Assembly: GCA_964482735.1 (NCBI GenBank)
Contig: CAYZYV010000004.1
Span: 65,737 to 129,736 of the forward strand
Source of the DNA: an uncultured Candidatus Saccharibacteria bacterium
GTDB lineage: Bacteria > Patescibacteriota > Minisyncoccia > Phycocordibacterales > UBA9973
Reading direction: 5' to 3'
DNA length: 64,000 bases
Translations under genes and position numbers: made by a program
Shown: positions 1 through 64,000 of the stretch, piece after piece
How the letters are laid out: each line of letters starts with the position of its first letter
Numbering within the stretch: position 1 is the first letter of the stretch
Notes under the pieces: generated by a model
The model's database searches: none
Told to the model about the DNA's origin: nothing
Seen by the model: the letters and a program-made list of their open reading frames with translations, nothing else

Positions 1-417
1 AATAAAGTTGCCAAAGAGCTTCTTTTAAAAGTTGCAAAAATAAAAACCGACAAGGCTAGAATTATAGCTATGTCAGGAGACTTAGGTGCAGGCAAAACTA
101 CCTTAACACAAGAAATATCAAGAGAACTAGGAATAAAAGAATCAGTTGTTTCTCCAACTTTCGTAATCATGAAGATATATAAAACTAATCCGAAAGATAA
201 TGCTTTGAAGAGTATAAAAAGGCTTGTCCACATAGATGCGTATCGTTTAGATGGATCAAAAGAATTAGAAAAGATAGGTTGGAAAAAGTTTTCTGAAGAT
301 AAAGAAAACCTAATTATTGTAGAGTGGCCAGAAAACGTAAAAGATAGCTTAAACAAAAAAACTCACTACATTTTCTTAAGGCACGTAGATGAAGAAACTC
401 GAATTTTTGAGTATTAA
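1..417 (+). CDS. tsaE: tRNA threonylcarbamoyladenosine biosynthesis ATPase TsaE (YjeE family); 5' end lies upstream of the window
   Basis: Frame is open from base 1 into ORF 70..417. Walker A GDLGAGKTT and TsaE-like downstream motifs are present. Confidence 0.65.
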   Translation, partial: NKVAKELLLKVAKIKTDKARIIAMSGDLGAGKTTLTQEISRELGIKESVVSPTFVIMKIYKTNPKDNALKSIKRLVHIDAYRLDGSKELEKIGWKKFSEDKENLIIVEWPENVKDSLNKKTHYIFLRHVDEETRIFEY

Positions 418-462
418 AATATGGAATTTGGGAAAATTCTGTTTATGATATAATTATCATAT

Positions 463-2877
463 ATGCCTAAAGTTAGCCCCAAAAAAGATAAGAAAAAGAT
501 AGTTTTACTTGATTCTCATGCAATAATTCATCGAGCTTATCATGCGTTGCCAGATTTCAATAATTCACAGGGGGAGCCAACAGGTGCAATCTATGGTTTG
601 GCTACGATGCTATTTAAAATAATTACAGAGTTAAAACCTAACTATGTAATTGCCTGTTTTGATTTACCCAAAAAAACTTTTCGACACGAAGCATATGATA
701 ACTACAAAGCTGGTCGTGCAAAAGCAGATGATGCTTTGGTTCATCAACTTTCTCGAGCTAGAGATCTGTTCAAAGCACTTTCTATTCCTATGTACGAGCA
801 AGAAGGTTTTGAAGCCGATGACCTTTTAGGGACAATTACTGAGCAACTAAAAAATAAAAAAGAAGAGTATGAAATAATTATAGCGTCTGGGGATATGGAT
901 ACTCTTCAGCTAGTCAAAAAAGATTTTGTTTACGTTTATACTTTAAAAAAGGGGATAAACGATACTATCCTTTATGATGAATCCAAGGTTGTTGATAGAT
1001 TTAATTTTCCACCTTCCAGCTTGCCGGATTACAAAGGATTAAGAGGTGACCCATCTGACAACATTATTGGTATAAAAGGTATCGGAGAAAAAACAGCTAT
1101 AACTTTAGTATCTAAATATCTGACGATTGAGAATCTTTATAAGAATATTAAAAAAAACGAATCTTCTCTTAAGGAGATAGGTATAACAGAAAGGATTCTA
1201 AATCTCTTAAAAGAAGGTGAAGACGAGGCTGTCTTTTCAAAAACTCTGGCCACTATTAGATTGGATGCACCTATTAAATTTGATGTTCCAAAAGAAGATT
1301 GGATTAAAGAAGTTGATAAAGAAAAAGTTGCGAATCTTTTTAGAGAATTAGAATTTAGAAGCCTGCAGAGTAGATTCCTAAAACTTTTTGACGGAGACGA
1401 TTCAAAAAAAGAAGACAAAAAAGAGGTGGCGGGTAGCAAAGATGAAATAGAAAAAGCAAAAATTGCTTTTTGGCTTTTAAATTCAGAAAGAACAAATCCC
1501 GACATTGATGAAATAGAACATTATAATGGAAGCCGTGATTTCAAAGAAGCTTTTTCTCGATTAGAAGAAGATATCAAAAAAGAAAAATTAGAGTTTGTTT
1601 ACAAAAACATAGAGGTTCCCATTATTCCAATAATTGACAAGATGGAGAAAAACGGAGTCCTGGTTGATCTCAAATACTTTACTAAAATTAGTGAAGAATA
1701 TCACAAAGATTTAAGCGAAATAGAAAATAAGATTTTTGAACTTGCTGGACAAGAATTTAACATCAACTCACCAAAACAAATAGGAGAAGTAATTTTTGGA
1801 AAACTTGGAATTTCTACTAAAGGTATCAAAAAAAGCGCAGGTGGTTCAATCTCTACAAGAGAAAGTGAACTTGAAAAATTGGCAGATACTCACCCTGTAA
1901 TTAAAGAAATTTTGAAATATCGAGAATTACAAAAATTATTATCAACCTACATAGATACGATACCTCTTTTAGTAGGGCAGGATGGACGATTGCACGCTAG
2001 TTTTGTACAGACTGGTACGACAACCGGCCGGTTTGCTTCAAATAATCCAAATCTTCAGAATATACCAACGAGATCAGAGAGGGGGAGAAATATCCGTAAT
2101 GCATTTATCGCAAAGAATGGTTACTCCCTAATTTCTTTTGACTATTCACAAGTTGAATTAAGGATAGCTGCACTTTTATCACAAGATTCTTACTTTATAA
2201 AATCATTCAAAGAAGGGAAGGATATTCACCAGGCTGTAGCCATGAAGGTTTTTGGAGTAGACGAAAAAGGATTAACAAAAGAGATGAGAAGGCGAGCAAA
2301 AATAATTAATTTTGGAATTTTATACGGTATGGGTGTTAATGCTCTCAAACAAAATCTTTCAACTGAAGATCCAGAGACTGGTCAAAAAATAGAAGTTGGA
2401 AGACAAGAGGCTCAAGATTTTTATGATAATTATTTTGCTCAATTTCCAAAAATTGGATCATACCTAGAGAGCATAAAAGACTTTGCAAAAAAATATGGAT
2501 ACACGGTAACCTTATTTGGTAGAAAAAGATATTTTTCAACTATAAAATCACCAATTCCGTTTATTAGAGCAATGGCAGAAAGGATGGCAGTTAATGCTCC
2601 GATTCAGGGGACAGCAACTGCTGATATTATAAAAATTGGTATGCAAAAAGCCGAAGAAGCACTCCTAAAAAATAAACTACTAGATAAAGCGAATATAATT
2701 TTACAGGTTCACGATGAATTAATTTATGAAGTAAAGGATGAATATTGTGAGGAAGTATCCAGAGTTATAAAGAACGCTCTAGAAGATATTATTCCCTCAT
2801 CTTTTTTGGATGGTAGGGAGGATGTTCCGCTTGTGGTATCTGTCTCAATTGGCAAAAAATGGGGGGACCTAAAGTAG
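463..2877 (+). CDS. polA: DNA polymerase I (5'-3' exonuclease plus polymerase domains)
   Basis: 804 aa with an N-terminal FEN/5'-exo region. Pol A motifs RFASNNPNLQNIP, LISFDYSQVELR and QVHDELIYEV are present. Confidence 0.9.
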   Translation: MPKVSPKKDKKKIVLLDSHAIIHRAYHALPDFNNSQGEPTGAIYGLATMLFKIITELKPNYVIACFDLPKKTFRHEAYDNYKAGRAKADDALVHQLSRARDLFKALSIPMYEQEGFEADDLLGTITEQLKNKKEEYEIIIASGDMDTLQLVKKDFVYVYTLKKGINDTILYDESKVVDRFNFPPSSLPDYKGLRGDPSDNIIGIKGIGEKTAITLVSKYLTIENLYKNIKKNESSLKEIGITERILNLLKEGEDEAVFSKTLATIRLDAPIKFDVPKEDWIKEVDKEKVANLFRELEFRSLQSRFLKLFDGDDSKKEDKKEVAGSKDEIEKAKIAFWLLNSERTNPDIDEIEHYNGSRDFKEAFSRLEEDIKKEKLEFVYKNIEVPIIPIIDKMEKNGVLVDLKYFTKISEEYHKDLSEIENKIFELAGQEFNINSPKQIGEVIFGKLGISTKGIKKSAGGSISTRESELEKLADTHPVIKEILKYRELQKLLSTYIDTIPLLVGQDGRLHASFVQTGTTTGRFASNNPNLQNIPTRSERGRNIRNAFIAKNGYSLISFDYSQVELRIAALLSQDSYFIKSFKEGKDIHQAVAMKVFGVDEKGLTKEMRRRAKIINFGILYGMGVNALKQNLSTEDPETGQKIEVGRQEAQDFYDNYFAQFPKIGSYLESIKDFAKKYGYTVTLFGRKRYFSTIKSPIPFIRAMAERMAVNAPIQGTATADIIKIGMQKAEEALLKNKLLDKANIILQVHDELIYEVKDEYCEEVSRVIKNALEDIIPSSFLDGREDVPLVVSVSIGKKWGDLK

Positions 2878-2895
2878 TGGTATTTTTTTCACAAG

Positions 2896-3411
2896 GTGGT
2901 ATCATTTATTGTAGTTATGGAAAAGACGTTAAAAGAAAAAACTGAAAATAGCACAAGTAGTAAAGAGGTTGTTCACACAATGCTTATATATGTGTATGTG
3001 ATTTTCTTTATTTCGATAGTTTTAGGAGTTTTGTTCGATTTAATTTTTAAACTAAATCTTTTGGCTGATTTTGAGTACTCACATTTTGGTTTTATTTTGA
3101 TCATATTTGGAACCCTTTTAATTTTCTTGGCTCAACAGGCATCTTCTAGGGCCAGTAAAATATCAAAGGAAAAAGAAAGCCTTGAAGGATTTATGTATGG
3201 ACCATACAAACACTTCAGACATCCAACTTATCTAGGAGTATTCTTTATGGTTTTAGGTTTTGGAATTGCAATAAAATCTATCTTCTCTATTTTGTTCATA
3301 ATGATCACTTATCTTATTGTGAAGCTAACTTTTGTAAGAAGAGAAGAAAATATTCTAGAGAAAAAATACGGAAAAATTTATTTAGACTATAAAAATAGGG
3401 TTAGGATGTAA
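2896..3411 (+). CDS. Isoprenylcysteine carboxyl methyltransferase / phospholipid methyltransferase family membrane protein
   Basis: Multi-TM protein with the C-terminal FRHPTYLGVFFMVLGFGI motif typical of ICMT/PEMT enzymes. Confidence 0.55.
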   Translation: MVSFIVVMEKTLKEKTENSTSSKEVVHTMLIYVYVIFFISIVLGVLFDLIFKLNLLADFEYSHFGFILIIFGTLLIFLAQQASSRASKISKEKESLEGFMYGPYKHFRHPTYLGVFFMVLGFGIAIKSIFSILFIMITYLIVKLTFVRREENILEKKYGKIYLDYKNRVRM

Positions 3412-3412
3412 T

Positions 3413-4066
3413 ATGATTTACCTTGTTTATGGTAATGATAATAAAAAAAAGAATGCCTTTGTCAAAAAAGTGTCAAAGGTTTTTTCTGTGGTTATCTTAG
3501 AGTCAGAAGATCTTGATAAAGAAAGCATTCTTTCCTATACATCAGCAAACAGTCTATTTGGTGAAAAAACCGCTGTAATTATAGAGGGGCTAACTAAAAC
3601 TAATATAGAATTTAAAAACAATGAATTAGACATGCTTTCTAAGTCTAGCAATGCTTTTATTTTAATTGAAGACAAACTCTTAGCGCCAGAAGTTAGTAAG
3701 TTTAAAAAGTTTGCAACCATAGAAGTATTCAACGAAGAGAAAGCCACCAGTAAGAGTGATTCAAAAGAAAATTTTGCAATAGCAGAAAGTTTTGGTTCCA
3801 GAAATAAATTTAAGACATGGTTGATATACAAAGACCTAATTTCAAAAAATACTACACCAGAAGAAATCAGCGGAATACTCTTTTGGAAAATAAAAATGTT
3901 AATGACTTATCAAAATAAAAATTTTACAAAAGAAGAACTAAAAAAGATTTCAAGCAACCTCGTTTCTTTATATCATGACGCCCATCTAGGGAAGAGGGAC
4001 TTTTCTATTGGTTTAGAGCAGTTTATACTATCGTCTCTTAATAAAAACCAAAAAGAAAAGGCCTAG
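3413..4066 (+). CDS. holA: Putative DNA polymerase III delta subunit (HolA-like)
   Basis: 217 aa with an N-terminal (M)IYLVYGND start typical of delta subunits, directly after polA. Weak similarity only. Confidence 0.4.
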   Translation: MIYLVYGNDNKKKNAFVKKVSKVFSVVILESEDLDKESILSYTSANSLFGEKTAVIIEGLTKTNIEFKNNELDMLSKSSNAFILIEDKLLAPEVSKFKKFATIEVFNEEKATSKSDSKENFAIAESFGSRNKFKTWLIYKDLISKNTTPEEISGILFWKIKMLMTYQNKNFTKEELKKISSNLVSLYHDAHLGKRDFSIGLEQFILSSLNKNQKEKA

Positions 4067-4388
4067 GAGTCAGCCCTCAATTCTTTGAGAAATGGCTCCT
4101 AAGCCTTTGCTTAATTTTTTAATGAAAGAACATGTCCTTAATCGGACAAAATATATAATGTACTGTTTGTTTGTGTTTAAATCTTCTCGATTTGTTTTTT
4201 GTGAACCCTATTATCGTCGGGTGAACGTTCTTGAAGATTTTTATTACAAATTACTCTTAAATATATTATAACATTATTAATATTTTAGTGCAACTAAATT
4301 ATTGGGACAAAAAGAATATATGCCCAAAGTTGTTGATTTTTGTTGCAGATTATGGTAATTTATAAGGGTTAATTCGTTAACAGAAAAC

Positions 4389-4402
4389 ATCCGCCCGTAG
4401 CT
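4389..4402 (+). repeat. 14-nt direct duplicate of the tRNA-Lys 5' end (atccgcccgtagct), 61 nt upstream of the real copy
   Basis: Identical 14-mer at 4389..4402 and 4464..4477; the second copy spans the tRNA start. Confidence 0.6.
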
Positions 4403-4465
4403 GTTTTGGTAGGTCTAAAGCTTCTACTGGTCACAGTGTTAGTTTTTGAAATAATGTTTATATAT

Positions 4466-4538
4466 CCGCCCGTAGCTCAGATGGTAGAGCAGCTCCCTTT
4501 TAAGGAGATGGTCGTAGGTTCGATTCCTACCGGGCGGA
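4466..4538 (+). tRNA. tRNA-Lys (anticodon TTT)
   Basis: Cloverleaf: acceptor CCGCCCG/CGGGCGG, D-arm GCTC-AGATGGTA-GAGC, anticodon loop CTTTTAA, T-arm GTAGG-TTCGATT-CCTAC, discriminator A. CCA is not encoded. Confidence 0.85.
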
Positions 4539-4544
4539 CTACAT

Positions 4545-4573
4545 AAAAAAACACCTTTAGTGGGTGTTTTTTT
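4545..4573. terminator. Rho-independent terminator hairpin (bidirectional)
   Basis: aaaaaaacacc-tttagt-gggtgttttttt: stem ACACC/GGTGT with flanking A and T runs. Confidence 0.6.
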
Positions 4574-4576
4574 ATG

Positions 4577-4738
4577 TGGTCCGCCCGAGCAAGCAAACTG
4601 TTTTGCTTGCGTGTAGGAATCGAACGGCGGAGTCATATTTTTTCACCAGAGAAAATAGACGAGCGGGTGACCAGACAAAACTTTTTGACGAAAAAGTTTT
4701 AGTCGAGGTCGATAAGCGTACTCGCGGTCCTACCGGGC
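4577..4738 (-). ncRNA. Candidate structured small RNA, copy A (paralog of 13083..13230); tRNA-like 3' end with encoded ACCA
   Basis: A 68-nt core (4667..4734) is about 95 percent identical to 13083..13150 in inverted orientation. The 5' GGTAGGA can pair with the 3' TCCTAC next to a GTTCGATTCC T-loop-like motif. The 3' tail is hairpin + CGGGCGG + ACCA. The locus sits between terminators. Confidence 0.35.
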
Positions 4739-4828
4739 TATTATCTCAAAAAACAGTGATCTTTAGGATAATTCTAGTTTGAGCAAGCAAATTTAAAAAA
4801 GGATAAATATAAATTATATTTATCCTTT

Positions 4829-5275
4829 TTACCACACAACACGTCCTGAAGCTTTCCCTTTGCTTCTTGTCTCAATTTCTTTCACTGTCTGAAGCCCAAG
4901 AGGAATAAGTTTAAACCCATTTAAACCCCTTGTCTTTTTATTATCGAAATCAATTATTGAATAATCGGTTCCTTTATATTTAAAAACATAACAGTTTACA
5001 GAGTCTGAGACGTTATCCTTAAAGGCATCAGCGACAATATTGGACACTTTTTTAACATGAGAGCTTTCTTCCCCATATATAACTATGGAATAGTAGCCCT
5101 TATCTCCTTCAATCCAGAATCTTATAGTGGATAATTTTTCTTTCTTGAAAGAAATTTTTCCTGCTATAAACACATCCTTGTTTGAGGGATCTACTTTGTC
5201 TCTTTTTCCCCAGGGAGAGAACCCTGTTAATATTAATTCTCCAAGAATCAACATTAAAAAAATTTTTTTACTCAC
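4829..5275 (-). CDS. Hypothetical secreted protein (N-terminal signal peptide)
   Basis: 148-aa ORF with a hydrophobic N-terminus, and a terminator hairpin at 4797..4832. Confidence 0.45.
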   Translation of the reverse strand: MSKKIFLMLILGELILTGFSPWGKRDKVDPSNKDVFIAGKISFKKEKLSTIRFWIEGDKGYYSIVIYGEESSHVKKVSNIVADAFKDNVSDSVNCYVFKYKGTDYSIIDFDNKKTRGLNGFKLIPLGLQTVKEIETRSKGKASGRVVW

Positions 5276-5367
5276 ACCTTTTCTTTTTTAAAAGTATAAT
5301 CATTTTTAGATGTGTTGTCAAAATTGTCTTTATTTATAAGCATTATTATGTGTGGTATAATCTAAAA

Positions 5368-5865
5368 ATGACAAAACTAATTATATTAATAGTGGTTATA
5401 CTTGTAGGGTACTGGTTAGTAACTAAGTATTTGAATAAAAACAAGTTAGAGGTTAAAAAAGAATTACCATACGAAAAGAAACCATATCTTTTTGATGCAA
5501 ATTCTGAGTTTAGTTTATACAAAGTATTAGTCGAATTATACGGTGATAAGTATTATATATTTCCTCAAATAAATTATAGCCACCTTATACAACTCAAAAA
5601 ATCTAATTTTGAAGAAGAAAGGAGATATAGAAGTAAGATAGACAGAAAATCCGCTGATTTTGTATTTTGCGACAAAGACAAAATAATTCCACAACTAATA
5701 ATTGAACTAGATGGTTATGTCCATAATTTCAAAAGCAAACAAGCGAGAGACCAATTCATAGATGAAATAACTGGAATAGCAGATTTACCAATATTACACC
5801 TAAAAGCAAGTAACCTAGATAAGGAGTTTATAAAAAAAGAAATTGATACCAAATTAATAAAATAA
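5368..5865 (+). CDS. Membrane-anchored DUF2726-like PD-(D/E)xK nuclease-fold protein
   Basis: ATG at 5368 follows a tggtataat -10 box, and the long N-terminal extension in the ORF track was rejected. An N-terminal TM helix is followed by D...ELDGY..K resembling DUF2726. Confidence 0.45.
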   Translation: MTKLIILIVVILVGYWLVTKYLNKNKLEVKKELPYEKKPYLFDANSEFSLYKVLVELYGDKYYIFPQINYSHLIQLKKSNFEEERRYRSKIDRKSADFVFCDKDKIIPQLIIELDGYVHNFKSKQARDQFIDEITGIADLPILHLKASNLDKEFIKKEIDTKLIK

Positions 5866-5951
5866 ATAAAAATTTTAAATAACTAAAGCGTCCACATTAT
5901 TAGATAAAAAATAACACCAGGCATTTTGCCTGGTGCTTACTTTATTAAATT

Positions 5952-6569
5952 TCAAGAAAATGTTTTCTTAACTTTTTCCCAAGAAGAACAAATATCATAA
6001 CCGAACCCCTCGCCTTTGTGCGCGTGGTAGGGGTCGAAAAGAACTGGGTAGATGATTGACATCTTTAGGGCGCTTTTAATTTCAGCTAAAGAATCATCAA
6101 GAAATCCTATGTTAGTCCCTTCTTGTCTCTTCATAAAAGATGTTTTGGAATCTTCCACGAAATGATTGTTTCCCCATTTCCAGACACAATGAATATCTTG
6201 GAAACACTCAAGAACGTTATTGAATTTTAATATATTCTTAAGATTCTCTTTTTCTTCCTCTTGTCTTGAAGTTACAATATACAAGTTGTATATTTCAGAC
6301 AATCTTTCTATCGCATCTTTTGCGCCTGGATAAAAGATAAAATCTTTTATCCCAAAATTGGGAAAAAAGTTTTTACCGAAGTCTAAGTAGACTTCGTTGT
6401 ATCCAACAGTAACCCCCTTATCTAAAATGGTTTTGTTGAAACCATTATTGTCTGTGAGGTCTTTTGTTTCAACGGGAACATTGTATTTATTGCTCAGGTA
6501 CTGAGCAACTAAATGTTTTGTGGGAACAATCGTGTCGTCAAAATCCACGAAGAAAGAATACCTTTTCAT
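5952..6569 (-). CDS. HAD-superfamily hydrolase (5'(3')-deoxyribonucleotidase-like)
   Basis: N-terminal DxDxT motif FVDFDDTIV, and 205 aa in length. Confidence 0.65.
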   Translation of the reverse strand: MKRYSFFVDFDDTIVPTKHLVAQYLSNKYNVPVETKDLTDNNGFNKTILDKGVTVGYNEVYLDFGKNFFPNFGIKDFIFYPGAKDAIERLSEIYNLYIVTSRQEEEKENLKNILKFNNVLECFQDIHCVWKWGNNHFVEDSKTSFMKRQEGTNIGFLDDSLAEIKSALKMSIIYPVLFDPYHAHKGEGFGYDICSSWEKVKKTFS

Positions 6570-6671
6570 TGTTAATATTTTAAGTTTTTAACAATTTACC
6601 ACTATTGGACGGCTATGTCAACAAAATTGCAAAAAATGAATTTTTTGTGATTTTATATTATAATTAAAAAC

Positions 6672-7238
6672 ATGAAACTTAAACACACAAGGGCTTATTT
6701 TAAAGAAAATGTTTTGAAAGGAAGAATAGACCACCTTATAGAGCATCGTATTCCATGGCTCGTCCTAGGGCTTCTAGGGGGTATAATTTCAACTGTTATC
6801 ATCTCAAACTATGAAGAGATACTATCCTCAGACATTAGAATAGCGTTTTTTATCACCGTGATTGTCTATTTAAGTGACGCTGTTGGTTCTCAGACAGAAT
6901 CTGTCTACGTCAGAGCTTTAGCCGGTGGTAAAAAAATAGACATTAAAAAATATCTTTTTAGAGAGAGCTTGATTGGTTCAGGACTTGGAATCCTTTCTGG
7001 TCTTGCTATGTTTGTTTTTGTTTTGTTTTGGATGAAGTCTCTTACCATCGCCACGACAGTTGGTTTAACAATGCTCATAAATCTTTCTATTGCTCCCGTC
7101 CTTGCTATTCTTATACCTAGCTTGATAAACAAAGAAAACATGGATCCCGCACTGGGGGCAGGCCCAATCTCAACTATTATTCAAGATATGATTAGTATTC
7201 TTGTTTACTTTTTAATCGCAAGCGTTATTGTTTTTTAG
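6672..7238 (+). CDS. MgtE-family divalent cation transporter, membrane domain only
   Basis: TM protein whose C-terminal DPALGAGPISTIIQDMISILVYF matches the MgtE transmembrane signature. Confidence 0.6.
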   Translation: MKLKHTRAYFKENVLKGRIDHLIEHRIPWLVLGLLGGIISTVIISNYEEILSSDIRIAFFITVIVYLSDAVGSQTESVYVRALAGGKKIDIKKYLFRESLIGSGLGILSGLAMFVFVLFWMKSLTIATTVGLTMLINLSIAPVLAILIPSLINKENMDPALGAGPISTIIQDMISILVYFLIASVIVF

Positions 7239-7736
7239 ATGGAAAAAATATTAAATTCAAAAAAAATAAAAGAATCAGTTTTGGTTCTGCTTGATATTCG
7301 TTCAGCCATAAACGTTGGAGCTATTTTTCGTACCGCAGATGCGGTTGGAATAAATAAAATCTTTCTAGTCGGTGTTACACCTCGACCAACAGACCAATTT
7401 GGGAGAATTCAAAAAGATATTGCGAAAAGTGCTCTCGGAGCAGAAAATTTTGTTAGCTGGGAATACGAAAAAGACGCTGTCTCACTTATAAAAAAGTTAA
7501 GAAAAAATAATTACGAAATTGTTGCGCTAGAACAAGATAAAAATTCTGTTGATTATCGTAATGTTAAGGTTGCACCTAAAATGGCCTTCCTTTTAGGGCA
7601 AGAGGTGAGTGGAATAGATAAGGATATATTAAAGAGATGCAACCAAATAGCAGAGATTCCGATGTCTGGCAAAAAAGAATCTTTAAATGTTTCTGTGGCT
7701 TGTGGAGTTTTTCTTTTCAGGGTATTCCAACAGTAA
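7239..7736 (+). CDS. SpoU/TrmH-family RNA 2'-O-methyltransferase
   Basis: 165 aa with SPOUT motifs AIFRTADAVG and the EIPMSG...SLNVSVA knot region. Confidence 0.75.
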   Translation: MEKILNSKKIKESVLVLLDIRSAINVGAIFRTADAVGINKIFLVGVTPRPTDQFGRIQKDIAKSALGAENFVSWEYEKDAVSLIKKLRKNNYEIVALEQDKNSVDYRNVKVAPKMAFLLGQEVSGIDKDILKRCNQIAEIPMSGKKESLNVSVACGVFLFRVFQQ

Positions 7737-7907
7737 TTATTGGTTTTCACTGATAGGAATAAATAGTCTTTTGTCTATAACTTCTTCCTGTCCTCCTCCC
7801 AACAAAATCCAAACAGCAAACAAGATAACCAAAAAGATTAAAATCTGAGCCCCAAAACTTAGTTCTCCTCTTTGGTCTTTTATTATTTTTTTATAAAGGT
7901 TTTTCAT
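7737..7907 (-). CDS. Possible small membrane protein translationally coupled to fpg (TAAATG junction)
   Basis: 56-codon ORF (MKNLYKKIIKDQRGELSFGAQILIFLVILFAVWILLGGGQEE...) that starts immediately after the fpg stop codon. It is below the ORF-track size cutoff. Confidence 0.25.
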   Translation of the reverse strand: MKNLYKKIIKDQRGELSFGAQILIFLVILFAVWILLGGGQEEVIDKRLFIPISENQ

Positions 7908-8843
7908 TTAGTTAAATAGTTTTTGGTGCTTATTACAAAAGTGAGCACTTCGACCATTAACGACCTTTCTTATTATACCACCATCGCAGTCTTTTTTCTT
8001 GCAAGTTGTTTTGTTGAGACGGTAGACATTGTGATGATGTTGAAAGCCACCTCTTTCTCCGTCGATATTCCGATAATCTGACATAGAATCACCGCCAAAA
8101 TTAATTCCTTTCTTAAGCACGATCTTCATGTTTTTATAAAGAAGCCCAAGTTCCTTATTCGGAATTTTAGAAACAATAGATTCTGGGTGAATACCTGATA
8201 GCCAAAGCATTTCATCTGAATATATATTTCCAATACCAACAATAACTGATTGATCCATCAGAACGGTTTTAATTTTGCCTCTTGGCTTGAGATTGAGCCT
8301 GTCTTTGAAAAGTCCAAGGTCTGTTTTTTCTTCTAGAGGTTCTGGACCAATGTTTTTTAAGTGAATAGTATTCCCCATATTTTTAGTTTCAAAAAAAGTA
8401 ATTTTACCAAATTTTCTAGAATCACAGAATGCAAGATATTTACCGTTTGATAGGCAAAAAACAAAATGAATAAATCTGTTGTAAGGATCTATAAGAGGGG
8501 ATTTAGAATCTTTTGGTTCCCAAACAATCTTCCTCCCAACAATCTTTTTAATATATTTTCCATATAGTAAATGCCCGGTCATTTTTAAATGAATAAGAAT
8601 AGTATATCCACCCGAAACATTTATTAAAATGTTTTTTGCCCTTCTCTCTACCGATAAAACCTTCTTCCCGACAATCTTCTTCCTGAATTCTTTAAAAAAA
8701 TTCTCGTCTTTAATGGTGCCTTGAAAATGTTTAATTGGCTGGTTTTTCTTAGCTAGATCAGTCCAGACATCAGTAAAACGAAGCTCAAGTAAGACTTTCT
8801 TCAATCCATTTACTGTTGTTGTTACTTCAGGTAGCTCTGGCAT
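7908..8843 (-). CDS. fpg: Formamidopyrimidine-DNA glycosylase (Fpg/MutM)
   Basis: The true start is MPELPEV at 8843 (catalytic Pro2, Glu3). A C-terminal CxxC...CxxC zinc finger is present. The ORF-track N-terminal extension was rejected. Confidence 0.85.
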   Translation of the reverse strand: MPELPEVTTTVNGLKKVLLELRFTDVWTDLAKKNQPIKHFQGTIKDENFFKEFRKKIVGKKVLSVERRAKNILINVSGGYTILIHLKMTGHLLYGKYIKKIVGRKIVWEPKDSKSPLIDPYNRFIHFVFCLSNGKYLAFCDSRKFGKITFFETKNMGNTIHLKNIGPEPLEEKTDLGLFKDRLNLKPRGKIKTVLMDQSVIVGIGNIYSDEMLWLSGIHPESIVSKIPNKELGLLYKNMKIVLKKGINFGGDSMSDYRNIDGERGGFQHHHNVYRLNKTTCKKKDCDGGIIRKVVNGRSAHFCNKHQKLFN

Positions 8844-8844
8844 G

Positions 8845-8940
8845 TATATAATATAAATATAGGTTATTAAAATTAAAAATAGCACTTCGCGTCCCGTAGT
8901 AAATTTTAAATGCATTCGATTTAAAATTTTACCTCTGGGG
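8845..8940 (+). mobile_element. 96-nt hairpin insertion element flanked by 29-bp direct duplication of the fpg 5' terminus
   Basis: ttgttgttacttcaggtagctctggcatg occurs identically at 8816..8844 and 8941..8969. The core agcacttcgcgtcccgtagtaaa...ctctgggg is about 80 percent identical to 57025..57117. Confidence 0.55.
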
Positions 8941-9010
8941 TTGTTGTTACTTCAGGTAGCTCTGGCATGGCTGATTTTTAAGGAACGAAGTGACTATAAA
9001 AATCGCCAAA

Positions 9011-9595
9011 TTACTTTCTTCCGCTACCTAGAATTTTTAGAGCCTCTTTAATACGAGCATTGGCTCCCTTTGTATCGCTTGGAATTTGTTTCAAAGCATC
9101 TCTAGCTTCATTTTGAGAATAGCCAAGAGATTTTAGCGCTTCTAGAATATCTTCTTCTTCCCTTATTTGACCATCAGAGAAACTATCGTCTTTGTATATT
9201 GCGAATTTGTCTTTAAGTTCCACAATAATTTTTTCTGCAGTTTTTCTTCCGATTCCAGAAACTTTATTAAGATAACTTGTGTCTCCTGTGGCTATTGCCC
9301 TTCTTAATATTTCTATAGGGGCTATTCCTAAAATTGCCAAAGCCGACTTGGGACCTATTCCGGAAACATCAAGCAATAATTCGTAGAAAGATAATTCGCT
9401 AGGATCTCTAAAACCATAAAGTTCAATTGCATTTTCTCGAACTGCCGTGTATGTCCAAAGAGATATTTCCTCATCTTTCTTTGAGATAGACAAAATGTCA
9501 GAAGTTGCAAAAACCTTGTAACCAACTCCGTTTACATCAACAACTAAAAATTTTTCTGATACATAATCTATGTTTCCTTTAAGTTTGGATATCAT
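9011..9595 (-). CDS. ruvA: Holliday junction DNA helicase RuvA
   Basis: 194 aa, MISKLKGNIDYVSEKFLVVDVNGVGYKV, with RuvA domains I-III. Confidence 0.85.
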   Translation of the reverse strand: MISKLKGNIDYVSEKFLVVDVNGVGYKVFATSDILSISKKDEEISLWTYTAVRENAIELYGFRDPSELSFYELLLDVSGIGPKSALAILGIAPIEILRRAIATGDTSYLNKVSGIGRKTAEKIIVELKDKFAIYKDDSFSDGQIREEEDILEALKSLGYSQNEARDALKQIPSDTKGANARIKEALKILGSGRK

Positions 9596-9734
9596 AAGTC
9601 TATTATACTAAAAATTTAGGTTTTTGCAGAGCCCTAACTTTTAACAGCCGATATTCTTCTTCTGTCCCTGAGATAAGGGAAGAGTAAGAAGAGAGAGTGC
9701 TGTGGTTTTATCTATATAAACAAGATTTTGCAAT

Positions 9735-9776
9735 TTACATATTTTGTAAGCTATCGCTTACAAAATATGTAAATGA
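9735..9776. promoter_or_regulatory. 42-bp perfect palindrome 30 bp upstream of pilin-like gene 1
   Basis: atttacatattttgtaagc-tatc-gcttacaaaatatgtaaat; a related palindrome lies at 43610..43646. Confidence 0.5.
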
Positions 9777-9807
9777 TTGCAATAACAGTTTTGGATAGGA
9801 ATTTTCT

Positions 9808-10620
9808 TTGATGAATACCAAAGGAGATTTCTGGACAAAAATATATTATAATAAAAAAGTGAAAAAGGAATCTCTAAAACCTAATAAAGCCAAAAAAGGA
9901 TTTACCCTCATTGAACTTCTTGTCGTCATCGCTATCATCGGAATACTTTCTGCTGTGGTTATTGCTTCGCTAAACAGTGCTCGAGAAAAGGGGAAGGTTG
10001 CAATGATCAAATCTACTCTCAAGAACATGCAGTCTCAAGCTGAATTAACTTACACAACAAACGGAGATTATTCTACTTTATATAACTCTTCTACCTATGA
10101 TTGTATTGGTTCATTAACTAAAATGGCAGAAAGTTTAACTAATCAAGGAGTAACGGTTAAATGCTATTCTCGTAACAGTTCGTCCCAAAACGATGTCTAC
10201 CTCCGTTTCGGTGCCACTGCTATCATATATAACACTAATAGTTTCAAAGCATGGTCTACAGACCAAAACGGAGTAGCAACTTGGGATCAAAAAGGGGTAG
10301 ACTCGACAGGTGCATATGTTGATGCAGATATTACCTCGGGTATGACATTAGCTATTTCAAACTCCGCTTGTGCTAAAGCAGGAGGAAGACTTCCATCTCT
10401 TGAACAATTGTTTACTCTTAGCAGGGCTTATTATACCGCTTCTGGAAATACATCTTACAAACCCACTAGTGTTGGTTTTAAAGCAAGTTATTACTGGTCT
10501 TCTGTGCTTTCTCCACTTCCATCTGATAATTCACAAGCATACTACGTTAACTTTGGTGCTGATACTAGTATTGGCACTAGTCCTGTTACAAATGGTGGTT
10601 ACGTTCGCTGTGTTAGATAA
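9808..10620 (+). CDS. Type IV pilin-like protein with C-terminal DGR-target-type lectin/FGE-like domain (paralog 1; no cognate TR in window)
   Basis: Prepilin motif KG-FTLIELLVVIAIIGILSAVV. The C-terminus GGRLPSLEQ...YYWSS...GGYVRCVR matches the tail of the DGR2 target. Confidence 0.7.
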   Translation: MMNTKGDFWTKIYYNKKVKKESLKPNKAKKGFTLIELLVVIAIIGILSAVVIASLNSAREKGKVAMIKSTLKNMQSQAELTYTTNGDYSTLYNSSTYDCIGSLTKMAESLTNQGVTVKCYSRNSSSQNDVYLRFGATAIIYNTNSFKAWSTDQNGVATWDQKGVDSTGAYVDADITSGMTLAISNSACAKAGGRLPSLEQLFTLSRAYYTASGNTSYKPTSVGFKASYYWSSVLSPLPSDNSQAYYVNFGADTSIGTSPVTNGGYVRCVR

Positions 10621-10762
10621 AAAATAGCGTTTACTTTAAAGTAAATTTCTGTTATTATCTATTTATTCAAAAACTGTCAGTGTCTCGACATTTTGGATTT
10701 CAAACGAAAAATCAAAAAAGTTTTATTTTATAAAGTTTAGTTAATAATATAATCACAACAAT

Positions 10763-11017
10763 ATGCCAATAACAAAATCAGCAAAAAAGGCTTTGAGAGG
10801 TTCTAAAACAAAAAAGACCAGAAATGATCGAAACAAAAAGAATATCAAAGAAGCAACAAAAAAGATCGAGAAACTTCTAAAAGATAAAAAAGTTTCAGAA
10901 GCCAAAAAGGTTTTACCAGAAGCTTACAAGGCTATCGACAAGGCAGCCAAGAGAGGAGTAATCAAGAAAAATACAGCATCTCGCAAGAAATCTCAACTTT
11001 CAAAAATAACAAAATAA
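10763..11017 (+). CDS. rpsT: 30S ribosomal protein S20
   Basis: 84-aa basic protein, MPITKSAKKALR...KAIDKAAKRGVIKKNTASRKKS. Confidence 0.85.
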   Translation: MPITKSAKKALRGSKTKKTRNDRNKKNIKEATKKIEKLLKDKKVSEAKKVLPEAYKAIDKAAKRGVIKKNTASRKKSQLSKITK

Positions 11018-11097
11018 TAACACTATAAAAACCCCTTAAACAAAGGGGTTTTTATAGTGTTTGGATATTCTGCGTTTATATAATAAAATAATCGAGT

Positions 11098-12318
11098 ATG
11101 AAAAAATTTTTAATTTTAGTTTTTACAATCTTCGTATTTTTGGGTTTCACCAATAATGCTTTTGCCGAGGACAATAGTGTCAAAGCCTATTTCTTTTATG
11201 GAGAGGGGTGTCCACACTGTGCAAAAGAAGAAGCCTTTTTTGAAAGTATAAAAGATAAATATCCTACCTTAGAAGTTAATAGCTTTGAAATTTATCACAA
11301 CAGAGAAAATGTCTCATTGATGAAAGATGTTTCAAATAGACTCAATGCTAATGCAAGCGGTGTCCCTTTTTTGATAATAGGGGATAAGTTTTTAGTTGGC
11401 TATGCAGAAGATGTAACCAACATAGAAATAGAAAATCAAATAAAATATGGGTTGTCTAACACCTTGCCTGATATTGTTGGAGAAATAATAAAAGAAAGAA
11501 ATACTGTTTCGGAAACTTCAAAAGACAACAGACAAGTAAACAGAGAATCAGAAGAAGGTAATATTAACGAGAAAATTCTAAAGTTACCTTTTATTGGGAA
11601 AGTTGATGTTTATAAAGTTTCGATTCCTGTCTTAGCTATCACCATGGGTGTACTAGACGGCTTTAATCCATGCGCAATGTGGGTTTTGATTTTCTTGATA
11701 AGTATGCTAATTGGTATGGGAAATAGAAAAAGAATGTGGGCCATTGGGACAACTTTTATTGTTGCATCTGCGGCGGTTTACTTTATATTCATGGCTGCGT
11801 GGCTAAATCTAATAATCTTTCTTGGCTTTGTAGCCATTATTAGGATTATTATTGGTCTACTTGCTCTCGTTGGTGGAGGTTATAACTTAAAAGAATTTTT
11901 TACAAAAAAGGATGCTACTTGTGAAGTAACGAATGAAAAACAAAAAGAAAAAATAATAGACAAACTAAAAAGGGTAACAAAAGAAAAAAATCTTTTATTG
12001 GCATTGCTTGGAGTAACCGTTTTGGCTTTCATGGTAAATCTCATAGAGCTCGTCTGTTCAGCAGGATTACCGGCTCTATTTGCTCAAGTCTTATCTATGA
12101 ATAATTTGTCCGAAGTAGGATATTATGGATACATCCTTCTCTACATATTCTTCTTTATGATAGACGATCTCATTGTCTTTATAATCGCTATGACAACTCT
12201 TAAAATCACGGGAATCACTACAAAATATTCGAGATACTCACATCTAATTGGAGGAACCCTAATGTTTATTATTGGGATATTGCTAATTTTTAAGCCGGAG
12301 GTTTTGATGTTTGGCTAA
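11098..12318 (+). CDS. Thioredoxin-fold (CPHC) domain fused to CcdA/DsbD-type transmembrane thiol-disulfide transporter
   Basis: N-terminal GEGCPHCAKEE thioredoxin motif. The C-terminal multi-TM region carries the conserved Cys pair NPCAMW / LVCSAGLP of the CcdA/DsbD core. Confidence 0.7.
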   Translation: MKKFLILVFTIFVFLGFTNNAFAEDNSVKAYFFYGEGCPHCAKEEAFFESIKDKYPTLEVNSFEIYHNRENVSLMKDVSNRLNANASGVPFLIIGDKFLVGYAEDVTNIEIENQIKYGLSNTLPDIVGEIIKERNTVSETSKDNRQVNRESEEGNINEKILKLPFIGKVDVYKVSIPVLAITMGVLDGFNPCAMWVLIFLISMLIGMGNRKRMWAIGTTFIVASAAVYFIFMAAWLNLIIFLGFVAIIRIIIGLLALVGGGYNLKEFFTKKDATCEVTNEKQKEKIIDKLKRVTKEKNLLLALLGVTVLAFMVNLIELVCSAGLPALFAQVLSMNNLSEVGYYGYILLYIFFFMIDDLIVFIIAMTTLKITGITTKYSRYSHLIGGTLMFIIGILLIFKPEVLMFG

Positions 12319-12455
12319 AACCTTTAATAATTAAAACCCCGAGCGTCGGGGTTTTAATTATTAGTAAATAAAGATTATTTGTAGTATACTCCGAGTGTCG
12401 TTTACTAATAGCTTATCTAGTAAAAACTAGATAATATAAAAAAGAATATATTTTT

Positions 12456-13037
12456 ATGGGTAATTTTAATGACAGGAGAGGTAAGGGTGGAAATTTCAGG
12501 GGCGAAAACAGAGGTGGTGGTCGTTCAAATTTTGGTGGGAACAGAAGAGGTGGAGATAGAAGGGAAGTCCAAATGCACCAAGCTATTTGTGACAAATGTC
12601 ACAAGAGTTGTGAAGTACCATTCCGTCCATCAAGCGATAAACCAATTTATTGCAATGATTGTTTTAGTGACAAGAGAGGCAATGAGGCTCCTCGTCGTGA
12701 TTTTAAAAACAGAGATTCAAATAGAGATTTTGGAAATAAACAAAACTTTTCTAAACCTTCATTTGAAAAGTCGTCCGGTGATGATATTAAAAAACAGTTA
12801 GCAGATATAAATGCAAAATTAGATAGATTAGCTTCTCTACTTGAAAAAGCTGAAAGCCCAAAAGTTCCTAACACTATCGTTTCTTCTGCAAAACCTGTTA
12901 CAAAAAAAGCAGAGAAAAAAGTTGTAGCTAAGGTTGCAGAAAAGAAAGAAGTGAAAGACAAGAAGCCTGTTGCAAAAAAAGTTTCTGCAGAGAAAAAATC
13001 AAAAGACAAAAAAGTTGTTTCTAAGAAAAAGAAATAA
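12456..13037 (+). CDS. RGG-rich zinc-ribbon (CxxC...CxxC) protein with lysine-rich tail
   Basis: N-terminal RGG/GGN repeats, CDKCHKSCEV...YCNDCF zinc ribbon, and a KK-rich C-terminus. Terminator at 13039..13068. Confidence 0.5.
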   Translation: MGNFNDRRGKGGNFRGENRGGGRSNFGGNRRGGDRREVQMHQAICDKCHKSCEVPFRPSSDKPIYCNDCFSDKRGNEAPRRDFKNRDSNRDFGNKQNFSKPSFEKSSGDDIKKQLADINAKLDRLASLLEKAESPKVPNTIVSSAKPVTKKAEKKVVAKVAEKKEVKDKKPVAKKVSAEKKSKDKKVVSKKKK

Positions 13038-13082
13038 TTAAAAGACTGGGTAGATCCCAGTCTTTTAAGTTAGGGGGATACT

Positions 13083-13230
13083 GGCAGGACCGCGAGTATA
13101 CTTATCGACCTCGACTAAAACTTTTTCGTCAAAAAGTTTTGTCTGGTCACTCTAAGCCGTGCTTGGCCAAGCAATAAGCCAGCTCCTCCGACCTGGGTCG
13201 GAGTCAGGTTCGATTCCTGCGGATATCAGT
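13083..13230 (+). ncRNA. Candidate structured small RNA, copy B (paralog of 4577..4738)
   Basis: The 68-nt core matches copy A. 5' GGCAGGA pairs with 3' TCCTGC next to GTTCGATTCC, a compensatory T/C-A/G change relative to copy A. It lies between the terminators at 13039..13068 and 13231..13279. Confidence 0.35.
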
Positions 13231-13279
13231 AAAACAGTAAGACCCAAATATCTTCATATCTGGGTCAAACTGTTTTATG
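13231..13279. terminator. Bidirectional terminator hairpin
   Basis: gtaaaacagtaa-gaccca-loop-tgggtc-aaactgtttta nested inverted repeats. Confidence 0.5.
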
Positions 13280-13280
13280 T

Positions 13281-13397
13281 GATCCCGGCAGGAATCGAAC
13301 CTGCATCATAACTTCCGCAAAGTTACGTCCTATCCCCGCCCGACTGGAACGACCACTAATCTTGTCCAGTCGTTCGGGCGGGCATTGAATGACAACG
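13281..13397 (-). pseudogene. Partial tRNA-Arg-like copy (D-arm to 3' end, lacks 5' acceptor strand) carrying a 48-nt GC hairpin insert in the D-loop
   Basis: Anticodon arm TAACT-TTGCGGA-AGTTA, T-arm GCAGG-TTCGATT-CCTGC, and 3' CGGGATC-A. Insert 13336..13383 ccgcccga...tcgttcgggcgggc. Confidence 0.5.
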
Positions 13398-13401
13398 CTT
13401 G

Positions 13402-13473
13402 TGCTCTCAGTAGGAATCGAACCTACATCATAACTTCCGCAAAGTTACGTTCTATCCATTGAACTATGAGAGC
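13402..13473 (-). tRNA. tRNA-Arg (anticodon GCG as read from the loop)
   Basis: Perfect cloverleaf on the minus strand: GCTCTCA-TA-GTTC-AATGGATA-GAAC-G-TAACT-TTGCGGA-AGTTA-TGAT-GTAGG-TTCGATT-CCTAC-TGAGAGC-A. Confidence 0.75.
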
Positions 13474-13706
13474 AACTTATTTTTTAAATATTTTCGACCA
13501 GAAGCGGTCTTCCAATATTTTTCTTTTTCTACTGCCTCTTTCAGGGTTGAACACTTTTCAAAATAAACTAAGTCAAACGGAGCATAATGCTTGTTGGACT
13601 TTGTTATTTTACTATTATGTTCAGACAGTCTCTTTTCTAGATTTGAACAGAAACCTTTATAGTAAAAGTCTAAAAATTTACTTTTTATGACATATACATA
13701 ATACAT
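13464..13706 (-). CDS. Mini GIY-YIG nuclease domain protein (80 aa)
   Basis: YVYVIKS...YYKGFCSNLEKRLSEHN is a GIY-YIG core. The start codon lies inside a partial tRNA copy and the stop overlaps the tRNA-Arg 5' end. Confidence 0.7.
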   Translation of the reverse strand: MYYVYVIKSKFLDFYYKGFCSNLEKRLSEHNSKITKSNKHYAPFDLVYFEKCSTLKEAVEKEKYWKTASGRKYLKNKLLS

Positions 13707-13783
13707 AAGTTACATCCTATTCCCGCCCGACTGGAACGACTACCAATCTCGTCCAGTCGTTCGGGCGGGCATTGAATGACTGG
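13700..13783 (-). repeat. Second partial tRNA-Arg-like fragment (D-arm to anticodon stem) with the same 48-nt hairpin insert
   Basis: agttacatcctattc + ccgcccgactggaacgactaccaatctcgtccagtcgttcgggcgggc + attgaatgac; the insert is at 13717..13764. Confidence 0.5.
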
Positions 13784-13868
13784 ACCATTGAAGTTAATTT
13801 ACACTATCAAACCAATTATCGCAAGCCGATAACAAAAAAGGCTGGCTTAAGCCAGTCTTTTTTGTTAT

Positions 13869-14345
13869 TTAGAATCCTATTTTTTCTGCGAACTGAACTG
13901 TTCTAGATTCATCAATTTCAGACTTTTTTATCATTTTACTTGCTTCTATTTTTACTAAATCCGTAATCTCTTTTGGTACAAAAAAGGTGTAAATTGGAAG
14001 AAACTTTTTATTAGTTTCCATCATGAGCTTATCGAACTCTCCACCCTCTACTTCTTTTATGTTAAAACTTTTTAAATCTTTCCAAGGGAATTCTTCTCTT
14101 CCAACCTTAAGTCCGTTATTGTTTATTACGAATTCAAAAATTCTTGGTTGCTTAACTGTAAACATTACTAATGATACTCCTGAAACGAAGATAAATATGG
14201 CAAAAACATAGCTTCCAAACCAAATGGCGGCTACTGTTCCCACAATTGCGATAAGCCCTATAGTCCAAAACCAGTCGTTTGAATGTTCCTTGTGTAAATA
14301 TTCTGGAGCTACCCAACTAATTGTTTCAACTTTTTTTTCTTTCAT
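13869..14345 (-). CDS. Hypothetical membrane protein (2 TM)
   Basis: 158-aa ORF with hydrophobic helices; no recognizable motif. Confidence 0.45.
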   Translation of the reverse strand: MKEKKVETISWVAPEYLHKEHSNDWFWTIGLIAIVGTVAAIWFGSYVFAIFIFVSGVSLVMFTVKQPRIFEFVINNNGLKVGREEFPWKDLKSFNIKEVEGGEFDKLMMETNKKFLPIYTFFVPKEITDLVKIEASKMIKKSEIDESRTVQFAEKIGF

Positions 14346-14405
14346 GTCTTCACAAATTATACCATAAATTGATATTAAAAAGCCATCATTTAGATGGCTT
14401 TTTAA

Positions 14406-14795
14406 TTATTTTTTTGAAGTTTTTGTAACTTTTTTGGTGGTTTTTGCTTTTGTTGCTTTTTTAGGAGCGTTTCCTTTTTGGATTGCTTTCCAGTTTTTCT
14501 TGATTTCTGCAATTGTAGCTTGTAGTTCTTCTTTGTCTATATTTTGTATTTTTGAGTATTTTTGTTGAACCTTATCTATGATTTCATTGTACACAGGTTC
14601 TGTAAGTTCTTTTGCTTCTTCAAATTTTTCAATTATTTCACCTTTCATTTTTACTGCCCAACCCTTGATGGTCTTTCTATTCTTCTTGCCATTTGGACCG
14701 AATAAAAGATATGCTGCTGCACTTAATGCTGCTACTCCGACACCAACTCCTATAACTTGTTTTGCACTAACTCCTTTTGTTTGTTTTTTTGCCAT
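14406..14795 (-). CDS. Hypothetical membrane-anchored lysine-rich protein
   Basis: 129-aa ORF with one TM segment near the N-terminus and a K-rich tail. Confidence 0.45.
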   Translation of the reverse strand: MAKKQTKGVSAKQVIGVGVGVAALSAAAYLLFGPNGKKNRKTIKGWAVKMKGEIIEKFEEAKELTEPVYNEIIDKVQQKYSKIQNIDKEELQATIAEIKKNWKAIQKGNAPKKATKAKTTKKVTKTSKK

Positions 14796-14845
14796 AAAAT
14801 ATATCTCTTTTAGAGATCGTTTATTAAAATTATTAATAATAAAAA

Positions 14846-15118
14846 CTAAATTTTCTTTGCCCGTGTATCTGCTTCTTTTTTAGGTTTTTCTTTCCCAAAA
14901 ATAAAAGTGAAAAGCGGACTTTTTCTAATCTGTTCTCCGAGGTCTCGAAGTCCAACCTCGGCACTTTCAGAATAGTTTCTCAAAATTTTAGATATTTTAT
15001 AAAAGTTTCTAAGGATTTTAAGAAAATAAATAAGCACAACTACTATAATTGCACTTATTACAATTACAGAAATTGAACTGATAAAGAAAAATATATCTGA
15101 CTTTAATACTGATTCCAT
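14846..15118 (-). CDS. Hypothetical small membrane protein
   Basis: 90-aa ORF with one TM helix. Confidence 0.35.
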   Translation of the reverse strand: MESVLKSDIFFFISSISVIVISAIIVVVLIYFLKILRNFYKISKILRNYSESAEVGLRDLGEQIRKSPLFTFIFGKEKPKKEADTRAKKI

Positions 15119-15231
15119 TCATATATTTTATCACTAATTGAAATTAAATAGAATAGCCATACTGGCTCATTTGTGTATAATAGATAATAGATAAGTAAAA
15201 CGTATTAATTATTAACTTTAAATTTACACAA

Positions 15232-15468
15232 ATGACCATAAAAGAATTTTCTAATAAAAACAGTGTTGCTTTATTATATTCAAACATAATATTACTTGCT
15301 TTGGTGGTGGTTCTCTTTTTCTCGCTAGCATACGAAGGGGGGAAGACAAGAGAAAAACTAAAAGTAGAGGATTATAGAATTAAAGAAAATCAAATGTTAA
15401 ATATAAACCAAGATGGCGCATCAAAAACAACCTCGATAACGGTTAATGTCGTTCCTGATAAAGAATAA
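15232..15468 (+). CDS. Hypothetical small membrane protein
   Basis: 78-aa ORF with one TM helix. Confidence 0.3.
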   Translation: MTIKEFSNKNSVALLYSNIILLALVVVLFFSLAYEGGKTREKLKVEDYRIKENQMLNINQDGASKTTSITVNVVPDKE

Positions 15469-15476
15469 AAATTAAA

Positions 15477-15917
15477 CTATTTGTTTTTAGTAATTAAATT
15501 CTGTACCAGTTTATAGATTTTTTCGTATGTTTCCTCTGCGATTTTTTGATCAACATGATTTGGGTTTTCTATGTTCCACCAAATTACCTTGCTGTTATTC
15601 TTTAGAAAATCTGGAATAAAAGGTTCTTCTGCCATAGAAATCATCACTTCATAATCATTAACCATAGAAGGTAATAGCTTTTTAGTGGTATTGTCTCGGA
15701 CATTCATACCGTTTCTCTCCATTATTTCAAAAAAATCTGGAGTTTTAAAAAGGCCTGATAACTTTTGACCCTCTGGTTCATCCGGAGCTCCGACGTAAGT
15801 GCCAACAGAATCAGCATCATTGGAGTTTGTGAGTTTATTATAAATAGCTGCAGCCATTTGGCTTCTAAACCAATTGCCTTTACATATAAATAGTACTTTT
15901 TTATTTTTGTAAATCAC
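15477..15917 (-). CDS. Low-molecular-weight protein-tyrosine phosphatase / ArsC-type arsenate reductase family
   Basis: CX5R P-loop VLFICKGNWFRSQMAAA near the N-terminus. Confidence 0.7.
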   Translation of the reverse strand: MIYKNKKVLFICKGNWFRSQMAAAIYNKLTNSNDADSVGTYVGAPDEPEGQKLSGLFKTPDFFEIMERNGMNVRDNTTKKLLPSMVNDYEVMISMAEEPFIPDFLKNNSKVIWWNIENPNHVDQKIAEETYEKIYKLVQNLITKNK

Positions 15918-15927
15918 CTGAATATTT

Positions 15928-16392
15928 TTATTTGTTTACAAGACCACCAATATAGCTTGCTTCGTAAATACATTTTTCATTTTTGAATATTTTCTCAGTT
16001 CCAGAAAATTTTTCTACACCACCAACTAATTTGTTCTCATATCTCCATTCGTCTTTTTTGTATTCGATAGGACCGCGATAGGGCATATCAACCGTTGTGT
16101 TTGAGAGCGACTCCGTAAGAAAACCGTACACCTCTTTATTTACCCCGTCGTAGACTAAACCGTAATAGACCATCATCCAAACGGGTTTGTTTTCAAAGAA
16201 AATAACTTCGCGACCTCCGTATGGTTCTCCTCCAAAAAAATTATCGTGGTATTTATATAGATCATTTTCGTATTCGATAGTTGTAGAACCGTCCGGTTGC
16301 TTTTTCCAGATATTTTCGTCTCCCGAAGCATATGTTGATCGGTTAGCTTCAAATATGAATTTTTTTAGATTTGCTGTATTAAATGTGTTCAT
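15928..16392 (-). CDS. Hypothetical protein
   Basis: 154-aa ORF with no motif recognized. Confidence 0.45.
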   Translation of the reverse strand: MNTFNTANLKKFIFEANRSTYASGDENIWKKQPDGSTTIEYENDLYKYHDNFFGGEPYGGREVIFFENKPVWMMVYYGLVYDGVNKEVYGFLTESLSNTTVDMPYRGPIEYKKDEWRYENKLVGGVEKFSGTEKIFKNEKCIYEASYIGGLVNK

Positions 16393-16644
16393 GTAAATAA
16401 TTATATTATAATTCTAGTTTTTTAGGTATTTGCATTGTAAGATTGTACAACTATTCTTTTTAACCCTATTGGTTGCTAGGGTATATAATCCAGTCTGTTT
16501 GTACAAAAAAGTCCTTATTTCCCATAATTGCTTTAGCTTTTTTGCTTTCTTTGATATCCAAACCGTATCTTTCTGTATATACATCAGAAAGATTATTAAT
16601 TATTTTCTCTTTTATTCTTTCAAATTTTATATTTTCTTCAGTCA

Positions 16645-17244
16645 TCATCCTTTCAATCTCATCCCTAGAAGAAAAAAGCGCTCACCCCTTTTCAATTTTG
16701 GTATTTCCCCACTGAATAGTAGATTAATTTTCTGTCTCCATATATTAGGATTTGTATTTTCGGATCCAGCATGTTCAATAAGTGCAAATTTTCTAGTAGT
16801 TCGAGCTATCTCTTTTATTATTTTTTTCTGTCTTTCAAAAAAGTTCCACTGAAGTACAAATCTTACAACTGATACGTCGATGCTATTATCTTTAAATGGC
16901 AAATTTTCGGCATTTGCAATTATTTTCTCATCGAGATTGTTTTCAGATAAGGCCCTCTCGTTTATATCAACTGCTATTGTGTGAAAATCATATTCCGGGG
17001 TAATCTGAAGTAATTTATTTACTAATTCTCCTTTAAAAGACTCGATATCACCAATGGTGTATTTTTTACCAGAAGGCAATCTCTTTCTAATTTCGTTTGA
17101 AAGCAAACCCGGGGTTTCATTGTAAGTCTCCTGAGATGCTTTTGTTTTTGCTTCCCCGTAAAAAACTTTTGAAGTATTTTTACCCATATCCTGAATCCCC
17201 ACAGCCTCACTTTTTTGATCTATTTTGTTTGGTTTTTCTTTCAC
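16645..17244 (-). CDS. Hypothetical protein, possibly degenerate SAM-methyltransferase-like
   Basis: ENLPFKDNSIDVSVVRFVLQW resembles methyltransferase motif IV-V regions, but no clear GxGxG motif is present. Confidence 0.4.
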   Translation of the reverse strand: MKEKPNKIDQKSEAVGIQDMGKNTSKVFYGEAKTKASQETYNETPGLLSNEIRKRLPSGKKYTIGDIESFKGELVNKLLQITPEYDFHTIAVDINERALSENNLDEKIIANAENLPFKDNSIDVSVVRFVLQWNFFERQKKIIKEIARTTRKFALIEHAGSENTNPNIWRQKINLLFSGEIPKLKRGERFFLLGMRLKG

Positions 17245-17345
17245 TTGTAAATTATACCTTAAATATATAATTTAAGGTATTTGAGTTTTCTGATACTTTA
17301 TTTCTTTGCGGGTCATGTGAGTTCAGTACCCACAATACTAATGTT
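17245..17345 (-). promoter_or_regulatory. Promoter/leader with near-perfect palindromic operator (accttaaatatataatttaaggt); paralog at 18156..18250
   Basis: A ~90-nt direct repeat lies upstream of two consecutive minus-strand genes and contains a TATAAT-like box overlapping a 23-bp palindrome. Confidence 0.45.
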
Positions 17346-17381
17346 AATAAGGATATCTTAGCACATTTTGAAGAATATAAA

Positions 17382-18155
17382 CTAGCCCTGTGAGTCTTGC
17401 TTATTTTCAATAAATTGTTTAAAACCCTCTATGTCTTGATTAGATCCTAATATATGAATTTGTTCTGATGAGTTAAATACTGCGATATCATCACCAAGAG
17501 TACCTTGTTCTACCACGTTTTTAATTATCGTACCATCAAACTCATTTTTTCTAGCATACTCTGCAATTTCATCAGTGGAAATATCTGACACAACAACCTC
17601 ATCAACTGTATAAAATTGTTTAGCATTCTGGTATTGTTTGGTTTTAAATATATCTGATTTTGATGAAAAATATTCTGACTTTATATCAAATTCATCAGTT
17701 GCATCTAATCCAGTTTCTTTATCAACAACCTTATACCCAACTCCCTGATAATTTGCCCCTTTAAAATCTACCTCGTAAGGATTTGTAATATCTATGATTA
17801 CTGAATATATTTTTTCACCCCCCTCATACGAAGTTCCAAGTGGAATACTTTTAAAATATTGTTTTGCTACTTCATAGTTTTTAGTAAAAAAGACAACATT
17901 ATCAGGAGTCCCATACGCTTTAGATTTTATGTCTTCAGATGTATTATCAAACTCATCAAATGTGCTAGCACTGCCATGATATACGATATCTTTTATCTTA
18001 CTCTCTGGGAAAATAGTATCTAAATATTCAGAATATTGTTCTTTTGTCCCAATTTGTACTAATTCTGGATTTTGTTCAAATACAAAATCCACACCCTCTC
18101 TAATGTTAGGTTTTTCTACTCTATTTTCTTGGGTTATTTTTGGCAATCCTTCCAT
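17382..18155 (-). CDS. Hypothetical protein
   Basis: 257-aa ORF with no confident family assignment. Confidence 0.45.
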   Translation of the reverse strand: MEGLPKITQENRVEKPNIREGVDFVFEQNPELVQIGTKEQYSEYLDTIFPESKIKDIVYHGSASTFDEFDNTSEDIKSKAYGTPDNVVFFTKNYEVAKQYFKSIPLGTSYEGGEKIYSVIIDITNPYEVDFKGANYQGVGYKVVDKETGLDATDEFDIKSEYFSSKSDIFKTKQYQNAKQFYTVDEVVVSDISTDEIAEYARKNEFDGTIIKNVVEQGTLGDDIAVFNSSEQIHILGSNQDIEGFKQFIENKQDSQG

Positions 18156-18250
18156 ATATGTAAATTATACCATAAATATATAATTTGAGATACTTGAGTC
18201 TTCCGATACTTTGTTTTTATTGCGGGGATACTCGTGTTAGGACTTTTCAC
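18156..18250 (-). promoter_or_regulatory. Second copy of the palindromic-operator promoter/leader
   Basis: About 75 percent identical to 17245..17345, including the palindrome and the -10 region. Confidence 0.45.
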
Positions 18251-18296
18251 TGACAAGCCCCATAAGGTTATTTTTAATAAATTTATTTTACCATAA

Positions 18297-18315
18297 CGAC
18301 GTATCTCGTGCGAAC
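18297..18315 (+). repeat. Putative att-like repeat L of the serine-integrase element (aacgacgtatctcgtgcga)
   Basis: It matches 21907..21925 (aacgacacatctcgtgcta) at 16 of 19 positions, and the pair bracket the integrase and its cargo. Confidence 0.4.
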
Positions 18316-18451
18316 CAAAAAAGTGACAAAAGTGACACTACTTAAGCATATAAAGTTACATATAAATGTCACTTTTTAACAATGATTATGAGACGAATCC
18401 ATAGTTCTGCATAGACTTAGCAAAACTATTGTTCTCTGACACCACTAGTAT

Positions 18452-19771
18452 ATGGAAACATATACAACAGCTAGGATTAATAAGGAAATATTGATTCAAG
18501 CACCAAAAATTAAATATGTATTGTATGCTCGTAAATCAACCGAATCAGAAGAAAGACAAGTGCTTTCTATTGATTCACAAGTTAAAGAAATGTTACAACT
18601 TGCTGAACGAGATGGTTTAGAAGTGGTTGAGATTAGAAGAGAATCACATAGTGCTAAAGAATCAGGTCAAAGACCTGTATACAGAGAAATATTAGAAGAT
18701 ATACGACGAGGTAGGTTTAATGGAATACTAACATGGGCACCAGATAGACTTTCAAGAAATGCAGGTGATTTAGGAAGTATAGTTGATTTAATGGATCAAC
18801 AATTGCTTTTAGAAATAAGAACATATGGGCAACATTTTAAGAATTCACCAAATGAAAAGTTTCTGTTAATGATTCTCTGTTCTCAGGCAAAACTTGAGAA
18901 TGATAACAAAAGTGTAAACGTAAAACGTGGATTAAGAACAAGGTGTGAAATGGGTTTGCGACCAGGAGTAGCACCAACTGGATACTTGAATGAAAAAAGA
19001 ACAGATAGGAAATGCCAAGCAATATTAGACCCAGAACGAGCACCAACTATCAAAAAGATGTTTGAGAAAGTAGCCTATGAACACTGGAGTGGGAGAAAAT
19101 TATATAACTGGCTTCGATTTGATTTAAACTTCAGAACATCTAATGGAAAGAAACATCTAAGTTTAGGCAATATATACAAGATACTAGATAATCCTTTCTA
19201 TTATGGAGTATTTGAATATCCTAAAAAATCTGGTAATTGGTATACAGGACAACACGAACCGTTAATAACAAAAGAATTATTTAACTTAGTCCAAGATCAA
19301 ATCAAAAGTAATGTGCTTCGAATTGAAAACAAAGAATTTGCCTTCACAAAAATGATGACTTGTGGACTTTGTGGATCTGGAATATCAGCCGACGAGAAGT
19401 TTAAGAAATACAAGAATGGAACTATTACAAGATATGTATATTATGGTTGTACTAAAGCTAGAGGTACCGACTGTAAATGTGGTTATACCGAAGAAAAAAA
19501 TATTCTCAAACAATTTGAGGAGTTAATTGAAAAAATAGATCTCAACGAGATCCAAATAAAAGAAAAAATAAAAGCTGATGTTGAAAAGTTCTCTAAAATG
19601 CAAAATTTCTTTTTAGGGACAAAAGAAAAACCCAAAATATCAAATATTGATATTCGAGGATATGCTAGATATGTATTGAAGGAAGGGAGTGATGTTGAGA
19701 AAAGAGAATTGTTGGGGTGTTTGAAAAGCAGGATATTGTTGAACAATAAGAAAATATCACTTTTGAGATAA
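18452..19771 (+). CDS. Large serine recombinase (phage-type integrase)
   Basis: N-terminal resolvase catalytic motif VLYARKSTESEERQVLSIDSQ, a recombinase domain, and a zinc ribbon CGLCGS...YYGCTKARGTDCKCGY. Confidence 0.85.
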   Translation: METYTTARINKEILIQAPKIKYVLYARKSTESEERQVLSIDSQVKEMLQLAERDGLEVVEIRRESHSAKESGQRPVYREILEDIRRGRFNGILTWAPDRLSRNAGDLGSIVDLMDQQLLLEIRTYGQHFKNSPNEKFLLMILCSQAKLENDNKSVNVKRGLRTRCEMGLRPGVAPTGYLNEKRTDRKCQAILDPERAPTIKKMFEKVAYEHWSGRKLYNWLRFDLNFRTSNGKKHLSLGNIYKILDNPFYYGVFEYPKKSGNWYTGQHEPLITKELFNLVQDQIKSNVLRIENKEFAFTKMMTCGLCGSGISADEKFKKYKNGTITRYVYYGCTKARGTDCKCGYTEEKNILKQFEELIEKIDLNEIQIKEKIKADVEKFSKMQNFFLGTKEKPKISNIDIRGYARYVLKEGSDVEKRELLGCLKSRILLNNKKISLLR

Positions 19772-19806
19772 TAGTAAAAATGATCATAAAATAGTATAAT
19801 CAGTAA

Positions 19807-19959
19807 ATGAGCCAGAGTATTACTAAGATTAAAAAAGAGATGGAAATAAAACTTGCAAAGCTTCGCTTGAAGCGTAAAAGTATCATTACTCAATTTAAAA
19901 AAAGAATTGAAAAAGAGAAAATTGATCAGATTAAAAATTCAATTTTAAATAAATAATTT
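19807..19959 (+). CDS. Possible small coiled-coil protein (50 aa)
   Basis: Open frame MSQSITKIKKEMEIKLAKLRLKRKSIITQFKKRIEKEKIDQIKNSILNK between the integrase and the cargo gene. It is below the ORF-track cutoff. Confidence 0.25.
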
Positions 19960-19960
19960 T

Positions 19961-21814
19961 ATGACAACACCAGAAGAACAAAATAAAATTGAAAATAATG
20001 AAATTCTAGCTACTGTTCCAGAAAATATAGAAGAAAAAGAAATCTCACCAGAGGAATTTTTAGAGATTGCAAATACAGAAGAACAAAATTTTAAACAAGA
20101 AACTACTAATGAAATAAGTAAACTTAATTCTGTTGAACTTGACCATCAAACTTTTGAAAATATTAAGAATGAAACGGGGGTAGAAATTGAATTAAATAAT
20201 CTTAATCAAGATGCAGTAATAGTTATAGAAGATTCTAAAAACCAAGTTGCTGGGACAGAAACTATAAACGAAGCAGAATATTCCACTGAAGATGATCCTC
20301 GTTTTCGTCAGATGTTAGAAAAAGAAGCATATTTTAGATTAAAAACGTATGATAAAGATTATTTTGATAAAAACTTTTCTGGGTTATCTGAGAAAGGATA
20401 TTTAATTGATCTTGATGGTAAAGAAACTATGTCTACCCCATTAATGAATATTGGAGGTAAAACAGGCGATTTAAATTATTCTGAATTTATTAATATTACG
20501 AAACAAAAGTTTTTTAACGAATATCCTGATGCTAAGGAAAAAGAAGATCAAAAATTAAAATTACAAGAAAGTGTAAAGAATGAAGAAATAAAAAAGATTT
20601 TTGAAAATCCAAACGAAGACCCATTCTTTAAAAACATCAGTGACGATGTAGATGCTTTAATGAAATACAAAAATAGTCCACGAGCATCTGTGTTTTATCA
20701 ACACATAGAGAAATTTGTAAAAGATAATCCAGAGAAAGCAAAAGCATATTTAAAATATGGAGAAGAAAATTATACTGATACAAATTCATATCAACCATCT
20801 TGGTATGAACAATTAAAACATGTAAGCCAATTTGTAAAATTAGATAATAAAAAAGAGGACAATACTTCCTCTAAGGAGGATATAAAAGAAACACAAAATA
20901 CTCCCGAGGTACAAGAAAAATATGAGAATAGAGAAGTTTCTGATGCTTTTAAAGAAGCTGGAATGCCCTTAGACTGGAAACTTGTTGGGATGTTAGAAGA
21001 ATCACAAGAACATCAAGGTGGTAGACGTGGCAGTGGTTTTACGCAAGCAAGTCGTTATATGGCAGATATTGTAAGAAGTGAACGTTCTAGTAAAGATTTT
21101 AAAATTTTTGATAATTCTTTTAGGGATGAAATTGAAGATGGATTTTTTAAAAATGGTAATCAAGATAAATTAAAAACCGTAGATTTTCGTGACTATGTTG
21201 ATAAAAACAAATTAAAAGAAATTTCTAGTAAAATAAAAGGACCAGGAAGTAAGATATTACTTGGAATGATTAGTGATATATTTAATTCTAATAATATAGA
21301 TACTAATTTATCACATCTTCCATCTTCAAAAGAAAAAATGGAAATAGGCACATGCACAACAGCAGAAAACTACTTTTTTGATTATATGAGAGGAAATACA
21401 ATGTATGGTGATAACTTTGAAAACAAAAGAGCAAAGATGAATATTTTTAAAGACGAAAAAGGAGAACCATTATTTATGGAAAAAATTGGATTAGGTGAAA
21501 ATCATTCAGCTATATCTTTAAAAGATTTTTATTTAAATGGCATTAAGATACCAGCAGGAAGTTTGGTTGCTTTGCAATATGACAAGCCAAGTGAAGGTAA
21601 ATTAACTAGTTCGGGAAATGGTAACATTTTAGATTCAAAAATATTACAAGCAGTTGAATTTTTAAGATTTACTACATTAGTAGTTAATCCAAAAGATCGT
21701 GAGCAAACTTTTGGAGAACATCTTAAATGGCAAAAAGAACAGGATATAAAGGGAGCAGAAGATTTAACCTTAAATGAAGTAATTGATAAATGTAAGAAAG
21801 AAGTGTCTGTTTAA
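19961..21814 (+). CDS. Large acidic hypothetical protein (cargo of the integrase element)
   Basis: 617 aa, E/D/K-rich, with no recognizable domain. Confidence 0.55.
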   Translation: MTTPEEQNKIENNEILATVPENIEEKEISPEEFLEIANTEEQNFKQETTNEISKLNSVELDHQTFENIKNETGVEIELNNLNQDAVIVIEDSKNQVAGTETINEAEYSTEDDPRFRQMLEKEAYFRLKTYDKDYFDKNFSGLSEKGYLIDLDGKETMSTPLMNIGGKTGDLNYSEFINITKQKFFNEYPDAKEKEDQKLKLQESVKNEEIKKIFENPNEDPFFKNISDDVDALMKYKNSPRASVFYQHIEKFVKDNPEKAKAYLKYGEENYTDTNSYQPSWYEQLKHVSQFVKLDNKKEDNTSSKEDIKETQNTPEVQEKYENREVSDAFKEAGMPLDWKLVGMLEESQEHQGGRRGSGFTQASRYMADIVRSERSSKDFKIFDNSFRDEIEDGFFKNGNQDKLKTVDFRDYVDKNKLKEISSKIKGPGSKILLGMISDIFNSNNIDTNLSHLPSSKEKMEIGTCTTAENYFFDYMRGNTMYGDNFENKRAKMNIFKDEKGEPLFMEKIGLGENHSAISLKDFYLNGIKIPAGSLVALQYDKPSEGKLTSSGNGNILDSKILQAVEFLRFTTLVVNPKDREQTFGEHLKWQKEQDIKGAEDLTLNEVIDKCKKEVSV

Positions 21815-21906
21815 TAAAAAATTGGTTAATTTTAAATAAATATCAATAAAACAAAAAAGAGTATTTAAAATACTCTTTTTTGTTTGCTAGTACATGTTTT
21901 TTATAA

Positions 21907-21925
21907 ACGACACATCTCGTGCTAT
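21907..21925 (+). repeat. Putative att-like repeat R of the serine-integrase element
   Basis: Paired with 18297..18315; it lies 10 nt beyond the 3' end of tRNA-Ser. Confidence 0.4.
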
Positions 21926-21935
21926 CACGACTCTG

Positions 21936-22022
21936 CGGAAGCGGTGAGATTCGAACTCACGAGGAGCTTTCACCCCTAACAGTTTTCAAGACTGTCTCGT
22001 TAGACCACTCCGACACGCTTCC
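21936..22022 (-). tRNA. tRNA-Ser (anticodon TGA)
   Basis: Acceptor GGAAGCG/CGCTTCC, anticodon loop CTTGAAA, long variable arm, T-arm GTGAG-TTCGAAT-CTCAC, discriminator G. Confidence 0.8.
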
Positions 22023-22037
22023 GCTACCAACATTACA

Positions 22038-22556
22038 CTATTTTGGTGTTTTTTTCAAGATACCCCTATTTTTTAATATATGTTCCTCGTAATGGCAGTT
22101 GGGGCAAAGAATTTCTAGATTTTCTTCTTTATTATCGTTTCTCTTCCTGTTTTTATGATGAATTTGTAGAATGCTTTGATTGCTGTATCCGCAACGTTCG
22201 CAAACCACCCCTCTCTTTTTAAACAATTTTATTTTTAGAGATCTTGCCTTTTTTGCGAGATCTTTTGGTCTACCAATTTTATAATTTATTCCTGTGCGAT
22301 ATATATTGGCGCACTTTCTACTACAAGTTTTCTTGTTTAAGCCAGACAAAATTGGGACACCACACACAAGACAGGGAATCTCTTTTCTACAATATATTCC
22401 ATAACATTTTTGACTACAGAATACAGTTCCATTTTTAATTTGGCCAGGTCTCCGATATATCTTCTTGTGACATATCTGACAAATGGTATTTGGTTTTCTA
22501 ATATATAATTCTTTCACTAATCCAGTATACCAAAAAAGTCTAGAATAATAAAACAC
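22038..22556 (-). CDS. HNH endonuclease (Cys-rich, probable homing-type) adjacent to tRNA-Ser
   Basis: C-terminal CERCGY...LQIHHKNRKRNDN...LEILCPNCH HNH motif, with multiple CxxC pairs upstream. Confidence 0.7.
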   Translation of the reverse strand: MFYYSRLFWYTGLVKELYIRKPNTICQICHKKIYRRPGQIKNGTVFCSQKCYGIYCRKEIPCLVCGVPILSGLNKKTCSRKCANIYRTGINYKIGRPKDLAKKARSLKIKLFKKRGVVCERCGYSNQSILQIHHKNRKRNDNKEENLEILCPNCHYEEHILKNRGILKKTPK

Positions 22557-22871
22557 CCTCGATTTGAATCGAAGGTGTTTTATTTATATTTTTGTTTTAA
22601 ATAATCCAAGCAACTCAGATGGTTTTTTCTTTGCGACAAGGAATATATAGATTATTTCAATAATACCGAAAGTATTTAATACTAATAATATTATAAACCA
22701 AAGTTTATGTCTTTTTTATGCAGCAATCCACAGACTAAGACCTTTCCAGGGAAGAACCCAAAAAATAGTTATAATTAAGAACCAAATACTGTTAGTTGAT
22801 ATAAAAGCTTCCATATAAATTACATTTTATCAAAAATGTTTTTTGCCTGCAATGTGTGATAATATATTGAT

Positions 22872-23318
22872 ATGAGATATCTAGGAATAGACTATGGAGA
22901 AAAAAGGGTGGGGCTTGCTATGTCTGATGACGATGGCAAGATTGCTTTTCCTTATAAAATTTTATTAAACAACCTAGAACTAAATGATGCCATCCATAAT
23001 ATTTGCGGACAGGAAGAAATTTCAGCGATCGTATTAGGGGAATCTTTTAACTCAAATGGGGAGAAAAATAAAATAATGGGCAGCATTGAAGAATTCAAGA
23101 AAAACATAGAAGGGGAGCTTGGTCTTCCTGTTTATTTAGAAAAAGAGTTTATGACTACTGTTTTTGCAAGAGAGTTGATGGGTGAGGCATCTGGCTTTTT
23201 GAAAAAAAACACAAAGATCGCAAAGAAGGTCGCTAAGAAAAAAATAGATAGCGCAGATGCTTCGGCAGCTACGCTAATTTTACAGAGATTTTTAGATAGA
23301 AAAAATATCAATAACTAG
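22872..23318 (+). CDS. ruvX: Holliday junction resolvase-like / pre-16S rRNA nuclease YqgF (RuvX)
   Basis: LGIDYGEKRVGLAMSD N-terminal RNase H-like motif; 148 aa. Confidence 0.8.
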   Translation: MRYLGIDYGEKRVGLAMSDDDGKIAFPYKILLNNLELNDAIHNICGQEEISAIVLGESFNSNGEKNKIMGSIEEFKKNIEGELGLPVYLEKEFMTTVFARELMGEASGFLKKNTKIAKKVAKKKIDSADASAATLILQRFLDRKNINN

Positions 23319-23355
23319 AAAAACAAAAAACTACGCAAGTCTGACCTTGTGTAGC

Positions 23356-23859
23356 TTAAAGTATTTCACCCAGATATCTCCACAGAGAAAATCCAGTATA
23401 TAGGAAAATGTGATAATAAATTTGTATTAGTAATATGTTTCTTAAGAAAGACCATTTGATATTCTTTCCTGAGAAGCCATTGTACAATCCATAACCATTC
23501 CTGTAACAAATCACCGGGAGACCTGGATTCTTAAAAGACAGCAATAATCCAAGGATAAACCTACCTTTATTTATCCACTTAAGAATAAAATGAATAAGTT
23601 TGTTTGCGTCCGGTATCTCTTCATTAAGAGACATAGCTTTTTTGAGCGTCTCTATAAATAAGAAATCTTTTTTATACTTATCGTACAAAGTTACAGACAT
23701 GACACCTATTACTAAGTAGATCAGAATTGTTGTCACTAAGCTGGTGATGTATCCAAATTTAATTATCAGGAAGGGGGTTAACCCTATATCTATAATCTCT
23801 TTAACTGCAAGGTTAAGGAGAAATATAGATCCAAAACGGACTATTTTTACGTTCTCCAT
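23356..23859 (-). CDS. Hypothetical membrane protein
   Basis: 167 aa with 3-4 TM segments; no motif recognized. Confidence 0.4.
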   Translation of the reverse strand: MENVKIVRFGSIFLLNLAVKEIIDIGLTPFLIIKFGYITSLVTTILIYLVIGVMSVTLYDKYKKDFLFIETLKKAMSLNEEIPDANKLIHFILKWINKGRFILGLLLSFKNPGLPVICYRNGYGLYNGFSGKNIKWSFLRNILLIQIYYHIFLYTGFSLWRYLGEIL

Positions 23860-23927
23860 AACCTTTAGTTTTTAATGATTTTTACCCATACTAGCACACT
23901 TTTAAAATTTTTGCTTTAGAGTAAATT

Positions 23928-24299
23928 TTGTCGTATATTATAAAAATGGAATACATATCTTATGAAGAATTTAAAAAAATGGATATCAGGGTTGGAACGA
24001 TTAAAGAAGTAAAGGAAGTTCCAGAAACAGACAAGCTTCTTTGTTTCCAAATAGACTTTGGAGAAGTTGACGAAGAGGGAAATAAGAAGCTTCGTCAAAT
24101 AGTTTCTGGCCTTCACGAATATTATCCTGATTTCGAGAAGTTGGTAGGTAAACAACTCTTATATATTATTAATCTAGAGCCAAGAAAAATAAAAGGTTAT
24201 GAATCGAACGGGATGCTCATGGCTGTAGATGGGGTAGATGGTCGTCCTATTTTCTTGGTCCCAGAGACCGAAGCACTTTCTGGAGCTCGGGTTCACTAA
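23928..24299 (+). CDS. tRNA-binding domain protein (Myf/EMAP/CsaA-like OB fold)
   Basis: MDIRVGTIKEVKE...KLLCFQIDFGE...NLEPRKIKGYESNGMLMA pattern. The start may instead be the internal Met at 23946. Confidence 0.65.
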   Translation: MSYIIKMEYISYEEFKKMDIRVGTIKEVKEVPETDKLLCFQIDFGEVDEEGNKKLRQIVSGLHEYYPDFEKLVGKQLLYIINLEPRKIKGYESNGMLMAVDGVDGRPIFLVPETEALSGARVH

Positions 24300-24372
24300 A
24301 TTTTGTGCAATTTTAAAAGAGCAACTTGTGTTGCTCTTTTAAAATATTTTTCTAATTATTTAAAATAAATAT

Positions 24373-24918
24373 CTATCCGATTTGTTCTTTCTTGTTTTTT
24401 AATAATCCTTTAGCACCTACCACACCCTCATATACACCAAGTGCGGTAATAATAGCCATAGCAACTCCTGTTCCCATTACTCCACCTGAAGTTTCGAAGA
24501 ATGTATCATTGTTCTGTGCAACCTCCAGTGCTTTTTCTAAAGCACCACCCGCAAGAGCTGTCACTGTGGCACTTCCTGTCAAAACCAAAAAACCATTCAT
24601 TAGTTTATCTAAATTGGTTTTAAGTTTTGATTGTTCATTATCTGTTAGTATTTCAAAATATTCTGGATTTTCAGAATATTCCTTTAATACTTCTTTTGCC
24701 CCATTAATATTTTTTTGAATATCTGGTAATTTTTCTATTTTTTGTTCAGGTTTAAAATTCTCCATAACCTTAGTTTTTTTCTTAGATATTAAAATAGACC
24801 TTACTTCTGACAGTGTGTTGTCTAGTTCTTTTAGAAAAGAAGAAACTTCTTCCTCGCTCGCTTGATTATCTCTAATCTTTTGGCTTAGTTTTTTAAATTC
24901 CTCTGTATTCATATACAA
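24373..24918 (-). CDS. Hypothetical protein with C-terminal glycine-zipper membrane segment
   Basis: 181 aa; the C-terminus LTGSATVTALAGGALE...TGVAMAIITALGVYEGVVGAKG is Gly/Ala-rich. Confidence 0.4.
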   Translation of the reverse strand: MYMNTEEFKKLSQKIRDNQASEEEVSSFLKELDNTLSEVRSILISKKKTKVMENFKPEQKIEKLPDIQKNINGAKEVLKEYSENPEYFEILTDNEQSKLKTNLDKLMNGFLVLTGSATVTALAGGALEKALEVAQNNDTFFETSGGVMGTGVAMAIITALGVYEGVVGAKGLLKNKKEQIG

Positions 24919-25111
24919 AGTATTATATACCCCCTACTTTTTTATACAAACACAGATAGAAAATTGATTTTTGCGTTTATTTTTTAAAATACAAATTTAT
25001 TTAGAATAAGCTCCACCATTCTTGTAAAAATCTACATCTTGCAATTTTATACAAAATGTGTTATTATATGATTTAATTAAGTTATATTTACAAATAAAAA
25101 AGGAGGTAAAA

Positions 25112-26362
25112 ATGAATGATCCGTATGCAGGATTTACCAAGTCCGTTCTTTCTAATGGGCTTGAGGTCCATTCTGTTTTTTGGGATCGTCCTTGGATAGT
25201 AGTGGAAATTGTTGTTCACAGTGGCGGGCGAGAGGATCCAATGACTATGCCAGGGCTTGCCCACTTTGTGGAACATGTTGTTTGCGAAAACATTCCTGGC
25301 CGAGAGTTTAATTTTGTCAAAGAGTTCTTCGAGAACTGTGGTGGGCGAGCCCATTTTGGAAGCACATGCTATCTCTCTACCCAATATAGATTTAGTATTC
25401 CTACTGACCACACTCTCTTTCGTGAAGCCCTTTCGATTTTTGGATCGATGCTTCTTGACGTTCATATTGATAAGAATGTGGAACGTGAACGCAATGTTAT
25501 CTTCCGCGAATTCAATGGACGATACCCATTTATTGAAAAACTGGATTGGGACATGTCTATTCGAAGATCACTGTTTAAAGGACACCGTCTTGAAACGTGG
25601 AATCGACCTCTTGGTCGCCCCGAGGGTTTTCTTTCGATTAAGGAATCAGACCTTCAGGAATTCTATGACAAACATTACGTTCCGGCGAACATTAGTTTGG
25701 TAATCGTCGGCGGTTTTAAAACCGAAGAGTTGATTGCTGAGCTAGAAACGAGTTCTTTTGGGATGGTAAAAGATGGTGTAAGAAATTCGATTCCACAACC
25801 ACCATATCAAATTCAAATTCCTACAGAAAAGTCAAAAACTGTGAAATTATCTGACCACTCTAGTTTTAAGACTGATCAGACAGAATACAGTGCGACATGG
25901 GCTTTTCCAGCTGATTTCCCGTGGCAGTCACGCAGAGTTTTTAACCAAATGCTTCGAGATGTTCTATTCCATGAGATTCGTGAAAAAAGAAGTCTCGCCT
26001 ACAGTATAGGAACGGACTATACAAACTTCCAGGATGTATATGAATATGTTATTGGAAGTAGAATTAACCCTGATGCCACTCCATACATTGATGAACTTGT
26101 TCGGAAATGTATTGAAATGGTTCCGTCGAGGCGTGATTTGTTCGAGCGTAAACTCAGGTCACTTAAACAGAGTTATCGGATGGTTGATCTTTCGGGGCGA
26201 GATTTAGCCAACCTCTCAGCTAGAGATTTGTCTTCGGACTATAGAATTGTTACCTTACAAGAAGAATTGGATGATTTAAACAAGGTAACGTTTGATCAGA
26301 TGACCGAAGTAGCTGCCATTCTCTGCCCAGAGAACCAATACACTTTCATCGTTTGTCCTTAA
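25112..26362 (+). CDS. M16 (pitrilysin/insulinase) family zinc peptidase
   Basis: Inverted zinc motif HFVEH (HxxEH). The start is set at ATG 25112, preceded by an AGGAGG RBS. About 416 aa. Confidence 0.65.
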   Translation: MNDPYAGFTKSVLSNGLEVHSVFWDRPWIVVEIVVHSGGREDPMTMPGLAHFVEHVVCENIPGREFNFVKEFFENCGGRAHFGSTCYLSTQYRFSIPTDHTLFREALSIFGSMLLDVHIDKNVERERNVIFREFNGRYPFIEKLDWDMSIRRSLFKGHRLETWNRPLGRPEGFLSIKESDLQEFYDKHYVPANISLVIVGGFKTEELIAELETSSFGMVKDGVRNSIPQPPYQIQIPTEKSKTVKLSDHSSFKTDQTEYSATWAFPADFPWQSRRVFNQMLRDVLFHEIREKRSLAYSIGTDYTNFQDVYEYVIGSRINPDATPYIDELVRKCIEMVPSRRDLFERKLRSLKQSYRMVDLSGRDLANLSARDLSSDYRIVTLQEELDDLNKVTFDQMTEVAAILCPENQYTFIVCP

Positions 26363-26579
26363 AACAAGGCAGAGACCGTTGAACCAAAAACTCAACGGTC
26401 TTTTTGTATCTAATTAACTTTTCGATTCCTTGGACCATAATTTGGTCAGGAATAATTTTGTTGTCGTCACAACAAAATTTTCACGACCCTGACTCGCGAT
26501 TTTGTCCGTTGACAAAATTATCGCTCCGTCTCACAAAAGCAAAAAAGAGCAAAGAAGTTTGCTCTTTTTAAATAGAACA

Positions 26580-26705
26580 GGGTGATCACGAGTCACTAAA
26601 TATTTTGCTTCAAGTATTCTCAAAATATGTAAGTGCTCGCGACCCCGGCTCATGGTTTCGTCTGCTGACGAAACATCACTGCGCCCGCACAAACTGCCCG
26701 CAGAT
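26580..26705. other. GC-enriched structured intergenic segment (possible ncRNA, unassigned)
   Basis: The local GC content is clearly above the flanks, with several stem-loops (gtttcgtctgctgacgaaac, gcagataaagaagtttatctgc). No family was identified. Confidence 0.2.
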
Positions 26706-26737
26706 AAAGAAGTTTATCTGCTTTTTGCAATTTGTGC

Positions 26738-26765
26738 CCCCGCGAGGAATCGAACATTACATGTT
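26738..26765 (-). repeat. Duplicated 3' fragment of tRNA-Arg(TCT) (T-loop plus acceptor 3' strand)
   Basis: gtgcccccgcgaggaatcgaac repeats 26879..26901 exactly, and no upstream tRNA body accompanies it. Confidence 0.5.
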
Positions 26766-26875
26766 CAGTGCAGGTTATTGATATTTTATTTCGCTAGCTC
26801 ATAAAATATCTAATTAACCTTTTCGATTCCTTGGACCACAAAAAAATTACCGGCATAAAACCGATAATTTTTTCA

Positions 26876-26950
26876 TGGTGCCCCCGCGAGGAATCGAACC
26901 TCGAATAACGGCTTAGAAGTCCGCAGTTATATCCATTTAACTACAGGGGC
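26876..26950 (-). tRNA. tRNA-Arg (anticodon TCT), CCA encoded
   Basis: Acceptor GCCCCTG/CGGGGGC, anticodon loop CTTCTAA, T-arm CGAGG-TTCGATT-CCTCG, 3' ACCA. Confidence 0.75.
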
Positions 26951-26967
26951 ATCTGTAAAACTTACTG

Positions 26968-27040
26968 TGCGCGGTAAGAGACTTGAACTCCTGACCTTCC
27001 CGGTGTAAACGGGTTGCTCTACCAACTGAGCTAACCGCGC
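26968..27040 (-). tRNA. tRNA-Val (anticodon TAC)
   Basis: GCGCGGT-TA-GCTC-AGTTGGTA-GAGC...TTTACAC...TTCAAGT...ACCGCGC-A cloverleaf. Confidence 0.85.
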
Positions 27041-27083
27041 ATTTTTTGTATTATTATTTAAACCAACGATATTATGTGTTTCT

Positions 27084-27115
27084 CACGGGTCGCTACAACT
27101 GAGCTAACCGCGCGT
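27084..27115 (-). repeat. Duplicated 5' fragment of tRNA-Val (acceptor plus D-arm)
   Basis: gggtcgctacaactgagctaaccgcgcg resembles tRNA-Val positions 1-30, with no matching 3' half. Confidence 0.45.
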
Positions 27116-27181
27116 TATTTTGTTGGTAATTGAATCATATCATATTTTCAAAAAAACTCAATAATGTGCTAGGATGTCGTT

Positions 27182-27976
27182 ATGAAGATAGATATTTTAT
27201 ACGAAGATAAAGATTTAATGGTTTTAGATAAACCTGCGGGAATTGCTGTACACGGAGACGGTAAGAATAAAAAAGAAAAGACTGTTGCTGATTGGATTTT
27301 AGAAAATTATCCTAAATTAGAAAAAGTAGGGGAGCCCATGGAAATAGAATACAAGGGAGAAAACATAAAACTTTCTCGCCCCGGGATAGTTCATCGTTTA
27401 GACAGAGAAACATCAGGAGCTTTGCTTGTAGCCAAAAATCAAAAAACATTTTTATTTCTTAAAAATCAATTTCAAAACCACGAAGTGAAAAAAACTTACC
27501 GTGCTTTTGTTTATGGTTTTGTTACTGACCCCAAAGCTTCTTTGGCGACAGGTAAGAAGGGTATTATAAATGCTCCTATCGGACGTTCGTCAAATGATAT
27601 TAGGGCTTACACTGCAGGACGAGGGGCAAAGGAACCTGTTCGTGATGCTATAACCGAGTACATAATTTTAAAAAAGTTTTCTGACACGAAAACCGAAGAA
27701 GGCAGGAAGAACCAAGAACATCAATTTACATATGTTGAGGCTTATCCTAAAACAGGACGCACCCATCAGATACGTGTTCATATGAGGTATATTAATCACC
27801 CTGTAGTTTCAGATCCTATTTACAGAGGTTCAAAAGAAAAATCCTTAGGTGTGAACAGACTAGCTCTTCATGCGTATTCAATAAATTTCATATTGCCAAA
27901 CGGTGAGCGAAAAACAGTCATTTCTCCTTTACCTGTAGATTTTGAGAAGGTTGTAAAGAAATACAGCCTAGAATAA
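27182..27976 (+). CDS. RluA-family pseudouridine synthase
   Basis: Catalytic [16 protein letters not shown] motif, with KPAGIAVHG upstream. Confidence 0.8.
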
Positions 27977-27983
27977 AGGGGGA

Positions 27984-28430
27984 TTGCATAAAATAGCTTT
28001 ATATGATAAAGTAGAGCCCATGGAAATAACAAAGTCAAAATTTACACCAGTAGAGTTAAATGAACGAAAAAACCTTGATTTTAAATCAGGAGATACTGTT
28101 CGTGTCTGGAGTAAAATCATAGAAAAAGGAAAGACTCGTCTGCAAGCTTTTGAAGGACTTGTTTTGTGCCGAAAGCATGGCAAAGAAGCAGGTGCGACTT
28201 TCACTGTGCGAAAAGTTTCAATGGGTGTTGGTGTAGAAAAAATATTTCCTCTTTTCTCTCCTAATATAGGAAAAATAGAAATATTAAAGAAAGCAAAGAC
28301 AGGACGAAGTAAACTATACTCAATTCGAAACAAAGCAGTTAAAGAAGTAAGGAAGAGACTAAAGAGTGTAACTATTGCTAAAGAACAAAACGCTGTAGTT
28401 GAAGAAGAAAATACAAAAGTAGAAGAATAA
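27984..28430 (+). CDS. rplS: 50S ribosomal protein L19
   Basis: [28 protein letters not shown]...[24 protein letters not shown] matches L19. Confidence 0.8.
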
Positions 28431-28509
28431 TAAAACCCCGACAAAAGTCGGGTTTTATTATTGAAAAAAACTAGTAGACGTTTTCTCTTTGAGGTGATAA
28501 AATGTTAAT

Positions 28510-29184
28510 ATGGTAAAGAGAGGACCAAAGCCAAAAGCAATAATAAGTACAAAATGGACTTCTGGTTTAGCCTATGCGATTGGGTTGCTTGCAACAGACG
28601 GTTACTTATCAAAAGATGGACTTCTTGTAGATTTGACCTCCAAAGACAAAGAACAGTTAATGAATTTTTCTAAATGTGTAGGTTTTAATTTTAAAATAGG
28701 GGAAAAAATAAACGGTAAAGGTAATAAGAATTTAAGAATTCAATTTAAAAATAGGATTTTCTATGATTTTCTTTTGTCTATTGGATTATCACCAAAAAAG
28801 TCTTTGACTATTAGTAAGGTAAAAGTACCAGATAAGTATTTCTTCGACTTTTTGAGGGGGTGTTTTGATGGTGATGGGTCATTTTATTCTTATTGGGACA
28901 AAAGGTGGTGCTCGAGTTATATGTTTTATCTAGAATTTACTTCTGGTAGTATTGAATACATTAATTGGCTAAGGGAAGAATTAAGAAAAAGACTTGGAGT
29001 AAAAGGACATATTACACATAGTAAACTAGGAAATACCCACAATTTAAAATACGCAAAAAAAGAATCCCTAGAAGTAATTAAAAATATGTATTATAATCCA
29101 AAGGTTGTTTGCTTGTCTCGGAAAAAAGAAAAAATAAAAAAGGTTCTTAAACAAGAAAAACAACAACAAAAAAATAATAAATAA
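28510..29184 (+). CDS. LAGLIDADG homing endonuclease (two-motif, free-standing) immediately upstream of tRNA-Leu
   Basis: Two LAGLIDADG-like motifs, AIGLLATDGYL and FLRGCFDGDGSF, and a basic C-terminus. Confidence 0.65.
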   Translation: MVKRGPKPKAIISTKWTSGLAYAIGLLATDGYLSKDGLLVDLTSKDKEQLMNFSKCVGFNFKIGEKINGKGNKNLRIQFKNRIFYDFLLSIGLSPKKSLTISKVKVPDKYFFDFLRGCFDGDGSFYSYWDKRWCSSYMFYLEFTSGSIEYINWLREELRKRLGVKGHITHSKLGNTHNLKYAKKESLEVIKNMYYNPKVVCLSRKKEKIKKVLKQEKQQQKNNK

Positions 29185-29188
29185 CAAT

Positions 29189-29270
29189 GCCCGGGTGGTG
29201 AAATTGGTAAACATGCTAGTATGAGGTGCTAGTGCCGCAAGGCTTGGAGGTTCAAGTCCTCTCCCGGGCA
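29189..29270 (+). tRNA. tRNA-Leu (anticodon GAG)
   Basis: Acceptor GCCCGGG/CCCGGGC, anticodon arm CTAGT-ATGAGGT-GCTAG, long variable arm, T-arm GGAGG-TTCAAGT-CCTCT. Confidence 0.75.
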
Positions 29271-29357
29271 CAAAGTGAAGCTTTGTGCAAAAACAGAAAC
29301 ATGTTATGTCTCTGTTTTTTATTTACTAAAATCTTTTAAGAATGTTATAATAAAATC

Positions 29358-32093
29358 ATGATAACAGCTGATCTTATTTCTTATATTAGAAAACAACAAG
29401 ATAATAATATATCTAATGATTTAATAACCTCTAATCTTGAGAGTGTAGGTTGGCACCCAGAAGACATAGAAGAAGGTTTTTATAAAGTTAATGAACTTCG
29501 AAGCAGAGAAAAAAATATATCTCGAGAAGAAGGTGATGACATTTCTAGTCCAGAAATTGATGAGAATGAACAATCCTTGGCAGATAGGTATCGAGAGCCT
29601 ATAGATTTAGATGCAGAGCCATTGGCGAAAAAGGATTTTCCAGTTGTTGCAAAAAAGAAAGAAATAGTTGAACCCAAGAAGGGAGAAGTAGAAATTAAAC
29701 CAGAGGTTGTTAGTCAGCCTGTAATTATAAAAACTAGAGATTATACTAAAGAACCAGAAGTTGAAGAAAAACCAGAATTCGACTTCAACGAGTATATAAG
29801 AGAAAATTCTTCACCTGCCAAAAAGGATCTTGTTGATGTTGTAAATCCATTTAATATTATTATAGAAAAAAATGAGAACGACGAGGACGGTCAAAATGAA
29901 TTTAATGCAAGCTTACAGCCTGAAGTTAAAGAGGAGATTAAGGTGGAAACAAAAGAAGAGTCTTTGGTTAAAGAGGAACCTGCTCTAATTGATCTAAACA
30001 AAGTAAACACAGAGCCGATAGTTGAAGAAATTAAAAATGTTGAACCTGTAATAGCTTTGAGTGAAGTAGCTGAATCAAAAACAGAACCAGATAAGGAAAA
30101 ACCTGAGGTAACGGTAGAAAATGAACCAGCCCCAATAAGTGATTTGTCTGAGCTTAAAAAGATGATAGAACAAAAGCTTAGTTCTCAAAACATACCAGTG
30201 TCAGAACCTATAAATATAGAAGGACTAGATGCTAGATCCACACCAGATGAAATTATTCCTAAGGAAAAAGTTGAACCAGAAGAAGAACCACTAGTTGATC
30301 CGATTTTGAATGCGAATGAATTAGAAAGCGGAGATGGTCAATCTAAAATTTGGTTACCCAAAGCTGTTCCTGTAAAAGAAATTGAAGCACCTGAAGTAGT
30401 AGAAGAAGAACCAAAAGTTGAAACCCCCGTAAGTGGTCCAGAAATTTTTGAAAAAATAAACGGTGGAGAAATTCCTCTAAAAGAAAACACACTTCTAGAA
30501 GAAGAGAAAGGATTTGCTATTGATGGATTACCAAAGATATCACCAGTCTCTACTTATTCAAAAGATATTGAAGAAGCTATTAACAAAGCAAAGAGTGAAG
30601 GTGGTTCAGTCCCAACAAAAAGTATAATTAGTAAAAAATTAGTTAAAATAATCGCTCTTGTATTATTGATTTTGGTAGTAGGTGGAGGATTTGCTTGGGC
30701 TCTAGTTACAGATAAGATTAATATCAGTAATTTAAACATTCCATTTATTAATAAAGACCCTAGGAATTTGATAGTTAAAAATTCTCAGCTTCTAGCATCC
30801 TTAAATTCTTATAAAGCTGAAACCGTACTTGAACTAAAAGTTCCTTCCTTTGCCAACATATCTGCAGGCCTTTTAACCGGTGAGGCAGTTCCTTCCTTGG
30901 ATAAAGATAATTTAGTTTTTGGATCAAATGCGATTTTTAATAAACAGGACGGAGTTATCACATCCGATAATTCAATTTCTATTAGTGGAACAGTTCTAGA
31001 AGAATTCATAAATGGAAGAATATATAATGATGGGAATGCTTTATATTTGAATTTCCCTGATTTATCAGGAGCATTAAAAGAGCCAACATCTTTGAAAGGT
31101 TCTGTGAAGGTGAACAACGAAGAATTTTACTTAGTCTCATCTTTGTTTGGACCTAAAACCAATAAAATTATTGAAAAGATTAATCTACAGAAAATTATCT
31201 CAAGTGGAGTTTCTTCTTATTTAGATCAAGAAACACTCGGGAATTATGATGATTTGATTAAGAATGTTCAAATAACCAAAAAAGGCGAGGAGATGATAAA
31301 AGGAATAAACACTTTACATTATAGTATTAATCCAGACAAAGAATTATTCAAAAACTTAATGAAAAAAATAGTTGAGAAATTTGCAGGAGATATTAATGAA
31401 AATGATTTAGCAAATATTGACTTACTCGTTAGCTCGACAAATGTTTCTTCTTTTGATGTGTGGGTAGGGAAGGGTAATAATGCAATTTACCAATATCGTA
31501 TAGTTTTGGATACTCCAATGACCAAGATATTAGGTTTCGAAGATAAAAGTATCGGTGATGGAACAATGAGTATCTCTCTAAAAGTAACTTATTTTGATTT
31601 CAACGTAGAAAATAAGATTGAAATGCCTTCTGGATATGCAGAGATAAGTGATTTTGTTAAAAATTCAAAAATAGAAAGTGTTAAAAACAAAGTAAAAGAA
31701 TTTAATACACTAGCCCTCAATCTTAAGAAGGTTGAGAAGAAGTATGGAAACAGTTCAAACTTGAAAGGAAGTTGTATGAACCCTGTTTCAGGTTCTCTCT
31801 TTTCTCCAACTGGTCATCCTAAATCTGCAATTACTCCAGTTAGTGAAATATCATCTTTCTTGAACTACGTTCTTGGGTTAACTAAAGGCACTGGATCTTG
31901 TTACTCAAACTTAACGGACTGGTCTTTTTCAATTCCGTTGGTGGATGATTATGAAAATATAGCAACCTCGGAAGAGTTTAATAGATATTATTGTATAGAC
32001 AGCAAAGGTGGGGATATAGAAATCAGCACTCTTCCAAAAGGAACAATCTGTGAACAAAACATAGTAGAAAAAACCCAAGCACAAGGGGTCTAG
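29358..32093 (+). CDS. Large single-pass membrane protein (acidic N-terminal half, extracellular C-terminal half)
   Basis: 911 aa with one TM helix (LVKIIALVLLILVVGGGFAWALV) around residue 430; no known domain recognized. Confidence 0.55.
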   Translation: MITADLISYIRKQQDNNISNDLITSNLESVGWHPEDIEEGFYKVNELRSREKNISREEGDDISSPEIDENEQSLADRYREPIDLDAEPLAKKDFPVVAKKKEIVEPKKGEVEIKPEVVSQPVIIKTRDYTKEPEVEEKPEFDFNEYIRENSSPAKKDLVDVVNPFNIIIEKNENDEDGQNEFNASLQPEVKEEIKVETKEESLVKEEPALIDLNKVNTEPIVEEIKNVEPVIALSEVAESKTEPDKEKPEVTVENEPAPISDLSELKKMIEQKLSSQNIPVSEPINIEGLDARSTPDEIIPKEKVEPEEEPLVDPILNANELESGDGQSKIWLPKAVPVKEIEAPEVVEEEPKVETPVSGPEIFEKINGGEIPLKENTLLEEEKGFAIDGLPKISPVSTYSKDIEEAINKAKSEGGSVPTKSIISKKLVKIIALVLLILVVGGGFAWALVTDKINISNLNIPFINKDPRNLIVKNSQLLASLNSYKAETVLELKVPSFANISAGLLTGEAVPSLDKDNLVFGSNAIFNKQDGVITSDNSISISGTVLEEFINGRIYNDGNALYLNFPDLSGALKEPTSLKGSVKVNNEEFYLVSSLFGPKTNKIIEKINLQKIISSGVSSYLDQETLGNYDDLIKNVQITKKGEEMIKGINTLHYSINPDKELFKNLMKKIVEKFAGDINENDLANIDLLVSSTNVSSFDVWVGKGNNAIYQYRIVLDTPMTKILGFEDKSIGDGTMSISLKVTYFDFNVENKIEMPSGYAEISDFVKNSKIESVKNKVKEFNTLALNLKKVEKKYGNSSNLKGSCMNPVSGSLFSPTGHPKSAITPVSEISSFLNYVLGLTKGTGSCYSNLTDWSFSIPLVDDYENIATSEEFNRYYCIDSKGGDIEISTLPKGTICEQNIVEKTQAQGV

Positions 32094-32143
32094 ATTTTTT
32101 AACGTTTTTTTGGTATAAATATAAAACCACAGAGTGGTTTTAT

Positions 32144-32216
32144 GGTGCCTATAGTGTAATGGTTAGCACAAGAGTCTGTGGATCTCTTAGTCAGAGTTCG
32201 AGTCTCTGTAGGCACC
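32144..32216 (+). tRNA. tRNA-His (anticodon GTG) with encoded G-1
   Basis: The extra 5' G pairs with discriminator C. Anticodon loop CTGTGGA, T-arm CAGAG-TTCGAGT-CTCTG. Confidence 0.8.
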
Positions 32217-32253
32217 CACACCTATATTTTTATAGTCGTAAATCATATATAAT

Positions 32254-32514
32254 ATGTATATGTTTTATTTCTATGTGTTAAAAAGTAAAAAAGATAATAA
32301 TTTGTATTTTGGCTCTACAAATAATTTACGACGCAGGCTTTTAGACCACAACAGTGGTAAAGTAAACTCTACTCGTCCTAGATTACCATTTGAGCTTAAA
32401 TATTATGAAGCTTATTCTAATGAAAATGATGCCAGAAAGAGAGAAGCTTCAATTAAGAAAGATGGTCGAGCTTTATCTGTGTTACGGAAAAGAATAAGCC
32501 AAAGCCTGCAATAA
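32254..32514 (+). CDS. Mini GIY-YIG nuclease domain protein (86 aa) inserted at the 3' flank of tRNA-His
   Basis: FYFYVLKS...YFGSTNNLRRRLLDHN GIY-YIG core. It is flanked by a 12-nt duplicate of the tRNA-His 3' end (tgtaggcaccca at 32205..32216 and 32530..32541) and by the inverted cccacacc/ggtgtggg motif. Confidence 0.7.
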   Translation: MYMFYFYVLKSKKDNNLYFGSTNNLRRRLLDHNSGKVNSTRPRLPFELKYYEAYSNENDARKREASIKKDGRALSVLRKRISQSLQ

Positions 32515-32610
32515 AAAAATGGGTGTGGGTGTAGGCACCCAGCGTGAAATTTCTAAATAATATCTTTGTGCAGCTTGGTAGATTTAGTTCTACTCTGATA
32601 TACTTTTTAT

Positions 32611-33024
32611 ATGAAAATAGAAAATTTTGCAGGGTGTTTAATTATTGAAAATGGAAAGGTTCTTTTAGTTCAAGAAAAACACAAAGAAGCTTATGGTCTT
32701 TGGTCACTACCCCTTGGACATAGTGAGGAAAATGAAAATGAAAAAGAAACAGCTATAAGAGAGACAAAAGAAGAAACAGGGTTAAATGTTTCTCTGGATA
32801 AAAATAAAACCTTAGAACTTCAAGGAAGAGAATTTAAGAGTACGAGTAATTTTGATGACAATATAATAAATTTAACTATTTTTCAAGCAAAAATCACTGG
32901 TGGTAGTTTATGTATAGGAAATGATATTCTGGATATAAAATGGTTTTCTGTAGATGAACTAAATCAAATTCAATTGAGAGGGGAATGGATTAAATATTTT
33001 GTTGATAAACTGGGATATAAATAG
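32611..33024 (+). CDS. NUDIX hydrolase
   Basis: Nudix box GHSEENENEKETAIRETKEETGL. Confidence 0.75.
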   Translation: MKIENFAGCLIIENGKVLLVQEKHKEAYGLWSLPLGHSEENENEKETAIRETKEETGLNVSLDKNKTLELQGREFKSTSNFDDNIINLTIFQAKITGGSLCIGNDILDIKWFSVDELNQIQLRGEWIKYFVDKLGYK

Positions 33025-33043
33025 TTGTATCATTTCTTTGTTC

Positions 33044-33090
33044 AAAAATAGTTCTAACATCCTCCACCACGGCACCAAAGAATAAAATAA
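33044..33090 (+). repeat. Left copy of a 46-47 nt direct repeat bracketing the DGR1 cassette
   Basis: aaaaatagttctaacatcctccaccacggcaccaaagaataaaataa versus 35905..35950, about 43 of 46 identical. Confidence 0.5.
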
Positions 33091-33309
33091 TGATAAAAAC
33101 CTTATAAAATAAGGTGTTTTTTGTCATACTAAAACATTGACTTTTCTGTCAAATATGATATACTATTAGGTAGTTCCTTGAAATCTACTTGCGTATAATG
33201 GTCATAGCCAAAAGGTGCTTATTTATAGGTATTTTCTGGCTATGACTGTTGTCTAGTCCCACTTACGGGAAGTAAGAAAAAAGAGCTATAAGCTCATAAT
33301 ACTTTTATT

Positions 33310-33909
33310 ATGAAATACAATGATTTTACCCTAGGACAAATTGAAGCAGTTTTAAACAAACTAGGTGGAATAGAAGGCGTAATGGACTTTCTTTCTGGCA
33401 AAACTATTGTGAAGGTTCCATCGGATGAAAAAACCTTGTTCAATGTATGGAAAACTATTAAACTCGGCAATTACAAAAATGCCGATGAGTTTCGTAAGGC
33501 ACTCAAAAAAAATGGTTTCAAAACCGGCGACTGGGCAAACGACATCCTCGACAAACCCGCATTTACAGTAGCTGGAGCAGAAGAAGAAATCCAGTTGGTG
33601 AATGTTTCAGTAGCTGACCTTGGTTTCAAAAACGGTGCCACTTACAAGGGTATCTGTGCTAAAGCCAAAGAACTTGGCTTGGAACTTTGTCCCAATGAAG
33701 TCGGTCCACAATTGCGTTTGCAATACAAAGACCAGCCCAAGGGCGAACACCTGTGTATTGCAATGGAACCAATTACCGACTCGTTTGGCAACCTCAGCAT
33801 CTTCCACGTTGGACACGATGACGATGTTTTGTGGCTCTATGGCTACTATGGCTATTCTGTCCCTTTCTGGAGTGCTTACTACCGTTTTGTTTTCCGTCTT
33901 CGCAAGTAG
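33310..33909 (+). CDS. DGR1 variable (target) protein; C-terminal variable region
   Basis: The last 136 nt (VR1, 33772..33907) match TR1 with about 17 mismatches, all but one of which lie at TR adenines. Confidence 0.75.
   Translation: MKYNDFTLGQIEAVLNKLGGIEGVMDFLSGKTIVKVPSDEKTLFNVWKTIKLGNYKNADEFRKALKKNGFKTGDWANDILDKPAFTVAGAEEEIQLVNVSVADLGFKNGATYKGICAKAKELGLELCPNEVGPQLRLQYKDQPKGEHLCIAMEPITDSFGNLSIFHVGHDDDVLWLYGYYGYSVPFWSAYYRFVFRLRK
33772..33907 (+). repeat. DGR1 variable repeat (VR1)
   Basis: Aligned to TR1 34267..34402. TR A maps to VR G/C/T at about 16 sites, including AAC-type codons. Confidence 0.8.
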
Positions 33910-34266
33910 CACTTGGACCTTGTTTACTTTGGTCTCTTTTGACCCTTTGGACTTTGTCCTTAAAAAAGTTTTTGAAGTATCACACAACCTCTATGACCCC
34001 TGTATAATTAAAAAAACAGGGGTTATTTTTTTGTGCTAAAATAAATATGGTAGTAGGTGAATATGTGGAAGATTAAGGTTTTCCGCTACCGAACCCAGTA
34101 TCCATACATCGAGAGTATTTGCGACCACGGTTTCAAATAGAGTGATGTATGTAGAAACTTCAAAAAATGAAGATACTTGGTGTAGAAAGCTGGGTGATTT
34201 TATATCACGAATAAGGTTCAACCCCGAGAGTATTCAAAGGGTGGTGGGTTAGATGGCTTACTATAC

Positions 34267-34402
34267 ATTACCGACTCGGATGGCAACCTCAACATCTTCA
34301 ACGTTGAACACGATGACGATGATTTGTGGCTCAATGGCAACAATGGCAATTCTGTCAATTTCTGGAATGCTAACAACCGTTTTGTTTTCCGTCTTCGCAA
34401 AT
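34267..34402 (+). repeat. DGR1 template repeat (TR1)
   Basis: Noncoding 136-nt copy of VR1 that keeps adenines where VR1 varies. Confidence 0.8.
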
Positions 34403-34424
34403 CTTTTCATTTCTCTCTCACTAT

Positions 34425-34748
34425 TTATTTGGGAGAGTTTTGTTTTATAAGTTGTCCATTCCAACCACCAAGTATTTTGCCTATCTCATCTATCCCTGCA
34501 GAAAGAGTAATATATTTTTTATCATCTAATGCTTTAATTTCCCATAGAACCATCAAAAGTATTTTTAAGGTGTCTGTTTTTCTTATCGCTAGTCGGACCC
34601 ACGGAGGTTTTTCTTCTCTAGATAAAAAACTAGCAATAGAAATTGCTTCTATAATTTCCACAAAGATAGTATCAATTTTTTGTCCTAGAGAGTGTTTGTG
34701 TATTTTAGGCAGAGTTTGGTAAAAAGTAATCCAAATTAGATAAGTCAT
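34425..34748 (-). CDS. avd: DGR accessory variability determinant (Avd-like four-helix-bundle protein), divergent from RT1
   Basis: 107 aa from the internal Met. The C-terminal GIDEIGKILGGW resembles the bAvd EVGRILGSW region. It lies between TR1 and RT1. Confidence 0.6.
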   Translation of the reverse strand: MTYLIWITFYQTLPKIHKHSLGQKIDTIFVEIIEAISIASFLSREEKPPWVRLAIRKTDTLKILLMVLWEIKALDDKKYITLSAGIDEIGKILGGWNGQLIKQNSPK

Positions 34749-34776
34749 TTTTGCTTTTGCCAGTAGGGGCAAAAGC

Positions 34777-34787
34777 GGGGGGGGGGG
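34777..34787. repeat. G11 homopolymer in the 52-nt avd1/RT1 divergent intergenic region
   Basis: ggggggggggg sits 14 nt upstream of the RT1 ATG and 29 nt upstream of the avd1 ATG, and it is unusual in an AT-rich genome. Confidence 0.7.
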
Positions 34788-34800
34788 TAAAATCATTACT

Positions 34801-35805
34801 ATGTCTCGTATACAATTTAGTCATACATATCAATATATCATTTCTACTGAAAATCTCCTCCTTGCTTGGAAGGAGTTTTTGAAAGGCAAAAAATCAAGGA
34901 AAGATGTTTTAGAGTTTGAAAGAAACTTGATGACTAATATCTTAAAACTTCACAGCGAACTCTCAAATAAAACATATAAACATTCTGATTACCAAGCATT
35001 TGATATATCTGACCCTAAACCACGAAGCATACATAAAGCAAAAGTGCGGGACAGATTACTTCATCACGCACTCTATCGCGAACTTTATCCATTTTTTGAT
35101 AGAACATTTATAGCCGACTCATATTCTTGTAGGAAAAATAAGGGAACGCATAAAGCAATGCGGAGGTTTCGGGTGTTTTCAAATAAAGTATCAAAAAACA
35201 ATACAAAAACTTGCTGGGTTTTGAAGGGTGATATACGAAAGTTTTTTGGGTCAATAGACCAGGAAATACTTGTTGAAATAATTAAAGAATATATTTATGA
35301 TAAAGATATAATTTCGTTATTATTTGAAATTATTGTAAGTTTCCAATCTACAAAAAAAGATGTTGGGTTACCTCTTGGCAATTTAACATCACAAATACTT
35401 GTGAACATTTATATGAATGAGTTTGACCAGTTTGTAAAACATAAACTAAAAGCAAAATACTATATTCGTTATGCCGATGATTTTGTTATTATGTCTGACA
35501 AAAAAGAATGGCTTGAAAACTTATTGCCACAAGTAGCAATTTTTCTTGAGATACGGCTCAAATTATTGCTTCATCCAGACAAGGTTTTTATAAAAACTCT
35601 TGTCTCTGGAGTTGATTTTCTCGGGTGGGTCCATTTTCCCGACCATCGGATAGTAAGAACCATAACTAAACGCAGAATGTTAAAACATATTAGACAAAGG
35701 GAAGGCAAAAAAGAAACGGTCCAGTCCTGTCTTGGGCTCTTAAGCCACGGTAATGCGAAGAAACTTTCTAACTCAATAACTATGAAATATGTAATTGAAA
35801 AATAA
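34801..35805 (+). CDS. DGR reverse transcriptase (RT1)
   Basis: RT motifs with the DGR-typical LPLGNLTSQ (SQ rather than QG) and YADD (RYADDFVI). Only 334 aa, with no maturase or endonuclease domains. Confidence 0.85.
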   Translation: MSRIQFSHTYQYIISTENLLLAWKEFLKGKKSRKDVLEFERNLMTNILKLHSELSNKTYKHSDYQAFDISDPKPRSIHKAKVRDRLLHHALYRELYPFFDRTFIADSYSCRKNKGTHKAMRRFRVFSNKVSKNNTKTCWVLKGDIRKFFGSIDQEILVEIIKEYIYDKDIISLLFEIIVSFQSTKKDVGLPLGNLTSQILVNIYMNEFDQFVKHKLKAKYYIRYADDFVIMSDKKEWLENLLPQVAIFLEIRLKLLLHPDKVFIKTLVSGVDFLGWVHFPDHRIVRTITKRRMLKHIRQREGKKETVQSCLGLLSHGNAKKLSNSITMKYVIEK

Positions 35806-35904
35806 AGGATTTATTAAAATAGTGAGAAGTAGAGCAGGGTAAAATTAGACCATTATAATAGGTTGGAACTCCGGAATATAAATTGCTGCATCGTTTCTTC
35901 TCTT

Positions 35905-35950
35905 AAAAATAGTTCTAACATCCTCTACTACGGCACCAAAGAATAAATAA
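35905..35950 (+). repeat. Right copy of the direct repeat bracketing the DGR1 cassette
   Basis: aaaaatagttctaacatcctctactacggcaccaaagaataaataa. Confidence 0.5.
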
Positions 35951-36050
35951 GTAAATGGTTACGTTTGCTTATTTTCTAATACGCTTGACAACCGTGTTAG
36001 AAAAATATAACATTGGAAGTGTGTTAATTATTTCTAACGTTTAAATTATT

Positions 36051-36596
36051 ATGTCAAATAAACAATATCAAAAAATAAGATTAATAATAGTTGTTATTAC
36101 AGCAATTGTCTTTGGACAAGCTATTGTTTTAGATAACTATTTAATTCCTATAATAACCCTAGACGTATCTTCACTTTTGCTTATCTACTTAAGAAGAAAA
36201 GTTAAAGAAATAATGGTAGATGAAAGAGACAAGGCTCTAGGTGGAAAAGCCGCTTTAATGGCAATACAGATTTATTCTTGGATTACTGTAATTGTAATGC
36301 TTGTTCTTTATGCTTCAAAAGACCTAAATCCTTTCTATGAACCGATAGGGATGACACTCGCGTATTCCACATGTCTTCTCATGTTTATATATTCTTTAAT
36401 CTTTCGTTTTTACAATAAAGAAACATTTTCCAAAAATAAAAGAAACTACATAATTGTTGTAGCTCTAGTGGCTATATTTGTTGGCTTTTTTAGTGTTAGG
36501 TTTTTTAGTGGGGAAGACAATTGGGTTTGTAAAAATGGACAGTGGATTAAACATGGTAATCCAAGTTTTGACGCTCCACAAGTTGAATGTAAATAA
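36051..36596 (+). CDS. Hypothetical membrane protein (4 TM), upstream partner of the XRE regulator
   Basis: 181 aa and hydrophobic. Its stop codon lies 3 nt before the start of the next gene. Confidence 0.45.
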   Translation: MSNKQYQKIRLIIVVITAIVFGQAIVLDNYLIPIITLDVSSLLLIYLRRKVKEIMVDERDKALGGKAALMAIQIYSWITVIVMLVLYASKDLNPFYEPIGMTLAYSTCLLMFIYSLIFRFYNKETFSKNKRNYIIVVALVAIFVGFFSVRFFSGEDNWVCKNGQWIKHGNPSFDAPQVECK

Positions 36597-36599
36597 AAT

Positions 36600-36788
36600 A
36601 TGAAAAACAATATAAAAGAATTAAGAAATAAATTAAATATAACTCAAGATGAACTTGCTAAAAAAGCCAAGGTTAGGAGAGAGACAATAATTTTTCTTGA
36701 GCAAAACAAATACAATCCATCTCTACAGTTGGCTCATGATGTAGCCGAAGCTTTAGGGACTACTATTGATAAGTTGTTCTTGTTTTAA
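36600..36788 (+). CDS. XRE-family helix-turn-helix transcriptional regulator (62 aa)
   Basis: LNITQDELAKKAKVRRETIIFLEQNKYNPSLQLAHDVAEALG is a canonical Cro/C1-type HTH. Confidence 0.75.
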   Translation: MKNNIKELRNKLNITQDELAKKAKVRRETIIFLEQNKYNPSLQLAHDVAEALGTTIDKLFLF

Positions 36789-36834
36789 TTTTTTGTCGTG
36801 ACAAAAAATTATTAGAGCATGATATAATGTCTCA

Positions 36835-37518
36835 ATGATGATGAGAAATTTAAAATTAAACAAAATAGATTTGCTTAAAGATGGGGCAGTGAAATCGGCT
36901 CTCTATTTACTAGTGATAGCGCTCGTCTTTAATCTTCTAAGAATAATTATTTGGGGGAAGTATTCTTTTGTTTATATTTTGTGGAATTTATTTTTAGCTT
37001 TCATTCCTCTCTTTGTTAGTTTTATTATGCTCAAAATACACAAGAGTAAATATTTGAAATTAGTCTTTATCCCTGGTTTTTTGTTGTGGCTTCTTTTTAT
37101 TCCGAATGCTCCGTATTTAGTCACTGATCTTATCCATTTAGGGGAGTCAAGAACAGTCCCAATACTATTTGATACAATCCTTCTATTTAGCTCCGCTTAT
37201 CTTGGTATGATTTTCTTTTTCTATTCATTATTTCATATGGAAGAAATAATCAGGAAATTTCTTTCTAAGAAATGGACGACAGTAGTAATTGCTGGGCTTA
37301 TTCTGTTGATAAGCCTTGGTATTTATATAGGACGTTTCTTACGATTTAACAGTTGGGATATTTTCATTAACCACTACTCTTTATTTAAGAACATTTGGAA
37401 GATATTTGTGGAAAATTCGTTCAATAATTGGAATGTGTACTGGTTTACTCTAATGTTCTCGTTTTTCCTATTCTTTAGCTATTTTTCCTGGAAAAGCTCT
37501 AAAACAAAACATATTTAA
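36835..37518 (+). CDS. Polytopic membrane protein (DUF1361-like)
   Basis: 227 aa and multi-TM, with WNLFLAFIP...IPNAPYLVTDLIHL...RFNSWD motifs. Confidence 0.45.
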   Translation: MMMRNLKLNKIDLLKDGAVKSALYLLVIALVFNLLRIIIWGKYSFVYILWNLFLAFIPLFVSFIMLKIHKSKYLKLVFIPGFLLWLLFIPNAPYLVTDLIHLGESRTVPILFDTILLFSSAYLGMIFFFYSLFHMEEIIRKFLSKKWTTVVIAGLILLISLGIYIGRFLRFNSWDIFINHYSLFKNIWKIFVENSFNNWNVYWFTLMFSFFLFFSYFSWKSSKTKHI

Positions 37519-37806
37519 AGGCTCTTTTATTTAAGAAAATTGGTTCAAAAAATGCTATTTTTTGAAGACCATTGAGCATTTCTGTTTATTTTTTAAAACT
37601 TAAAAATATTGTAAAAAAAACTCAAAAAAGACTATATTTTGTAGGTGTTTTTTGGAGTTAAAAAAAACTTTATTGACGAAATGCTGATAGTTTTTTCTAG
37701 TGTCTTTTTTGGCAAGAATAGCTTGGTCTTATTTTTGAGAAGAATGTATAATGATAACTACAAGTTCGTTTTTTAGAATTTTTATTAGTTAATTTTTATA
37801 AAAGAT

Positions 37807-40128
37807 ATGCCTTCAAAAAAGAAAAATCCTACAGCAAAAAAGGTCGCAACTAAAAAAACAAATAAAAAACCTGACAAGAATATTTTTATTAAGAGTATTG
37901 AGAAGAGAGATGGTTCTATCGTGCCATTTGAGATAGAAAAAATTGCTAATGCTATTAATAAAGCGATGCTTGCCAGCCAAGAAGGCTCAGTGGAAGAGGC
38001 AATGAATGTTGCCAAGAGAGTTTTGTCTGTGCTTAGTAAGAAAGCAAAAGAAGAAAAAGGATTTGTTCCAAAAATTGAGTACATTCAAGATATTGTTGAG
38101 CAAGAATTAATGCTTTCGGACTATGTGAAGGCTTCGAAGGAGTACATCCTTTATCGTGAAGAGAGAGCAAGACTAAGAGAACAAGGTCTACTTGTTCCAG
38201 AAAAAGTAAAAAAGCTAGCAGAAGAGAGTAAAAAATATTTTAGAAACCCTCTTTCAGAATTTGTTTACTATCGTTCATACGCAAAGTGGATAGATGCAGA
38301 AAGTAGACGAGAAACATGGGTAGAAACAGTCGATCGATATATAAATTTCATGAAAGGAAAAATCGGAGACAAACTAAAAGAGAGTGAATACAAAGAAATT
38401 AGAGAAACGATTTTGAAACAAGAGGCGATGCCTTCTATGAGATTGATGCAATTCGCTGGTCCTGCAGCTGACCGCACAAATGTTTGTGCATATAACTGTT
38501 CTTTCGTAGCACCATCTTCAATTCAAGATTTTGCAGAGATATTATACATATTAATGTGCGGAACAGGAGTTGGTTTTTCTGTTGAGAGTAACAACATCCA
38601 ATCCCTTCCTCAAATCAAAGTTCAATCCGGTAAAAAAATCCCAACTTATGTGGTGCCTGATAGTAAAGAAGGGTGGGCAGATGCTCTATCATTTGGTATG
38701 AAGACATGGTTTTCTGGTGAAGATGTAGAATTTGATTTTTCACAATTAAGACCAGCTGGTGCTAGACTAAAAACTTTTGGTGGAAAGAGTTCTGGTCCTA
38801 AACCTCTCATAGAATTATTGGGATTTACCAGAGAAAGAATCATCAAAAGACAAGGCAGACACCTTAGAAATATCGATGCCCATGACATTATTTGTAAAAT
38901 AGGGGAATGTGTAGTATCTGGAGGAGTTCGACGAAGTGCCCTCATATCACTATCTGATTTGGACGATACCGAAATGAGAGATGCAAAAATCGGGCAATTT
39001 TGGATTAATGAAGGACAACGAATGCTTGCGAATAACTCAGCTGTTTACAACACAAAACCATCAGAAACAGAATTTTTGCGAGAATGGATCGCATTGATGG
39101 AGTCAGGAGCAGGGGAAAGAGGAATCTTTAATAGAGGATCACTATACAAATCTTTGCCAGCAAGACGATTAGAAGTTTCAAAGAATTATATAGGAGAGAT
39201 GGGGACAAATCCTTGTGGAGAAATAATTTTGAGATCAAAACAATTTTGTAACTTATCAGAAGTTGTAGCACGTGCCGAAGATAAAGAAGAAGATTTGATG
39301 AGGAAGATTAAGGTGGCAACTATCTTAGGTACATATCAGTCCACTCTTACCAAGTTTGAATACCTATCAAAAGAATGGAAAGAGAATTGTCAGGCTGAAA
39401 GATTGCTCGGAGTTTCAATTACCGGTCAATGGGATAGTAAATTTGCAAGAGACGAGAAGGTTCTTCAAAAATTAAAAAAGGAGGCAATCCGTTTGAATAA
39501 AATATATGCAAAAAGATTTGGAATAAGTGAATCAACCTGTATAACATGTGTTAAACCATCTGGTACAGTTTCTCAGACAGTAGATTGTTCTTCAGGAATG
39601 CATCCAAGACATGCCCCATACTACATCAGACGAGTTCGAATTTCTGCAACAGATGCACTATTTAAAATGCTTAAAGATCAAGGAGTACCTTATTATCCAG
39701 AAGTAGGTCAGAGCTATGAGAATGCAACAACTTTTGTTTTGGAATTTCCTATAAAAGCACCTAATGGAGCAATTTGTAAAGACGATATCAGTGCCATCGA
39801 ACAACTAGAACATTGGAAAGTTGTTAAAATTAATTATACCGAGCATAATCCTTCCGTAACTATTTCTGTTGGAGACGATGAATGGATCAAGGTGGCACAC
39901 TGGTTGTATCAAAATTGGGACATTATCGGTGGTCTATCTTTCCTTCCAAGATCAAATTATGTTTATCAGCTTGCTCCTTATGAGACAATAGATGAAAAAA
40001 GATACAAAGAGTTAATTGGTAAAATGCCAGAAATAGATTTTTCTAAAATTGTTATTTATGAAAAAATAGACGAGACTGAGGTTAAGAAAGAACTAGCTTG
40101 TGTTTCAGGAACTTGCGATATCTTATAA
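37807..40128 (+). CDS. nrdJ: Ribonucleotide reductase, class II (adenosylcobalamin-dependent) with N-terminal ATP-cone
   Basis: ATP-cone (KRDGSIVPFEIEKIANAI), catalytic NPCGEI and CNLSEV motifs; 773 aa. Confidence 0.8.
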   Translation: MPSKKKNPTAKKVATKKTNKKPDKNIFIKSIEKRDGSIVPFEIEKIANAINKAMLASQEGSVEEAMNVAKRVLSVLSKKAKEEKGFVPKIEYIQDIVEQELMLSDYVKASKEYILYREERARLREQGLLVPEKVKKLAEESKKYFRNPLSEFVYYRSYAKWIDAESRRETWVETVDRYINFMKGKIGDKLKESEYKEIRETILKQEAMPSMRLMQFAGPAADRTNVCAYNCSFVAPSSIQDFAEILYILMCGTGVGFSVESNNIQSLPQIKVQSGKKIPTYVVPDSKEGWADALSFGMKTWFSGEDVEFDFSQLRPAGARLKTFGGKSSGPKPLIELLGFTRERIIKRQGRHLRNIDAHDIICKIGECVVSGGVRRSALISLSDLDDTEMRDAKIGQFWINEGQRMLANNSAVYNTKPSETEFLREWIALMESGAGERGIFNRGSLYKSLPARRLEVSKNYIGEMGTNPCGEIILRSKQFCNLSEVVARAEDKEEDLMRKIKVATILGTYQSTLTKFEYLSKEWKENCQAERLLGVSITGQWDSKFARDEKVLQKLKKEAIRLNKIYAKRFGISESTCITCVKPSGTVSQTVDCSSGMHPRHAPYYIRRVRISATDALFKMLKDQGVPYYPEVGQSYENATTFVLEFPIKAPNGAICKDDISAIEQLEHWKVVKINYTEHNPSVTISVGDDEWIKVAHWLYQNWDIIGGLSFLPRSNYVYQLAPYETIDEKRYKELIGKMPEIDFSKIVIYEKIDETEVKKELACVSGTCDIL

Positions 40129-40185
40129 GAATAAAAACTAAAAAGCCACTTGCCAGTGGTTTTTTAGTTGCTATAATTAAATCCT

Positions 40186-40599
40186 ATGGATAAAAAATCA
40201 AAATTAAAAATAGTTAAGCTTTTAGCCTTTATTATATTATTAGTAGCAATAGTGTTGGTGATTGGAACAATAACAAAACCAAAGACAGAAGAGGGTAAAT
40301 ACTCCAATCTTGATGGCTTTGCCCAATGTATTAGTGATTCTGGAGCAAGGTTTTATGGTGCTTTCTGGTGTTCACATTGTGGAGAACAAAAACAAATGTT
40401 TGGTTCAGCTAAACAGTATTTACCGTATGTTGAATGTTCAAGCGCCGATGGTAGAAGCCAATTAGAAGTTTGTAGCAAAGAGGGCATAGAAGGATTTCCT
40501 ACTTGGAAATTTGCTGATGGATCCGAGCTTTCTGGACGACAAGAATTAGAAACTCTAGCAGCAAAAACATCGTGTAACCTACCAGAAATAGACAAATAA
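40186..40599 (+). CDS. Membrane-anchored thioredoxin-like thiol-disulfide oxidoreductase
   Basis: N-terminal TM helix followed by an FWCSHCGEQ CxxC motif. Confidence 0.55.
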   Translation: MDKKSKLKIVKLLAFIILLVAIVLVIGTITKPKTEEGKYSNLDGFAQCISDSGARFYGAFWCSHCGEQKQMFGSAKQYLPYVECSSADGRSQLEVCSKEGIEGFPTWKFADGSELSGRQELETLAAKTSCNLPEIDK

Positions 40600-40643
40600 C
40601 TCCTAATTTTAGAAAAATACGAAGTATGATATAATGAGCTTAT

Positions 40644-41393
40644 ATGAATAAGCTCATTATTGCTAATTGGAAAATGAATCCAGCTTCAGAGAAAGAAGCT
40701 GAGAAACTTTTAATAGAAACATCAAAAAAGATTAAAACCTTAAAAGGTATTGATTTGATAATTTGTCCACCTTTCCCTTACTTATTTCTATTTAAGAAAA
40801 ATAAAACTACAAAGATTGTATTAGGTGCTCAAAATGTTCACAAGGAATTAGAGGGATCTTACACTGGAGAAGTTTCTGTTAAAATGCTTTCAAGTCTAGG
40901 AGTGAAGAATGTGATTTTGGGACACGGAGAAAGAAGAAAGCTTGGAGAAACTGACGAATTTATAAATCAAAAAGTTTTAACTTCGATAAAGAACAAAGTT
41001 AATCCTATTTTCTGTATAGGGGAAAGCAGTAGAGACAGGGATGGCAACTTCCTTTCTTTCTTAGAAGATCAAATTAAAAAAGGATTGAACGGAGTAACTA
41101 AATCTCAGATAAAAAATGTTGTAATTGCTTATGAACCACTTTGGGCTATTGGTAAAAATGCACAAAGGGAAGCCACCAGAGAAGAGTTTGTTGAAGTTAA
41201 GATTTTTATAAAAAAAGTAATTTCAGATTTGTATGATTCAAAGTCTGCACATGGAATCAAAATAATATACGGGGGATCAATCAATTCAAACAACGCAAAA
41301 TCTTTCTTAGATGCTGGAGCTGACGGTTTGCTCGTCGGTCGAGATAGTATCAATTTTAAAAAGTTTGAAGCATTGTTAGATGCTATAAAATAA
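40644..41393 (+). CDS. tpiA: Triosephosphate isomerase
   Basis: IANWKMN, GHGERR (GHSERR-like), AYEPLWAIG and GGSI motifs. Confidence 0.9.
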   Translation: MNKLIIANWKMNPASEKEAEKLLIETSKKIKTLKGIDLIICPPFPYLFLFKKNKTTKIVLGAQNVHKELEGSYTGEVSVKMLSSLGVKNVILGHGERRKLGETDEFINQKVLTSIKNKVNPIFCIGESSRDRDGNFLSFLEDQIKKGLNGVTKSQIKNVVIAYEPLWAIGKNAQREATREEFVEVKIFIKKVISDLYDSKSAHGIKIIYGGSINSNNAKSFLDAGADGLLVGRDSINFKKFEALLDAIK

Positions 41394-41394
41394 A

Positions 41395-42516
41395 ATGAAA
41401 TCTCTTAGAGAAATTAAAAATTTATCAAACAAAAAAGTCATTATTCGTGCTGATTTGAATGTGCCAATCAAAAATGATGAAATTGTTGATGATTTTAGAA
41501 TAAAAAAAGTTATTCCAACTTTACAGTTTTTGCAGAAAAAAGGTGCTAAAACAATCATTATTTCTCACCTGGGAGAGGATGGAAGTCAAAGTTTAGCAAT
41601 TGTGGCTAAGCGGATGAAAAAGTATATAAAGGAAGTTGAATTTATCGATCACCCAATCTTGTCTGATGAAACTGAACGTAAAATAAATGAAATGAAAAAG
41701 GGTGGCATTGTCATGCTTCGAAACTTAAGAAGCGAAGAAGGAGAGAAGAAAAATTCACCATCTTTTGCTAGAGGTCTTTCACGATATGGAGAAATTTATG
41801 TGAATGATGCCTTCTCCGTGTCACACAGAGAACACGCGTCTGTTGTTGGGATAGCAAAACACTTGCCTAGCTATGCGGGGTTACAGTTAGAAATAGAAGT
41901 TCAAAACCTTTCAAAAGCTTTTGATCCTAAACATCCATTTTTATTTATTTTAGGAGGGGCAAAATTTGATACCAAGATACCTCTTATTAGAAGATTCTTA
42001 AGAAAAGCTGATAATATATTTATCGGTGGAGCAATCGCAAATGATTTTCTAAAAGCAAAAGGATACGAAATTGGTGTTTCTCTCTGTGGTGGCCCAAATC
42101 CTGATATTAAATCATTTTTGAAAAGTAAAAATTTAACATTACCAATAGACGTCATAGTTAAAAGAAAAAATAAAGATATCAATGTAAAACTAGAAGAGGT
42201 TTTGCCAGATGATTGTATTTTGGATGTTGGTAAAGAGACAACAGAAAATTTAAAAAAATTAGTTTCAGAATCAAAATTTATTCTTTGGAATGGACCTCTC
42301 GGTAAATACGAAAATGGTTTTGGTGGCTCGACGGAAGAAGTATTAAAAGCTATTACCAAGAGTAAGGCTATTAGCATGATTGGTGGGGGAGATACTACCG
42401 CTATTATATCTAAACTAAAAATTGAGAATAAAATTAGCTTCGTTTCAACAGGAGGTGGGGCTACACTAGACTTTCTTGCTAAAGGTACTCTTCCTGGAAT
42501 TCGAGCATTGAAATAA
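41395..42516 (+). CDS. pgk: Phosphoglycerate kinase
   Basis: RADLNVP N-terminal motif; the C-terminal GGGATLDFL region is present. Confidence 0.9.
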   Translation: MKSLREIKNLSNKKVIIRADLNVPIKNDEIVDDFRIKKVIPTLQFLQKKGAKTIIISHLGEDGSQSLAIVAKRMKKYIKEVEFIDHPILSDETERKINEMKKGGIVMLRNLRSEEGEKKNSPSFARGLSRYGEIYVNDAFSVSHREHASVVGIAKHLPSYAGLQLEIEVQNLSKAFDPKHPFLFILGGAKFDTKIPLIRRFLRKADNIFIGGAIANDFLKAKGYEIGVSLCGGPNPDIKSFLKSKNLTLPIDVIVKRKNKDINVKLEEVLPDDCILDVGKETTENLKKLVSESKFILWNGPLGKYENGFGGSTEEVLKAITKSKAISMIGGGDTTAIISKLKIENKISFVSTGGGATLDFLAKGTLPGIRALK

Positions 42517-42591
42517 TACCACTCTATAAAAATAGTTTGACCATGAGCCTTTTAGACCACACAGCTTGGATTCTAGAAGGTTTTTTGTATT

Positions 42592-42645
42592 AACAGCCGA
42601 GGTCGGACCTCGTACGAGGTCCGACCTCGGCTGTTATCCACAGGT
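42592..42645. repeat. GC-rich REP-like perfect palindrome (44 bp) plus conserved atccacaggt tail; second copy at 62584..62654
   Basis: aacagccgaggtcggacctcgtacgaggtccgacctcggctgtt is a perfect inverted repeat. Confidence 0.6.
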
Positions 42646-42781
42646 ACACCCCCACACCCATATTTTTATCATTCTGTTTACAGAATTTAATCACATAGCT
42701 TTTACCTTATTTAAACATACAGTTTTTTGTATCTTGTTTTAATATGTTTTTTAAAAACAATAAAAATATAGGTGTGGGGGT
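42646..42781. mobile_element. Miniature inverted-repeat element (no ORF) related to the GIY-YIG/tRNA-His insertion, directly upstream of pilin-like gene 2
   Basis: IRs acacccccacacccatat / atataggtgtgggggt flank a ~100-bp AT-rich segment. The IR matches the cacccacacctatat motif at the tRNA-His/GIY-YIG junction. Confidence 0.4.
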
Positions 42782-42804
42782 AAAGATTATGTTATAATAA
42801 AAAA

Positions 42805-43593
42805 GTGAAAAACAAACTCTTAAAATCAGATAATAAAACTACAGGGTTCACTTTAATTGAACTCTTAGTCGTTATCGCAATCATTGGAATTTTATCAGCC
42901 GTAGTTGTCGCTTCGCTAAACAGTGCAAGAGAGAAAGGAAAGATTGCTTCTATTAAATCCACCTTAAAACAACTATATAACCAAGCAGCCATCAATCAAG
43001 CAGAATATGGTAGTTTTGCAAACTCTAATACATCATATTCAGATTTAACTTGTACAGGCCCAGGAGGTAATCTAGCTAAAATAGCTCAACCACTCATTGA
43101 TCAAGGAATTATAGTTAAATGCTTTAGTTTTAATAGTCCGGCATCTGGAGATTTGTCCCTTCGCTTTGCTGCAACCGCTCTTATATATGATACAAATGAA
43201 CTCAAAGCATGGTCAGTAGATGAAAACGGTGTAGTTAAATGGGATACTCATGGAGTTAATACTGATGGGACAACAAGATCAACAGATATAACCATGGCAT
43301 GGAAGGACCTAAATGATATCACTATAGCTATGAACGCTTGTGCGAAAAATGGTGGTCGTCTTCCTTCTGTGGAACAATTTCGAACCCTGTTTCATTCATG
43401 GTACTCATCTACTGGCAATGTGTCATATCTTCCAATACCAACAGAAGGTTCTTTTTCAAATGGTTACTACTGGTCATCAACTTCTGTACCGCTTTGGCCA
43501 GAGACTAGATCATATTCTTTGATCACAGAGAGCTCAAATATAGGATTCTCTGGTTCGTTGAGTTCTGGTTATTATGTCCGTTGTGTTAGATAA
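42805..43593 (+). CDS. Type IV pilin-like protein with C-terminal lectin/FGE-like DGR-target-type domain (paralog 2; no cognate TR found)
   Basis: GFTLIELLVVIAIIGILSAVV prepilin motif; C-terminal GGRLPSVEQ...YYWSS...GYYVRCVR. Confidence 0.7.
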   Translation: MKNKLLKSDNKTTGFTLIELLVVIAIIGILSAVVVASLNSAREKGKIASIKSTLKQLYNQAAINQAEYGSFANSNTSYSDLTCTGPGGNLAKIAQPLIDQGIIVKCFSFNSPASGDLSLRFAATALIYDTNELKAWSVDENGVVKWDTHGVNTDGTTRSTDITMAWKDLNDITIAMNACAKNGGRLPSVEQFRTLFHSWYSSTGNVSYLPIPTEGSFSNGYYWSSTSVPLWPETRSYSLITESSNIGFSGSLSSGYYVRCVR

Positions 43594-43609
43594 AAACATG
43601 CTTACATAT

Positions 43610-43646
43610 TTGTGTGCTATCGCTTACAAATATGTAACCTAAAAAA
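43610..43646. promoter_or_regulatory. Imperfect 36-bp palindrome just downstream of pilin-like gene 2, related to 9735..9776
   Basis: cttacatatttgtgtgctatcgcttacaaatatgtaac shares the ttacatattt...gctatcgc...aaatatgtaa core with the pilin-1 upstream palindrome. Confidence 0.45.
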
Positions 43647-43673
43647 CTTCGATCAATGTCGAAGTTTTTTAGG

Positions 43674-43979
43674 TTAGTATTCTGGGACTAGATGAATATG
43701 AAAATGAGGGACATCTTTACCTATGACTTTAACTTTTACAAATTCGCATTTTTTATCATTGATTAGTTTTTGCATTAGTTTTTTTGCAACAACAAAAGCT
43801 TCACCCAGTAATTCATCTGGAGCATCTTGCATCCAAACGTAATGATCTTTGGGAATGATTAGCGTGTGTCCATCGCTCTCGGGATTGATATCAAGAAAAG
43901 CGAAGAATTTCTCATCCTCATAAACCTTTGTGCTAGGAATTTCTCCTTGTGCAATTTTACAAAAAATACATTTATCCAT
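43674..43979 (-). CDS. HIT-family (histidine triad) hydrolase
   Basis: Start at the internal Met MDKCIFCKI; histidine triad HFHIHLVP. Confidence 0.75.
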   Translation of the reverse strand: MDKCIFCKIAQGEIPSTKVYEDEKFFAFLDINPESDGHTLIIPKDHYVWMQDAPDELLGEAFVVAKKLMQKLINDKKCEFVKVKVIGKDVPHFHIHLVPEY

Positions 43980-44007
43980 ATTTCTATTATATGTTACAAT
44001 CAAGAAT

Positions 44008-45726
44008 ATGCCAAACCACGAAGAACTACTTGAAATACTTTTGAACAATCGAGGTATTGAAATTAAAGACCGAGAAAAATTCCTTAATCCATCATATGAG
44101 GATCACTTGAATGACCCTTTTTTGTTGAAGGGAATGGAAACTTCTGTAGTTAGATTTTTCGAAGCTGTTTCCAATAATCAAAAAATAGTGATTTACAGTG
44201 ACTATGATGCCGATGGTATACCAGCAGCGGTTATTCTTCATGACTTCTTGAAAAAGATTAATTACGAAAATTTTTCTGTCTATATTCCACATCGTCATGA
44301 CGAAGGGTATGGTCTTCACGCTGATGCGATAGAGGAATTTGTGAAAGATAAAGTCAATTTATTAATCACTTTAGACTTAGGCATTACCGCCAAAGATGAA
44401 ATAGCTCAAGCGAAGATAGGCGAGATAGACACTATTGTCATTGATCACCATTTACCACAAGAAAGTTTGCCGAGCGCTTTTGCAATTATTGATCCCAAGA
44501 TTGAATTGGATGAAAATCTAAATCGTAATCAAAATAAAATTCCTACAGATACGGAAGATAAAAATTCTTCAGCTATGCTTTGTGGGGCAGGGTTGGCTTA
44601 CAAATTTATACAAGCCACAATTTCAAAATATGGAGAATATTGGGATATAAAAAATGGATGGGAGAAGTGGCTTCTAGATATGGCTGGAGTGGCAACGATT
44701 GCAGATCAGGTTCCTTTGTTAGAAGAGAATCGTACCCTTGCGTACTATGGATTGAAAGTTTTAAAAAAAACGAAAAGAGAAGGTTTGAAAGAATTGTTTA
44801 TTAAATCTGGAGTCTCTATCTCTAATATAACTGAAGAAGATATCTCTTTTACTTTAGCACCAAGAATAAACGTGGCTTCTAGAATGGCAAATCCTATGTT
44901 GGCTTTTGATTTACTGTCGACAGATGACAGTGTAAAAGCAAAAACACTGGCCGGATTGCTTGATAAAATAAATACTGACAGAAAATACACTGTGGCTCAA
45001 ATAATGAAAGAGGTTAAATCAGTTTTAAACAAGAGATTAGAGAATGAGGACTTTATAAATCAACCATTTATTGTTATTGGAAATCCAAAATGGCATGTCG
45101 GGGTTTTGGGATTAATAGCCTCAAAGATTACAGAAGAATACAAGAAGACTGTTTTTGTTTGGGGTGGGGAAGAAGACATGATCCGAGGTTCTTGCCGTTC
45201 ATACGGGGAAATTAATCTTGTAGAGATAATGTCTCGTTTACCAGAAGGATCGTTGTCTTTATTTGGAGGACATAAAGGAGCTGGTGGCTTTTCAGCAGAT
45301 AGAGAAGAAATTGTTTTACTAGAAGAAAGACTAAAACCAATTTTTGAAGAAGTAGAAGATATCAAAGGCCAAGATGATTTTATAATAGATGCAAAAATTT
45401 CAATAGATGATGTTAATGAAGATAACTATAAAGTTATAGAAAAGATGGCCCCTTTTGGCATGGGGAATCCTAAACCAGTTTTCAAGCTCGACAATTTGGA
45501 AATTTTTGAAGTTAAAGAATTTGGAAAAGAAAAAAATCATCTCGAACTATCTTTTAAAAACACTAAGAATAAAACAATTAAAGCTATTTCGTTTTTTAAA
45601 ACTAGAAATGATTTTAATGGTATTGATTTAACACCAGGAAATAAGATTAACTTGATCGCCAATTTAGAGAAAAATAACTTTGCCGGCAGAGAAGAACTAA
45701 GACTTAGAATCGTAGGCATAATGTAA
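44008..45726 (+). CDS. recJ: Single-stranded-DNA-specific exonuclease RecJ
   Basis: DHH motifs (IVIYSDYDADGI, TLDLGI, IVIDHH) and a DHHA1 region (GGHKGAGG). Start is set at the internal ATG 44008. Confidence 0.8.
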   Translation: MPNHEELLEILLNNRGIEIKDREKFLNPSYEDHLNDPFLLKGMETSVVRFFEAVSNNQKIVIYSDYDADGIPAAVILHDFLKKINYENFSVYIPHRHDEGYGLHADAIEEFVKDKVNLLITLDLGITAKDEIAQAKIGEIDTIVIDHHLPQESLPSAFAIIDPKIELDENLNRNQNKIPTDTEDKNSSAMLCGAGLAYKFIQATISKYGEYWDIKNGWEKWLLDMAGVATIADQVPLLEENRTLAYYGLKVLKKTKREGLKELFIKSGVSISNITEEDISFTLAPRINVASRMANPMLAFDLLSTDDSVKAKTLAGLLDKINTDRKYTVAQIMKEVKSVLNKRLENEDFINQPFIVIGNPKWHVGVLGLIASKITEEYKKTVFVWGGEEDMIRGSCRSYGEINLVEIMSRLPEGSLSLFGGHKGAGGFSADREEIVLLEERLKPIFEEVEDIKGQDDFIIDAKISIDDVNEDNYKVIEKMAPFGMGNPKPVFKLDNLEIFEVKEFGKEKNHLELSFKNTKNKTIKAISFFKTRNDFNGIDLTPGNKINLIANLEKNNFAGREELRLRIVGIM

Positions 45727-45756
45727 CGATCAGTTCTTTTAATTTGGTTAATTCTA

Positions 45757-46536
45757 TTGTATAATAAAACTATGATTAAGAATTATAAAAACACTAATAA
45801 TGCCTTTACTCTCATCGAACTCCTCGTCGTCGTCGCAATCATCGGAATACTCTCCTCAGTAGTCATCACATCACTAAACTCTGCAAGAGAAAAGAGCAAG
45901 ATTGCTTCTATTAAATCCACCTTAAAACAACTATACAACCAAGCTGCCATCAATCAAGTAGAAAATGGTAGTTTTACTGGATCTAATCCTTCATATTCAA
46001 ACTTAACCTGTTCTGGCAACTTAGCTCCAATAATTAAACCACTAGAAGACCAGGGAATAATAGTTAAATGCTTTAGTTTCTATGGAAGTCCCTATGGAGG
46101 AAATTATACAGGAGACGATTATAACAGATTCGCCGCCACGGCCCTCATCTACGACACAGGAGAACTCAAAGCATGGTCTGTAGATGAAAACGGTGTAGTT
46201 AAATGGGATACACAAGGAGTAAACTCAACAGGAGCTTTTGTTACCCCTGACATTACAGCCTCATGGACTAATGCTCAAAACAGATGTGCTTTATCTGGTG
46301 GACGTCTCCCTTCTATTGAACAATTGAGAACTCTATCTCATGCATGGTATTCTAAAGCTAATACTGATGGAGATGTAGACCCTTGGGCACCTCTTGGTTT
46401 CGTAGCAAGCATCTACTGGTCTTCTACCCCCGTTCCGTCGTCGCCTACTACGCTCGCTTACGGCCAGATCATGGCCTATGGTAGCTTGACCTCCTACAGT
46501 CAGACTCTCGGGTACTATGTTCGCTGTGTTAGGTAG
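45757..46536 (+). CDS. DGR2 variable (target) protein: type IV pilin-like N-terminus plus C-terminal lectin/FGE-like domain carrying VR2
   Basis: AFTLIELLVVVAIIGILSSVV prepilin motif, and a C-terminal ...YWSSTPVPSSPTTLAYGQIMAYGSLTSYSQTLGYYVRCVR encoded by VR2. Confidence 0.8.
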   Translation: MYNKTMIKNYKNTNNAFTLIELLVVVAIIGILSSVVITSLNSAREKSKIASIKSTLKQLYNQAAINQVENGSFTGSNPSYSNLTCSGNLAPIIKPLEDQGIIVKCFSFYGSPYGGNYTGDDYNRFAATALIYDTGELKAWSVDENGVVKWDTQGVNSTGAFVTPDITASWTNAQNRCALSGGRLPSIEQLRTLSHAWYSKANTDGDVDPWAPLGFVASIYWSSTPVPSSPTTLAYGQIMAYGSLTSYSQTLGYYVRCVR

Positions 46537-46556
46537 TAGTGTGTTCGCCTAGAATT
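46391..46556 (+). repeat. DGR2 variable repeat (VR2), which extends 20 nt past the stop codon (IMH-like region)
   Basis: The 166-nt alignment to TR2 has 19 mismatches, and every one of them is at a TR adenine. Confidence 0.85.
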
Positions 46557-46565
46557 CATTATTAC

Positions 46566-46630
46566 ATCCCGACTTTATGTCGGGACATTCTCTCTCGAAT
46601 GACTCCGACGTAAGGAGGAGCATTCGAGAG
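46566..46630. promoter_or_regulatory. Two GC hairpins immediately 3' of VR2 (DGR homing-associated stem-loops)
   Basis: tcccgac-tttat-gtcggga, and the 12-bp stem ctctctcgaatg...cattcgagagag. Confidence 0.5.
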
Positions 46631-46635
46631 AGGGC

Positions 46636-47076
46636 TTGTCGTTTATGTCTATTTATTCTAATCTTCCAATATACAACAATACATTTTCATTGTTAAAAGA
46701 ACTATACATAAGAGTTCCTAAATTTAGTAAAGAATATAAATATCTTCTAGGGGAGAAAATGATTAAATGCTGTGTGGACAGTCTTGTGTTAATTAATCAA
46801 ATTAGTTCAAGTAAAGAAAGGGTCGAAAGAATAAATCTTTTGATGAGATTAGAAGATAACATGAATGTACTAATGGTGCATGTCCGAATAGCTAATGAAC
46901 TCAATCAATTAGTTAAAAAGGATAATTATTTCTTTTTATCTCAAAAAATAATAGAAATTTTAAATCAAGCAGAAAATTGGAAAAAGTTTCTTCAGAAGAA
47001 GAAATGTTCCCAGAATTGCACCTCTGATGGTAGTGCAAGTGTGGATAAAAAAATTCCTCTCCCCACCCCTTGTTAA
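46636..47076 (+). CDS. avd: DGR accessory variability determinant (Avd-like) of DGR2
   Basis: 146-aa helical protein located between the target gene and TR2-RT2. The C-terminal IEILNQAENW aligns with the bAvd EVGRILGSW region. Confidence 0.6.
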   Translation: MSFMSIYSNLPIYNNTFSLLKELYIRVPKFSKEYKYLLGEKMIKCCVDSLVLINQISSSKERVERINLLMRLEDNMNVLMVHVRIANELNQLVKKDNYFFLSQKIIEILNQAENWKKFLQKKKCSQNCTSDGSASVDKKIPLPTPC

Positions 47077-47135
47077 AAGATCTATCACTTTAGACAAGGG
47101 ATAAGAGGTTATCATGATTGAGTTGGGGAGACTAG

Positions 47136-47301
47136 CTCTTGGTTTCGTAGCAAACAACTACTGGTCTTCTACCCCCGTTCCGTCGTCGCCTACTACGCTC
47201 GCTTACAACCAGAACATGAACAATGGTAACTTGAACAACAACAGTCAGACTAACGGGAACTATGTTCGCTGTGTTAGGTAGAAGTGTGTTCGCCTAGAAT
47301 T
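47136..47301 (+). repeat. DGR2 template repeat (TR2)
   Basis: Intergenic between avd2 and RT2. It is rich in AAC codons (NNQNMNNGNLNNNSQTNGN) that appear mutated in VR2. Confidence 0.85.
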
Positions 47302-47337
47302 TTGTTTCCAATTTTCTGCTTGATTTAATATTTTAGA

Positions 47338-48411
47338 ATGACAATTTTCACAATTAAAAATATATATAAAGCATATAATGATTGCTTAAAACACAAGAAA
47401 AACACAACTAATGCTTTAAAATTTGAGCTAAACAGAGAGAAGAATTTGTATTCATTACTCAAAGATTTACAAAACAGAACTTACAAAATATCAAGACATA
47501 TATGCTTCGTGGTAACAGTGCCAACGGCTAGGGAAATATTTGCAGCTGATTTTCGAGATAGAATAATTCACCATGTACTATATAATGAGATAAGAGATTT
47601 ATTTGAAAGTAATTTCATTGAAGAATCATATGCTAATAGATTAGGCAAAGGGACTCATATGGCTGTTCGAAAATTAAGATATCATATAGCAAGAGGAGGA
47701 AAGGATGGTAGAAGATTATATTATTTAAAGATGGATATCAAGGGATTTTTCAGAAATATAGACAAAAATATTCTATACGAAGAAATGAAAATGATTATTG
47801 TGAGAAGTGACAAAGATAAATCGTGGAAAGACGAAATACTGTGGCTAACAAAAATGATTATTTTTCATGATCCAACATCTAATTATGTTTTCAAAGGGGC
47901 GAATAATACAAGAGGCGTTGTCCCTAAGCACAAATCTTTGTTTTATGGAGATAGAAATAAAGGTTTACCAATAGGGAATTTAACTAGCCAATTTTTTGCA
48001 AATATTTATTTAGACAAACTTGATCATTTTGTAAAAGAGGAATTAAAATTTTATCGCTATCTTAGATATGTTGATGATTTTATTATCCTAGATGAAGACA
48101 AAGAAAGGTTAGAAGAAACGATAAAAAAAATTGATCTATTTCTTAACCAGAAGTTAAATTTAAAATTGGCCCCCGATAAGATATTTCTAAGGCAGGTTAA
48201 TCATGGAATAGACTTTCTTGGTTATTATATTAAACCGACTCATACTCTAGTAAGAAGAAAGGTGGTTCGGAGGTTTAAAGACAAAATGTATAAAAATAAA
48301 AACAAAGAAGATGGCTTATACTCTATAAAATTTCTGTCTGTTATAAGATCTTATTTTGGACATTTCGAGCATGCAAATAGTTATAATTTGAGGAAAAAAT
48401 TAATAGGTTAG
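47338..48411 (+). CDS. DGR reverse transcriptase (RT2)
   Basis: 357 aa, with GLPIGNLTSQ and YVDD (RYVDDFIIL) motifs, and about 40 percent identical to RT1 across the finger/palm region. Confidence 0.85.
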   Translation: MTIFTIKNIYKAYNDCLKHKKNTTNALKFELNREKNLYSLLKDLQNRTYKISRHICFVVTVPTAREIFAADFRDRIIHHVLYNEIRDLFESNFIEESYANRLGKGTHMAVRKLRYHIARGGKDGRRLYYLKMDIKGFFRNIDKNILYEEMKMIIVRSDKDKSWKDEILWLTKMIIFHDPTSNYVFKGANNTRGVVPKHKSLFYGDRNKGLPIGNLTSQFFANIYLDKLDHFVKEELKFYRYLRYVDDFIILDEDKERLEETIKKIDLFLNQKLNLKLAPDKIFLRQVNHGIDFLGYYIKPTHTLVRRKVVRRFKDKMYKNKNKEDGLYSIKFLSVIRSYFGHFEHANSYNLRKKLIG

Positions 48412-48479
48412 TAATAAGGTATTAGATTTAATATTAGTAAATAAATTTTTATAGGATATAATATAAAATAACAAATATT

Positions 48480-48935
48480 ATGAATAAAAAAATAGAAATC
48501 TACACAGACGGATCTTCTCTCGGTAATCCTGGCCCCGGAGGATGGGGGACTGTTGTGGTTGAAAATGAAAAAATCGTCTTTGAGCTTGGGGGCTTTGATA
48601 AAAACACGACAAATAATCGCATGGAAATAAAAGCGGTTATTGAAGCGTTGAGATATGTAAATAAAAAATACGGAGGTCTAGAAGTCTCGATCGTCGCAGA
48701 CTCCAATTATGTTCTTTTGGGGATTACTGAATGGATTCACAACTGGCAACGAAATGGATGGAAAACTGCCGGCAAAAAACCAGTTCTTAACCAAGAACTC
48801 TGGCAAGAACTCTGGCAACTAAAAGAAGAATCAACTTCAAAGATTTTATGGCATAAAGTTAAAGGTCACTCAGGCCACGTTTTCAACGAGCGAGCAGATG
48901 AGATAGCGACAACAAAAGCCTCACTACAAAAGTAG
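48480..48935 (+). CDS. rnhA: Ribonuclease HI
   Basis: IYTDGSSLGNPGPGGWG, MEIKAVIEAL and HSGHVFNERADEIA catalytic motifs. Confidence 0.8.
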   Translation: MNKKIEIYTDGSSLGNPGPGGWGTVVVENEKIVFELGGFDKNTTNNRMEIKAVIEALRYVNKKYGGLEVSIVADSNYVLLGITEWIHNWQRNGWKTAGKKPVLNQELWQELWQLKEESTSKILWHKVKGHSGHVFNERADEIATTKASLQK

Positions 48936-49103
48936 GGGGCTTAATTGTTTTACAAGGTTTTTGTGTAAACAGAAAAGTTTTTCCTCTATAATTATTTTGT
49001 GGAGCACGGATATTTTTCTACTGAAAAATTCCTCGAGCTCGCGCCGTCGCGCTCGCTAGTCTCCACAAAATAACTATAGATGGAAAAATCATGGTAAGAG
49101 TTT

Positions 49104-50396
49104 ATGTCGAAAAAGGAAATTATTTTAATAATCTTTTTGGCAATAATAGCGGGAGTTCGCTATTTGTTTTTTATCCCCCAAGCTCCTAATTTTGATTATT
49201 TAGTAGGGGAAAATATAGGATTCGTTGGGCAAATTGTAGAAAATCCAGATGAGAGATTGAACAGTCAGCAATTAAAAGTAAAAATTAATAATCAAAAAAT
49301 TTATTTACTTGTTTCAACTAGCAAAGCAACAGAATACAAGTATGGTGATAAGATTTATGCAGAAGGGAAGCTCTCAAAACCAGAAAATTTTATCACTGCC
49401 CAAGGAAAAGAATTTAATTATATAAAATATCTTGCAAATCAAGATATTTATTTTTTGCTTAAATATCCCAAAATAGAAATCATTACCCGAGATAACGGGA
49501 ATTCGGTTTATGCTTTTCTGTATAAAATAAAAAATTCTTTTATAAAAAGTATAAACAAAGTTATCGACTTACCAGAGAGTAGTTTGGCCGGAGGTTTGGT
49601 TTTAGGATTAAAAGGCGGTTTTGATGAAGAAATGAGAAATAACCTTATAGAAACAGGTACTATCCACATTGTGGCGTTGTCTGGTTATAACGTTTCAATT
49701 GTAGCAGAGGGTGTGATGAAGGCTTTTAAGCAAGTATTTTCTCAAAACATCTCTATCGTTTTAGGTATGGTGACTATTTTGCTTTTTGTAATTTTAACAG
49801 GAGCAGAAGCGACTGCTGTTAGAGCAGGAATTATGGCAACCATTATGCTCGTAGGACGAATGACTGGTCGAAAATATTTAGCTGGTCGTGGACTGGTGAT
49901 TGCTGCACTTTTAATGATCACATATGATCCGAGAATTGTGACCGACATGTCTTTTCAGTTATCTTTTATTGCTACAGCGGGAGTTTTATTTTTACCAACA
50001 AAAATTTTGAAATATTTTTCTTTCTTACCGGTTCGCTTTGGAGTCAGAGAAATGGTGGTGTCGACAGTTTCAGCAACTATCTCTGTTTTGCCTATTGTTT
50101 TATATAGCACAGGAGTGTTATCGATAGTTTCTATTCTTGTTAATTTGTTAATACTTTTATTTATTCCTTATGCTATGCTTTTTGTTTTTATCGCTGGAGC
50201 TTTGGGACTAATTTCTAAGGCGATAGCTATACCTTTTGGTTTTATCGCATTTATTATTCTTCACTATATTTTATCTGCAATAAATATCTTTGGCTCGTTT
50301 AGATTTTCGAGTTTTACAATTCAATCCTTCCCACTTATTATTGTTATTTTATTATATGCAGGTATTCTTTGGTGGGTTTTTATAAAAAAGAAATAA
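49104..50396 (+). CDS. comEC: DNA internalization competence protein ComEC/Rec2, N-terminal DUF4131 plus competence channel domain
   Basis: 430-aa polytopic membrane protein with a ComEC-type core (HIVALSGYNVSIV). Confidence 0.7.
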   Translation: MSKKEIILIIFLAIIAGVRYLFFIPQAPNFDYLVGENIGFVGQIVENPDERLNSQQLKVKINNQKIYLLVSTSKATEYKYGDKIYAEGKLSKPENFITAQGKEFNYIKYLANQDIYFLLKYPKIEIITRDNGNSVYAFLYKIKNSFIKSINKVIDLPESSLAGGLVLGLKGGFDEEMRNNLIETGTIHIVALSGYNVSIVAEGVMKAFKQVFSQNISIVLGMVTILLFVILTGAEATAVRAGIMATIMLVGRMTGRKYLAGRGLVIAALLMITYDPRIVTDMSFQLSFIATAGVLFLPTKILKYFSFLPVRFGVREMVVSTVSATISVLPIVLYSTGVLSIVSILVNLLILLFIPYAMLFVFIAGALGLISKAIAIPFGFIAFIILHYILSAINIFGSFRFSSFTIQSFPLIIVILLYAGILWWVFIKKK

Positions 50397-50415
50397 TGTT
50401 TATTAACATCTCTGT

Positions 50416-51306
50416 TTGATAAATGTTATTATAAAAAGGAAAATGAAAAAATATAAAAAATATCTACCATATCTTTTGATTCTAGTTATTCTCGGTGTAA
50501 CTATTTTTGTTTGGCAGTCCGTTTTAAGTAATAAAAATCCGAGAATGCTCAAGGTCGCATTCCTGGATGTGGGGCAGGGGGATGCTATATACATTGAGGC
50601 TCCAAATAAAAAACAGGTCTTGATAGACGGAGGAAAAGATTCAAAACTTTTGTACAGCTTATCGAAAGTAATGCCTTTCGCTGATCGATCTTTGGACTTG
50701 TTAATTATTACTCATCGAGATATGGATCATATCGGAGGTTTACCAATGCTTCTAGACGGGTATCGTGTTGAAAAAGTTATTGATAATGGAATTAAAGATG
50801 AAACAGAAATATCAAAATCTGTGGATGAAAAAATTAAAAGTCGATCTATAGAAAGTGAAGTGGCTCAAAAAGATATGCGAGTTTTTCTTGATAAAGAAAA
50901 TGATATTTATTTAGATGTTATTTATCCCAATAGAGATGTTTCAGATATTGATTCAAATGATGGTTCTGTTGTGGTTAAATTGGTTCATGGAGAAAATTCA
51001 TTTTTGTTTACAGGAGATGCAAGTATTTATGCTGAAAGTTTAATAATGTGGGAAGAAGGCGAGAACGATTTAGATATCGATGTGCTTAAATTGGGTCACC
51101 ATGGAGCAAGGTCGTCATCAAGTTTACTCTGGCTCGAGAAGACCAGTCCAGAGTTGGCCATAGTTTCTGCCGGTAAAAATAATTCTTATGGGCATCCGCA
51201 CAAAGAGACACTGGAGAGATTGGAAAATTTAAAAATTCCATTTTTATCAACTGCAGAGATTGGAACAATTTTAATAAAAAGTGATGGTCAAAAATTGGAG
51301 TACTAA
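50416..51306 (+). CDS. comEC: ComEC C-terminal metallo-beta-lactamase-fold domain encoded as a separate ORF
   Basis: VAFLDVGQGDAIYIE, ITHRDMDHIGG and LKLGHHGARSSSS motifs. It lies 19 nt downstream of the ComEC channel ORF, in a different frame. Confidence 0.7.
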   Translation: MINVIIKRKMKKYKKYLPYLLILVILGVTIFVWQSVLSNKNPRMLKVAFLDVGQGDAIYIEAPNKKQVLIDGGKDSKLLYSLSKVMPFADRSLDLLIITHRDMDHIGGLPMLLDGYRVEKVIDNGIKDETEISKSVDEKIKSRSIESEVAQKDMRVFLDKENDIYLDVIYPNRDVSDIDSNDGSVVVKLVHGENSFLFTGDASIYAESLIMWEEGENDLDIDVLKLGHHGARSSSSLLWLEKTSPELAIVSAGKNNSYGHPHKETLERLENLKIPFLSTAEIGTILIKSDGQKLEY

Positions 51307-51528
51307 AAATCTTGTGATCTCAAGCAAAAATAATTCTCTTCAAAAAAGACTAGCGAGCACGACGGTGCGAACTTGCTTGAAAGCAAACTGCTTTGCTTTC
51401 AAGGTGTTCACGAAGTGATGTGCCGATGTCTTTAGACAGGCATAAACGGGCATTTTTCGAGAGAATTATATCCGTGCTTTTTTGAAGAGAATTATTTTTT
51501 GCTAAGTGCGTGAATCAAATAAAAAACA

Positions 51529-51562
51529 CCCCGATTTTTTCGGGGTGTTTTTTATTTTATGA
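51529..51562. terminator. Bidirectional rho-independent terminator
   Basis: aaaaaacaccccgattttttcggggtgtttttt. Confidence 0.7.
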
Positions 51563-51797
51563 TTCCTGCCTCTTTCAATACTGTGTAAGCTCCTTTTTTG
51601 TTAATTGTTTTAATTGCTTGTGTGGATATAGTAAGTGAGAAATATTTCTTGAGCTCAGGGACATATATTCTCTTTTTCTGTAGGTTAGGGTACTTTCTTA
51701 CCATTCCTGTAGGGTTAAATTTGGTAGCACGAACAACGTTGGAGTATCCTCCAGCTACTTTTGAACCCTTTTTTGTTATTGGACAGACTTTTGCCAT
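51552..51797 (-). CDS. rpmB: 50S ribosomal protein L28
   Basis: MAKVCPITKKGSKVAGGYSNVVRATKFNPTG... matches L28. Confidence 0.85.
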   Translation of the reverse strand: MAKVCPITKKGSKVAGGYSNVVRATKFNPTGMVRKYPNLQKKRIYVPELKKYFSLTISTQAIKTINKKGAYTVLKEAGIIK

Positions 51798-51861
51798 ATG
51801 TGAAAGCTATGTTATCATATAAGTCTTAGAAAAGCAATCCCGCAAGGGAAGTATAAAAATT

Positions 51862-52509
51862 ATGAACATAGGAATTACAGATGGAATATTTTATGTCGCC
51901 GTACTCATCATGTCGGTAGTGATCCACGAAGTGGCTCATGGTTATTCAGCCTATTTGCTTGGTGATGACACGGCTAAACTTAGCGGACGGTTAACTCTTA
52001 ATCCTCTCAAACATTTAGACCCGTTCGGATCTGTCTTTTTGCCTTTGCTTTTGGTTTTAACAAATTCCGGTTTTATTATTGGATGGGCAAAGCCAGTACC
52101 TTATAACCCTAGAAACTTGAAGGGGGGAAGGAAAGCTGATTTTATCGTTTCTATTTCTGGAATTGCGGCCAATTTGATCGTAGCTCTAATATTTGGTCTT
52201 ATCTTGAGGTTCTTACCGTTTATTGGTTTGCCTCTCGATTCAGAAGCTTTATTCGCCTTTGTTAAGATTGCCTCAATAATAGTTGTAACAAATTTGGTTT
52301 TAGCACTATTCAACCTAATTCCAATATCACCCCTAGATGGATCAAAAGTTCTTTTCTCGATTCTCCCAGTTCGTTTAAGAAATATTGAAATCTTTATGGA
52401 AAAATGGGGATTATTCTTAATGATTTTCTTCATAGTCTTTGTTTGGCAGTATGTTTCTCCAGTCATCTATTTAGCTTTTAAACTTTTGACGGGCATAAAT
52501 CTGATATAG
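51862..52509 (+). CDS. Site-2 protease (M50) family membrane metalloprotease
   Basis: HExxH zinc motif VIHEVAHG in the first TM helix; 215 aa and polytopic. Confidence 0.6.
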   Translation: MNIGITDGIFYVAVLIMSVVIHEVAHGYSAYLLGDDTAKLSGRLTLNPLKHLDPFGSVFLPLLLVLTNSGFIIGWAKPVPYNPRNLKGGRKADFIVSISGIAANLIVALIFGLILRFLPFIGLPLDSEALFAFVKIASIIVVTNLVLALFNLIPISPLDGSKVLFSILPVRLRNIEIFMEKWGLFLMIFFIVFVWQYVSPVIYLAFKLLTGINLI

Positions 52510-52667
52510 AAACACCCCTATTGCATTTTAGCTAATTCTGTAGTAAAGTAATTCCACTAGTCTTTATGACTATTTGTTTTATATGTCTGGCCTATTTGAG
52601 AGAATCAAATAGGAATTACTAAAATAATTAAAGAGTTAAATAAAAATTAATTATTTATTTTTTAAGA

Positions 52668-53093
52668 ATGCCTACAATTAATCAATTGGTTCGAAAGAGC
52701 CGCAAATCAATAAAAAAGAAATCAAAAGCAGTAGCACTTGCTCGTGGTTTTAATACGAACAAAAACAAGCCGGTGTTTTATCCTGCTCCATTTAAACGTG
52801 GTGTGTGTACTAAAGTTTCAACTACAACCCCTAAGAAACCTAACTCAGCTTTACGAAAAATTGCCAGAGTTCGTCTAACAAACGGTATGGAAGTAACAGC
52901 TTATATTCCAGGAGAAGGACACAATTTGCAAGAACACTCAGTGGTTATGATCCGAGGAGGCCGTGTGAAAGACCTTATTGGAGTTCGTTATCACGTCGTT
53001 CGAGGTCGTCTAGATACACAAGGAGTAGAGAAGCGTCGACAATCAAGAAGTCTCTATGGTGCTAAAACTCCTAAGAAAGACACTAAGAAATAA
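52668..53093 (+). CDS. rpsL: 30S ribosomal protein S12
   Basis: [10 protein letters not shown]...[10 protein letters not shown] conserved S12 sequence. Confidence 0.9.
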
Positions 53094-53111
53094 TTTTTTG
53101 AATAAAAAACT

Positions 53112-53582
53112 ATGAGAAAGAAGATAAAAGATAAAAAAGTAGTAGAGCCTGATATCGTTTACAAATCTCAAAAACTTGCTAAGTTTATCAACAATGTGAT
53201 GTTGGATGGCAAGAAAGAGACAGCTCGTAAATCAGTTTATAAGGCCTTCGAAATTATAAAAGAGAAGACAGGAAACCCTAATCCTCTTGAAGTGTTCGAT
53301 ACAGCTATCAAAAATGCAGGACCTCTAGTAGAAGTACGATCACGAAGAATTGGAGGAGCCAACTATCAAGTTCCTAGAGAAGTAAGACCAGAAAGAAGAG
53401 TAGCTTTAGCAATGAGATGGATAATAGGAGCAGCAAGAACCAAAAAAGGAGCACCTATTCATGAAAAACTTGCTGAGGAATTAATTCTAGCTTCAAAAAA
53501 CGAAGGTGCAGCATGCAAGAAGAGAGACGATACTCACAAAATGGCAGAAGCCAACAAAGCATTTGCTCACTTCGCTTGGTAA
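53112..53582 (+). CDS. rpsG: 30S ribosomal protein S7
   Basis: 156 aa with the S7 signature ...VRSRRIGGANYQVP. Confidence 0.9.
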   Translation: MRKKIKDKKVVEPDIVYKSQKLAKFINNVMLDGKKETARKSVYKAFEIIKEKTGNPNPLEVFDTAIKNAGPLVEVRSRRIGGANYQVPREVRPERRVALAMRWIIGAARTKKGAPIHEKLAEELILASKNEGAACKKRDDTHKMAEANKAFAHFAW

Positions 53583-53701
53583 TTCAAACAAATACTCAAT
53601 TTTAAAACCCCCGAAAGGGGGTTTTAAAATTGTTTGATAGGTTGTTGTGTTTTTGCTGAATTTAAATATAATAGGGACAAAACTGTTTAAAAACTATTGC
53701 G

Positions 53702-54070
53702 ATGAAGACTTCGAATTTTTTAAAAGAAGTCAGAAAAATCTGCAGATTATCTGACTTAGATCCGGACAAGGTGGGGGACAACCCACAAGTTGAAGAGGTC
53801 CCAAAAAATCTCAATTCTACTCCTGTGAACCTTACTGAAATAAGGGGATTCAAACAGATGTTTGTTGAGGAGCTTACGTATTTAGGGCAGATAACAAGAA
53901 ACTTGTTATCTCAACTTGGGGACAATAAAAAAGAGGAAAAAATCCTCGACATTTCCCAAAACATAACTAGGTATATGGAACTAATCCTTCAAATCGAAGT
54001 GATGGTTTCAAAGACCCACAGAAAATTTGTTATCTATAACGGTTTCATCTATGAAGAAAAAACCGCTTAG
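53702..54070 (+). CDS. Hypothetical protein inserted between rpsG and fusA
   Basis: 122-aa ORF with its own terminator upstream (53600..53640); no motif recognized. Confidence 0.4.
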   Translation: MKTSNFLKEVRKICRLSDLDPDKVGDNPQVEEVPKNLNSTPVNLTEIRGFKQMFVEELTYLGQITRNLLSQLGDNKKEEKILDISQNITRYMELILQIEVMVSKTHRKFVIYNGFIYEEKTA

Positions 54071-54178
54071 TATTTTTTAGTAGAAAGGCCTCTTTTTAGA
54101 GGTCTTCTATTTTTTAAACTTGCTTTTATAACAAAAGGGAATATAATGCGGACAAATAAAATTCTTTAACTAAAACAT

Positions 54179-54670
54179 TTGACTATGAAGTATTATCCTC
54201 TTCTCTTGGCTTTGTGCCAGGATATAGAAATTAATTTGTTAGAAGATGTTGAAACCATCTTTAGAAACAAAGAAGAAAGGATCGTTCTCGGTCCAAAGAT
54301 CAATATCAAGGATACCATCTTTGGTGAAGATGCAACTGAGATTGAAAAAATTTCAAGTGTAGTGAGTAATATGTTTCTTCGAGCAAGAAATTATGTAGGG
54401 CCGTCGGGTGGAGAAAAAGGACATTTGGAAAATGTTAAAAACGAAATCATTACCCAAATTGCTGAAACTTATCAAGATGTTATCATTTATCTTTTTAATA
54501 ATCAGGTTTGTCCGGATTCAAGACTTATAGTTGACCAGGGTTTTTTTTACAAAACCATTGGTCAGGAAGAGTTTGAAGCTAAACTCAAAAAGGCGAATCA
54601 AAAAATTCGTGATAAGGCCAAGTTCTACCATGAGGCTTGTGCAGCCTATAGAAAAATAGCAAACCAATAA
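54179..54670 (+). CDS. Hypothetical protein inserted between rpsG and fusA
   Basis: 163-aa ORF, and a terminator hairpin at about 54695..54745. Confidence 0.4.
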   Translation: MTMKYYPLLLALCQDIEINLLEDVETIFRNKEERIVLGPKINIKDTIFGEDATEIEKISSVVSNMFLRARNYVGPSGGEKGHLENVKNEIITQIAETYQDVIIYLFNNQVCPDSRLIVDQGFFYKTIGQEEFEAKLKKANQKIRDKAKFYHEACAAYRKIANQ

Positions 54671-54882
54671 CTTTATTGATGTAGAGATGTTAAGGAGTCC
54701 AACCGGCTCCTTTTTTGTTGCAAAAAAAGGCTTTTTATTGTATATTGCAGAGATATTAGGGTCTTTAAGACTTTATATTTTTAATTAAAGCTTATCTTCT
54801 AGCAGTTGAGCTTTAACATTATTTTTTTAATTTTAATTTTTAGGCTAGTTGCTAGAACCTAGGCCCTAGAAACTAAATATAT

Positions 54883-57024
54883 ATGGAAAGAGATTATCCC
54901 TTAGAAAAAGTAAGAAATTTTGGAATTATTGCTCACATTGATGCTGGTAAAACCACTACAAGTGAAAGAGTTCTTTACTATACAGGAATGTCCCACAAGG
55001 TTGGTGAAGTTCACGATGGTGAAGCAACTACAGACTGGATGGAGCAAGAGCGTGAAAGAGGTATTACAATTACTTCTGCTGCTGTTACGTGTTTTTGGAC
55101 ACCTACATATGCAAATGGTGATAAAAATAAAAAGCATCGTTTTAATATTATTGACACTCCAGGTCACATTGACTTTACTGTTGAAGTTAAGAGATCACTT
55201 CGTGTGCTAGACGGAGCGGTTGTTGTTTTCGATGGAGTAGCTGGAGTAGAACCTCAATCAGAAACAAACTGGCGTTATGCTGACGAAGCTATGGTTCCTC
55301 GAATTTGTTTTGTTAACAAAATGGATAGAACAGGAGCTTCTTTTGAACACTCATACAAAACAATTTTGGATAGATTAAACAAAAATGCAGTCAGGATGCA
55401 ATTACCTATCGGGGCAGAAGAAAATTTTGAAGGGGTTGTTGATTTGCTTAAAATGAAAGCCTATTATTTTGAAGGTAATATGGGGGATCAAGTTGTTGAA
55501 AAAGAAATCCCAGAAAATCTAAAAGCGGACGCAGAGAAATATCATGGTGAATTAATCGAAAAAATTGTTGAACAAGATGATACTTTAATGTCTGATTATC
55601 TTGAAGGAAAAATTCCTAGTATCGAAGTTTTAAAAGCAACAATGAGAAAGGCTGTTATCGCAAACAAAATCTTTCCAGTGTTTACAGGAACTGCCTTGAA
55701 AAACAAAGGGGTTCAACTAGTTCTAGACGCTGTTATCGATTATCTTCCAAGCCCAATTGATATTCCTGCAATCAAAGGAGTTAACCCAGATAACGGAGAT
55801 GAAATGGAAAGACATGCTTCAGATTCAGAACCATTTTCAGCTCTTGCTTTCAAAGTTGCTACTGACCCGTTCGTTGGACAATTAATTTTCTTCCGTGTTT
55901 ATTCCGGATCTCTTTCTGCTGGAAGTTATGTTTATAATCCGAGAACAAGAAACAAAGAAAGAATTGGACGTATCTTGAGAATGCATGCTAATGACCGAGA
56001 AGAAGTCAAGAAAGTTTTTGCTGGAGAAATAGCAGCCGCTGTTGGATTAAAAGACACTATTACTTCAGACACTCTCTGTGATGAGGCTAGTCCTATAGAA
56101 CTATATAAAATTATATTCCCAGAACCAGTTATTCAACTTAGAGTTGAACCAAAGACAAAGGCTGACCAAGAAAAAATGGGTATGGCTTTAAATCGTTTAG
56201 CACAAGAAGATCCAACCTTTAGAGTCTCGACAGATAGTGAGACTAATGAGACAATCATTTCTGGAATGGGAGAACTTCACCTTGAAATTATTGTTGATCG
56301 TATGAAGAGAGAATTTAGTGTTGAAACTAATGTTGGAAATCCTCAGGTAGCCTACAGAGAAACTATTACTGGTACCGCAGACGCAGAAGGTAAATACATC
56401 AAACAATCTGGAGGAAGAGGTAACTACGGTCACGTTAAGATTAAAGTTAAGCCTATGGACTTTTCTATTAATCCAGAAGACCTTCCAAGAAATGTTAAGA
56501 GAGATAAAGAATTTGAATTCATTAACAATATCAAAGGAGGTGTTATTCCACTAGAATACATTCCAGCTTGTGAAAAAGGATTCAAAGAAGGATTGGATAG
56601 AGGAATACTAGCAGGGTTCAAGATGGTTAATGTTTCAGTAGATCTATGGGATGGTTCTTACCACGAAGTTGACTCTAACGAAATGGCTTTCAAGATTGCA
56701 GCTTCTATGGCTGTTCAAGATGCATGTAAGATGGCTCGTCCAGTTATTCTTGAGCCAATGATGAAGGTTGAAGTTGTAACCCCAGAGAAATTCATGGGAG
56801 ATGTTACTGGAAGTTTATCTTCAAAGAGAGGAATCATTGAAGGAATGGAAGCAAGAGGGTTGAATCAAGCCATCAAGGCAGTTGTTCCACTATCTGAGAT
56901 GTTTGGATATATGACAACCCTTCGTTCAATGACCGAAGGACGTGCTGGATTCGTAATGGAATTCTTAAGATACGATATAGTTCCACAAAACGTCGCTACA
57001 GCTATCATTGAAAAAAGGAAATAG
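54883..57024 (+). CDS. fusA: Elongation factor G
   Basis: GTPase G1-G4 motifs ([18 protein letters not shown]); 713 aa. Confidence 0.9.
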
Positions 57025-57117
57025 AATATAGTTTGTTTAAGAGATGTGCTTTAAAAAAACACTTCCCGCCCCGTAGTAAAATTTAAGAGCATTCGTTTTA
57101 AATTTTTACTTCTGGGG
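57025..57117 (+). mobile_element. 93-nt hairpin insertion element flanked by 32-bp direct duplication of the fusA 3' terminus (including the stop codon)
   Basis: tcgctacagctatcattgaaaaaaggaaatag is identical at 56993..57024 and 57118..57149. The core acttcccgccccgtagtaaaattt...ttcgtttt...acttctgggg is related to 8845..8940. Confidence 0.55.
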
Positions 57118-57232
57118 TCGCTACAGCTATCATTGAAAAAAGGAAATAGTATACTTAAAATTAAACCCCCTTTTGGCTTTCGCCAAAAGGGGGTTTAATG
57201 ATATAATATAAACCTATTAATCAAAAAACATT

Positions 57233-57715
57233 ATGAAAAAATTAAAAGCTAAAACAGATATTATAGTTCCTTTTGTTTTTGTTGGTGCGGTAGTGGTATT
57301 AGTAGTATTTTTGTTAATTAAAAACAATGCAAAGATTTCTACTCCTGTAACTATTCCCACTACATTAGATAACACAAAAGAAGAAACAAATAATATCGAA
57401 ACAAATAATATGCAAGAAAAAATTTCAAAAGAAGGAGATGTTTTAACAATGAATTACACAGGTCGCTTAGAGAATGGTACAGTTTTTGATTCAAATGTTT
57501 TACCACAGTTTGGACATGTTGAACCATTTGAATTTACTCTAGGGGCAGGACAAGTTATTGCTGGTTGGGACGAAGGACTAGTTGGGATGAAAATTGGTGA
57601 TAAAAAAACCTTAGTTATTCCTCCAGAAAAAGGTTATGGTAATAGAGAAATTGGGGGTGTAATTCCAGCCAATTCAACTCTTATTTTTGAGGTTGAACTT
57701 GTTGGTATAAAATAA
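57233..57715 (+). CDS. FKBP-type peptidyl-prolyl cis-trans isomerase (membrane-anchored)
   Basis: N-terminal TM helix and an FKBP domain, FDSNV...FEFTLGAGQVIAGWDEGLVGMKIGDKKTLVIPPEKGYG. Confidence 0.8.
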   Translation: MKKLKAKTDIIVPFVFVGAVVVLVVFLLIKNNAKISTPVTIPTTLDNTKEETNNIETNNMQEKISKEGDVLTMNYTGRLENGTVFDSNVLPQFGHVEPFEFTLGAGQVIAGWDEGLVGMKIGDKKTLVIPPEKGYGNREIGGVIPANSTLIFEVELVGIK

Positions 57716-57718
57716 TAT

Positions 57719-59260
57719 ATGACAAAATTTAAACTATTTTTACACAAAAATATAAAGCGAAAAAGATTTTGGATTATTGGTGCTGTTGTTTTGCTTGTTG
57801 TTATTCCAATTATTTTTAGACCAAGTAAGAATGTTCAAAACACAACTACCGATACAGTAAAACTAGTTGATCTTAAACAAACAATCTTGGCAACAGGACA
57901 GGTTGTTTCAAATACCGATATTGAACTATCTTTCCGTTCAAGCGGAACTGTTCGAGACATTAAAGTTAAGGTAGGAGATAAGGTAAAGAAGGGAGATATG
58001 ATAGCTAGCCTAGGTGGTGACACAGAGAAGGCTAGTTTAACAACAGCCAAAGGTGTTTTGCTCGCCGCTCAAGCTAGATACAAAAGAGTAATAGAAGGCG
58101 CTTCCAACGAAGAAATAAATCTTTCGAGAGTAGCTTTAGAGAATGCAAAAATAGAATTAGAAAATACAAAAAAATCTCAGGATATAATTTTACAAAATGC
58201 ATACCACAATTTATTAAATTCCACGCCTGAAGCAATTCCTTCTGATGGTGATGATGATTACACTGCCCCTACGATAAGTGGTAATTATTCTCTTGGTAAA
58301 GAGGGGGTTATTAAGCTTAAACTGTATTCAAGTGCTGGGGGTATTAGCTATGAAGCTTCTGGTTTAACTACAGGCACTGGTATCAGCAATACGATAACCG
58401 CTCAACCAGTAGGTAATTCTGGGTTGTTTATTAAGTTTCCAGAAAATTATGGTTTAGATGTAAAAGAATGGATTATCGAAATTCCAAACAAAAAAGCTTC
58501 TAATTATCTTACCAATTACAACGCATATCAAGCTGCTCTAAAATCAAAAGATAACGCTATTGCGAGTGCCGAAGCAATGGTTGCTCAAAGACAAGCAGAG
58601 TATAATTTGAAAATTGCAGGAGCTAGAGGAACAGATATAGACATGGCAAATGCCGAAGTTCTCCAGGCAGAAGGAAGTTATGAACAAGCTCTAGCGAAGT
58701 ATAACGATACTTTGATAACAGCCCCTGTTGATGGGACTATTACTAGTATTGATACAAAAATAGGGGAATTAGCAACTCCGAATAAGAGAGCTTTTCTTCT
58801 TGAAGATGTTTCTAATATGTATGTTGAAGCTTATATCAACGAAGCCAATGTCTCGATGCTTACATCTGGCCTTCCTGTAGATATTTCGTTTGATGCCTTC
58901 GGTACAGATAAAATTTGGAACGGAGCAATAACTTTTATTGATCCAAGTTTTAATCTTATCTCTGGTGTAGTTAATTACAAAGTTAAAGCAAGTATTCCTC
59001 TTGTAGAAGGTTTGAAGCCAGGCATGACAGCTAACATGACGATCAAGGCAGAAGAAAAAAACGGCGTTCTTGTTGTGCCAACCAGAGCAATCATTACAGA
59101 TAAAACAGGAGATAAAACTATTCGTCTAATAACCAATACAAAGAAAAAGAAATGGAAAGAAATTCCTATCGTAACAGGTATGGAAGGGGATGGAGGTATG
59201 ACGGAGATAACAAACGGACTTAACGAAGGAGATGAAATTGTTGTCCTAATTAAAAAATAA
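57719..59260 (+). CDS. HlyD/MacA-family periplasmic adaptor (membrane fusion) protein
   Basis: N-terminal TM helix, a coiled-coil hairpin and beta-barrel regions. It is the first gene of an ABC efflux operon. Confidence 0.7.
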   Translation: MTKFKLFLHKNIKRKRFWIIGAVVLLVVIPIIFRPSKNVQNTTTDTVKLVDLKQTILATGQVVSNTDIELSFRSSGTVRDIKVKVGDKVKKGDMIASLGGDTEKASLTTAKGVLLAAQARYKRVIEGASNEEINLSRVALENAKIELENTKKSQDIILQNAYHNLLNSTPEAIPSDGDDDYTAPTISGNYSLGKEGVIKLKLYSSAGGISYEASGLTTGTGISNTITAQPVGNSGLFIKFPENYGLDVKEWIIEIPNKKASNYLTNYNAYQAALKSKDNAIASAEAMVAQRQAEYNLKIAGARGTDIDMANAEVLQAEGSYEQALAKYNDTLITAPVDGTITSIDTKIGELATPNKRAFLLEDVSNMYVEAYINEANVSMLTSGLPVDISFDAFGTDKIWNGAITFIDPSFNLISGVVNYKVKASIPLVEGLKPGMTANMTIKAEEKNGVLVVPTRAIITDKTGDKTIRLITNTKKKKWKEIPIVTGMEGDGGMTEITNGLNEGDEIVVLIKK

Positions 59261-59261
59261 A

Positions 59262-59975
59262 ATGCTTATAGAGTTAAAAAATATTTTTAAAAGTTATGAT
59301 AACGGTGGCGTTGTCACTCGTGTTTTACACGGTATAAATCTAGAAGTAGAAGAAGGAGAATTTATCGCAATCATGGGACCATCTGGTTCCGGTAAATCAA
59401 CATTGATGCACATAATTGGTTTTCTAGATAGAGCAACAAAAGGAAAATATTTTTTTGACGGCCAAGACACTGCGCACTTAACTGACGATGAATTGGCTCA
59501 TATTAGAAATGAGCGTATTGGTTTTGTCTTCCAATCTTTTAATCTCTTACCCAGAACCACAGTTTTAGACAATGTTATTTTGCCTTTATTTTATAGTAAA
59601 ACAAAAACAGGTCTAGAAGCGAAAGCTAAAGAAGCTCTCAGAGCGGTTGATTTGGAAGATAGAATGCAACATTTGAGTAATCAAATTTCTGGAGGACAAA
59701 AGCAAAGAGTTGCGATAGCAAGAGCTCTGATCTGTGATCCGAAAGTAATTTTTGCCGATGAGCCGACTGGTAATTTGGATTCAAAAAGCGGAAGTACTGT
59801 TATGCACATTCTAGAAAAATTAAACGATGAAGGTCGTACAATTATTCTCGTGACTCATGATGAAGATGTTGCCATGCACGCAAAGAGAATAGTTACTATC
59901 CGTGACGGTGAAATTGTCAGTGATGAAAAAGTTCCAGAGAAAATGAGGGTGCACTCGAAAGTTTTGGAAGAATAA
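59262..59975 (+). CDS. ABC transporter ATP-binding protein (MacB/LolD type)
   Basis: Walker [10 protein letters not shown], signature [15 protein letters not shown], and Walker B IFADEPT. Confidence 0.85.
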
Positions 59976-59978
59976 AAT

Positions 59979-61241
59979 ATGAAAAATTTAATAAGAGATA
60001 TAAAACTTACAATAAAGGGCCTACTCACAAGAAAGGGGAGATCTTTTTTGACAATTCTCGGTATTATTATCGGGGTTGCAGGAGTGATAGTTATTATCTC
60101 TTTGGGAGCGGGTGCTCAGTCTCTAGTTGTTGGACAGATTAGTAAACTTGGTACGAATCTAGTTGGTGTTTTGCCAGGTAAGGGAAACGAAAAAGGTCCT
60201 CCCGCTTCTGTTTTTGGAGTTCAGATAAAAACACTTTCTTCCTATGATCTAGAATCAATTAAAAATAAAAATAACGTTCCTAATGCGACAGCCGTTGCCC
60301 CTTTTGTTCGTGGAAGTGTGACGATTGTTGCCGGTAAGGAGAGTGTAGATACCACGTTTAATGCCACTAGTGGAGAATACCCCCTAGTTCAAAGTGTGTC
60401 TCTCGAAGAAGGATATTTTTTTAGCGAGGAGGAGTCCCGCTCTGGATCAAATGTCATTGTTATTGGTTATGATATAGCAGAGGCCCTTTTCCCTGACGGC
60501 AAGTCTTTAGGAAAAGTTGTAAAACTAAAAATGAACAATGATTCAAACGGCGTACCTTTTCGTGTTGTTGGCGTTCAGAAAAAGATGGGGACTGTCGCTT
60601 TTGAAAACCAAGACGATTTAGTCTATGTTCCTTTTATCGTTGGACAAAGACAATTACTTGGTATTGATTACATTCAATTCATTCGCATCAAGGTAGATCA
60701 AGAAATAAATATAGATAAAACAATGGAAGATATCAGAAGAGTTATCAGAGAAAATCATCGAATCAAAGATCCGACCAACGATGATTTTGATGTTAGAAAC
60801 CTTTCCGAGGCACTCGAAATGATTACGAGTATTACGGATGTTCTAAGAGTGTTTCTAGGTTTGATGGCCGGAATATCTTTGATTGTTGGAGGTATTGGAA
60901 TTATGAATATAATGCTTGTGACAGTTTCTGAGAGAACGAGAGAAATAGGTCTTAGAAAAGCGATTGGGGCAACAAGTAAAAAAATAATGAATCAATTTCT
61001 CCTTGAAGCTATTGTGATTACTTCTCTCGGTGGCGTATTTGGAATTATTTTAGGTGTAATCATTTCATATTTAATAGCAGTTGGAGTACGCTTTGCCGGG
61101 TATGATTGGGAGTTTATAATTTCTCCTTTTGCTATTATTTTAGCTGTATCTGTCTCTGTCCTAACAGGTATTATCTTTGGACTTTATCCTGCTAGAAAAG
61201 CGTCAAAATTAGATCCTATAGAAGCTTTAAGATATGAATAA
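59979..61241 (+). CDS. ABC transporter permease, FtsX/MacB family
   Basis: N-terminal TM helix, a large periplasmic domain, and a C-terminal FtsX 3-TM bundle. Confidence 0.75.
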   Translation: MKNLIRDIKLTIKGLLTRKGRSFLTILGIIIGVAGVIVIISLGAGAQSLVVGQISKLGTNLVGVLPGKGNEKGPPASVFGVQIKTLSSYDLESIKNKNNVPNATAVAPFVRGSVTIVAGKESVDTTFNATSGEYPLVQSVSLEEGYFFSEEESRSGSNVIVIGYDIAEALFPDGKSLGKVVKLKMNNDSNGVPFRVVGVQKKMGTVAFENQDDLVYVPFIVGQRQLLGIDYIQFIRIKVDQEINIDKTMEDIRRVIRENHRIKDPTNDDFDVRNLSEALEMITSITDVLRVFLGLMAGISLIVGGIGIMNIMLVTVSERTREIGLRKAIGATSKKIMNQFLLEAIVITSLGGVFGIILGVIISYLIAVGVRFAGYDWEFIISPFAIILAVSVSVLTGIIFGLYPARKASKLDPIEALRYE

Positions 61242-62532
61242 CTTAAAAAAAATAAAAAATTCTATATTTGGAAATCCATACCTTCTCCAAGCTATACGAG
61301 GGGTTCGTTCTAGTGGATCGAGGACGATTCTAACTACGATAAGTATTATGATCGGAATAGGAACTGTGGTTTTTGTTCTCTCGGCCGGTGAGGGGTTTAA
61401 AAGTTATATCAATGCTCAAGTTGAAGCTTTTGGAACAAACACGATATTTATAGAAACCGCCGTGCCTTCTTCTACTAAAGCTCGTTCAGCTGGCGATTCT
61501 GAAAATTCTCAAGCGAACAATCAAGCAACTAATGCTGTTCAAATAACAAGTCTTAAATACAGAGATGTTGAAGATGTTAAAACTTTACCTAATGTAAAAA
61601 ATGGTTATGGGGTTGCAATGGCACAACAAATATCTTCTTACAAAGATGTCTCGAAAAATGCTTTTATTTTCGGCTCTGATTCTTCTCGTTTTGAAATAGA
61701 AAGTACTGTGATAGAGAATGGTAGACCATATACAAGAGAAGAAGATCGCTCGTTAGCCCAAGTTGCAATTTTAGGAAGTAAAATCGCCGAAGATTTTTTT
61801 GGGCTAGATGATCCAATTGGAAAATTTATTAGAATTGGAAGTTACAATTTTGAAGTTGTAGGTGTATATGAACCAAAGGGAAACGCAAGCTTCATGAATG
61901 AAGATGAACAGATCTATGTTCCACTTTCTACTCTTCAGAAAAAAATACTAGGCATTGATTATCTTTTTTATGCTGTTTTAGAACTAGAAGACAACAACAA
62001 GGATGATGTAACTGCTCTAGCTGTTGCTGACCTATTGAGGAATAATCACAATATTTCTGATCCGTTAAAAGATGATTTCAAGGTTACAACCCAGGAAGAA
62101 AATCTTGCAACTTTTGAAACTATTTTGTCTGTTATAAAACTTCTTCTGATTGCAATAGCCTCTATCTCTCTTATTGTCGGTGGGGTAGGAGTTATGAATA
62201 TAATGTATGTGGCAGTTACCGAGAGGGTTTCTGAAATTGGACTTAAAAAAGCAATAGGGGCTACAAATAAAAATATTCTTTATGAGTTTGTTACCGAGGC
62301 TATTATTCTGACATTGATAGGTGGAGTAGTAGGAGTTCTGTTCGGATCTATTTTAGGACTCGCTACTTCCGTCGTAGCCAACAATCTGGGATTAACTTGG
62401 AAATTTGTAGTTCCGGTTTCGGGAATTATCTCTTCTCTTTTGGTATCAATGTCTATAGGTCTAGTTTTTGGTGTCTTTCCAGCTAAAAACGCTTCAAAAT
62501 TGAACCCTATAGAAGCTTTAAACAAAGAGTAA
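61234..62532 (+). CDS. ABC transporter permease, FtsX/MacB family (second copy)
   Basis: Same architecture as the preceding gene, and the start overlaps it by 8 nt. Confidence 0.75.
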   Translation: MNNLKKIKNSIFGNPYLLQAIRGVRSSGSRTILTTISIMIGIGTVVFVLSAGEGFKSYINAQVEAFGTNTIFIETAVPSSTKARSAGDSENSQANNQATNAVQITSLKYRDVEDVKTLPNVKNGYGVAMAQQISSYKDVSKNAFIFGSDSSRFEIESTVIENGRPYTREEDRSLAQVAILGSKIAEDFFGLDDPIGKFIRIGSYNFEVVGVYEPKGNASFMNEDEQIYVPLSTLQKKILGIDYLFYAVLELEDNNKDDVTALAVADLLRNNHNISDPLKDDFKVTTQEENLATFETILSVIKLLLIAIASISLIVGGVGVMNIMYVAVTERVSEIGLKKAIGATNKNILYEFVTEAIILTLIGGVVGVLFGSILGLATSVVANNLGLTWKFVVPVSGIISSLLVSMSIGLVFGVFPAKNASKLNPIEALNKE

Positions 62533-62583
62533 AAGATCTCAAACACGACACAAATACACAAATGGGTGCGAATGACACGAATA

Positions 62584-62654
62584 AACAGCCGAGGTCTTTC
62601 CTCGTACGAGGTCGGACCTAGTACGAGGTCCGACCTCGGCTGTTATCCACAGGT
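62584..62654. repeat. Second copy of the GC-rich REP-like palindrome, with an internal expansion
   Basis: aacagccgaggtc-[tttcctcgtacgaggtcggacctagtacgaggtccgac]-ctcggctgttatccacagg. Confidence 0.6.
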
Positions 62655-62831
62655 GGTCCGAGAAAACTTGTTTTGGAGCATTAAAAACAGTAGGGCCTAG
62701 ATTTTTCTTGGTTTGACAATACCATATAAATATGCTATACTATATATAGTGTAAGTTCTTTACAAAGAAGGTATTAAATTGTTCTCACAGGTTCTTTTTA
62801 GAGGTTGTGAAAACAATTTAATACTGATGTT

Positions 62832-63455
62832 ATGGAAAGTTTTGTAGAAATTCAGAATTGGGGATTCAATGCTCTAATTCTTTCTGCCCTTATGACTGTG
62901 GTTTTTTCGATTTTTCAATGTTATGGTTTTGTGATGCAGGGCCGTAAGATATTTAAAGAAAAATCAGTAGAAGCAATTTCGCCAGCTATGTTCTTCTTGT
63001 TTCTTTTCTATTTTATAGCCTTTGCTTATTATGGAGTAGAAAAAAGGAGTTTGGCTATGACACTTAACGGATTGTTGTTTATTCCAGTAATTCCTATTGT
63101 TTTCGGAATCTTCAAGTTTAAAGACAAGATTGTATTTACAGATATAATTTTATTTGTCTTGACTATGATGATTGTTCCGGCAATGGTATTAATTGAAAAT
63201 AAAGATATTCTTTTGAGTTTATTGCTGGTGATTAATTTGGGAGCACTAGTGTCTCAACTATTGGCTATTATCAAAAACAAAGGAGCTGGAGCTGTGGAGA
63301 TAAAATTTATAATTATTTTCACGGTCACATCGTTTTTCTGGTTGATATATGCAATAGGTATACAGAATTATCCATTAATATGTTTCAATTCTGCAGCTCT
63401 TGTAGTGTATTTGATAATTATCTTGCTCTACAGAAAATATCTGCCGAAAAAATAG
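62832..63455 (+). CDS. Hypothetical polytopic membrane protein
   Basis: 207 aa with 6 predicted TM helices; terminator at 63461..63530. Confidence 0.45.
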   Translation: MESFVEIQNWGFNALILSALMTVVFSIFQCYGFVMQGRKIFKEKSVEAISPAMFFLFLFYFIAFAYYGVEKRSLAMTLNGLLFIPVIPIVFGIFKFKDKIVFTDIILFVLTMMIVPAMVLIENKDILLSLLLVINLGALVSQLLAIIKNKGAGAVEIKFIIIFTVTSFFWLIYAIGIQNYPLICFNSAALVVYLIIILLYRKYLPKK

Positions 63456-63560
63456 TAAAATCTTAGGAGGCTCTATAAACCATTGTGGTTTATAGAGCCT
63501 TTCTTGTTTTTTTTTGGGGGGTGTCTTCTTAAGAGGGAGGTTTTAGTGTATAATGGACCT

Positions 63561-64000
63561 ATGCAAGAATTATTAAAAGACAAAAAGGTTAGTATAACCA
63601 TTCTTATATTATTAGTAGTTTTGGGTTTGTTTTTATTCGTTCAATTTATAAACAGTATTAAAGCCAATCGATATATCGGCCGAGAATACAGTGTAAACAC
63701 TATTTATGTAACAGGGGAAGGGGAAGTAAGTGCTGTTTCAGATATTGCTACTTTGAATATCAATCTAAGTAAAGAAGCTGTCACTGCAAAAGAGGCTCAA
63801 AGTCTTCTAAATGAATCAATTACAAAAGTTCTTGATTATCTAAAAGAACAAAAGATTGCTGATGAAGATATCAAATCAGAGTACGGTGGAATTTCTCCTA
63901 AGTACACTTATGAGACGAAACCTTGCTATATATATCCTTGTCCTCCAAGAGAAGAAAAAATTGTTGGATATACAGCAAATCAATCTATCACAGTTAAAGT
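63561..64000 (+). CDS. SIMPL-domain (DUF541) protein, 3' end outside window
   Basis: N-terminal TM anchor followed by a SIMPL-like region, YVTGEGEVSAVSDIATLNINL. Confidence 0.6.
   Translation, partial: MQELLKDKKVSITILILLVVLGLFLFVQFINSIKANRYIGREYSVNTIYVTGEGEVSAVSDIATLNINLSKEAVTAKEAQSLLNESITKVLDYLKEQKIADEDIKSEYGGISPKYTYETKPCYIYPCPPREEKIVGYTANQSITVK

Follow-up and report, generated by a model that had tools for sequence, protein, structure and literature searches.

In a 64,000-nucleotide stretch of contig CAYZYV010000004.1 from an uncultured Candidatus Saccharibacteria bacterium (referred to here as the window), two intergenic loci on opposite strands share a hairpin-bearing core and end in sequence resembling the 3' part of a tRNA. 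Are they genes for a small tRNA-like RNA, or DNA that has come to lie next to tRNA genes? Patescibacteria (CPR) account for a large part of bacterial diversity and have tiny genomes, in which, to our knowledge, few mobile elements and few non-coding RNAs are recognised so far.

Three related units in the window

Blastn of each locus against the window aligned 4667-4731 (minus strand, unit A) with 13086-13150 (plus strand, unit B) at 96.9% identity over 65 nt (E 1e-27), and no further copy of either locus was found in the whole window. A MAFFT alignment prolonged the identity to GG[T/C]AGGACCGCGAGTA..CTTATCGACC...GGTCAC. The hairpin AAAACTTTTT-CGTC-AAAAAGTTTT is predicted inside both copies, and both terminate in GTTCGATTCCT[A/G]C, a T-loop-like segment. 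The sequence GGTTCGANTCC, with at most one mismatch, occurs 11 times in the window compared with 1.6 expected. A closing helix can pair in A (5' GGTAGGA with 3' TCCTAC) and in B (GGCAGGA with TCCTGC); the predicted fold of A is shut by this helix (-53.3 kcal/mol, z = -3.5), and the fold of B is no better than its own shuffles (z = -1.5). Both loci are intergenic with terminator-like hairpins at their borders. The initial annotation had thus been right about the paralogy, the internal hairpin, the possible closing pairing and the setting between terminators and away from coding sequence. The 3' end of A reads TTCGATTCCTAC-hairpin-CGGGCGG-ACCA, and the tRNA-Lys-like end with an encoded CCA that had been described is present in the sequence. 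The CCA itself is absent from the nearest relative (L027), which has CGGGCGGACTACAT there, and is not conserved. The data support homology between A and B, their membership in a conserved element with a structure, and the presence in it of a long-range closing helix and of a 3' part derived from tRNA. The relevant features are as follows.

4466..4539 (plus): tRNA-Lys(UUU), the 3' end of which is copied by unit A (ARAGORN; Rfam, 69.8 bits)
4542..4576: bidirectional terminator-like hairpin (A-run, stem, T-run) common to tRNA-Lys and A, identified from the sequence
4579..4740 (minus): unit A, a complete family member of the 'Y' subtype with long hp1 (covariance model R1, full model, 78.2 bits, E 5e-19)
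4580..4624 (minus): inner arm of A, an inverted tRNA-Lys copy
4632..4660 (minus): variable hairpin hp2 (fold; the helix covaries across the family)
4669..4710 (minus): long Y-type hairpin hp1, GACCTCGACTAAAACTTTTTCGTCAAAAAGTTTTGTCTGGTC (folds, family listing, model alignment)
4709..4727 (minus): near-invariant 19-mer CCGCGAGTACGCTTATCGA with the small hairpin hp0 (GCG-AGUA-CGC)
4728..4740 (minus): outer arm of A, TAGCCCG-GTAGG-A, the reverse complement of the tRNA-Lys 3' end
13077..13235 (plus): unit B, a degenerate member (R1, 27.2 bits, E 3e-5; alignment to A)
13241..13266: terminator hairpin separating B from the degenerate tRNA-Arg (terminator scan)
13280..13350 (minus): degenerate tRNA-Arg(GCG) copy, source of the arms of B (Rfam, 31.3 bits)
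13402-13473 (minus): intact tRNA-Arg(GCG) (Rfam, 70.8 bits)
26731..26861 (plus): unit C, a third, degenerate member (R1, 38 bits, E 3.5e-8)

The inner arm of A is made up of a T-loop (TTCGATT), a T-stem 3' strand (CCTAC) and an acceptor 3' strand with discriminator (CGGGCGGA), is interrupted by a 23-nt hairpin h (4589-4611) and matches tRNA-Lys at 5/5 and 7/7 positions. At the opposite end of the unit, TCCTACCGGGC at 4728-4738 (plus strand) is an exact 11-nt direct repeat of 4525-4535, and a -10-like box, TGAGATAAT, lies at 4740-4748. Unit A is homologous end to end with units at tRNA-Arg (L003) and tRNA-Lys (L027, L128); where it has the long hp1, most family members have a 6-bp stem and a UAC triloop. 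The hairpin at 4542..4576 was missed by a simple terminator scan, its stem having fewer than three G-C pairs.

Unit B, which is also carried by a close relative (L042), has decayed: a change of CG to TA breaks hp0, there is no hairpin h, and the acceptor copy is eroded. Comparison of the arms identified CCTGC CGGGATC, the T-stem and acceptor 3' strand of the degenerate tRNA-Arg(GCG), as the sequence that it copies. Unit C has lost 14 nt of the 19-mer. It is convergent to tRNA-Arg(UCU) at 26876-26950 (minus strand), and its outer arm, GTGCCCCCGCGAGGA, is a 22-nt direct repeat of the 3' end of that gene.

A family at the 3' ends of tRNA and tmRNA genes

The 19-mer, exact or as one-step variants, was found at at least 120 metagenomic loci among the matches listed; all named hosts are Patescibacteria, of several classes. 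We found no account of this element in the literature searched, and the family is apparently undescribed. Its members are palindromic modules of ~140-190 bp directly behind tRNA or tmRNA genes. A convergent tRNA or tmRNA lies no more than 400 nt downstream, mostly at 90-270 nt, for 66 of the 84 motif instances with any tRNA in the locus. The neighbours include Glu, Arg, Lys, Gln, Gly, His, Met, Pro and Leu genes and three tmRNAs (true tmRNA genes with an adjacent unit of their own are found at L082, L101 and L121); in the window, three of eight tRNA genes bear a unit. The unit is convergent to its gene and shares one bidirectional terminator with it, so that the order along the tRNA strand is tRNA gene, terminator, inner inverted arm, core and outer direct repeat. 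The inner arm carries the inverted T-loop, T-stem 3' strand and acceptor 3' strand, usually interrupted by a 22-25-nt hairpin; the core combines covarying hairpins with the near-invariant 19-mer; and the outer arm repeats the last ~14 nt of the tRNA (T60 to the discriminator), beyond which there is often a further trailer and a terminator-like hairpin. No sequence conservation is seen at the tRNA-proximal end of the module.

The arms follow the tRNA next to which they lie. Inner arms match the T stem of the neighbour at 5/5 positions in 47 of 63 pairs and its acceptor at 7/7 in 37 of 63, and the corresponding counts for outer arms are 50 and 26 of 67, compared with about 2.5/5 for non-neighbour tRNAs. 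Twenty-four positions at which the tRNA has a G·U or a mismatch are informative about the template: in the 5' (outer) arm, 20 of them agree with the reverse-complemented tRNA 3' strand and none with the tRNA 5' strand. Because it tracks the 3' strand in this way, the 5' arm is a direct repeat of DNA, and a retro-copied tRNA minihelix is ruled out on the same grounds. One internal sequence type can be found at different tRNAs with its arms switched to suit (A at Lys, L003 and L049 at Arg, L106 at Glu). The arms of A and B obey the same rule (Lys, CCTAC/CGGGCGG; Arg, CCTGC/CGGGATC), as do those of ~65 other tRNA-unit pairs. The T:A versus C:G change between A and B, previously taken as compensatory covariation, is therefore a mere difference between tRNA-Lys and tRNA-Arg and is not an independent event.

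Covariation is nevertheless present inside the units. In an alignment of 99 homologs, as the initial annotation had proposed to make, four internal hairpins covary, with 90.9% of cells paired versus 62.8% in shuffles and a covariation score of 0.612 versus 0.151 (slid controls, about 0.1); hp0 itself changes to ATG..CAT in L128 and to GGC..GCC in L031. The covariation is of the Watson-Crick type only. Unit helices contain 55 G·U and 63 A·C, compared with 73 and 7 in the 123 tRNAs of the same loci, and so have no G·U-over-A·C excess of the kind seen in real RNAs, although the equal numbers could also arise if copies of a few master elements had recently mutated neutrally. Neither G·U counting nor the comparison of fold energies gave a clear answer on the choice of strand. 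The strand in tRNA direction is the more stable by about 3 kcal/mol in 67 of 71 cores, fold-based G·U counts slightly favour it (72 versus 44), and scattered A·C outnumber G·U by ~2:1 in the orientation of the initial annotation once three subfamily-level columns are removed. A second T-loop on the other strand (GGTTCGATAAG) was considered and dropped, being confined to the commonest hp1 variant and lost when hp1 covaries.

Several unpaired motifs (CUUAUC, CAGUAC, the UAC triloop and ACGC) are highly conserved. The tRNA-Lys/unit pair is retained in relatives whose HolA is just 45-48% identical, and A and the L128 unit are roughly 85-90% identical by eye; at orthologous tRNA-Lys loci, conservation appears close to that of the tRNA, unpaired nucleotides included. 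In the orientation of the initial annotation, the terminator always lies 3' of the inner (3') arm. The first terminator, on the tRNA side, has a 7-T run and looks efficient. Units with the full repeat have bidirectional terminators at most about 10 nt away on each side, too close for a promoter to fit in; where the acceptor repeat is missing, the upstream sequence is AT-rich and has -10-like boxes.

The Y-RNA-like identity suggested earlier did not survive the covariance-model search, and neither did an identity as tmRNA or tRNA. Rfam 15 gave no match to the units at gathering or permissive thresholds (E <= 10 for A and B, E <= 1 for eight typical units), Y-RNA-type models included, and ARAGORN found no tmRNA in the window and no tRNA over 4579-4740, 13077-13235 or 26731-26861. 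Chance fragments of tmRNA_permuted (cmscan, E <= 10) scored 9.9-14.8 bits against a 47-bit cut-off and lay over real tRNAs, off the units; the ten ORFs flanking A and B contain no TROVE domain. A fragment or variant of a known tRNA-like RNA, be it a fragmented or two-piece tmRNA, a YrlA/Y RNA or an intron-containing or permuted tRNA, has only the T-loop sequence and the acceptor-like 3' strand in its favour and is effectively refuted: the T-loop-like parts are accounted for by copying of the adjacent tRNA, and real tmRNA genes have their own unit. Compared with tRNA-like RNAs in general (tmRNA domain, YrlA/Y RNAs, minihelices), the units also place an acceptor-like helix on a T-stem-like helix and carry TTCGATT, but about 100 nt separate their T-loop from the 5' strand of the T-stem, Watson-Crick pairs stand where the tRNA has G·U, and they show no strand signature. 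Group I tRNA introns of Patescibacteria, which sit at anticodon-loop position 35/36, are unrelated (PMC13011429).

DNA module or RNA

Strains that are otherwise near-identical differ by cargo placed exactly at the tRNA end. The flanks of L016 and L073 are 99.9-100% identical, and in L073 the ...GGGTCAC of tRNA-Glu is followed immediately by 822 bp of inserted DNA that carries a transglutaminase-like ORF and terminates in a degenerate repeat, AGGGCTCAC; relative to the window, L027 has 1.9 kb of cargo at the corresponding place. Units also occur in arrays (L002, L029, L049), their tandem number varying among related strains (three in L029, one in L097, two in L049), and in L119 and L122 the outer units are truncated, with genes in between. 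Several degenerate or truncated copies are found per genome (B, C and the outer units of L119, L122 and L127), and contigs of relatives end in breaks at unit loci. Many apparent arrays, such as the supposed cassette arrays of L015 and L087, are in fact individual pairs of a tRNA and its unit. The polymorphism seen is one of cargo and copy number; no clean pair of empty and occupied sites was found for the unit itself.

The units are non-coding and have no integrase gene. Among 1043 clustered neighbouring ORFs there was no recurrent recombinase or transposase partner, and only four serine-recombinase genes or fragments lie within 6 kb across 123 loci. In L001 the 19-mer shares a reading frame with a large serine recombinase (C-terminal two-thirds); an origin as a coding remnant was rejected, stop codons lying directly upstream in that frame in the window. 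A separate palindrome (GCCACAGGTCCGACCTGTGGC) set into the unit's hairpin in L001, L097 and L118 is a secondary insertion and not the origin of the motif. Descent from a phage attP was likewise discarded: no match to the 19-mer turned up among 2.9 M viral contigs, and blastn against phages matches the tRNA alone. A casposon-like arrangement (14-bp target duplication and terminal inverted repeats) fits in repeat length, but the tRNA-proximal end is neither conserved nor the inverse of the 19-mer end. No separate target-site duplication or autonomous partner was found; inverted arms exist but are target-derived.

The explanation that we prefer, at a probability of roughly 0.4, is that each locus is a palindromic DNA insertion module at a tRNA or tmRNA 3' end, mobilized by a recombinase from elsewhere. 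Site-specific insertion would place the module at the T-loop/T-stem boundary or immediately behind it, through a recombinase that is proposed to act in trans because the module encodes none. The tRNA-derived arms and internal hairpins may work as DNA, in a folded single strand or a cruciform, by analogy with att sites and integron attC, and the same junction could then become a hotspot for further insertions of cargo genes or more units. The initial annotation's 'tRNA-derived mobile module' pointed in this direction; the form that we favour is a module of insertion or recombination at the DNA level. We count in support its position, the arm matches, the outer-arm repeat, the same interior at different tRNAs, the Watson-Crick-only helices, the lack of promoter room, the copy-number differences and truncations, the polymorphic cargo and the assembly breaks. 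Against it count the absence of a recombinase travelling with the units and of a clean empty/occupied pair. The tRNA-proximal end is not conserved, so that the module does not have the two defined ends of a classical transposon, and this reading does not account for the match of the inverted inner arm to every new tRNA. The near-tRNA-level conservation at tRNA-Lys is at least equally compatible with a functional RNA, A and the units without the acceptor repeat have -10-like boxes upstream, and the equal G·U and A·C counts may stem from recent neutral mutations.

A DNA module of this kind resembles several known systems without coinciding with any. In the attL/attR sites of tRNA-targeting integrative elements, the identity block runs from the T-loop to the 3' end of the gene, and islands accrete in tandem. 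The units are alike in that a direct repeat of the tRNA 3' segment bounds the insert and leaves the tRNA intact, in their use of tmRNA genes, and in serial insertions and polymorphic cargo exactly at the tRNA end. They differ in having no integrase, an inverted copy of the tRNA end, a conserved hairpin-rich core, a whole length of ~190 bp, one core at at least 10 tRNA species and a 19-mer that occurs on no phage or viral contig. Integron attC sites are imperfect palindromes of about 60-150 bp that conserve pairing over sequence and act as DNA. With these sites, cassette arrays and CALINs the units share palindromes with conserved pairing and perhaps the arrays with occasional genes in between; action as DNA and a recombinase encoded outside the unit would be further likenesses. 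They have, however, no GTTRRRY/RYYYAAC core, arms that vary with the adjacent tRNA and an invariant internal 19-mer; they are attached to tRNA genes and not to an attI/intI platform, no IntI was identified, and most are cassette-less. Like REP/BIME (REPIN) sequences and MITEs, they are short, multi-copy, intergenic, palindromic and non-autonomous, lie at gene 3' ends near or as terminators and coincide with assembly breaks, but they sit strictly at tRNA/tmRNA 3' ends, their terminal repeats are target-derived, and neither a RAYT or transposase partner nor a classical target-site duplication was seen.

The serious rival, in the orientation of the initial annotation, is a genuine structured small RNA whose transcription converges on the tRNA and stops at the terminator that the two share; we regard it as possible, though doubtful. 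By imitating the acceptor/T 'top half' of the neighbouring tRNA, its closing helices would make it a substrate or binding partner of tRNA enzymes (RNase P, 3' trimming, CCA addition, T-loop modifiers); the 19-mer, UAC triloop and hairpins would form the functional body, and gene conversion across the terminator-centred palindrome would keep the arms identical to the tRNA. A small RNA class with one member per tRNA gene, each mimicking the top half of its neighbour, would be as novel as the gene-acquisition system considered below. The strong covariation of four helices, the conserved unpaired motifs, the conservation of tRNA-Lys loci despite the divergence of HolA, the invariable order of 3' arm and terminator, the -10-like boxes upstream of A and of units without the acceptor repeat, and the better preservation of the inner arm (acceptor copy perfect in 37 inner versus 26 outer arms) all fit such an RNA. 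It is hard to reconcile with the strand data, that is, a G·U to A·C ratio of 55:63 where the tRNAs give 73:7, and an opposite strand that is the more stable in nearly all cores. A terminator about 10 nt upstream leaves full-repeat units no space for a promoter, the 5' arm repeats the tRNA 3' strand as DNA, the CCA is not conserved, no Rfam family matches, and several copies per genome are degenerate or truncated. Transcription in the tRNA direction, reading past the first terminator, would instead yield a tRNA-like element carried in the trailer, or a regulator of 3' maturation of the tRNA. At its 3' end this strand has, as a tRNA does, the T-stem 3' strand running straight into the acceptor 3' strand and discriminator; the last ~14 nt of the tRNA are copied there perfectly and without a break, and the second terminator follows. 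This strand also folds more stably, the fold-based G·U counts slightly favour it, and so does the ~2:1 excess of A·C in the other orientation. We nonetheless think this improbable, as the first terminator looks efficient, the G·U bias is weak beside the 10:1 of tRNAs and could be yielded by strand-biased C-to-T mutation, and tandem units and cargo insertions are left unexplained.

A by-product without function is about equally improbable. Template switching at a palindromic terminator could leave three copies of the tRNA end in the order forward-inverted-forward, an 'inverted triplication' centred on hairpins as is observed, with quasi-palindrome correction keeping the hairpins perfect and gene conversion homogenising the core. 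The Watson-Crick-only pairing with G·U equal to A·C, and the 65-nt core of A and B that is 97% identical between differing flanks, agree with this; but a core that is homologous in at least 120 loci from several classes of Patescibacteria argues for shared descent and not for independent replication errors, and the invariant 19-mer and conserved unpaired motifs imply selection.

An extension of the insertion-module reading, which we consider unlikely as it stands, is a CPR gene-acquisition system without a recombinase in cis, in which tRNA and tmRNA 3' ends serve as attachment sites and the folded, palindromic ~140-nt module is the recombination site for small cassettes. The two copies of the target T-stem/acceptor, with the invariant 19-mer, would then form a self-matching 'address', an attC/attI-like logic on tRNA ends, and the module would bring in small cassettes and mark them afterwards.

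Consequences for Patescibacteria

What is new here is the tie of the units to tRNA and tmRNA 3' ends, with ends rewritten to match each tRNA. Whichever reading holds, the units should be modelled and masked in CPR genome annotation, and they yield tRNA-like fragments able to mislead predictors of tRNAs and att sites. If they are RNAs, they would form a new class of tRNA mimics. If they are recombination modules, they would point to tRNA genes as places of horizontal gene gain in organisms whose ways of acquiring genes are poorly known, and would explain the recurrent assembly breaks.

Two loci in the window and the tRNAs beside them

Each flagged locus, searched against the window with blastn, returned exactly one other copy (4667-4731(-) versus 13086-13150(+), 65 nt, 96.9% identity, E 1e-27), so the two-copy observation of the initial annotation is real and non-random. 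The units and neighbouring genes are as follows.

4466-4539 (+): tRNA-Lys
4579-4740 (-): copy A, convergent to tRNA-Lys
13077-13235 (+): copy B, degenerate, convergent to the degenerate tRNA-Arg(GCG) copy
13280-13350 (-): degenerate tRNA-Arg(GCG) copy, adjoining the intact gene
13402-13473 (-): intact tRNA-Arg(GCG)
26731-26861 (+): unit C, third degenerate unit, beside tRNA-Arg(UCU)
26876-26950 (-): tRNA-Arg(UCU)

Beyond the shared core A and B diverge. In both, the divergent stretch terminates in GTTCGATTCCT[A/G]C, with which the 5' GG[T/C]AGGA is able to pair, and the 3' end of copy A reads ...CCTAC-hairpin-CGGGCGGACCA. The long-range helix is present in the fold of copy A (z = -3.5); the fold of copy B is indistinct from its own shuffles (z = -1.5). 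Both belong to a subtype with a long A/U-rich hp1 hairpin. Neither was recognized by ARAGORN or Rfam, at gathering cut-offs and at E ≤ 10 alike, which excludes the known tRNA-like RNA families.

A single bidirectional terminator hairpin lies between tRNA and element in both cases. The T-loop, 'T-stem' and acceptor-like 3' strand of each element are those of its own neighbour (CCTAC/CGGGCGGA for Lys, CCTGC/CGGGATCA for the degenerate Arg copy), and its far end, in the tRNA direction, repeats the 3' end of that tRNA in direct orientation (TCCTACCGGGC in copy A, found at 4525 and again at 4728). Because the arms copy the neighbouring tRNA, the 'compensatory' T:A versus C:G change, previously read as covariation in a closing helix, is the difference between tRNA-Lys and tRNA-Arg. 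The argument from an encoded CCA in copy A also fails, since CCA is missing in its closest relative.

The degenerate tRNA-Arg copy (13280-13400(-) region) scores 31 bits, the intact gene 71 bits. It has one arm of a strong hairpin (13330-13390, CCCGCCCGA.CTGGA…TCCAG.TCGGGCGGG) in place of the 5' acceptor and D-arm region, and the arms of copy B match this decayed copy, not the intact gene. The anticodon is GCG, in the window (13279-13473) and in many of our numbered loci with family members (L003, L004, L009, L017, L042, L049), rather than the usual bacterial ACG. The tRNA-Lys gene is preceded by a pseudo copy of its own 5' half (CCGCCCGTAGCTGTTTTGGTAGGTCTAAAGCT, 4389-4425(+)), kept in relatives (L124 3985-4020; L127 ~4050-4075) and doubled in L126 (3973-4010 and 4048-4085); tRNA-derived repeats therefore occur on the 5' side too.

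Unit C is a family member overlooked initially. It has lost 14 nt of the conserved 19-nt core (19-mer) and carries a 22-nt direct repeat of the tRNA-Arg(UCU) 3' end. Just outside it, at ~26540-26730(+), lies an extra conserved module (…GTCACTAAATATTTT…AAAATATGTAAGTGCTCGCGACCCC.GCTC…), also found at L002 5490-5620 and 5960-6060 and homologous to a longer 'X-type' unit variant (L002, L006, L048, L057, L067, L081); the window copy looks 5'-truncated.

A family of units at tRNA and tmRNA genes

The window is cellular genome of ~33% GC (PolA, Fpg, MgtE and a HolA-like protein are encoded), with nearest protein relatives labelled Paceibacteria and Moranbacteria. One 2.6-kb stretch (45799-48400) is 92.6% identical to L002 1274-3886, a MAG contig labelled Saccharibacteria, in contrast to the remaining proteins with their Paceibacteria-like relatives; this could reflect horizontal transfer or mislabelled taxonomy.

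A strict core pattern found three loci in the genome-collection scan, two labelled Patescibacteria (Saccharibacteria, Paceibacteria) and one Rhizobiaceae, a label that we suspect to be a binning error. The near-invariant 19-mer CCGCGAGTAYRCTTATCGA occurs at no fewer than 120 metagenome loci and had no match in the viral-contig scan. Among the matches listed, named hosts are Paceibacteria, Moranbacteria, Kaiserbacteria/Minisyncoccota and Saccharibacteria; 84 instances have some tRNA in the locus, and in 66 of them a tRNA or tmRNA gene stands convergent ≤ 400 nt downstream (mostly 90-270 nt); these genes comprise Glu, Arg, Lys, Gln, Gly, His, Met, Pro, Leu and three tmRNAs. Typical units gave no Rfam match at E ≤ 1 and a literature search found no description of such a family, which appears to be undescribed.

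Order of parts in a unit (orientation of the initial annotation)
1: acceptor 3' strand of the adjoining tRNA, in reverse complement
2: T-stem 3' strand of the adjoining tRNA, in reverse complement
3: A, then the 19-mer with hairpin hp0 inside
4: hp1, a 6-bp hairpin with UAC triloop
5: CAGUAC
6: hp2, a variable hairpin
7: UUCGAUU
8: T-stem 3' strand
9: h, a 22-25-nt hairpin
10: acceptor 3' strand
11: terminator, then the convergent tRNA

Two 'orphan' units at L063 (1388-1522 and 4165-4326) have tRNA-Glu-type arms and terminators and no adjoining tRNA gene; the nearest tRNA-Glu is ~8 kb from the nearer unit, and the first is flanked by the short repeat GTTCAAATTGGAATCG.

Helices, arms and terminators

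Six helices are supported by a 57-sequence MAFFT alignment of units (A2). The covariance model built from it (R1) scores copy A at 78 bits, unit C at 38 bits and copy B at 27 bits. Pairing is conserved across units: over 99 units aligned to R1, paired cells reach 90.9% versus 62.8% in shuffles, and the covariation score is 0.612 versus 0.151 (slid controls ~0.1). Covariation in hp0 extends to L128 and L031, variants not captured by the search pattern. Yet the non-acceptor helices of these units hold 55 G·U and 63 A·C pairs, compared with 73 and 7 in 123 tRNAs of these loci (acceptor and T stems). Conserved as it is, the unit structure shows no RNA signature, and the case for a tRNA-like sRNA does not hold as it was put. 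The opposite strand folds slightly better and finer counts lean weakly to the tRNA direction, neither decisively; an RNA made by read-through in that direction is a lesser rival.

Among the matches listed, the inner arm (nearer the tRNA) matches its neighbour 5/5 in the T-stem copy in 47 of 63 pairs and 7/7 in the acceptor copy in 37; for the outer arm the figures are 50 and 26 of 67, and arms compared with tRNAs of other loci match at ~2.5/5. At 24 informative positions, with G·U pairs or mismatches in the acceptor or T stem of the tRNA, the outer arm matches the reverse-complemented 3' strand of the tRNA at 20 and follows the 5' strand at none. An RNA-level minihelix copy is ruled out by the latter count; judged from these positions, the outer arm repeats the tRNA end directly, at the level of DNA. 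One interior type occurs beside Lys, Arg and Glu tRNAs with arms altered to suit each, and L003 has the complete copy-A architecture with an Arg neighbour and Arg-type arms.

Units with complete repeats have bidirectional terminators within ~10 nt on both sides, leaving no space for a promoter. Upstream of units lacking the acceptor repeat, the sequence is AT-rich and contains -10-like boxes.

Possible mobility and origin of the units

Three of four tRNAs at L015 carry units. Tandem numbers vary between related strains (three at L029, one at L097; flanks 92-97% identical), and outer units are often truncated, with genes lying between them and the inner unit (L119, L122), or are nested (L127). 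L016 and L073 have flanks 99.9-100% identical, and L073 (4341-5162, versus L016 3414-3421) has an 822-bp insertion exactly after the tRNA-Glu end, with a transglutaminase-like ORF, terminating in a remnant like a shrunken unit plus degenerate repeat. L027, 98.5% identical to the window over the adjoining 4.5 kb, carries 1.9 kb at the tRNA-Lys junction (763-2660, versus window 4540) with AAA-kinase-like, SDR and one unknown gene. Both cargoes lie between the tRNA 3' end and the unit's terminator, and neither includes a recombinase.

At L001 (1-842), a unit has a perfect palindrome, GCCACAGGTCCGACCTGTGGC, inserted in its hairpin; immediately behind it, still within the unit, a large serine recombinase ORF without a Resolvase domain starts in frame, and restriction-modification genes come next. 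Such palindrome sites also occur at L097 (~1600-1740) and L118 (~390-510). L001 may be a serine-recombinase element with an att site inside its own gene.

Our best-supported reading, tentative at a probability of about 0.4, is a palindromic DNA module that has inserted at tRNA and tmRNA 3' ends, close to the tRNA-derived mobile module that the initial annotation had offered as an alternative. In its favour are the geometry of the repeats, covariation confined to Watson-Crick pairs, terminators close by on either side, units in tandem or truncated form, and polymorphic cargo at the tRNA end. A recombinase acting in trans would place the module, and the junction would stay an insertion hotspot. 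Against such insertion, no enzyme was found, no recombinase being consistently near units among the matches listed; the reading does not account for re-matching of the inner arm to each new tRNA; and conservation is near tRNA level, unpaired motifs included. These same points keep alive a genuine small RNA mimicking the tRNA top half, a serious rival that we rate somewhat less probable than the module. The tRNA-Lys/unit pair is kept in relatives with HolA merely 45-48% identical. Passive origin via template switching is a further, lesser rival to the inserted DNA module. The family of tRNA-end units is of considerable interest.

Follow-up and report, generated by a model that had tools for sequence, protein, structure and literature searches.

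A 125-nt hairpin-bearing DNA unit lies inside the first codons of the fpg gene of a tiny CPR bacterium and carries a second copy of the start of that gene. It belongs to a widespread and apparently undescribed family of fixed-length insertions, represented by about 50 related copies in Paceibacteria/Parcubacteria genomes and metagenomes, that leave the genes they interrupt intact. A hairpin of 43-50 nt and its 3' flank are conserved in this family. What varies is the length of the flanking repeat (11-69 nt); what does not is the distance from the 3' foot of the hairpin to the end of the gene-side repeat, which is most often 78-79 nt. How such units arise is inferred, and the interpretation offered below is tentative.

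Anatomy of the fpg and fusA units

The window (the whole 64,000-nucleotide stretch of DNA analysed) contains two copies of the unit. The first-pass annotation had described a 29-bp perfect repeat, at 8816-8844 and 8941-8969, around a 96-nt hairpin element at the fpg start codon, and the observation is real: the 29-mer occurs exactly twice, with 0 matches expected by chance. Exact extension makes the repeat 30 nt (8815-8844 and 8940-8969, period 125), with 95 non-duplicated nt between the copies. The insertion point is after nt +29 of fpg rather than at the start codon; it is the repeat that begins 1 nt before the ATG. Only about 60-66 nt of the element as originally delimited are conserved in the family.

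All parts of the fpg unit are read on the minus strand. The gene itself (7908-8843; formamidopyrimidine-DNA glycosylase, 311 aa, with Fapy_DNA_glyco and H2TH domains, PF01149 and PF06831) is intact, with its ATG at 8843. The outer or decoy copy of the fpg start (D, 8940-8969) comprises 1 nt, the ATG, the first 9 codons and an A, is contiguous with the native ruvA-fpg spacer, and opens the mini-ORF MPELPEVTTTPEVKF, which stops inside the hairpin (base 8940 is shared, or ambiguous, with the first C of the hairpin). The conserved hairpin (8893-8939; CCCAGAGGTAAAATTTTAAATCGAATGCATTTAAAATTTACTACGGG) has a conserved stem base and loop (TCGAATGCA) and an upper stem that covaries; it is hit by the family covariance model at 82.2 bits. 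Its 3' flank (8883-8892; ACGCGAAGTG, family consensus GCGAGAAGTG) is conserved. There follows an AT-rich, locus-specific spacer (the distal part of the tail, T; 8845-8882), orthologous in all fpg alleles of the clade and without similarity to the tails of other genes, and then the copy of the fpg start that is contiguous with the gene (D', 8815-8844), which ends at the invariant A, 78 nt after the 3' foot of the hairpin. The native spacer upstream of the decoy (U, 8970-9010) is 40/41 identical between lineages whose D differs at 7/29 positions, and contains TTTATA-N15-TAAAAAT about 6 nt before the decoy ATG (by inference alone, possibly a promoter for a leaderless transcript).

At the other end of a gene, the fusA copy has the same period of 125. 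The last 33 nt of fusA including the TAG stop (D', 56992-57024, plus strand) are contiguous with the gene and are repeated at 57117-57149 (D, plus strand), contiguous with the native terminator (about 57165-57197). The 92 non-duplicated nt (57025-57116, minus strand) are a locus-specific tail (57025-57059), the conserved flank (57060-57069) and the hairpin (57070-57116/7), with a covariance-model hit of 85.4 bits at 57056-57118. The CCCCAG strand is antisense to fusA, so that the tail faces the gene body. The 58-nt cores of the two units are 50/58 (86%) identical, rather than about 80% as first estimated. A covariance-model search of the whole window finds only these two copies; the marginal hits are an rpmB terminator and a chance hairpin.

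Neither structure is an assembly error. Independent assemblies (Logan SRR10083296, SRR10083310 and SRR10083292, and JGI Ga0209099) carry the identical structure, at least five from different pipelines agree, and the same architecture occurs at about 50 loci in many genomes. Short exact repeats can mislead de Bruijn assemblers, and some Logan contigs do break exactly at the fusA repeat, but an artefact is effectively excluded for the occupied alleles.

A family with constant geometry

The first-pass annotation had proposed as a test that every copy should be flanked by a duplicated gene terminus, and in the approximately 50 copies collected by genome and metagenome scans this came out largely positive. 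(L-numbers below denote individual copies, alleles or lineages in this collection.) The copies lie immediately 3' of an A: the A at position -2 carries 1.9 bits, the reconstructed target A is present in 24/24 target families, and it is never at a third codon position (frames 9/7/0 in 16 gene families). The period is 121-128 nt, and period minus hairpin is 76-81 nt (mode 78-79) while the repeat ranges from 11 to 69 nt, the lengths of tail and repeat being anticorrelated so that their sum is constant. The rule holds when the hairpin is 43, 44, 45 or 50 nt long, and at both gene ends. The repeat starts at the ORF boundary: -7..0 nt from the ATG in 22/25 non-internal units at 5' ends, and -11..+2 nt around the first base of the stop codon (that is, within about 11 nt of the ORF end) at 3' ends. 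One tRNA 5' end is also hit. (The same boundary rule at stop codons in antisense orientation led to abandonment of the idea that the repeat starts at a transcription start site.) Copies without an obvious repeat (L034, L044, L047, L036) have no adjacent enzyme gene.

The hairpin is under structural selection: 7 of 19 pairs show compensatory changes, and 98.4% of cells are paired vs 87% in shuffles (0/500). (The stem base was part of the search pattern, and its invariance is therefore partly due to ascertainment.) Nearly identical upper stems occur at unrelated genes in different metagenomes. In the flank, positions +1..+10 carry 1.0-2.0 bits in 47 copies, but there is no conservation beyond about +20 and no in-register similarity between tails of different genes; the AT-rich tail is locus-specific and not element-borne. 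The tail resembles the native flank of the same gene (rpsT, z = 2.7-3.2) and is weakly similar in register to the sequence left of the decoy (36.5 vs 32.5%, p = 0.003). Stop-codon-rich motifs to the left of many decoys (TAATTATTAATT, CTAGCTACTAG) are general intergenic sequence and not part of the element.

Together with the TTTACT of the hairpin's 3' arm, the conserved flank and the following TGCTATTTT resemble an extended -10 promoter facing fpg. In the family, 15/47 copies match at least 5/6 of the -10 hexamer vs 4/47 in the control, and TTTACT-N16/17-TATAAT with TG occurs in L015, L029, L035 and L037. The fpg copy in the window is weak (TTTACT-N16-TATTTT with TG, 8/12) and is not called by the promoter scanner. 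The hexamers of at least 5/6 lie in copies assigned here to 5' ends, while four 3'-end copies (L020, L022, L031, L064) score 4/6 or less. The resemblance to a promoter rests on sequence alone.

No known RNA family or IS matches the unit. Rfam returns no hit at gathering thresholds in the window and only noise (E > 1) in a permissive local scan, and viral contigs, annotated phages and plasmids contain no copies (only one chance AT-rich match). The hairpin is not an intrinsic terminator: the scanner finds none in 8700-9100, and no T-run follows the hairpin on either strand. Literature searches found no description of the family.

Divergence and copy-number variation

In the window, D and D' are identical (30/30 at fpg and 33/33 at fusA), but in many other loci they differ, and mostly at synonymous sites: 38 synonymous vs 14 non-synonymous codon differences, 43/72 nucleotide differences at third positions, and Ser/Arg/Leu six-fold codon switches. 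Some of these changes are multi-step, so the two copies are not simple copies of one another. Both have been shaped by coding selection. The decoy of L079 shares six lineage-specific synonymous variants with its own gene, and D = D' exactly, including lineage-specific variants, in the window, L079, L053 and L062.

Near-identical strains carry 0, 1 or 2 units. In an empty allele (L067) the fusA stop runs straight into the native terminator, exactly 125 nt shorter. This single empty allele comes from a k=31 assembly and the repeat is 33 nt, so that an assembly skip is not fully excluded; moreover, it is on the same fusA haplotype as an occupied allele and could be a secondary precise deletion, so that it cannot be taken as proof that the tail is foreign. 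A two-unit fpg allele with different hairpins but the same tail and repeat appears in two independent assemblies, and tandem arrays occur in L047 and L063. At the fpg site the unit is ancient and not a recent hop: T is orthologous across lineages with at least 20% Fpg divergence.

Interpretation

The reading of the repeat in the first-pass annotation is only partly supported. A repeated hairpin-bearing insertion, shared with fusA, flanked by a duplicated gene terminus, leaving the gene intact and creating a decoy mini-ORF, is borne out; that the repeat is a long target-site duplication typical of one transposase is not supported. The fpg feature is best seen as one unit of a family of about 125-nt non-autonomous insertion units in Paceibacteria, each consisting of the conserved hairpin, a conserved flank of 10-20 nt (GCGAGAAGTG plus a -10-like hexamer), a locus-specific stretch that looks like the gene's own flank, and a copy of the gene's terminus. 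In this view the unit lies immediately 3' of the invariant A, 11-69 nt inside a gene's start or end and with its tail facing the gene body; the resident terminus is left behind as a decoy, and the gene reads on from the copy carried on the unit.

The anatomy, the invariant A, the constant distance, the ORF-boundary rule, the 0/1/2-unit polymorphism, the covariation of the hairpin and the synonymous-type divergence of the two copies are regarded as demonstrated. The mechanism is inferred: a hypothetical hairpin-recognizing strand-cutting and joining activity, supplied in trans, would cut at the 5' foot of the hairpin and after an A about 78-79 nt downstream, freeing hairpin, flank and gene terminus as a fixed-length unit. 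The unit would be pasted after the cognate A of a homologous gene copy lacking it (homing between alleles or lineages) or directly behind itself (tandem arrays), and recombination or slippage between the two terminus copies would then delete units, expand arrays and keep decoy and real copies alike. At 5' ends the hairpin arm and flank would probably also act as an outward promoter. This explanation is preferred to each alternative, but only tentatively. No candidate enzyme was found: the window ORFs scanned encode no Y1/HUH or DDE transposase, and no copy has an adjacent candidate gene. No free or circular intermediate can be seen in assemblies, and no precedent for a 78-79-nt ruler is known to us. 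Alleles with the hairpin near a gene end but no decoy (a donor state) are not cleanly demonstrated, since L005, L009, L003 and L082 may simply have lost or decayed their decoys. Because T is vertically conserved at fpg, present-day mobility may be only recombination between repeats, and exact identity of D and D' in lineages in which U and T are unrelated needs an extra homogenizing step.

Three other readings are each considered unlikely. A classical small transposon or MITE consisting of hairpin plus AT-rich tail, with a target-site duplication made by staggered cuts (the first-pass annotation too read the repeat as a target duplication, though one far longer than the footprints of known IS or MITE families), accounts for direct repeats of target sequence flanking foreign DNA, for occupied and empty fusA alleles that differ by exactly the element plus one repeat, and for exact identity of D and D', as a duplication of the target's own sequence would give; it sits poorly with a repeat of variable length that begins at an ORF boundary, with the constant sum of tail and repeat, with unrelated tails, with multi-step synonymous differences, with the lack of terminal inverted repeats, and with the failure to find a transposase among the window ORFs scanned or next to any copy. 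Alternatively, only the hairpin (plus about 10 nt) might be mobile, inserting with a ruler-measured target duplication of about 68-79 nt, as CRISPR repeats are duplicated at spacer acquisition, the copies having since diverged outside the coding part. This would explain the constant distance, the flank-like, locus-specific tail, the weak in-register similarity of U and T (L048 shows 50% vs 29%) and the two-unit fpg allele with different hairpins but near-identical tail and repeat. However, no single unit shows a duplication extending through the tail, and where D = D' exactly the adjacent U and T are unrelated, with a sharp boundary at the ORF edge, although any process homogenizing D should also homogenize adjacent identical non-coding sequence; the combinations of hairpin and T variants in the window, L074 and L079 are equally explained by recombination between alleles.

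It is also possible, though again unlikely, that the hairpin and flank are not mobile now but form a conserved regulatory module (promoter, insulator, or RNA- or protein-binding hairpin) inherited vertically at many housekeeping genes, with decoys, arrays and empty alleles arising by local slippage and unequal recombination. The same genes (rpsT, clpB, clpP, uvrB, tsaD, efp, atpG, fusA, fpg) are occupied at the same nucleotide in divergent genomes, the orthology of T, the structural selection on the hairpin and the distribution of -10-like hexamers are compatible with such a role, and the 0/1/2-unit polymorphism needs only repeat recombination. What is not explained is how the decoy arose at more than 15 different genes with the same geometry, the same invariant A and the same distance, and why antisense-oriented copies exist at 3' ends, where a promoter is of no obvious use. 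Nearly identical upper stems occur at unrelated genes in different metagenomes, and nested hairpin insertions after A|CCCC exist. Less likely still is a translational device (uORF, attenuator or ribosome-bypass signal). The decoy ORF does start with the gene's own initiation region and stops in or just after the hairpin in most copies, only two of three entry frames are used, and a hairpin directly after the matched sequence is reminiscent of T4 gene 60; but the real copy has its own start codon, decoys have decayed or lost their ATG in several lineages (L005, L009, L046, L052) without loss of the unit, and the same unit occurs antisense at 3' ends and at a tRNA gene.

A bolder reading, which remains doubtful, is that this is a previously unrecognized class of mobile DNA, excised or copied by a molecular ruler and so always carrying a piece of its host gene's flank and terminus, which it would use both as homology and as a replacement gene end in homing into the same gene in other genomes: in effect, a miniature, enzyme-less integrative element that swaps promoters and gene termini among Paceibacteria, possibly riding on natural transformation.

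CPR/Patescibacteria have very small genomes in which mobile DNA is poorly charted, and this family hits the termini of core housekeeping genes (rpsT, fusA, efp, atpG, clpP, clpB, uvrB, tsaD, nusG, fpg, a tRNA) without inactivating them. The fixed geometry implies a measuring step that no described transposase, integrase or repair pathway is known to perform. If the unit really carries a surrogate gene end and flank between lineages, it would be a minimal system for exchanging promoters and gene termini, a natural source of decoy uORFs and copy-number-variable leaders, and a handle for finding the hairpin-specific enzyme. In practical terms, the units create false N-terminal extensions in gene calls (Fpg was called as 325- and 335-aa proteins in public data) and break assemblies at the repeats.

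Comparison with known systems

MITEs with regulatory cargo (Neisseria Correia, enterobacterial ERIC/127-bp repeat units; PMC2229807, PMC2759123) are likewise repeats of about 100-150 nt with palindromic structure, found at many loci and able to supply promoters. MITEs have terminal inverted repeats and a short duplication of fixed length (for example TA), neither of which is found here: the reverse complement of the conserved 3' motif occurs upstream only at the fpg locus of the window (4/54 copies including chance hits), where the CACTTCG upstream of the decoy is specific to that locus, and the only palindrome is the internal hairpin. REP/REPIN elements mobilized by RAYT (IS200-like Y1) transposases are short non-autonomous palindromic repeats close to or overlapping gene ends, with discrete stem sub-families showing complementary changes, and are recognized as single-stranded hairpins by an enzyme acting in trans, the RAYT, whose gene is often flanked by REPs. 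GTAG-tagged REPs are 20-40 bp palindromes with an unpaired terminal GTAG, and are not reported with flanking duplications (the word does not occur in PMC3733652) or from CPR. On its plus strand the stem base of the present unit reads CCCGTAGTAAA, which contains GTAG, but in a bulged region inside a CCCC/GGGG clamp; the hairpin is 43-50 nt, every unit brings a fixed 78-79-nt appendix, and no Y1_Tnp domain was seen among the window ORFs scanned.

IS200/IS605 single-strand "peel and paste" transposition shares hairpin recognition, insertion 3' of a short specific target (here an A), lack of terminal inverted repeats and strand-specific orientation, but those elements have sub-terminal hairpins at both ends, make no duplication, and have ends defined by sequence and not by distance; here there is one hairpin per unit and a flanking repeat. 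In integron attC sites an inverse core RYYYAAC and a core GTTRRRY pair at the base of the hairpin; the left junction here is (A)AC in many copies, but there is no complementary GTT at the other foot, where the flank is GCGAGAAGTG. In CRISPR arrays, Cas1-Cas2 duplicates a fixed-length segment next to the insertion point with a molecular ruler and arrays have a constant period; here arrays repeat the same tail and gene end, there are no unique spacers, it is the hairpin that varies, the period is 125 nt, and no cas genes are found among the window ORFs scanned. Targets of diversity-generating retroelements show adenine-specific differences between two repeats, with an RT-linked template repeat. 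Two diversity-generating retroelements with A-to-N TR/VR pairs do lie in the window, but their hairpins differ, D and D' are identical here despite many adenines and show no adenine mutagenesis, and elsewhere D and D' differ mostly at third codon positions.

Rolling-circle transposons (IS91/ISCR, Helitrons; PMC4778049) have one hairpin-marked end and capture and co-mobilize adjacent host sequence, but the transduced segments are of variable length and not gene-restoring, and insertion is not into the homologous gene. Integrative elements that insert into gene ends (tRNA/tmRNA and protein-gene termini) carry a surrogate gene end: the identity block runs from the crossover point to the gene boundary, as it does here from the invariant A at 5' ends, 3' ends and a tRNA, the gene is restored by the copy on the element, the displaced resident end remains as a remnant, and the two copies can differ as orthologues do. 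Those elements are kilobases long, encode their own integrase and use one att sequence, whereas the present unit is about 125 nt and encodes nothing, its "att" differs for each gene, and its length is fixed.

Duplicated gene ends at fpg and fusA

The 29-nt sequence reported in the first-pass annotation to be perfectly duplicated at the fpg start occurs exactly twice in the window (8816-8844 and 8941-8969), against none expected in shuffles, and that observation is confirmed. Exact extension lengthens the repeat to 30 nt (8815-8844 and 8940-8969), with a period of 125 and 95 nt in between. The fpg gene lies on the minus strand, with its ATG at 8843 and its ORF spanning 7908-8843 (311 aa). The copy of the repeat next to ruvA (9011-9595) opens the mini-ORF MPELPEVTTTPEVKF*. 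Read-through from inside the hairpin/tail generates spurious, N-terminally extended Fpg gene calls, both in public data (protein calls P0007, 325 aa, and P0008, 335 aa) and in the mechanical ORF list of the window (ORF 7908-8915).

The fusA copy is also real and has the same layout: its 33-nt repeat (56992-57024 and 57117-57149) ends exactly on the fusA stop codon, also with period 125, and the two 58-nt cores are 50/58 identical. Three Logan assemblies and one JGI assembly carry the identical fpg structure, and three JGI assemblies carry the fusA structure; assembly error is therefore excluded. A covariance model built from the family finds only these two copies in the 64-kb window (85 and 82 bits; the next best hit, at 16 bits, is noise). 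Rfam has no match.

A family of related units

Scanning a genome collection and metagenomes with core patterns returned about 50 distinct copies, from Paceibacterota, Parcubacteria and Patescibacteria MAGs and related metagenomes; a relaxed pattern added further stem variants. Viral contigs, phage records and plasmids contain none. Read on the CCCCAG strand, every unit is laid out as U - D - hairpin - T - D' - gene, in which D is a copy of a gene terminus contiguous with the outside flank U, and D' is the copy contiguous with the gene body (although the decoy copy D has decayed or is missing in some relatives, as described below). The tail, T, always faces the gene.

The targets are core genes, hit at the same nucleotide in different genomes: rpsT, a clpB-like gene, clpP, uvrB, tsaD, efp, atpG, nusG, a typA/lepA-like GTPase, fpg and a tRNA at their 5' ends, and fusA, secF and ychF at their 3' ends, where the unit is antisense. 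Tandem arrays of 2-3 units with a 125-127-nt period are found in L047 (three loci), L063 and L074/L076 (here and below, L numbers label the contigs or copies compared). In L047 the arrays sit at two paralogous genes for a hydrophobic peptide of about 25-30 aa (MISAIMFNILI...).

Conserved sequence and structure

In 47 distinct copies, the base two positions before CCCAG is A (1.9 bits) and the next is C (1.6 bits). The 43-50-nt hairpin and GCGAGAAGTG (1.0-2.0 bits) follow, then a weaker gTAAtaT. Beyond about +20 there is no conservation.

The upper stem of the hairpin covaries: 7 of 19 pairs show compensatory changes, 98.4% of cells are paired against 87% in shuffles (0/500), and the covariation score is 0.266 against 0.078 in shuffles and at most 0.061 for slid partners. 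The loop TCGAATGCA is conserved and was not part of the search pattern. (The stem base, in contrast, was part of the pattern, so that its invariance is partly due to ascertainment.) G.U-type and C.A-type mismatches are equally frequent (6 vs 5 cells, as tallied from the pair-type counts). There is thus no sign of a strand-specific RNA, and a DNA substrate (single-strand or cruciform) is at least as likely.

Reconstructed target sites have one invariant feature, an A immediately 5' of the insertion (24/24 families), usually followed by a pyrimidine. For 5'-end copies this A is never a third codon position (entry frames 9/7/0 in 16 gene families, P about 0.005); it therefore lies only where coding constraint preserves it.

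At the family level, the 3' arm of the hairpin together with the flank resembles an extended -10 promoter facing the gene. At least 5/6 of the -10 is matched in 15/47 copies, against 4/47 in the control; on the end assignments made here these lie at 5'-end copies, and four 3'-end copies score 4/6 or less. The window copies are weak, and a promoter scan calls nothing.

Unit length and the boundaries of the repeat

Repeat length varies from 11 to 69 nt between loci. The distance from the 3' foot of the hairpin to the end of D' is nevertheless 76-81 nt (mode 78-79) in 30 of 31 well-scored copies, the exception being the truncated L014. This gives periods of 121-128 nt that track hairpin length (44 nt gives 121; 50 nt gives 128). 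The rule also holds for 3'-end copies and for relaxed-pattern copies. Tail length and repeat length are therefore anticorrelated, which no fixed-stagger transposase would produce.

The repeat starts -7..0 nt from the ATG in 22 of 25 non-internal units at 5' ends, and the three exceptions are alignment breaks at mismatches just after the ATG. At 3' ends it starts -11..+2 nt relative to the first base of the stop codon, and at the tRNA it starts 2 nt before the gene.

The locus-specific tail and the two gene-end copies

Tails of different genes show no in-register similarity beyond +20 (0.35 vs 0.33-0.37 and 0.41 vs 0.40-0.43 for shifted controls). The distal part of T is therefore not a shared element tail. 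It is, however, conserved among orthologous occupied sites, as seen in an alignment of fpg alleles and at rpsT and fusA. In the case of rpsT it resembles the native upstream region of the window's own unoccupied rpsT (z = 2.7-3.2 in 3 of 4 loci), whereas the sequence left of the decoy does not. Across loci, the sequence left of D and distal T are weakly but significantly similar in register (36.5 vs 32.5%, Wilcoxon p = 0.003). Distal T thus behaves like a version of the gene's own flank, carried next to the hairpin.

In the window, D and D' are identical. Elsewhere, among 52 codons that differ, 38 are synonymous and 14 are not, and 43 of 72 nucleotide differences lie at third positions; there are multi-step synonymous switches (AGT/TCA, AGC/TCC, CGG/AGA, CTT/TTA). 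A decaying pseudo-copy would not look like this: both copies bear the imprint of coding selection. On the other hand, some decoys have clearly decayed or lost their ATG (L005, L009, L046, L052), so the decoy is not indispensable. In L079 the decoy shares six lineage-specific synonymous variants with its own gene, and short rpsT decoys (11-13 nt) also track their genes (L053, L062). Decoy and gene copy are therefore re-copied or homogenised within lineages.

Variation at the fusA and fpg sites

In contig L067 the fusA stop runs directly into the terminator, exactly 125 nt shorter than in the window, L064, L065 and L066, and L067 shares the fusA SNP haplotype of the occupied L064. This is a precise gain or loss on one genetic background, with the qualifications that the assembly used k=31 whereas the repeat is 33 nt, and that the allele may also be a secondary deletion between the repeats (so that it does not prove T to be foreign).

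At fpg, strains with identical RuvA carry either one unit (window, L001, L002, L028, L077) or two tandem units (L074 from ENA and L076 from Logan). In the two-unit allele T and D are nearly the same in both units, but the hairpins have unrelated upper stems. More distant relatives show further states. L078 has a decoy differing from its gene at four third-codon positions. L079 has an h2-type hairpin with a 29-nt mini-hairpin (CCCCGTAGTAAAGCAAAGCTTACTACGGG) nested in its loop (L079 about 667-700), again after an A|CCCC junction; in L003 (about 702-735) and L082 the mini-hairpin stands alone in place of the large hairpin and there is no decoy. L005 and L009 have a large hairpin with a decayed or replaced left flank. 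T is orthologous in all of them. The unit at fpg is therefore older than at least 20% Fpg divergence, while hairpins and tail variants reassort.

The 41-nt ruvA-fpg spacer left of the decoy (8970-9010) is 40/41 identical between lineages (compared with L078 and L079) whose adjacent coding sequences differ by about 20-25%; either it is constrained (perhaps as a promoter for a leaderless transcript) or it has been exchanged recently. In L078 (about 296-480) a larger hairpin element of about 170 nt with similar feet (CCCAGTTCCATAATTT ... AAATTATGGAACGGG) lies between ruvA and the spacer, and only its 5'-arm remnant (GTTCCATAATTTA) survives in relatives (L003, L005, L082). This suggests a superfamily of elements with CCCAG...CGGG feet.

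Other repeats and mobile-DNA features of the window

Small stand-alone GIY-YIG ORFs sit next to tRNA genes (13279-13780 and 32145-32514). ORF 13464-13706(-) lies between tRNA-Arg (13401-13473) and a partial tRNA copy (13707-13780), and a neighbouring low-scoring tRNA-Arg (13279-13350) and the partial copy both carry a GC palindrome (CCCGCCCGACTGGAACGAC...GTCGTTCGGGCGGG); ORF 32254-32514(+) follows tRNA-His. This looks like another kind of gene-end-duplicating mobile element. Further duplications of tRNA gene ends, with other intervening sequences and other periods, involve the tRNA-Lys 5' end (4389-4487; 83% identity, 75 nt apart), the tRNA-Arg(tct) 3' end (26734-26899; 22 nt exact, 144 nt apart) and the tRNA-Val 5' end plus upstream sequence (27023-27146; 73 nt apart); they are not members of the hairpin family. 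GC-rich palindromic repeats (CGAGGTCGGACCTCGTACGAGGTCCGACCTCG...) at 42598-42645 and 62590-62654, in an otherwise 34% GC window, are a different repeat family.

The window also holds a complete diversity-generating retroelement (45757-48411). Its target is a pilin-like Lcl_C gene (45757-46536) with its VR at about 46391-46556, followed by bAvd (46636-47076), the TR at about 47136-47301 (A-to-N differences) and the RT (47338-48411). A GC hairpin TCCCGAC..GTCGGGA lies downstream of the VR, and paralogous pilin/Lcl_C genes lie at 9808-10620 and 42805-43593. A second such retroelement (33310-35805) has its VR at about 33772-33905, at the 3' end of ORF 33310-33909, its TR at about 34267-34400 and its RT at 34801-35805 (RVT_1). 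Other hallmarks of mobile DNA are a large serine recombinase (18452-19771), an HNH endonuclease next to tRNA-Ser (22038-22556), a LAGLIDADG protein next to tRNA-Leu (28510-29184), and 58-nt direct repeats (88% identity; 17246-18216) flanking an ART-PolyVal gene (17382-18155). ComEC (Competence and metallo-beta-lactamase domains, called here as two ORFs) and RecJ (49104-51306, 43930-45726) are encoded alongside several type IV pilin genes. This is the machinery for DNA uptake, which could be relevant to spread of the units between lineages.

Mechanism

The element is real, widespread and unusual, and its description rests on solid ground; its mechanism, in contrast, is inferred and unproven. 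Any model must explain a constant inserted length, an invariant A, a repeat bounded by the ORF edge, a flank-like locus-specific tail, coding-type divergence between the copies, and 0/1/2-unit polymorphism. The model favored here, tentatively and at less than even confidence, is a hairpin-anchored, ruler-delimited unit. In this view, a trans-acting activity would cut at the 5' foot of the hairpin and after an A 78-79 nt downstream, freeing a unit that consists of hairpin, adjacent flank and gene terminus. The unit would be pasted after the cognate A of a homologous gene (homing) or behind itself (arrays), and recombination or slippage between D and D' would then remove units, expand arrays and homogenise the copies. 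The model accounts for the ORF-edge boundary, because only the coding part is shared between donor and recipient, and also for the synonymous differences. Its weak points are that no enzyme was found (there is no Y1/HUH or DDE transposase among the window ORFs scanned, although the window does encode ComEC, type IV pilins, RecJ, RuvX, HNH, small GIY-YIG proteins and two reverse transcriptases), that no intermediate has been seen, that a clean donor state has not been demonstrated, and that the ruler has no known precedent.

The alternatives each leave some of these features unexplained. A classical target duplication fails on the constant sum of tail and repeat, on the boundary rule and on the tails. 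Insertion of the hairpin alone with a fixed duplication of about 68-79 nt, followed by decay, explains the ruler but not the sharp boundary next to perfectly identical repeats, while a purely vertical regulatory module does not explain how the same geometry arose at more than 15 genes. The interpretation offered in the first-pass annotation, a hairpin insertion element flanked by an unusually long target duplication, is partly supported.

Relation to known systems

Full-text searches of the literature found no description of such units, a limited search that is not proof of absence. The defining features of the nearest analogues were examined where possible, and none of these systems is matched fully. 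GTAG-tagged REP/REPIN elements moved by RAYT transposases are hairpins recognised as single strands, and GTAG is present at the stem base of the present hairpin, although there it lies in a bulged region enclosed by a CCCC/GGGG clamp; however, REPs are 20-40 bp and are not reported with flanking duplications or from CPR (PMC3733652). Integrative elements that carry a surrogate gene end follow the same logic, but differ in scale and encode an integrase. Promoter-bearing MITEs, IS200/IS605 single-strand transposition (insertion 3' of a short motif), CRISPR repeat duplication by a ruler, and Helitron/IS91 flank transduction are the other analogues. Small non-autonomous hairpin repeats and gene-end-restoring insertions are both known, and the unit is ranked here with them. 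What may be new is the ruler-delimited, surrogate-end-carrying unit, and there is a substantial chance that this constitutes a class of its own.

Follow-up and report, generated by a model that had tools for sequence, protein, structure and literature searches.

The locus analysed here lies, with all its features on the minus strand, in a 64,000-nucleotide stretch of DNA (the window) from an uncultured Candidatus Saccharibacteria bacterium. It contains an intact tRNA-Arg(GCG) gene (13402..13473; Rfam, 70.8 bits) with the acceptor stem GCUCUCA/UGAGAGC, the sole intact GCG tRNA copy in the window. Overlapping it is an ORF of 80 codons (13464..13706) with a match to the GIY-YIG nuclease domain (Pfam PF01541, E=1.1e-15); the stop codon lies 10 nt inside the tRNA. 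The intact tRNA, the GIY-YIG ORF, and their overlap had been recognized in a preliminary description of the locus. That description also embedded the start codon in an anticodon stem; instead, the ATG abuts a truncated anticodon stem (GTAACTT followed directly by ATG). This is the end of a decaying copy of tRNA positions 18-32 (AATAGGATGTAACTT, 13707..13721; 13/15 identical to the H-type allele discussed below), and the same layout, a copy of tRNA 18-32 directly before the ATG, is found in L011, L016, and L019-L025.

A partial tRNA copy lies on either side of the ORF, as was described: the downstream copy (13393..13280) and the upstream fragment, which ends at 13707, share a 74-nt repeat with 93% identity. 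The upstream fragment is longer than was thought, however, starting at 13786 with an acceptor 5' strand. Each fragment carries a 48-nt, GC-stemmed hairpin in its D-loop: HP2 (13722..13769, CCCGCCCGA...TCGGGCGGG) and HP1 (13335..13382). The two inserts, at first called identical, match at 45/48 positions, with three differences in the loop. Both are imperfect palindromes with bulged bases, and fold as DNA with energies of -14.6 (HP1) and -16.5 kcal/mol (HP2), corresponding to z-scores of -4.2 and -5.2. Between the intact tRNA and HP1, repeat comparison within the window reveals an 8-nt spacer (caagcgtt) and a copy of tRNA positions 7-17 (GTCATTCAATG; together 13383..13401), which has a derived A in common with the upstream fragment. 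Both ARAGORN and Rfam report a second tRNA-Arg at 13279-13350. It is called, at 31 bits, because its 3' two-thirds are true tRNA; lacking the acceptor 5' strand, and with the hairpin filling its 5' part, it was rejected as a real gene.

Light is shed on this arrangement by relatives that are syntenic with the window, with about 70-73% DNA identity over the flanking genes. In these (L221-L225), the tRNA-Arg(GCG) is uninterrupted and of H-type, preceded by the same promoter motif, and both ORF and hairpin are absent; the window and L019 have the occupied form of the site. Therefore, the window carries an insertion, and its two tRNA fragments are the halves of one resident gene. The earlier reading missed this, and also that the intact tRNA represents another allele.

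The resident gene is broken in the D-loop, between positions 17 and 18. Its 5' end, positions 1-17 with 2 substitutions (GGTCCAGTCATTCAATG, 13770..13786), matches the uninterrupted H-type gene at 15/17 positions and the intact D-type gene at 11/17. Its 3' part, positions 18-72 from the D-loop to the discriminator (13280..13334), is 55/55 identical to H-type. Aligned with L223, the window matches at 21/23 positions before the block (L223 3016-3038, window 13792-13770) and at 58/58 after it (L223 3038-3095, window 13335-13278); the latter holds also for L221, L222, and L224. The 435-bp block itself (13769..13335) has the order: hairpin; tRNA 18-32 copy; 80-aa GIY-YIG ORF; intact tRNA-Arg; tRNA 7-17 copy; hairpin. 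The intact tRNA inside this inserted block, the D-type allele, is identical to the tRNA in L019. It differs from H-type at 10/72 positions (62/72 identical), and the acceptor-stem changes are compensatory.

Sequences flanking the resident gene have also been kept. An intrinsic-terminator-like hairpin (13241..13266) after its 3' end is retained in L019. Before its 5' end is a promoter-like region (13796..13824), composed of TTGCGA (13824..13819), a 17-nt spacer, and TGnTAAATT (TAAATT at 13801..13796). The motif TTGCG-N17/18-TA(A/G)ATT occurs at equal distance upstream of the uninterrupted tRNA in L221-L225, and L223 2981-2993 matches window 13826-13814 at 13/13 positions. A scan of the locus with a stricter sigma-70 consensus did not call this promoter; it is the conservation with empty sites that suggests promoter function. 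In the window, the region now lies 5' of the upstream fragment and the ORF.

The arrangement is gap-free in 10 contigs from different metagenomes (97.5-100% identity), 5 of which cover most or all of the 861-nt compared region. Therefore, the locus is not misassembled, a possibility that the preliminary description had raised.

The GIY-YIG protein is a bare catalytic domain. The Pfam match (58.1 bits, against a cut-off of 22.6) fills residues 1-73 of 80, and a C-terminal DNA-binding region (NUMOD, zinc finger, or HTH) is absent. Seven residues (Y5, Y16, G18, R26, H30, N31, and E62), which include the catalytic Tyr of GIY, Tyr of YIG, Arg, His, and Glu, are invariant in 24 homologues; homologue lengths range from 76 to 109 aa and are mostly 78-80. 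In a PDB profile search, the nearest entries were 1zg2 (7e-10) and 1ywl (2.5e-9), followed by SLX1 chains (1.5e-5 to 1.3e-4), and no I-TevI or UvrC chain appeared at E<=0.01. The protein thus falls in the Slx1/UPF0213 branch, and the label "homing-type", given earlier, does not suit it. From its sequence it is predicted to be a nuclease, and may cleave branched or hairpin DNA in a structure-specific manner.

The ORF is under purifying selection, with pN of 0.16-0.26 against pS of 0.58-0.96 and synonymous sites saturated. The family is large (6,606 clusters at 50% identity in a profile search, E<=1e-10), and does not follow phylum boundaries: Bacteroidota ORFs are 61-65% identical to the CPR ORF of the window, and other CPR copies are less close. 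Defence-system and NCBIfam searches returned no match. Within the 435-bp block, the GIY-YIG gene is the only ORF of at least 60 aa with a domain match; no gene was found there for a tyrosine or serine recombinase, an HUH/Y1 transposase, or an IntI integrase.

The architecture of the locus is that of a family. In 39 of 80 homologue loci, a same-strand tRNA directly follows the ORF (its start between -20 and +45 nt relative to the end of the ORF); these tRNAs have nine amino-acid identities, mostly Arg, with Leu, Glu, Pro, Asn, Ser, Gln, Thr, and Val as the others. A tmRNA lies downstream of the ORF in four further loci. Most of the 39 tRNA-linked loci contain a duplicated tRNA piece, its loop interrupted by a CCYGCCYG...CRGGCRGG palindrome. 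Of the 19 closest homologue loci (L019-L037), 17 are evaluable, and every one of these is linked to tRNA-Arg, 16 with the tRNA directly after the ORF and one (L027) with it 171 nt downstream. Among the 80 more distant homologues, about 18 have neither tRNA nor palindrome nearby.

In a regular-expression scan of 82 surveyed loci, 31 had the palindrome, of which HP2 is an example, at most 90 nt before the ATG. One version, perfect over 20 nt (CCTGCCTGCCGGCAGGCAGG), recurs unchanged in loci labelled Levybacteria, Berkelbacteria, Chlorobiota, Nitrospira, Bacteroidales, and Planctomycetales. Variants of the basic arrangement include mirrored loci, with the intact tRNA upstream of the ORF; ORF-less remnants (L139, L148); tandem hairpin arrays (L019, L138); a stop-interrupted ORF (L052); hairpin-bearing copies of otherwise full-length tRNAs (L129, L132, L141, L166); and two copies on different contigs of one MAG (L035/L036, L038/L039). 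A metagenome 16-mer scan added about 17 true tRNA-Arg contexts; about three-quarters of the matches listed were chance matches in GC-rich DNA. A phage vector was considered and set aside, as IMG/VR viral contigs contained no close relative in a scan of limited sensitivity with close-clade patterns only.

The earlier suggestion of a hairpin module that recurs in tRNA contexts with a small nuclease gene is thus borne out, by a palindrome family beside homologous GIY-YIG ORFs in dozens of loci and several phyla. The suggestion that the hairpin came from the acceptor stem of tRNA-Lys is not, as only 7 nt are alike. The motif CCGCCCG does occur eight times in the window against 0.5 expected, confined to the two hairpins and the surroundings of tRNA-Lys, and its occurrence in a repeat labelled "sRNA copy A" goes back to a partial duplicate, in inverted orientation, of the 3' end of tRNA-Lys. 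However, the stem (CCCGCCCG...CGGGCGGG) is conserved in the element family, including in Bacteroidota and beside tmRNA genes. Since the stem is a family trait, its likeness to the local tRNA-Lys acceptor is most likely a coincidence. A search of the hairpin and fragments against Rfam 15 gave tRNA matches only, with none for the hairpin at E<=5. Identification of the "sRNA" repeats as tmRNA or a known sRNA was also rejected, for want of an Rfam match.

Our preferred reading, to which we assign a probability of roughly 60%, is that a resident tRNA-Arg(GCG) gene has been split in its D-loop by a 435-bp selfish cassette, a member of a very large cross-phylum family. The cassette would have three parts: the GC-rich imperfect palindrome, at both block ends; the 80-aa Slx1/UPF0213-branch protein; and a foreign-type intact tRNA-Arg(GCG), in place of the destroyed resident gene. 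In this family, the ORF is always flanked by two tRNA copies on its own strand. One is intact; the other is disabled by a palindrome, whose insertion is precise, has caused no target duplication, and falls where the D, anticodon, or T loop is encoded. Comparison of occupied with empty sites supports mobility of such a cassette.

A possible mechanism is as follows. The captured tRNA promoter probably transcribes the nuclease ORF. The nuclease would target DNA able to form a hairpin or cloverleaf, either in the palindrome or where a tRNA loop is encoded, and the break would then be repaired by recombination between tRNA-derived repeats. Repair would copy, or integrate and excise, the palindrome and ORF, and the need for a working tRNA would select arrangements that regenerate one intact copy. 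The origin of the tRNA duplication, which sometimes includes the leader, is left unaccounted for by this model.

Several points count against a selfish cassette, among them the more distant homologues with neither tRNA nor palindrome nearby and the lack of a close relative in the IMG/VR scan. A further point concerns loci such as L011: the tRNA next to the ORF is intact there and has the sequence of the H-type gene of empty sites, and the hairpin disrupts the other copy; a plain recognizer of tRNA sequence would thus cut its own host copy. Moreover, a host-beneficial or regulatory role would also be compatible with long-term purifying selection and with the near-universal tRNA linkage of the close clade.

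The L011-like loci also bear on classical homing. Here the GIY-YIG protein would cut the D-arm of an uninterrupted tRNA-Arg, like T4 SegB or I-TevI; double-strand break repair would copy the ORF, and the palindrome would be a scar or spacer that destroys the site. The presence/absence polymorphism with its precise junctions, an insertion point within a conserved tRNA motif, and degenerate ORF-less copies all fit a homing cycle, for which the GIY-YIG gene segB in the T4 tRNA cluster offers a precedent (PMC2330249). Yet the H-type tRNA beside the ORF in L011-like loci would leave such a site undestroyed, and the protein, 80 aa of catalytic domain with no DNA-binding module, belongs to the Slx1/UPF0213 and not the I-TevI/Seg branch. 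The close clade does stay, across phyla, with tRNA-Arg genes that have the GTTCAATGGATAG D-arm, but the targets comprise at least nine tRNA identities plus tmRNA. Finally, if the palindrome were an arbitrary scar, its CCYGCCYG form would not persist among ORFs that are only 45% identical, nor would it multiply by itself. Homing of this kind seems unlikely.

Alternatively, the protein could be a cellular factor co-transcribed with tRNA or tmRNA, for example one that resolves secondary structures at highly transcribed RNA genes; the hairpin leader would then serve regulation or processing, and the duplications would be old and vertical. Strong purifying selection, with saturated synonymous sites, and a very broad distribution would be expected of such a factor, although cross-phylum similarity exceeds within-phylum similarity and close homologues differ in their partner tRNA. 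The fixed strand and position of the ORF relative to the tRNA, and a captured promoter that implies co-transcription, point the same way; the hairpin, however, lies upstream or downstream of the ORF and so is not a fixed 5' leader. Syntenic relatives have a plain tRNA and no cassette, two copies occur on separate contigs of the same MAG, and some copies are ORF-less or stop-interrupted. A host function is accordingly viewed here as improbable.

Still less can be said for the hairpin as something like an intron, such that hairpin-bearing copies would be functional tRNA genes, or split-tRNA halves, with transcripts processed to mature tRNA. There are full-length tRNA copies with the hairpin as their only defect, and its insertion is precise, with no duplication. 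Nevertheless, an adjacent intact copy of the same tRNA is present in all judgeable loci (L138 and L173 end too soon), and hairpin copies gather acceptor-stem mutations or lose the acceptor 5' strand (the window fragments, L019). The insertion falls at the two conserved D-loop G residues (G18/G19 in standard numbering), which form the tRNA elbow. Rfam detected no intron of group I or II at the locus (gathering threshold or E<=5), with a 14.6-bit noise match lying outside it, and the break is in the D-loop and not the anticodon loop. Nor did Rfam assign the hairpin or the ORF region to a known RNA family, and both identifications were rejected. To our knowledge, the archaeal bulge-helix-bulge splicing endonuclease is absent from bacteria. 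Processing to mature tRNA is therefore a highly improbable fate for these copies. Ordinary decay of tandem tRNA duplicates beside an unrelated small ORF, or an assembly artefact, is effectively refuted already: tandem duplication of tRNA genes does occur, and several Logan contigs are broken at the locus, but ten independent assemblies concur, and dozens of unrelated loci show the same combination of ORF, palindrome, and tRNA.

Returning to the selfish cassette, a bolder proposal goes further, and is doubtful though possible. The palindrome and the 80-aa Slx1-like GIY-YIG gene would together constitute a new class of autonomous mobile element, of about 300 bp, that moves by structure-specific hairpin or cloverleaf cleavage at tRNA and tmRNA loops, possibly through a circular or single-stranded intermediate, with no transposase, integrase, or ribozyme. 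If so, it would be among the smallest protein-coding mobile units known to us. The stand-alone GIY-YIG proteins of bacteria (UPF0213-like) would also receive their first proposed function. Were the selfish-cassette reading right, it would offer a hypothesis open to testing for a protein family without a reported function, in the literature searched, for its bacterial members. Thousands of small GIY-YIG genes with no annotation beyond "nuclease family protein" would be the engines of cross-phylum selfish cassettes nested in tRNA and tmRNA genes. Such cassettes would reshape tRNA loci, move alleles of tRNAs from one lineage to another, and leave behind pseudogene scars that muddle tRNA annotation; assemblies tend to break at loci of this kind. 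It would also be clear why ultra-small CPR genomes tolerate hits in essential single-copy tRNA genes: the cassette supplies or regenerates a working copy. The pair might also be a minimal nuclease with a defined DNA palindrome partner.

Known GIY-YIG homing endonucleases are proteins of about 200-250 aa, with linker and DNA-binding modules. SegB and I-TevI resemble the cassette in several respects: a GIY-YIG gene among or in tRNA genes, as with SegB in the T4 tRNA cluster (PMC2330249); presence/absence polymorphism; degenerate copies; and probable spread by break-induced recombination. Unlike those enzymes, the cassette protein is an 80-aa catalytic core of the Slx1/UPF0213 branch, and their elements have neither tRNA duplication nor a conserved palindrome.

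Slx1 cuts branched and stem-loop DNA, and by analogy, cleavage of this type would fit action on the palindrome. The eukaryotic form differs from the cassette protein in having a RING domain and requiring Slx4. The closest relatives with solved structures, the UPF0213 proteins BH0048 and EF2693, are likewise minimal stand-alone GIY-YIG domains, and stand-alone Slx1-like bacterial proteins have been described (Dunin-Horkawicz 2006, PMC1564403). In the literature searched, there was no report of a function, tRNA linkage, or mobility for bacterial UPF0213/Slx1-like proteins, and no description of the ORF, palindrome, and tRNA architecture or of cassettes of this kind in the tRNA and tmRNA genes of many bacterial phyla.

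Phages and genomic islands that have integrases and target tRNA genes likewise insert in the gene, duplicate part of it, and regenerate a functional tRNA. The attL and attR of integrative elements usually arise by duplication of the tRNA 3' part. The cassette, by contrast, breaks the gene in the D-loop and brings a complete replacement tRNA; moreover, the 435-bp block has no integrase or recombinase, and the sizes are orders of magnitude apart.

The ends of IS200/IS605 elements, integron attC sites, and REP/RAYT systems share with the cassette a conserved, imperfect, bulged palindrome at the boundary; precise insertion without target duplication; a small promoter-less ORF cassette; and palindromes that multiply alone. 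The cassette differs in having a GIY-YIG nuclease in place of an HUH/Y1 transposase or tyrosine integrase, and in targeting the loop-coding positions of tRNA genes.

Lastly, group I introns, some with endonuclease genes, also interrupt tRNA genes in the same group of bacteria. A survey of such introns in Patescibacteria lists HNH, PD-(D/E)XK, and LAGLIDADG enzymes, and does not mention GIY-YIG (PMC13011429). The cassette has no ribozyme (Rfam gave no match), and the ORF fills the interval. Whereas those introns preserve host function by splicing, the cassette does so by means of a duplicate tRNA.

Read on the minus strand, the locus begins with the 5' part of the resident tRNA-Arg(GCG), GGTCCAGTCATTCAATG (13786..13770), followed by a 48-nt hairpin, HP2 (13769..13722), and a partial tRNA stretch, AATAGGATGTAACTT (13721..13707). 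Next come an 80-aa ORF with a GIY-YIG domain (13706..13464; Pfam E=1.1e-15) and an intact tRNA-Arg(GCG) (13473..13402; Rfam 70.8 bits). The spacer caagcgtt (13401..13394), a second partial tRNA stretch, GTCATTCAATG (13393..13383), a second 48-nt hairpin, HP1 (13382..13335), and the remaining tRNA part, from D-loop to discriminator (13334..13280), complete the arrangement. Self-comparison of the window shows the two hairpin-bearing stretches as direct repeats of 74 nt with 93% identity, and shuffled controls fold far less well than either hairpin. The hairpin-bearing tRNA copy scores only 31.3 bits with Rfam, its 5' side being occupied by hairpin sequence. The preliminary description had recognized the intact tRNA, the ORF, and two hairpin-bearing partial copies; Rfam, Pfam and the 74-nt repeat bear these out with minor corrections, except that the hairpins, described as identical, agree at 45/48 positions. 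Misassembly of tandem tRNA genes, which that description had listed as a possible refutation, is ruled out because ten contigs from separate metagenomes reproduce the same arrangement without gaps.

Relatives were found through homologues of the neighboring 158-aa protein, and their contigs were then compared. In five of them, kilobases of DNA are syntenic with the window, with a nucleotide identity of about 70-73%. In 5/5, the resident (H-type) tRNA-Arg(GCG), GGTCCCGTCGTTCAATGGATAGGACG...CCTGCCGGGATCA, is uninterrupted and is preceded by a conserved promoter-like TTGCG-N17/18-TA(A/G)ATT; neither the GIY-YIG ORF nor the hairpin is present at any of these five tRNA-Arg loci. In one relative, L223, the tRNA directly follows the 158-aa gene, the place occupied by the cassette in the window. 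Its promoter segment matches window 13826-13814 at 13/13 positions; its leader and tRNA residues 1-17 (3016-3038) match 13792-13770 at 21/23; and its 3038-3095 matches 13335-13278 at 58/58. These matches to both flanks show that the break in the resident tRNA-Arg falls at the two conserved G residues of its D-loop (position 17|18), and that the 435 nt of 13769..13335 are inserted DNA with a hairpin at each boundary. The supposedly separate tRNA fragments are, by the same matches, one split resident gene. The hairpin insertion involves no duplicated tRNA bases (11 + 48 + 55 = 114 nt). The intact (D-type) tRNA differs from the resident one at 10/72 positions, including compensatory acceptor-stem changes (D-type acceptor GCUCUCA/UGAGAGC), and is similar to tRNA-Arg from other lineages (L023, L025); for both reasons we read it as imported together with the cassette.

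The closest relative of the cassette, at locus L019, encodes an ORF with 76% amino-acid identity and is followed by a terminator and a convergent tRNA-like element near-identical to those of the window. There, H-type residues 1-17 precede a hairpin, decayed residues 18-32, the ORF, a D-type tRNA identical to that of the window, and, in tandem, two D-type copies with hairpins; the second of these copies changes to H-type within the T arm and ends in CCTGCCGGGATCA. The two genomes thus hold the same kind of insertion with different right-hand junctions, the product that repeated recombination between tRNA-derived repeats would give.

The window contains further repeats. A non-coding element of ~150 nt, without an Rfam match, occurs twice (4578-4745, plus strand; 13072-13232, minus strand), convergent to tRNA-Lys and to the resident tRNA-Arg 3' end, respectively, with a 68-nt core of 96% identity (4667-4734 / 13083-13150). 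Each copy is bounded by inverted and direct partial copies of the T-arm and acceptor 3' strand of its tRNA, and the copy near tRNA-Lys has an additional AT-rich hairpin between T-stem and acceptor. L019 contains an equivalent with a different core. The element could be MITE-like, or a fold-back duplication at tRNA terminators. Partial 5' tRNA copies lie upstream of tRNA-Lys and tRNA-Val (4389-4412; 27096-27146), and a 3' partial copy with an inverted T-loop lies downstream of tRNA-Arg(TCT) (26734-26757 with 26822-26835). These contain no ORF and no GC palindrome, and may be scars of lost elements. Elsewhere, 17285-18226 (944 nt) is 99% identical to the syntenic relative L222, which otherwise is about 70% identical to the window. 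This segment encodes a 257-aa protein whose counterpart gene in L222 is PF18760 ART-PolyVal. Direct repeats of 58 nt lie on either side (17246-17303 / 18159-18216). The whole, 17246-18226, has the look of a cassette that was exchanged recently. A GC-rich palindrome, TAACAGCCGAGGTCGGACCTCGTACGAGGTCCGACCTCGGCTGTTATCCACAGGT, is repeated at 42591-42645 and, 20 kb away and partly in tandem, at 62584-62654. Three or four paralogous gene segments that have diverged to 60-90% identity (9837-10623, 42783-43596, 45741-47301; repeat families D1-D6, D13, D15) probably represent a surface or pilin-like gene family.

Homologues of the ORF with 65-83% identity are all about 80 aa, and each, in contigs that could be read, lies directly 5' of a same-strand tRNA-Arg. 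Upstream of each such ATG, the 5' part of the same tRNA is copied and split by a CCCGCCCG...CGGGCGGG palindrome. Scanning one genome per species yielded 456 relatives, and the best 80 loci were kept. In 39 of these best 80 of 456, a same-strand tRNA starts -20 to +45 nt from the ORF end: mostly tRNA-Arg (five anticodons), but also Leu, Glu, Pro, Asn, Ser, Gln, Thr, and Val. Every tRNA ≤45 nt downstream of an ORF at the surveyed loci shares its strand; at several loci, an intact tRNA lies just upstream instead. About 18 of the same 80, more distant homologues, have neither tRNA nor palindrome. At four loci from CPR genomes (L053, L069, L080, L096), a tmRNA lies 60-250 nt downstream of the ORF, which in L069 and L080 comes after a gene with an SmpB-like C-terminal sequence (judged by eye). 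A palindrome lies between ORF and tmRNA in L053, L069, and L080, abutting the tmRNA 5' GGGG in the latter two, unlike its position inside a tRNA copy at tRNA loci; none was found at L096.

When each tRNA was aligned with the sequence upstream of its ORF, a common "type A" layout emerged: leader plus tRNA 1..x; palindrome; tRNA x+1..y; ATG-ORF; leader plus intact tRNA. Here x falls in the D-loop (positions 12-23) and y between 24 and 59; the leader is duplicated as well in L045, L051, and L057. Mirrored layouts place the intact tRNA first, then the ORF and a partial or full-length copy with the palindrome in its anticodon loop or T loop (for example, L056, L063, L065, L074, L076). Other loci combine a D-loop palindrome with an upstream intact tRNA (L129, L132, L133, L141, L166), or flank the ORF on both sides with hairpin-bearing partial copies (L102, L108, L123, L177); in L177, the D-loop palindrome is of the CCCGCCCG type and the T-loop palindrome of the CCTGCCTG type. 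ORF-less remnants (L139, which apparently keeps the final ORF codons, and L148), tandem hairpin arrays (L019, L138), and an ORF interrupted by a stop (L052) complete a life-cycle picture.

A regular expression for the palindrome, CCYGCCYG...CRGGCRGG, matches ≤90 nt upstream of the ATG at 31/82 loci, and its perfect 20-nt version is identical in loci labeled with different phyla. Within the close clade, the asymmetric inner part has two orientations: one in the window, L011, and L024; the other in L016, L019-L021, L023, and L025. The preliminary description had proposed a mobile hairpin module derived from the tRNA-Lys acceptor. That proposal is half right: the module does move from one tRNA context to another in the company of a small nuclease, but the tRNA-Lys resemblance is most likely coincidence, given the recurrence of the motif across phyla. 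(CCGCCCG occurs 8 times in the window against 0.5 expected, always in HP1/HP2 or around tRNA-Lys.) The first acceptor pair of tRNA-Lys(UUU) (4466-4538) is C1:G72 (CCGCCCG/CGGGCGG), which is unusual among bacterial tRNAs.

Profile search of 50%-identity cluster representatives returned 24,153 proteins at E<=1e-3, a number that falls to 6,606 at E<=1e-10. Bacteroidota copies are 61-65% identical to the window ORF, and Levybacteria and Berkelbacteria copies 47-49%; by this measure, similarity across phyla exceeds similarity within the phylum. Many family entries (P0116-P0264) run to 95-125 aa and enter the domain only at residue 20-45; these N-terminal extensions probably arose in gene calling, through translation of the upstream tRNA fragment and palindrome. 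A few database entries hold two domain copies, which suggests tandem elements.

Invariant residues of the protein are Y5, Y16, G18, R26, H30, N31, and E62. Among solved structures, bacterial UPF0213 proteins (BH0048 and EF2693) come closest, followed by eukaryotic SLX1; the same search returned no I-TevI or UvrC chain at threshold. Neither NCBIfam nor PADLOC gave a match. Comparison with nine homologues gave pN of 0.16-0.26, below pS of 0.58-0.96, so the ORF is maintained by selection. Such purifying selection over the long term also agrees with a rival view, that the ORF could serve a role useful to the host.

The loci document insertion relative to empty sites, an ORF that keeps company with a palindrome and a duplicated tRNA throughout the family, and products of decay. 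We infer that the substrate of the nuclease would be the palindrome, or DNA at tRNA loop positions that can form a hairpin or cloverleaf; that the break would be repaired through recombination among tRNA-derived repeats; and that repair would spread or rearrange the cassette, with survival only of products that keep one intact tRNA. A circle consisting of tRNA 1-17, palindrome, residues 18 onward, and ORF might hypothetically generate both type A and mirrored layouts, through recombination with a resident tRNA to the left or the right of the palindrome. Patterns from the close clade found no phage vector among IMG/VR viral contigs.

Structure- or palindrome-directed action is favored over classical sequence-specific homing for several reasons. 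The protein lacks a DNA-binding domain and belongs to the structure-specific branch, so the earlier label "homing-type" is not supported. The palindrome is conserved across ORFs that are about 45% identical, and multiplies independently. Moreover, it marks the cassette boundary, always at loop-coding positions and without target duplication, and partners span many tRNA identities plus tmRNA. Finally, the intact tRNA beside the L011 ORF is identical to the uninterrupted H-type gene of L223, so a simple sequence-recognizing enzyme would not be self-immune.

Full-text literature yielded no description of this cassette architecture, including the palindrome sequence; subscription-only papers lay outside the search, so an earlier description is possible. 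Dunin-Horkawicz et al. (2006; PMC1564403) placed stand-alone bacterial proteins of this kind among Slx1-like minimal domains, and reported no association with tRNA genes. Insertions in tRNA genes of Patescibacteria were surveyed in 2026 (PMC13011429); that survey describes group I introns with HNH, PD-(D/E)XK, or LAGLIDADG enzymes, and does not mention GIY-YIG. The locus opens onto a widespread, apparently undescribed family of tRNA-nested selfish cassettes.
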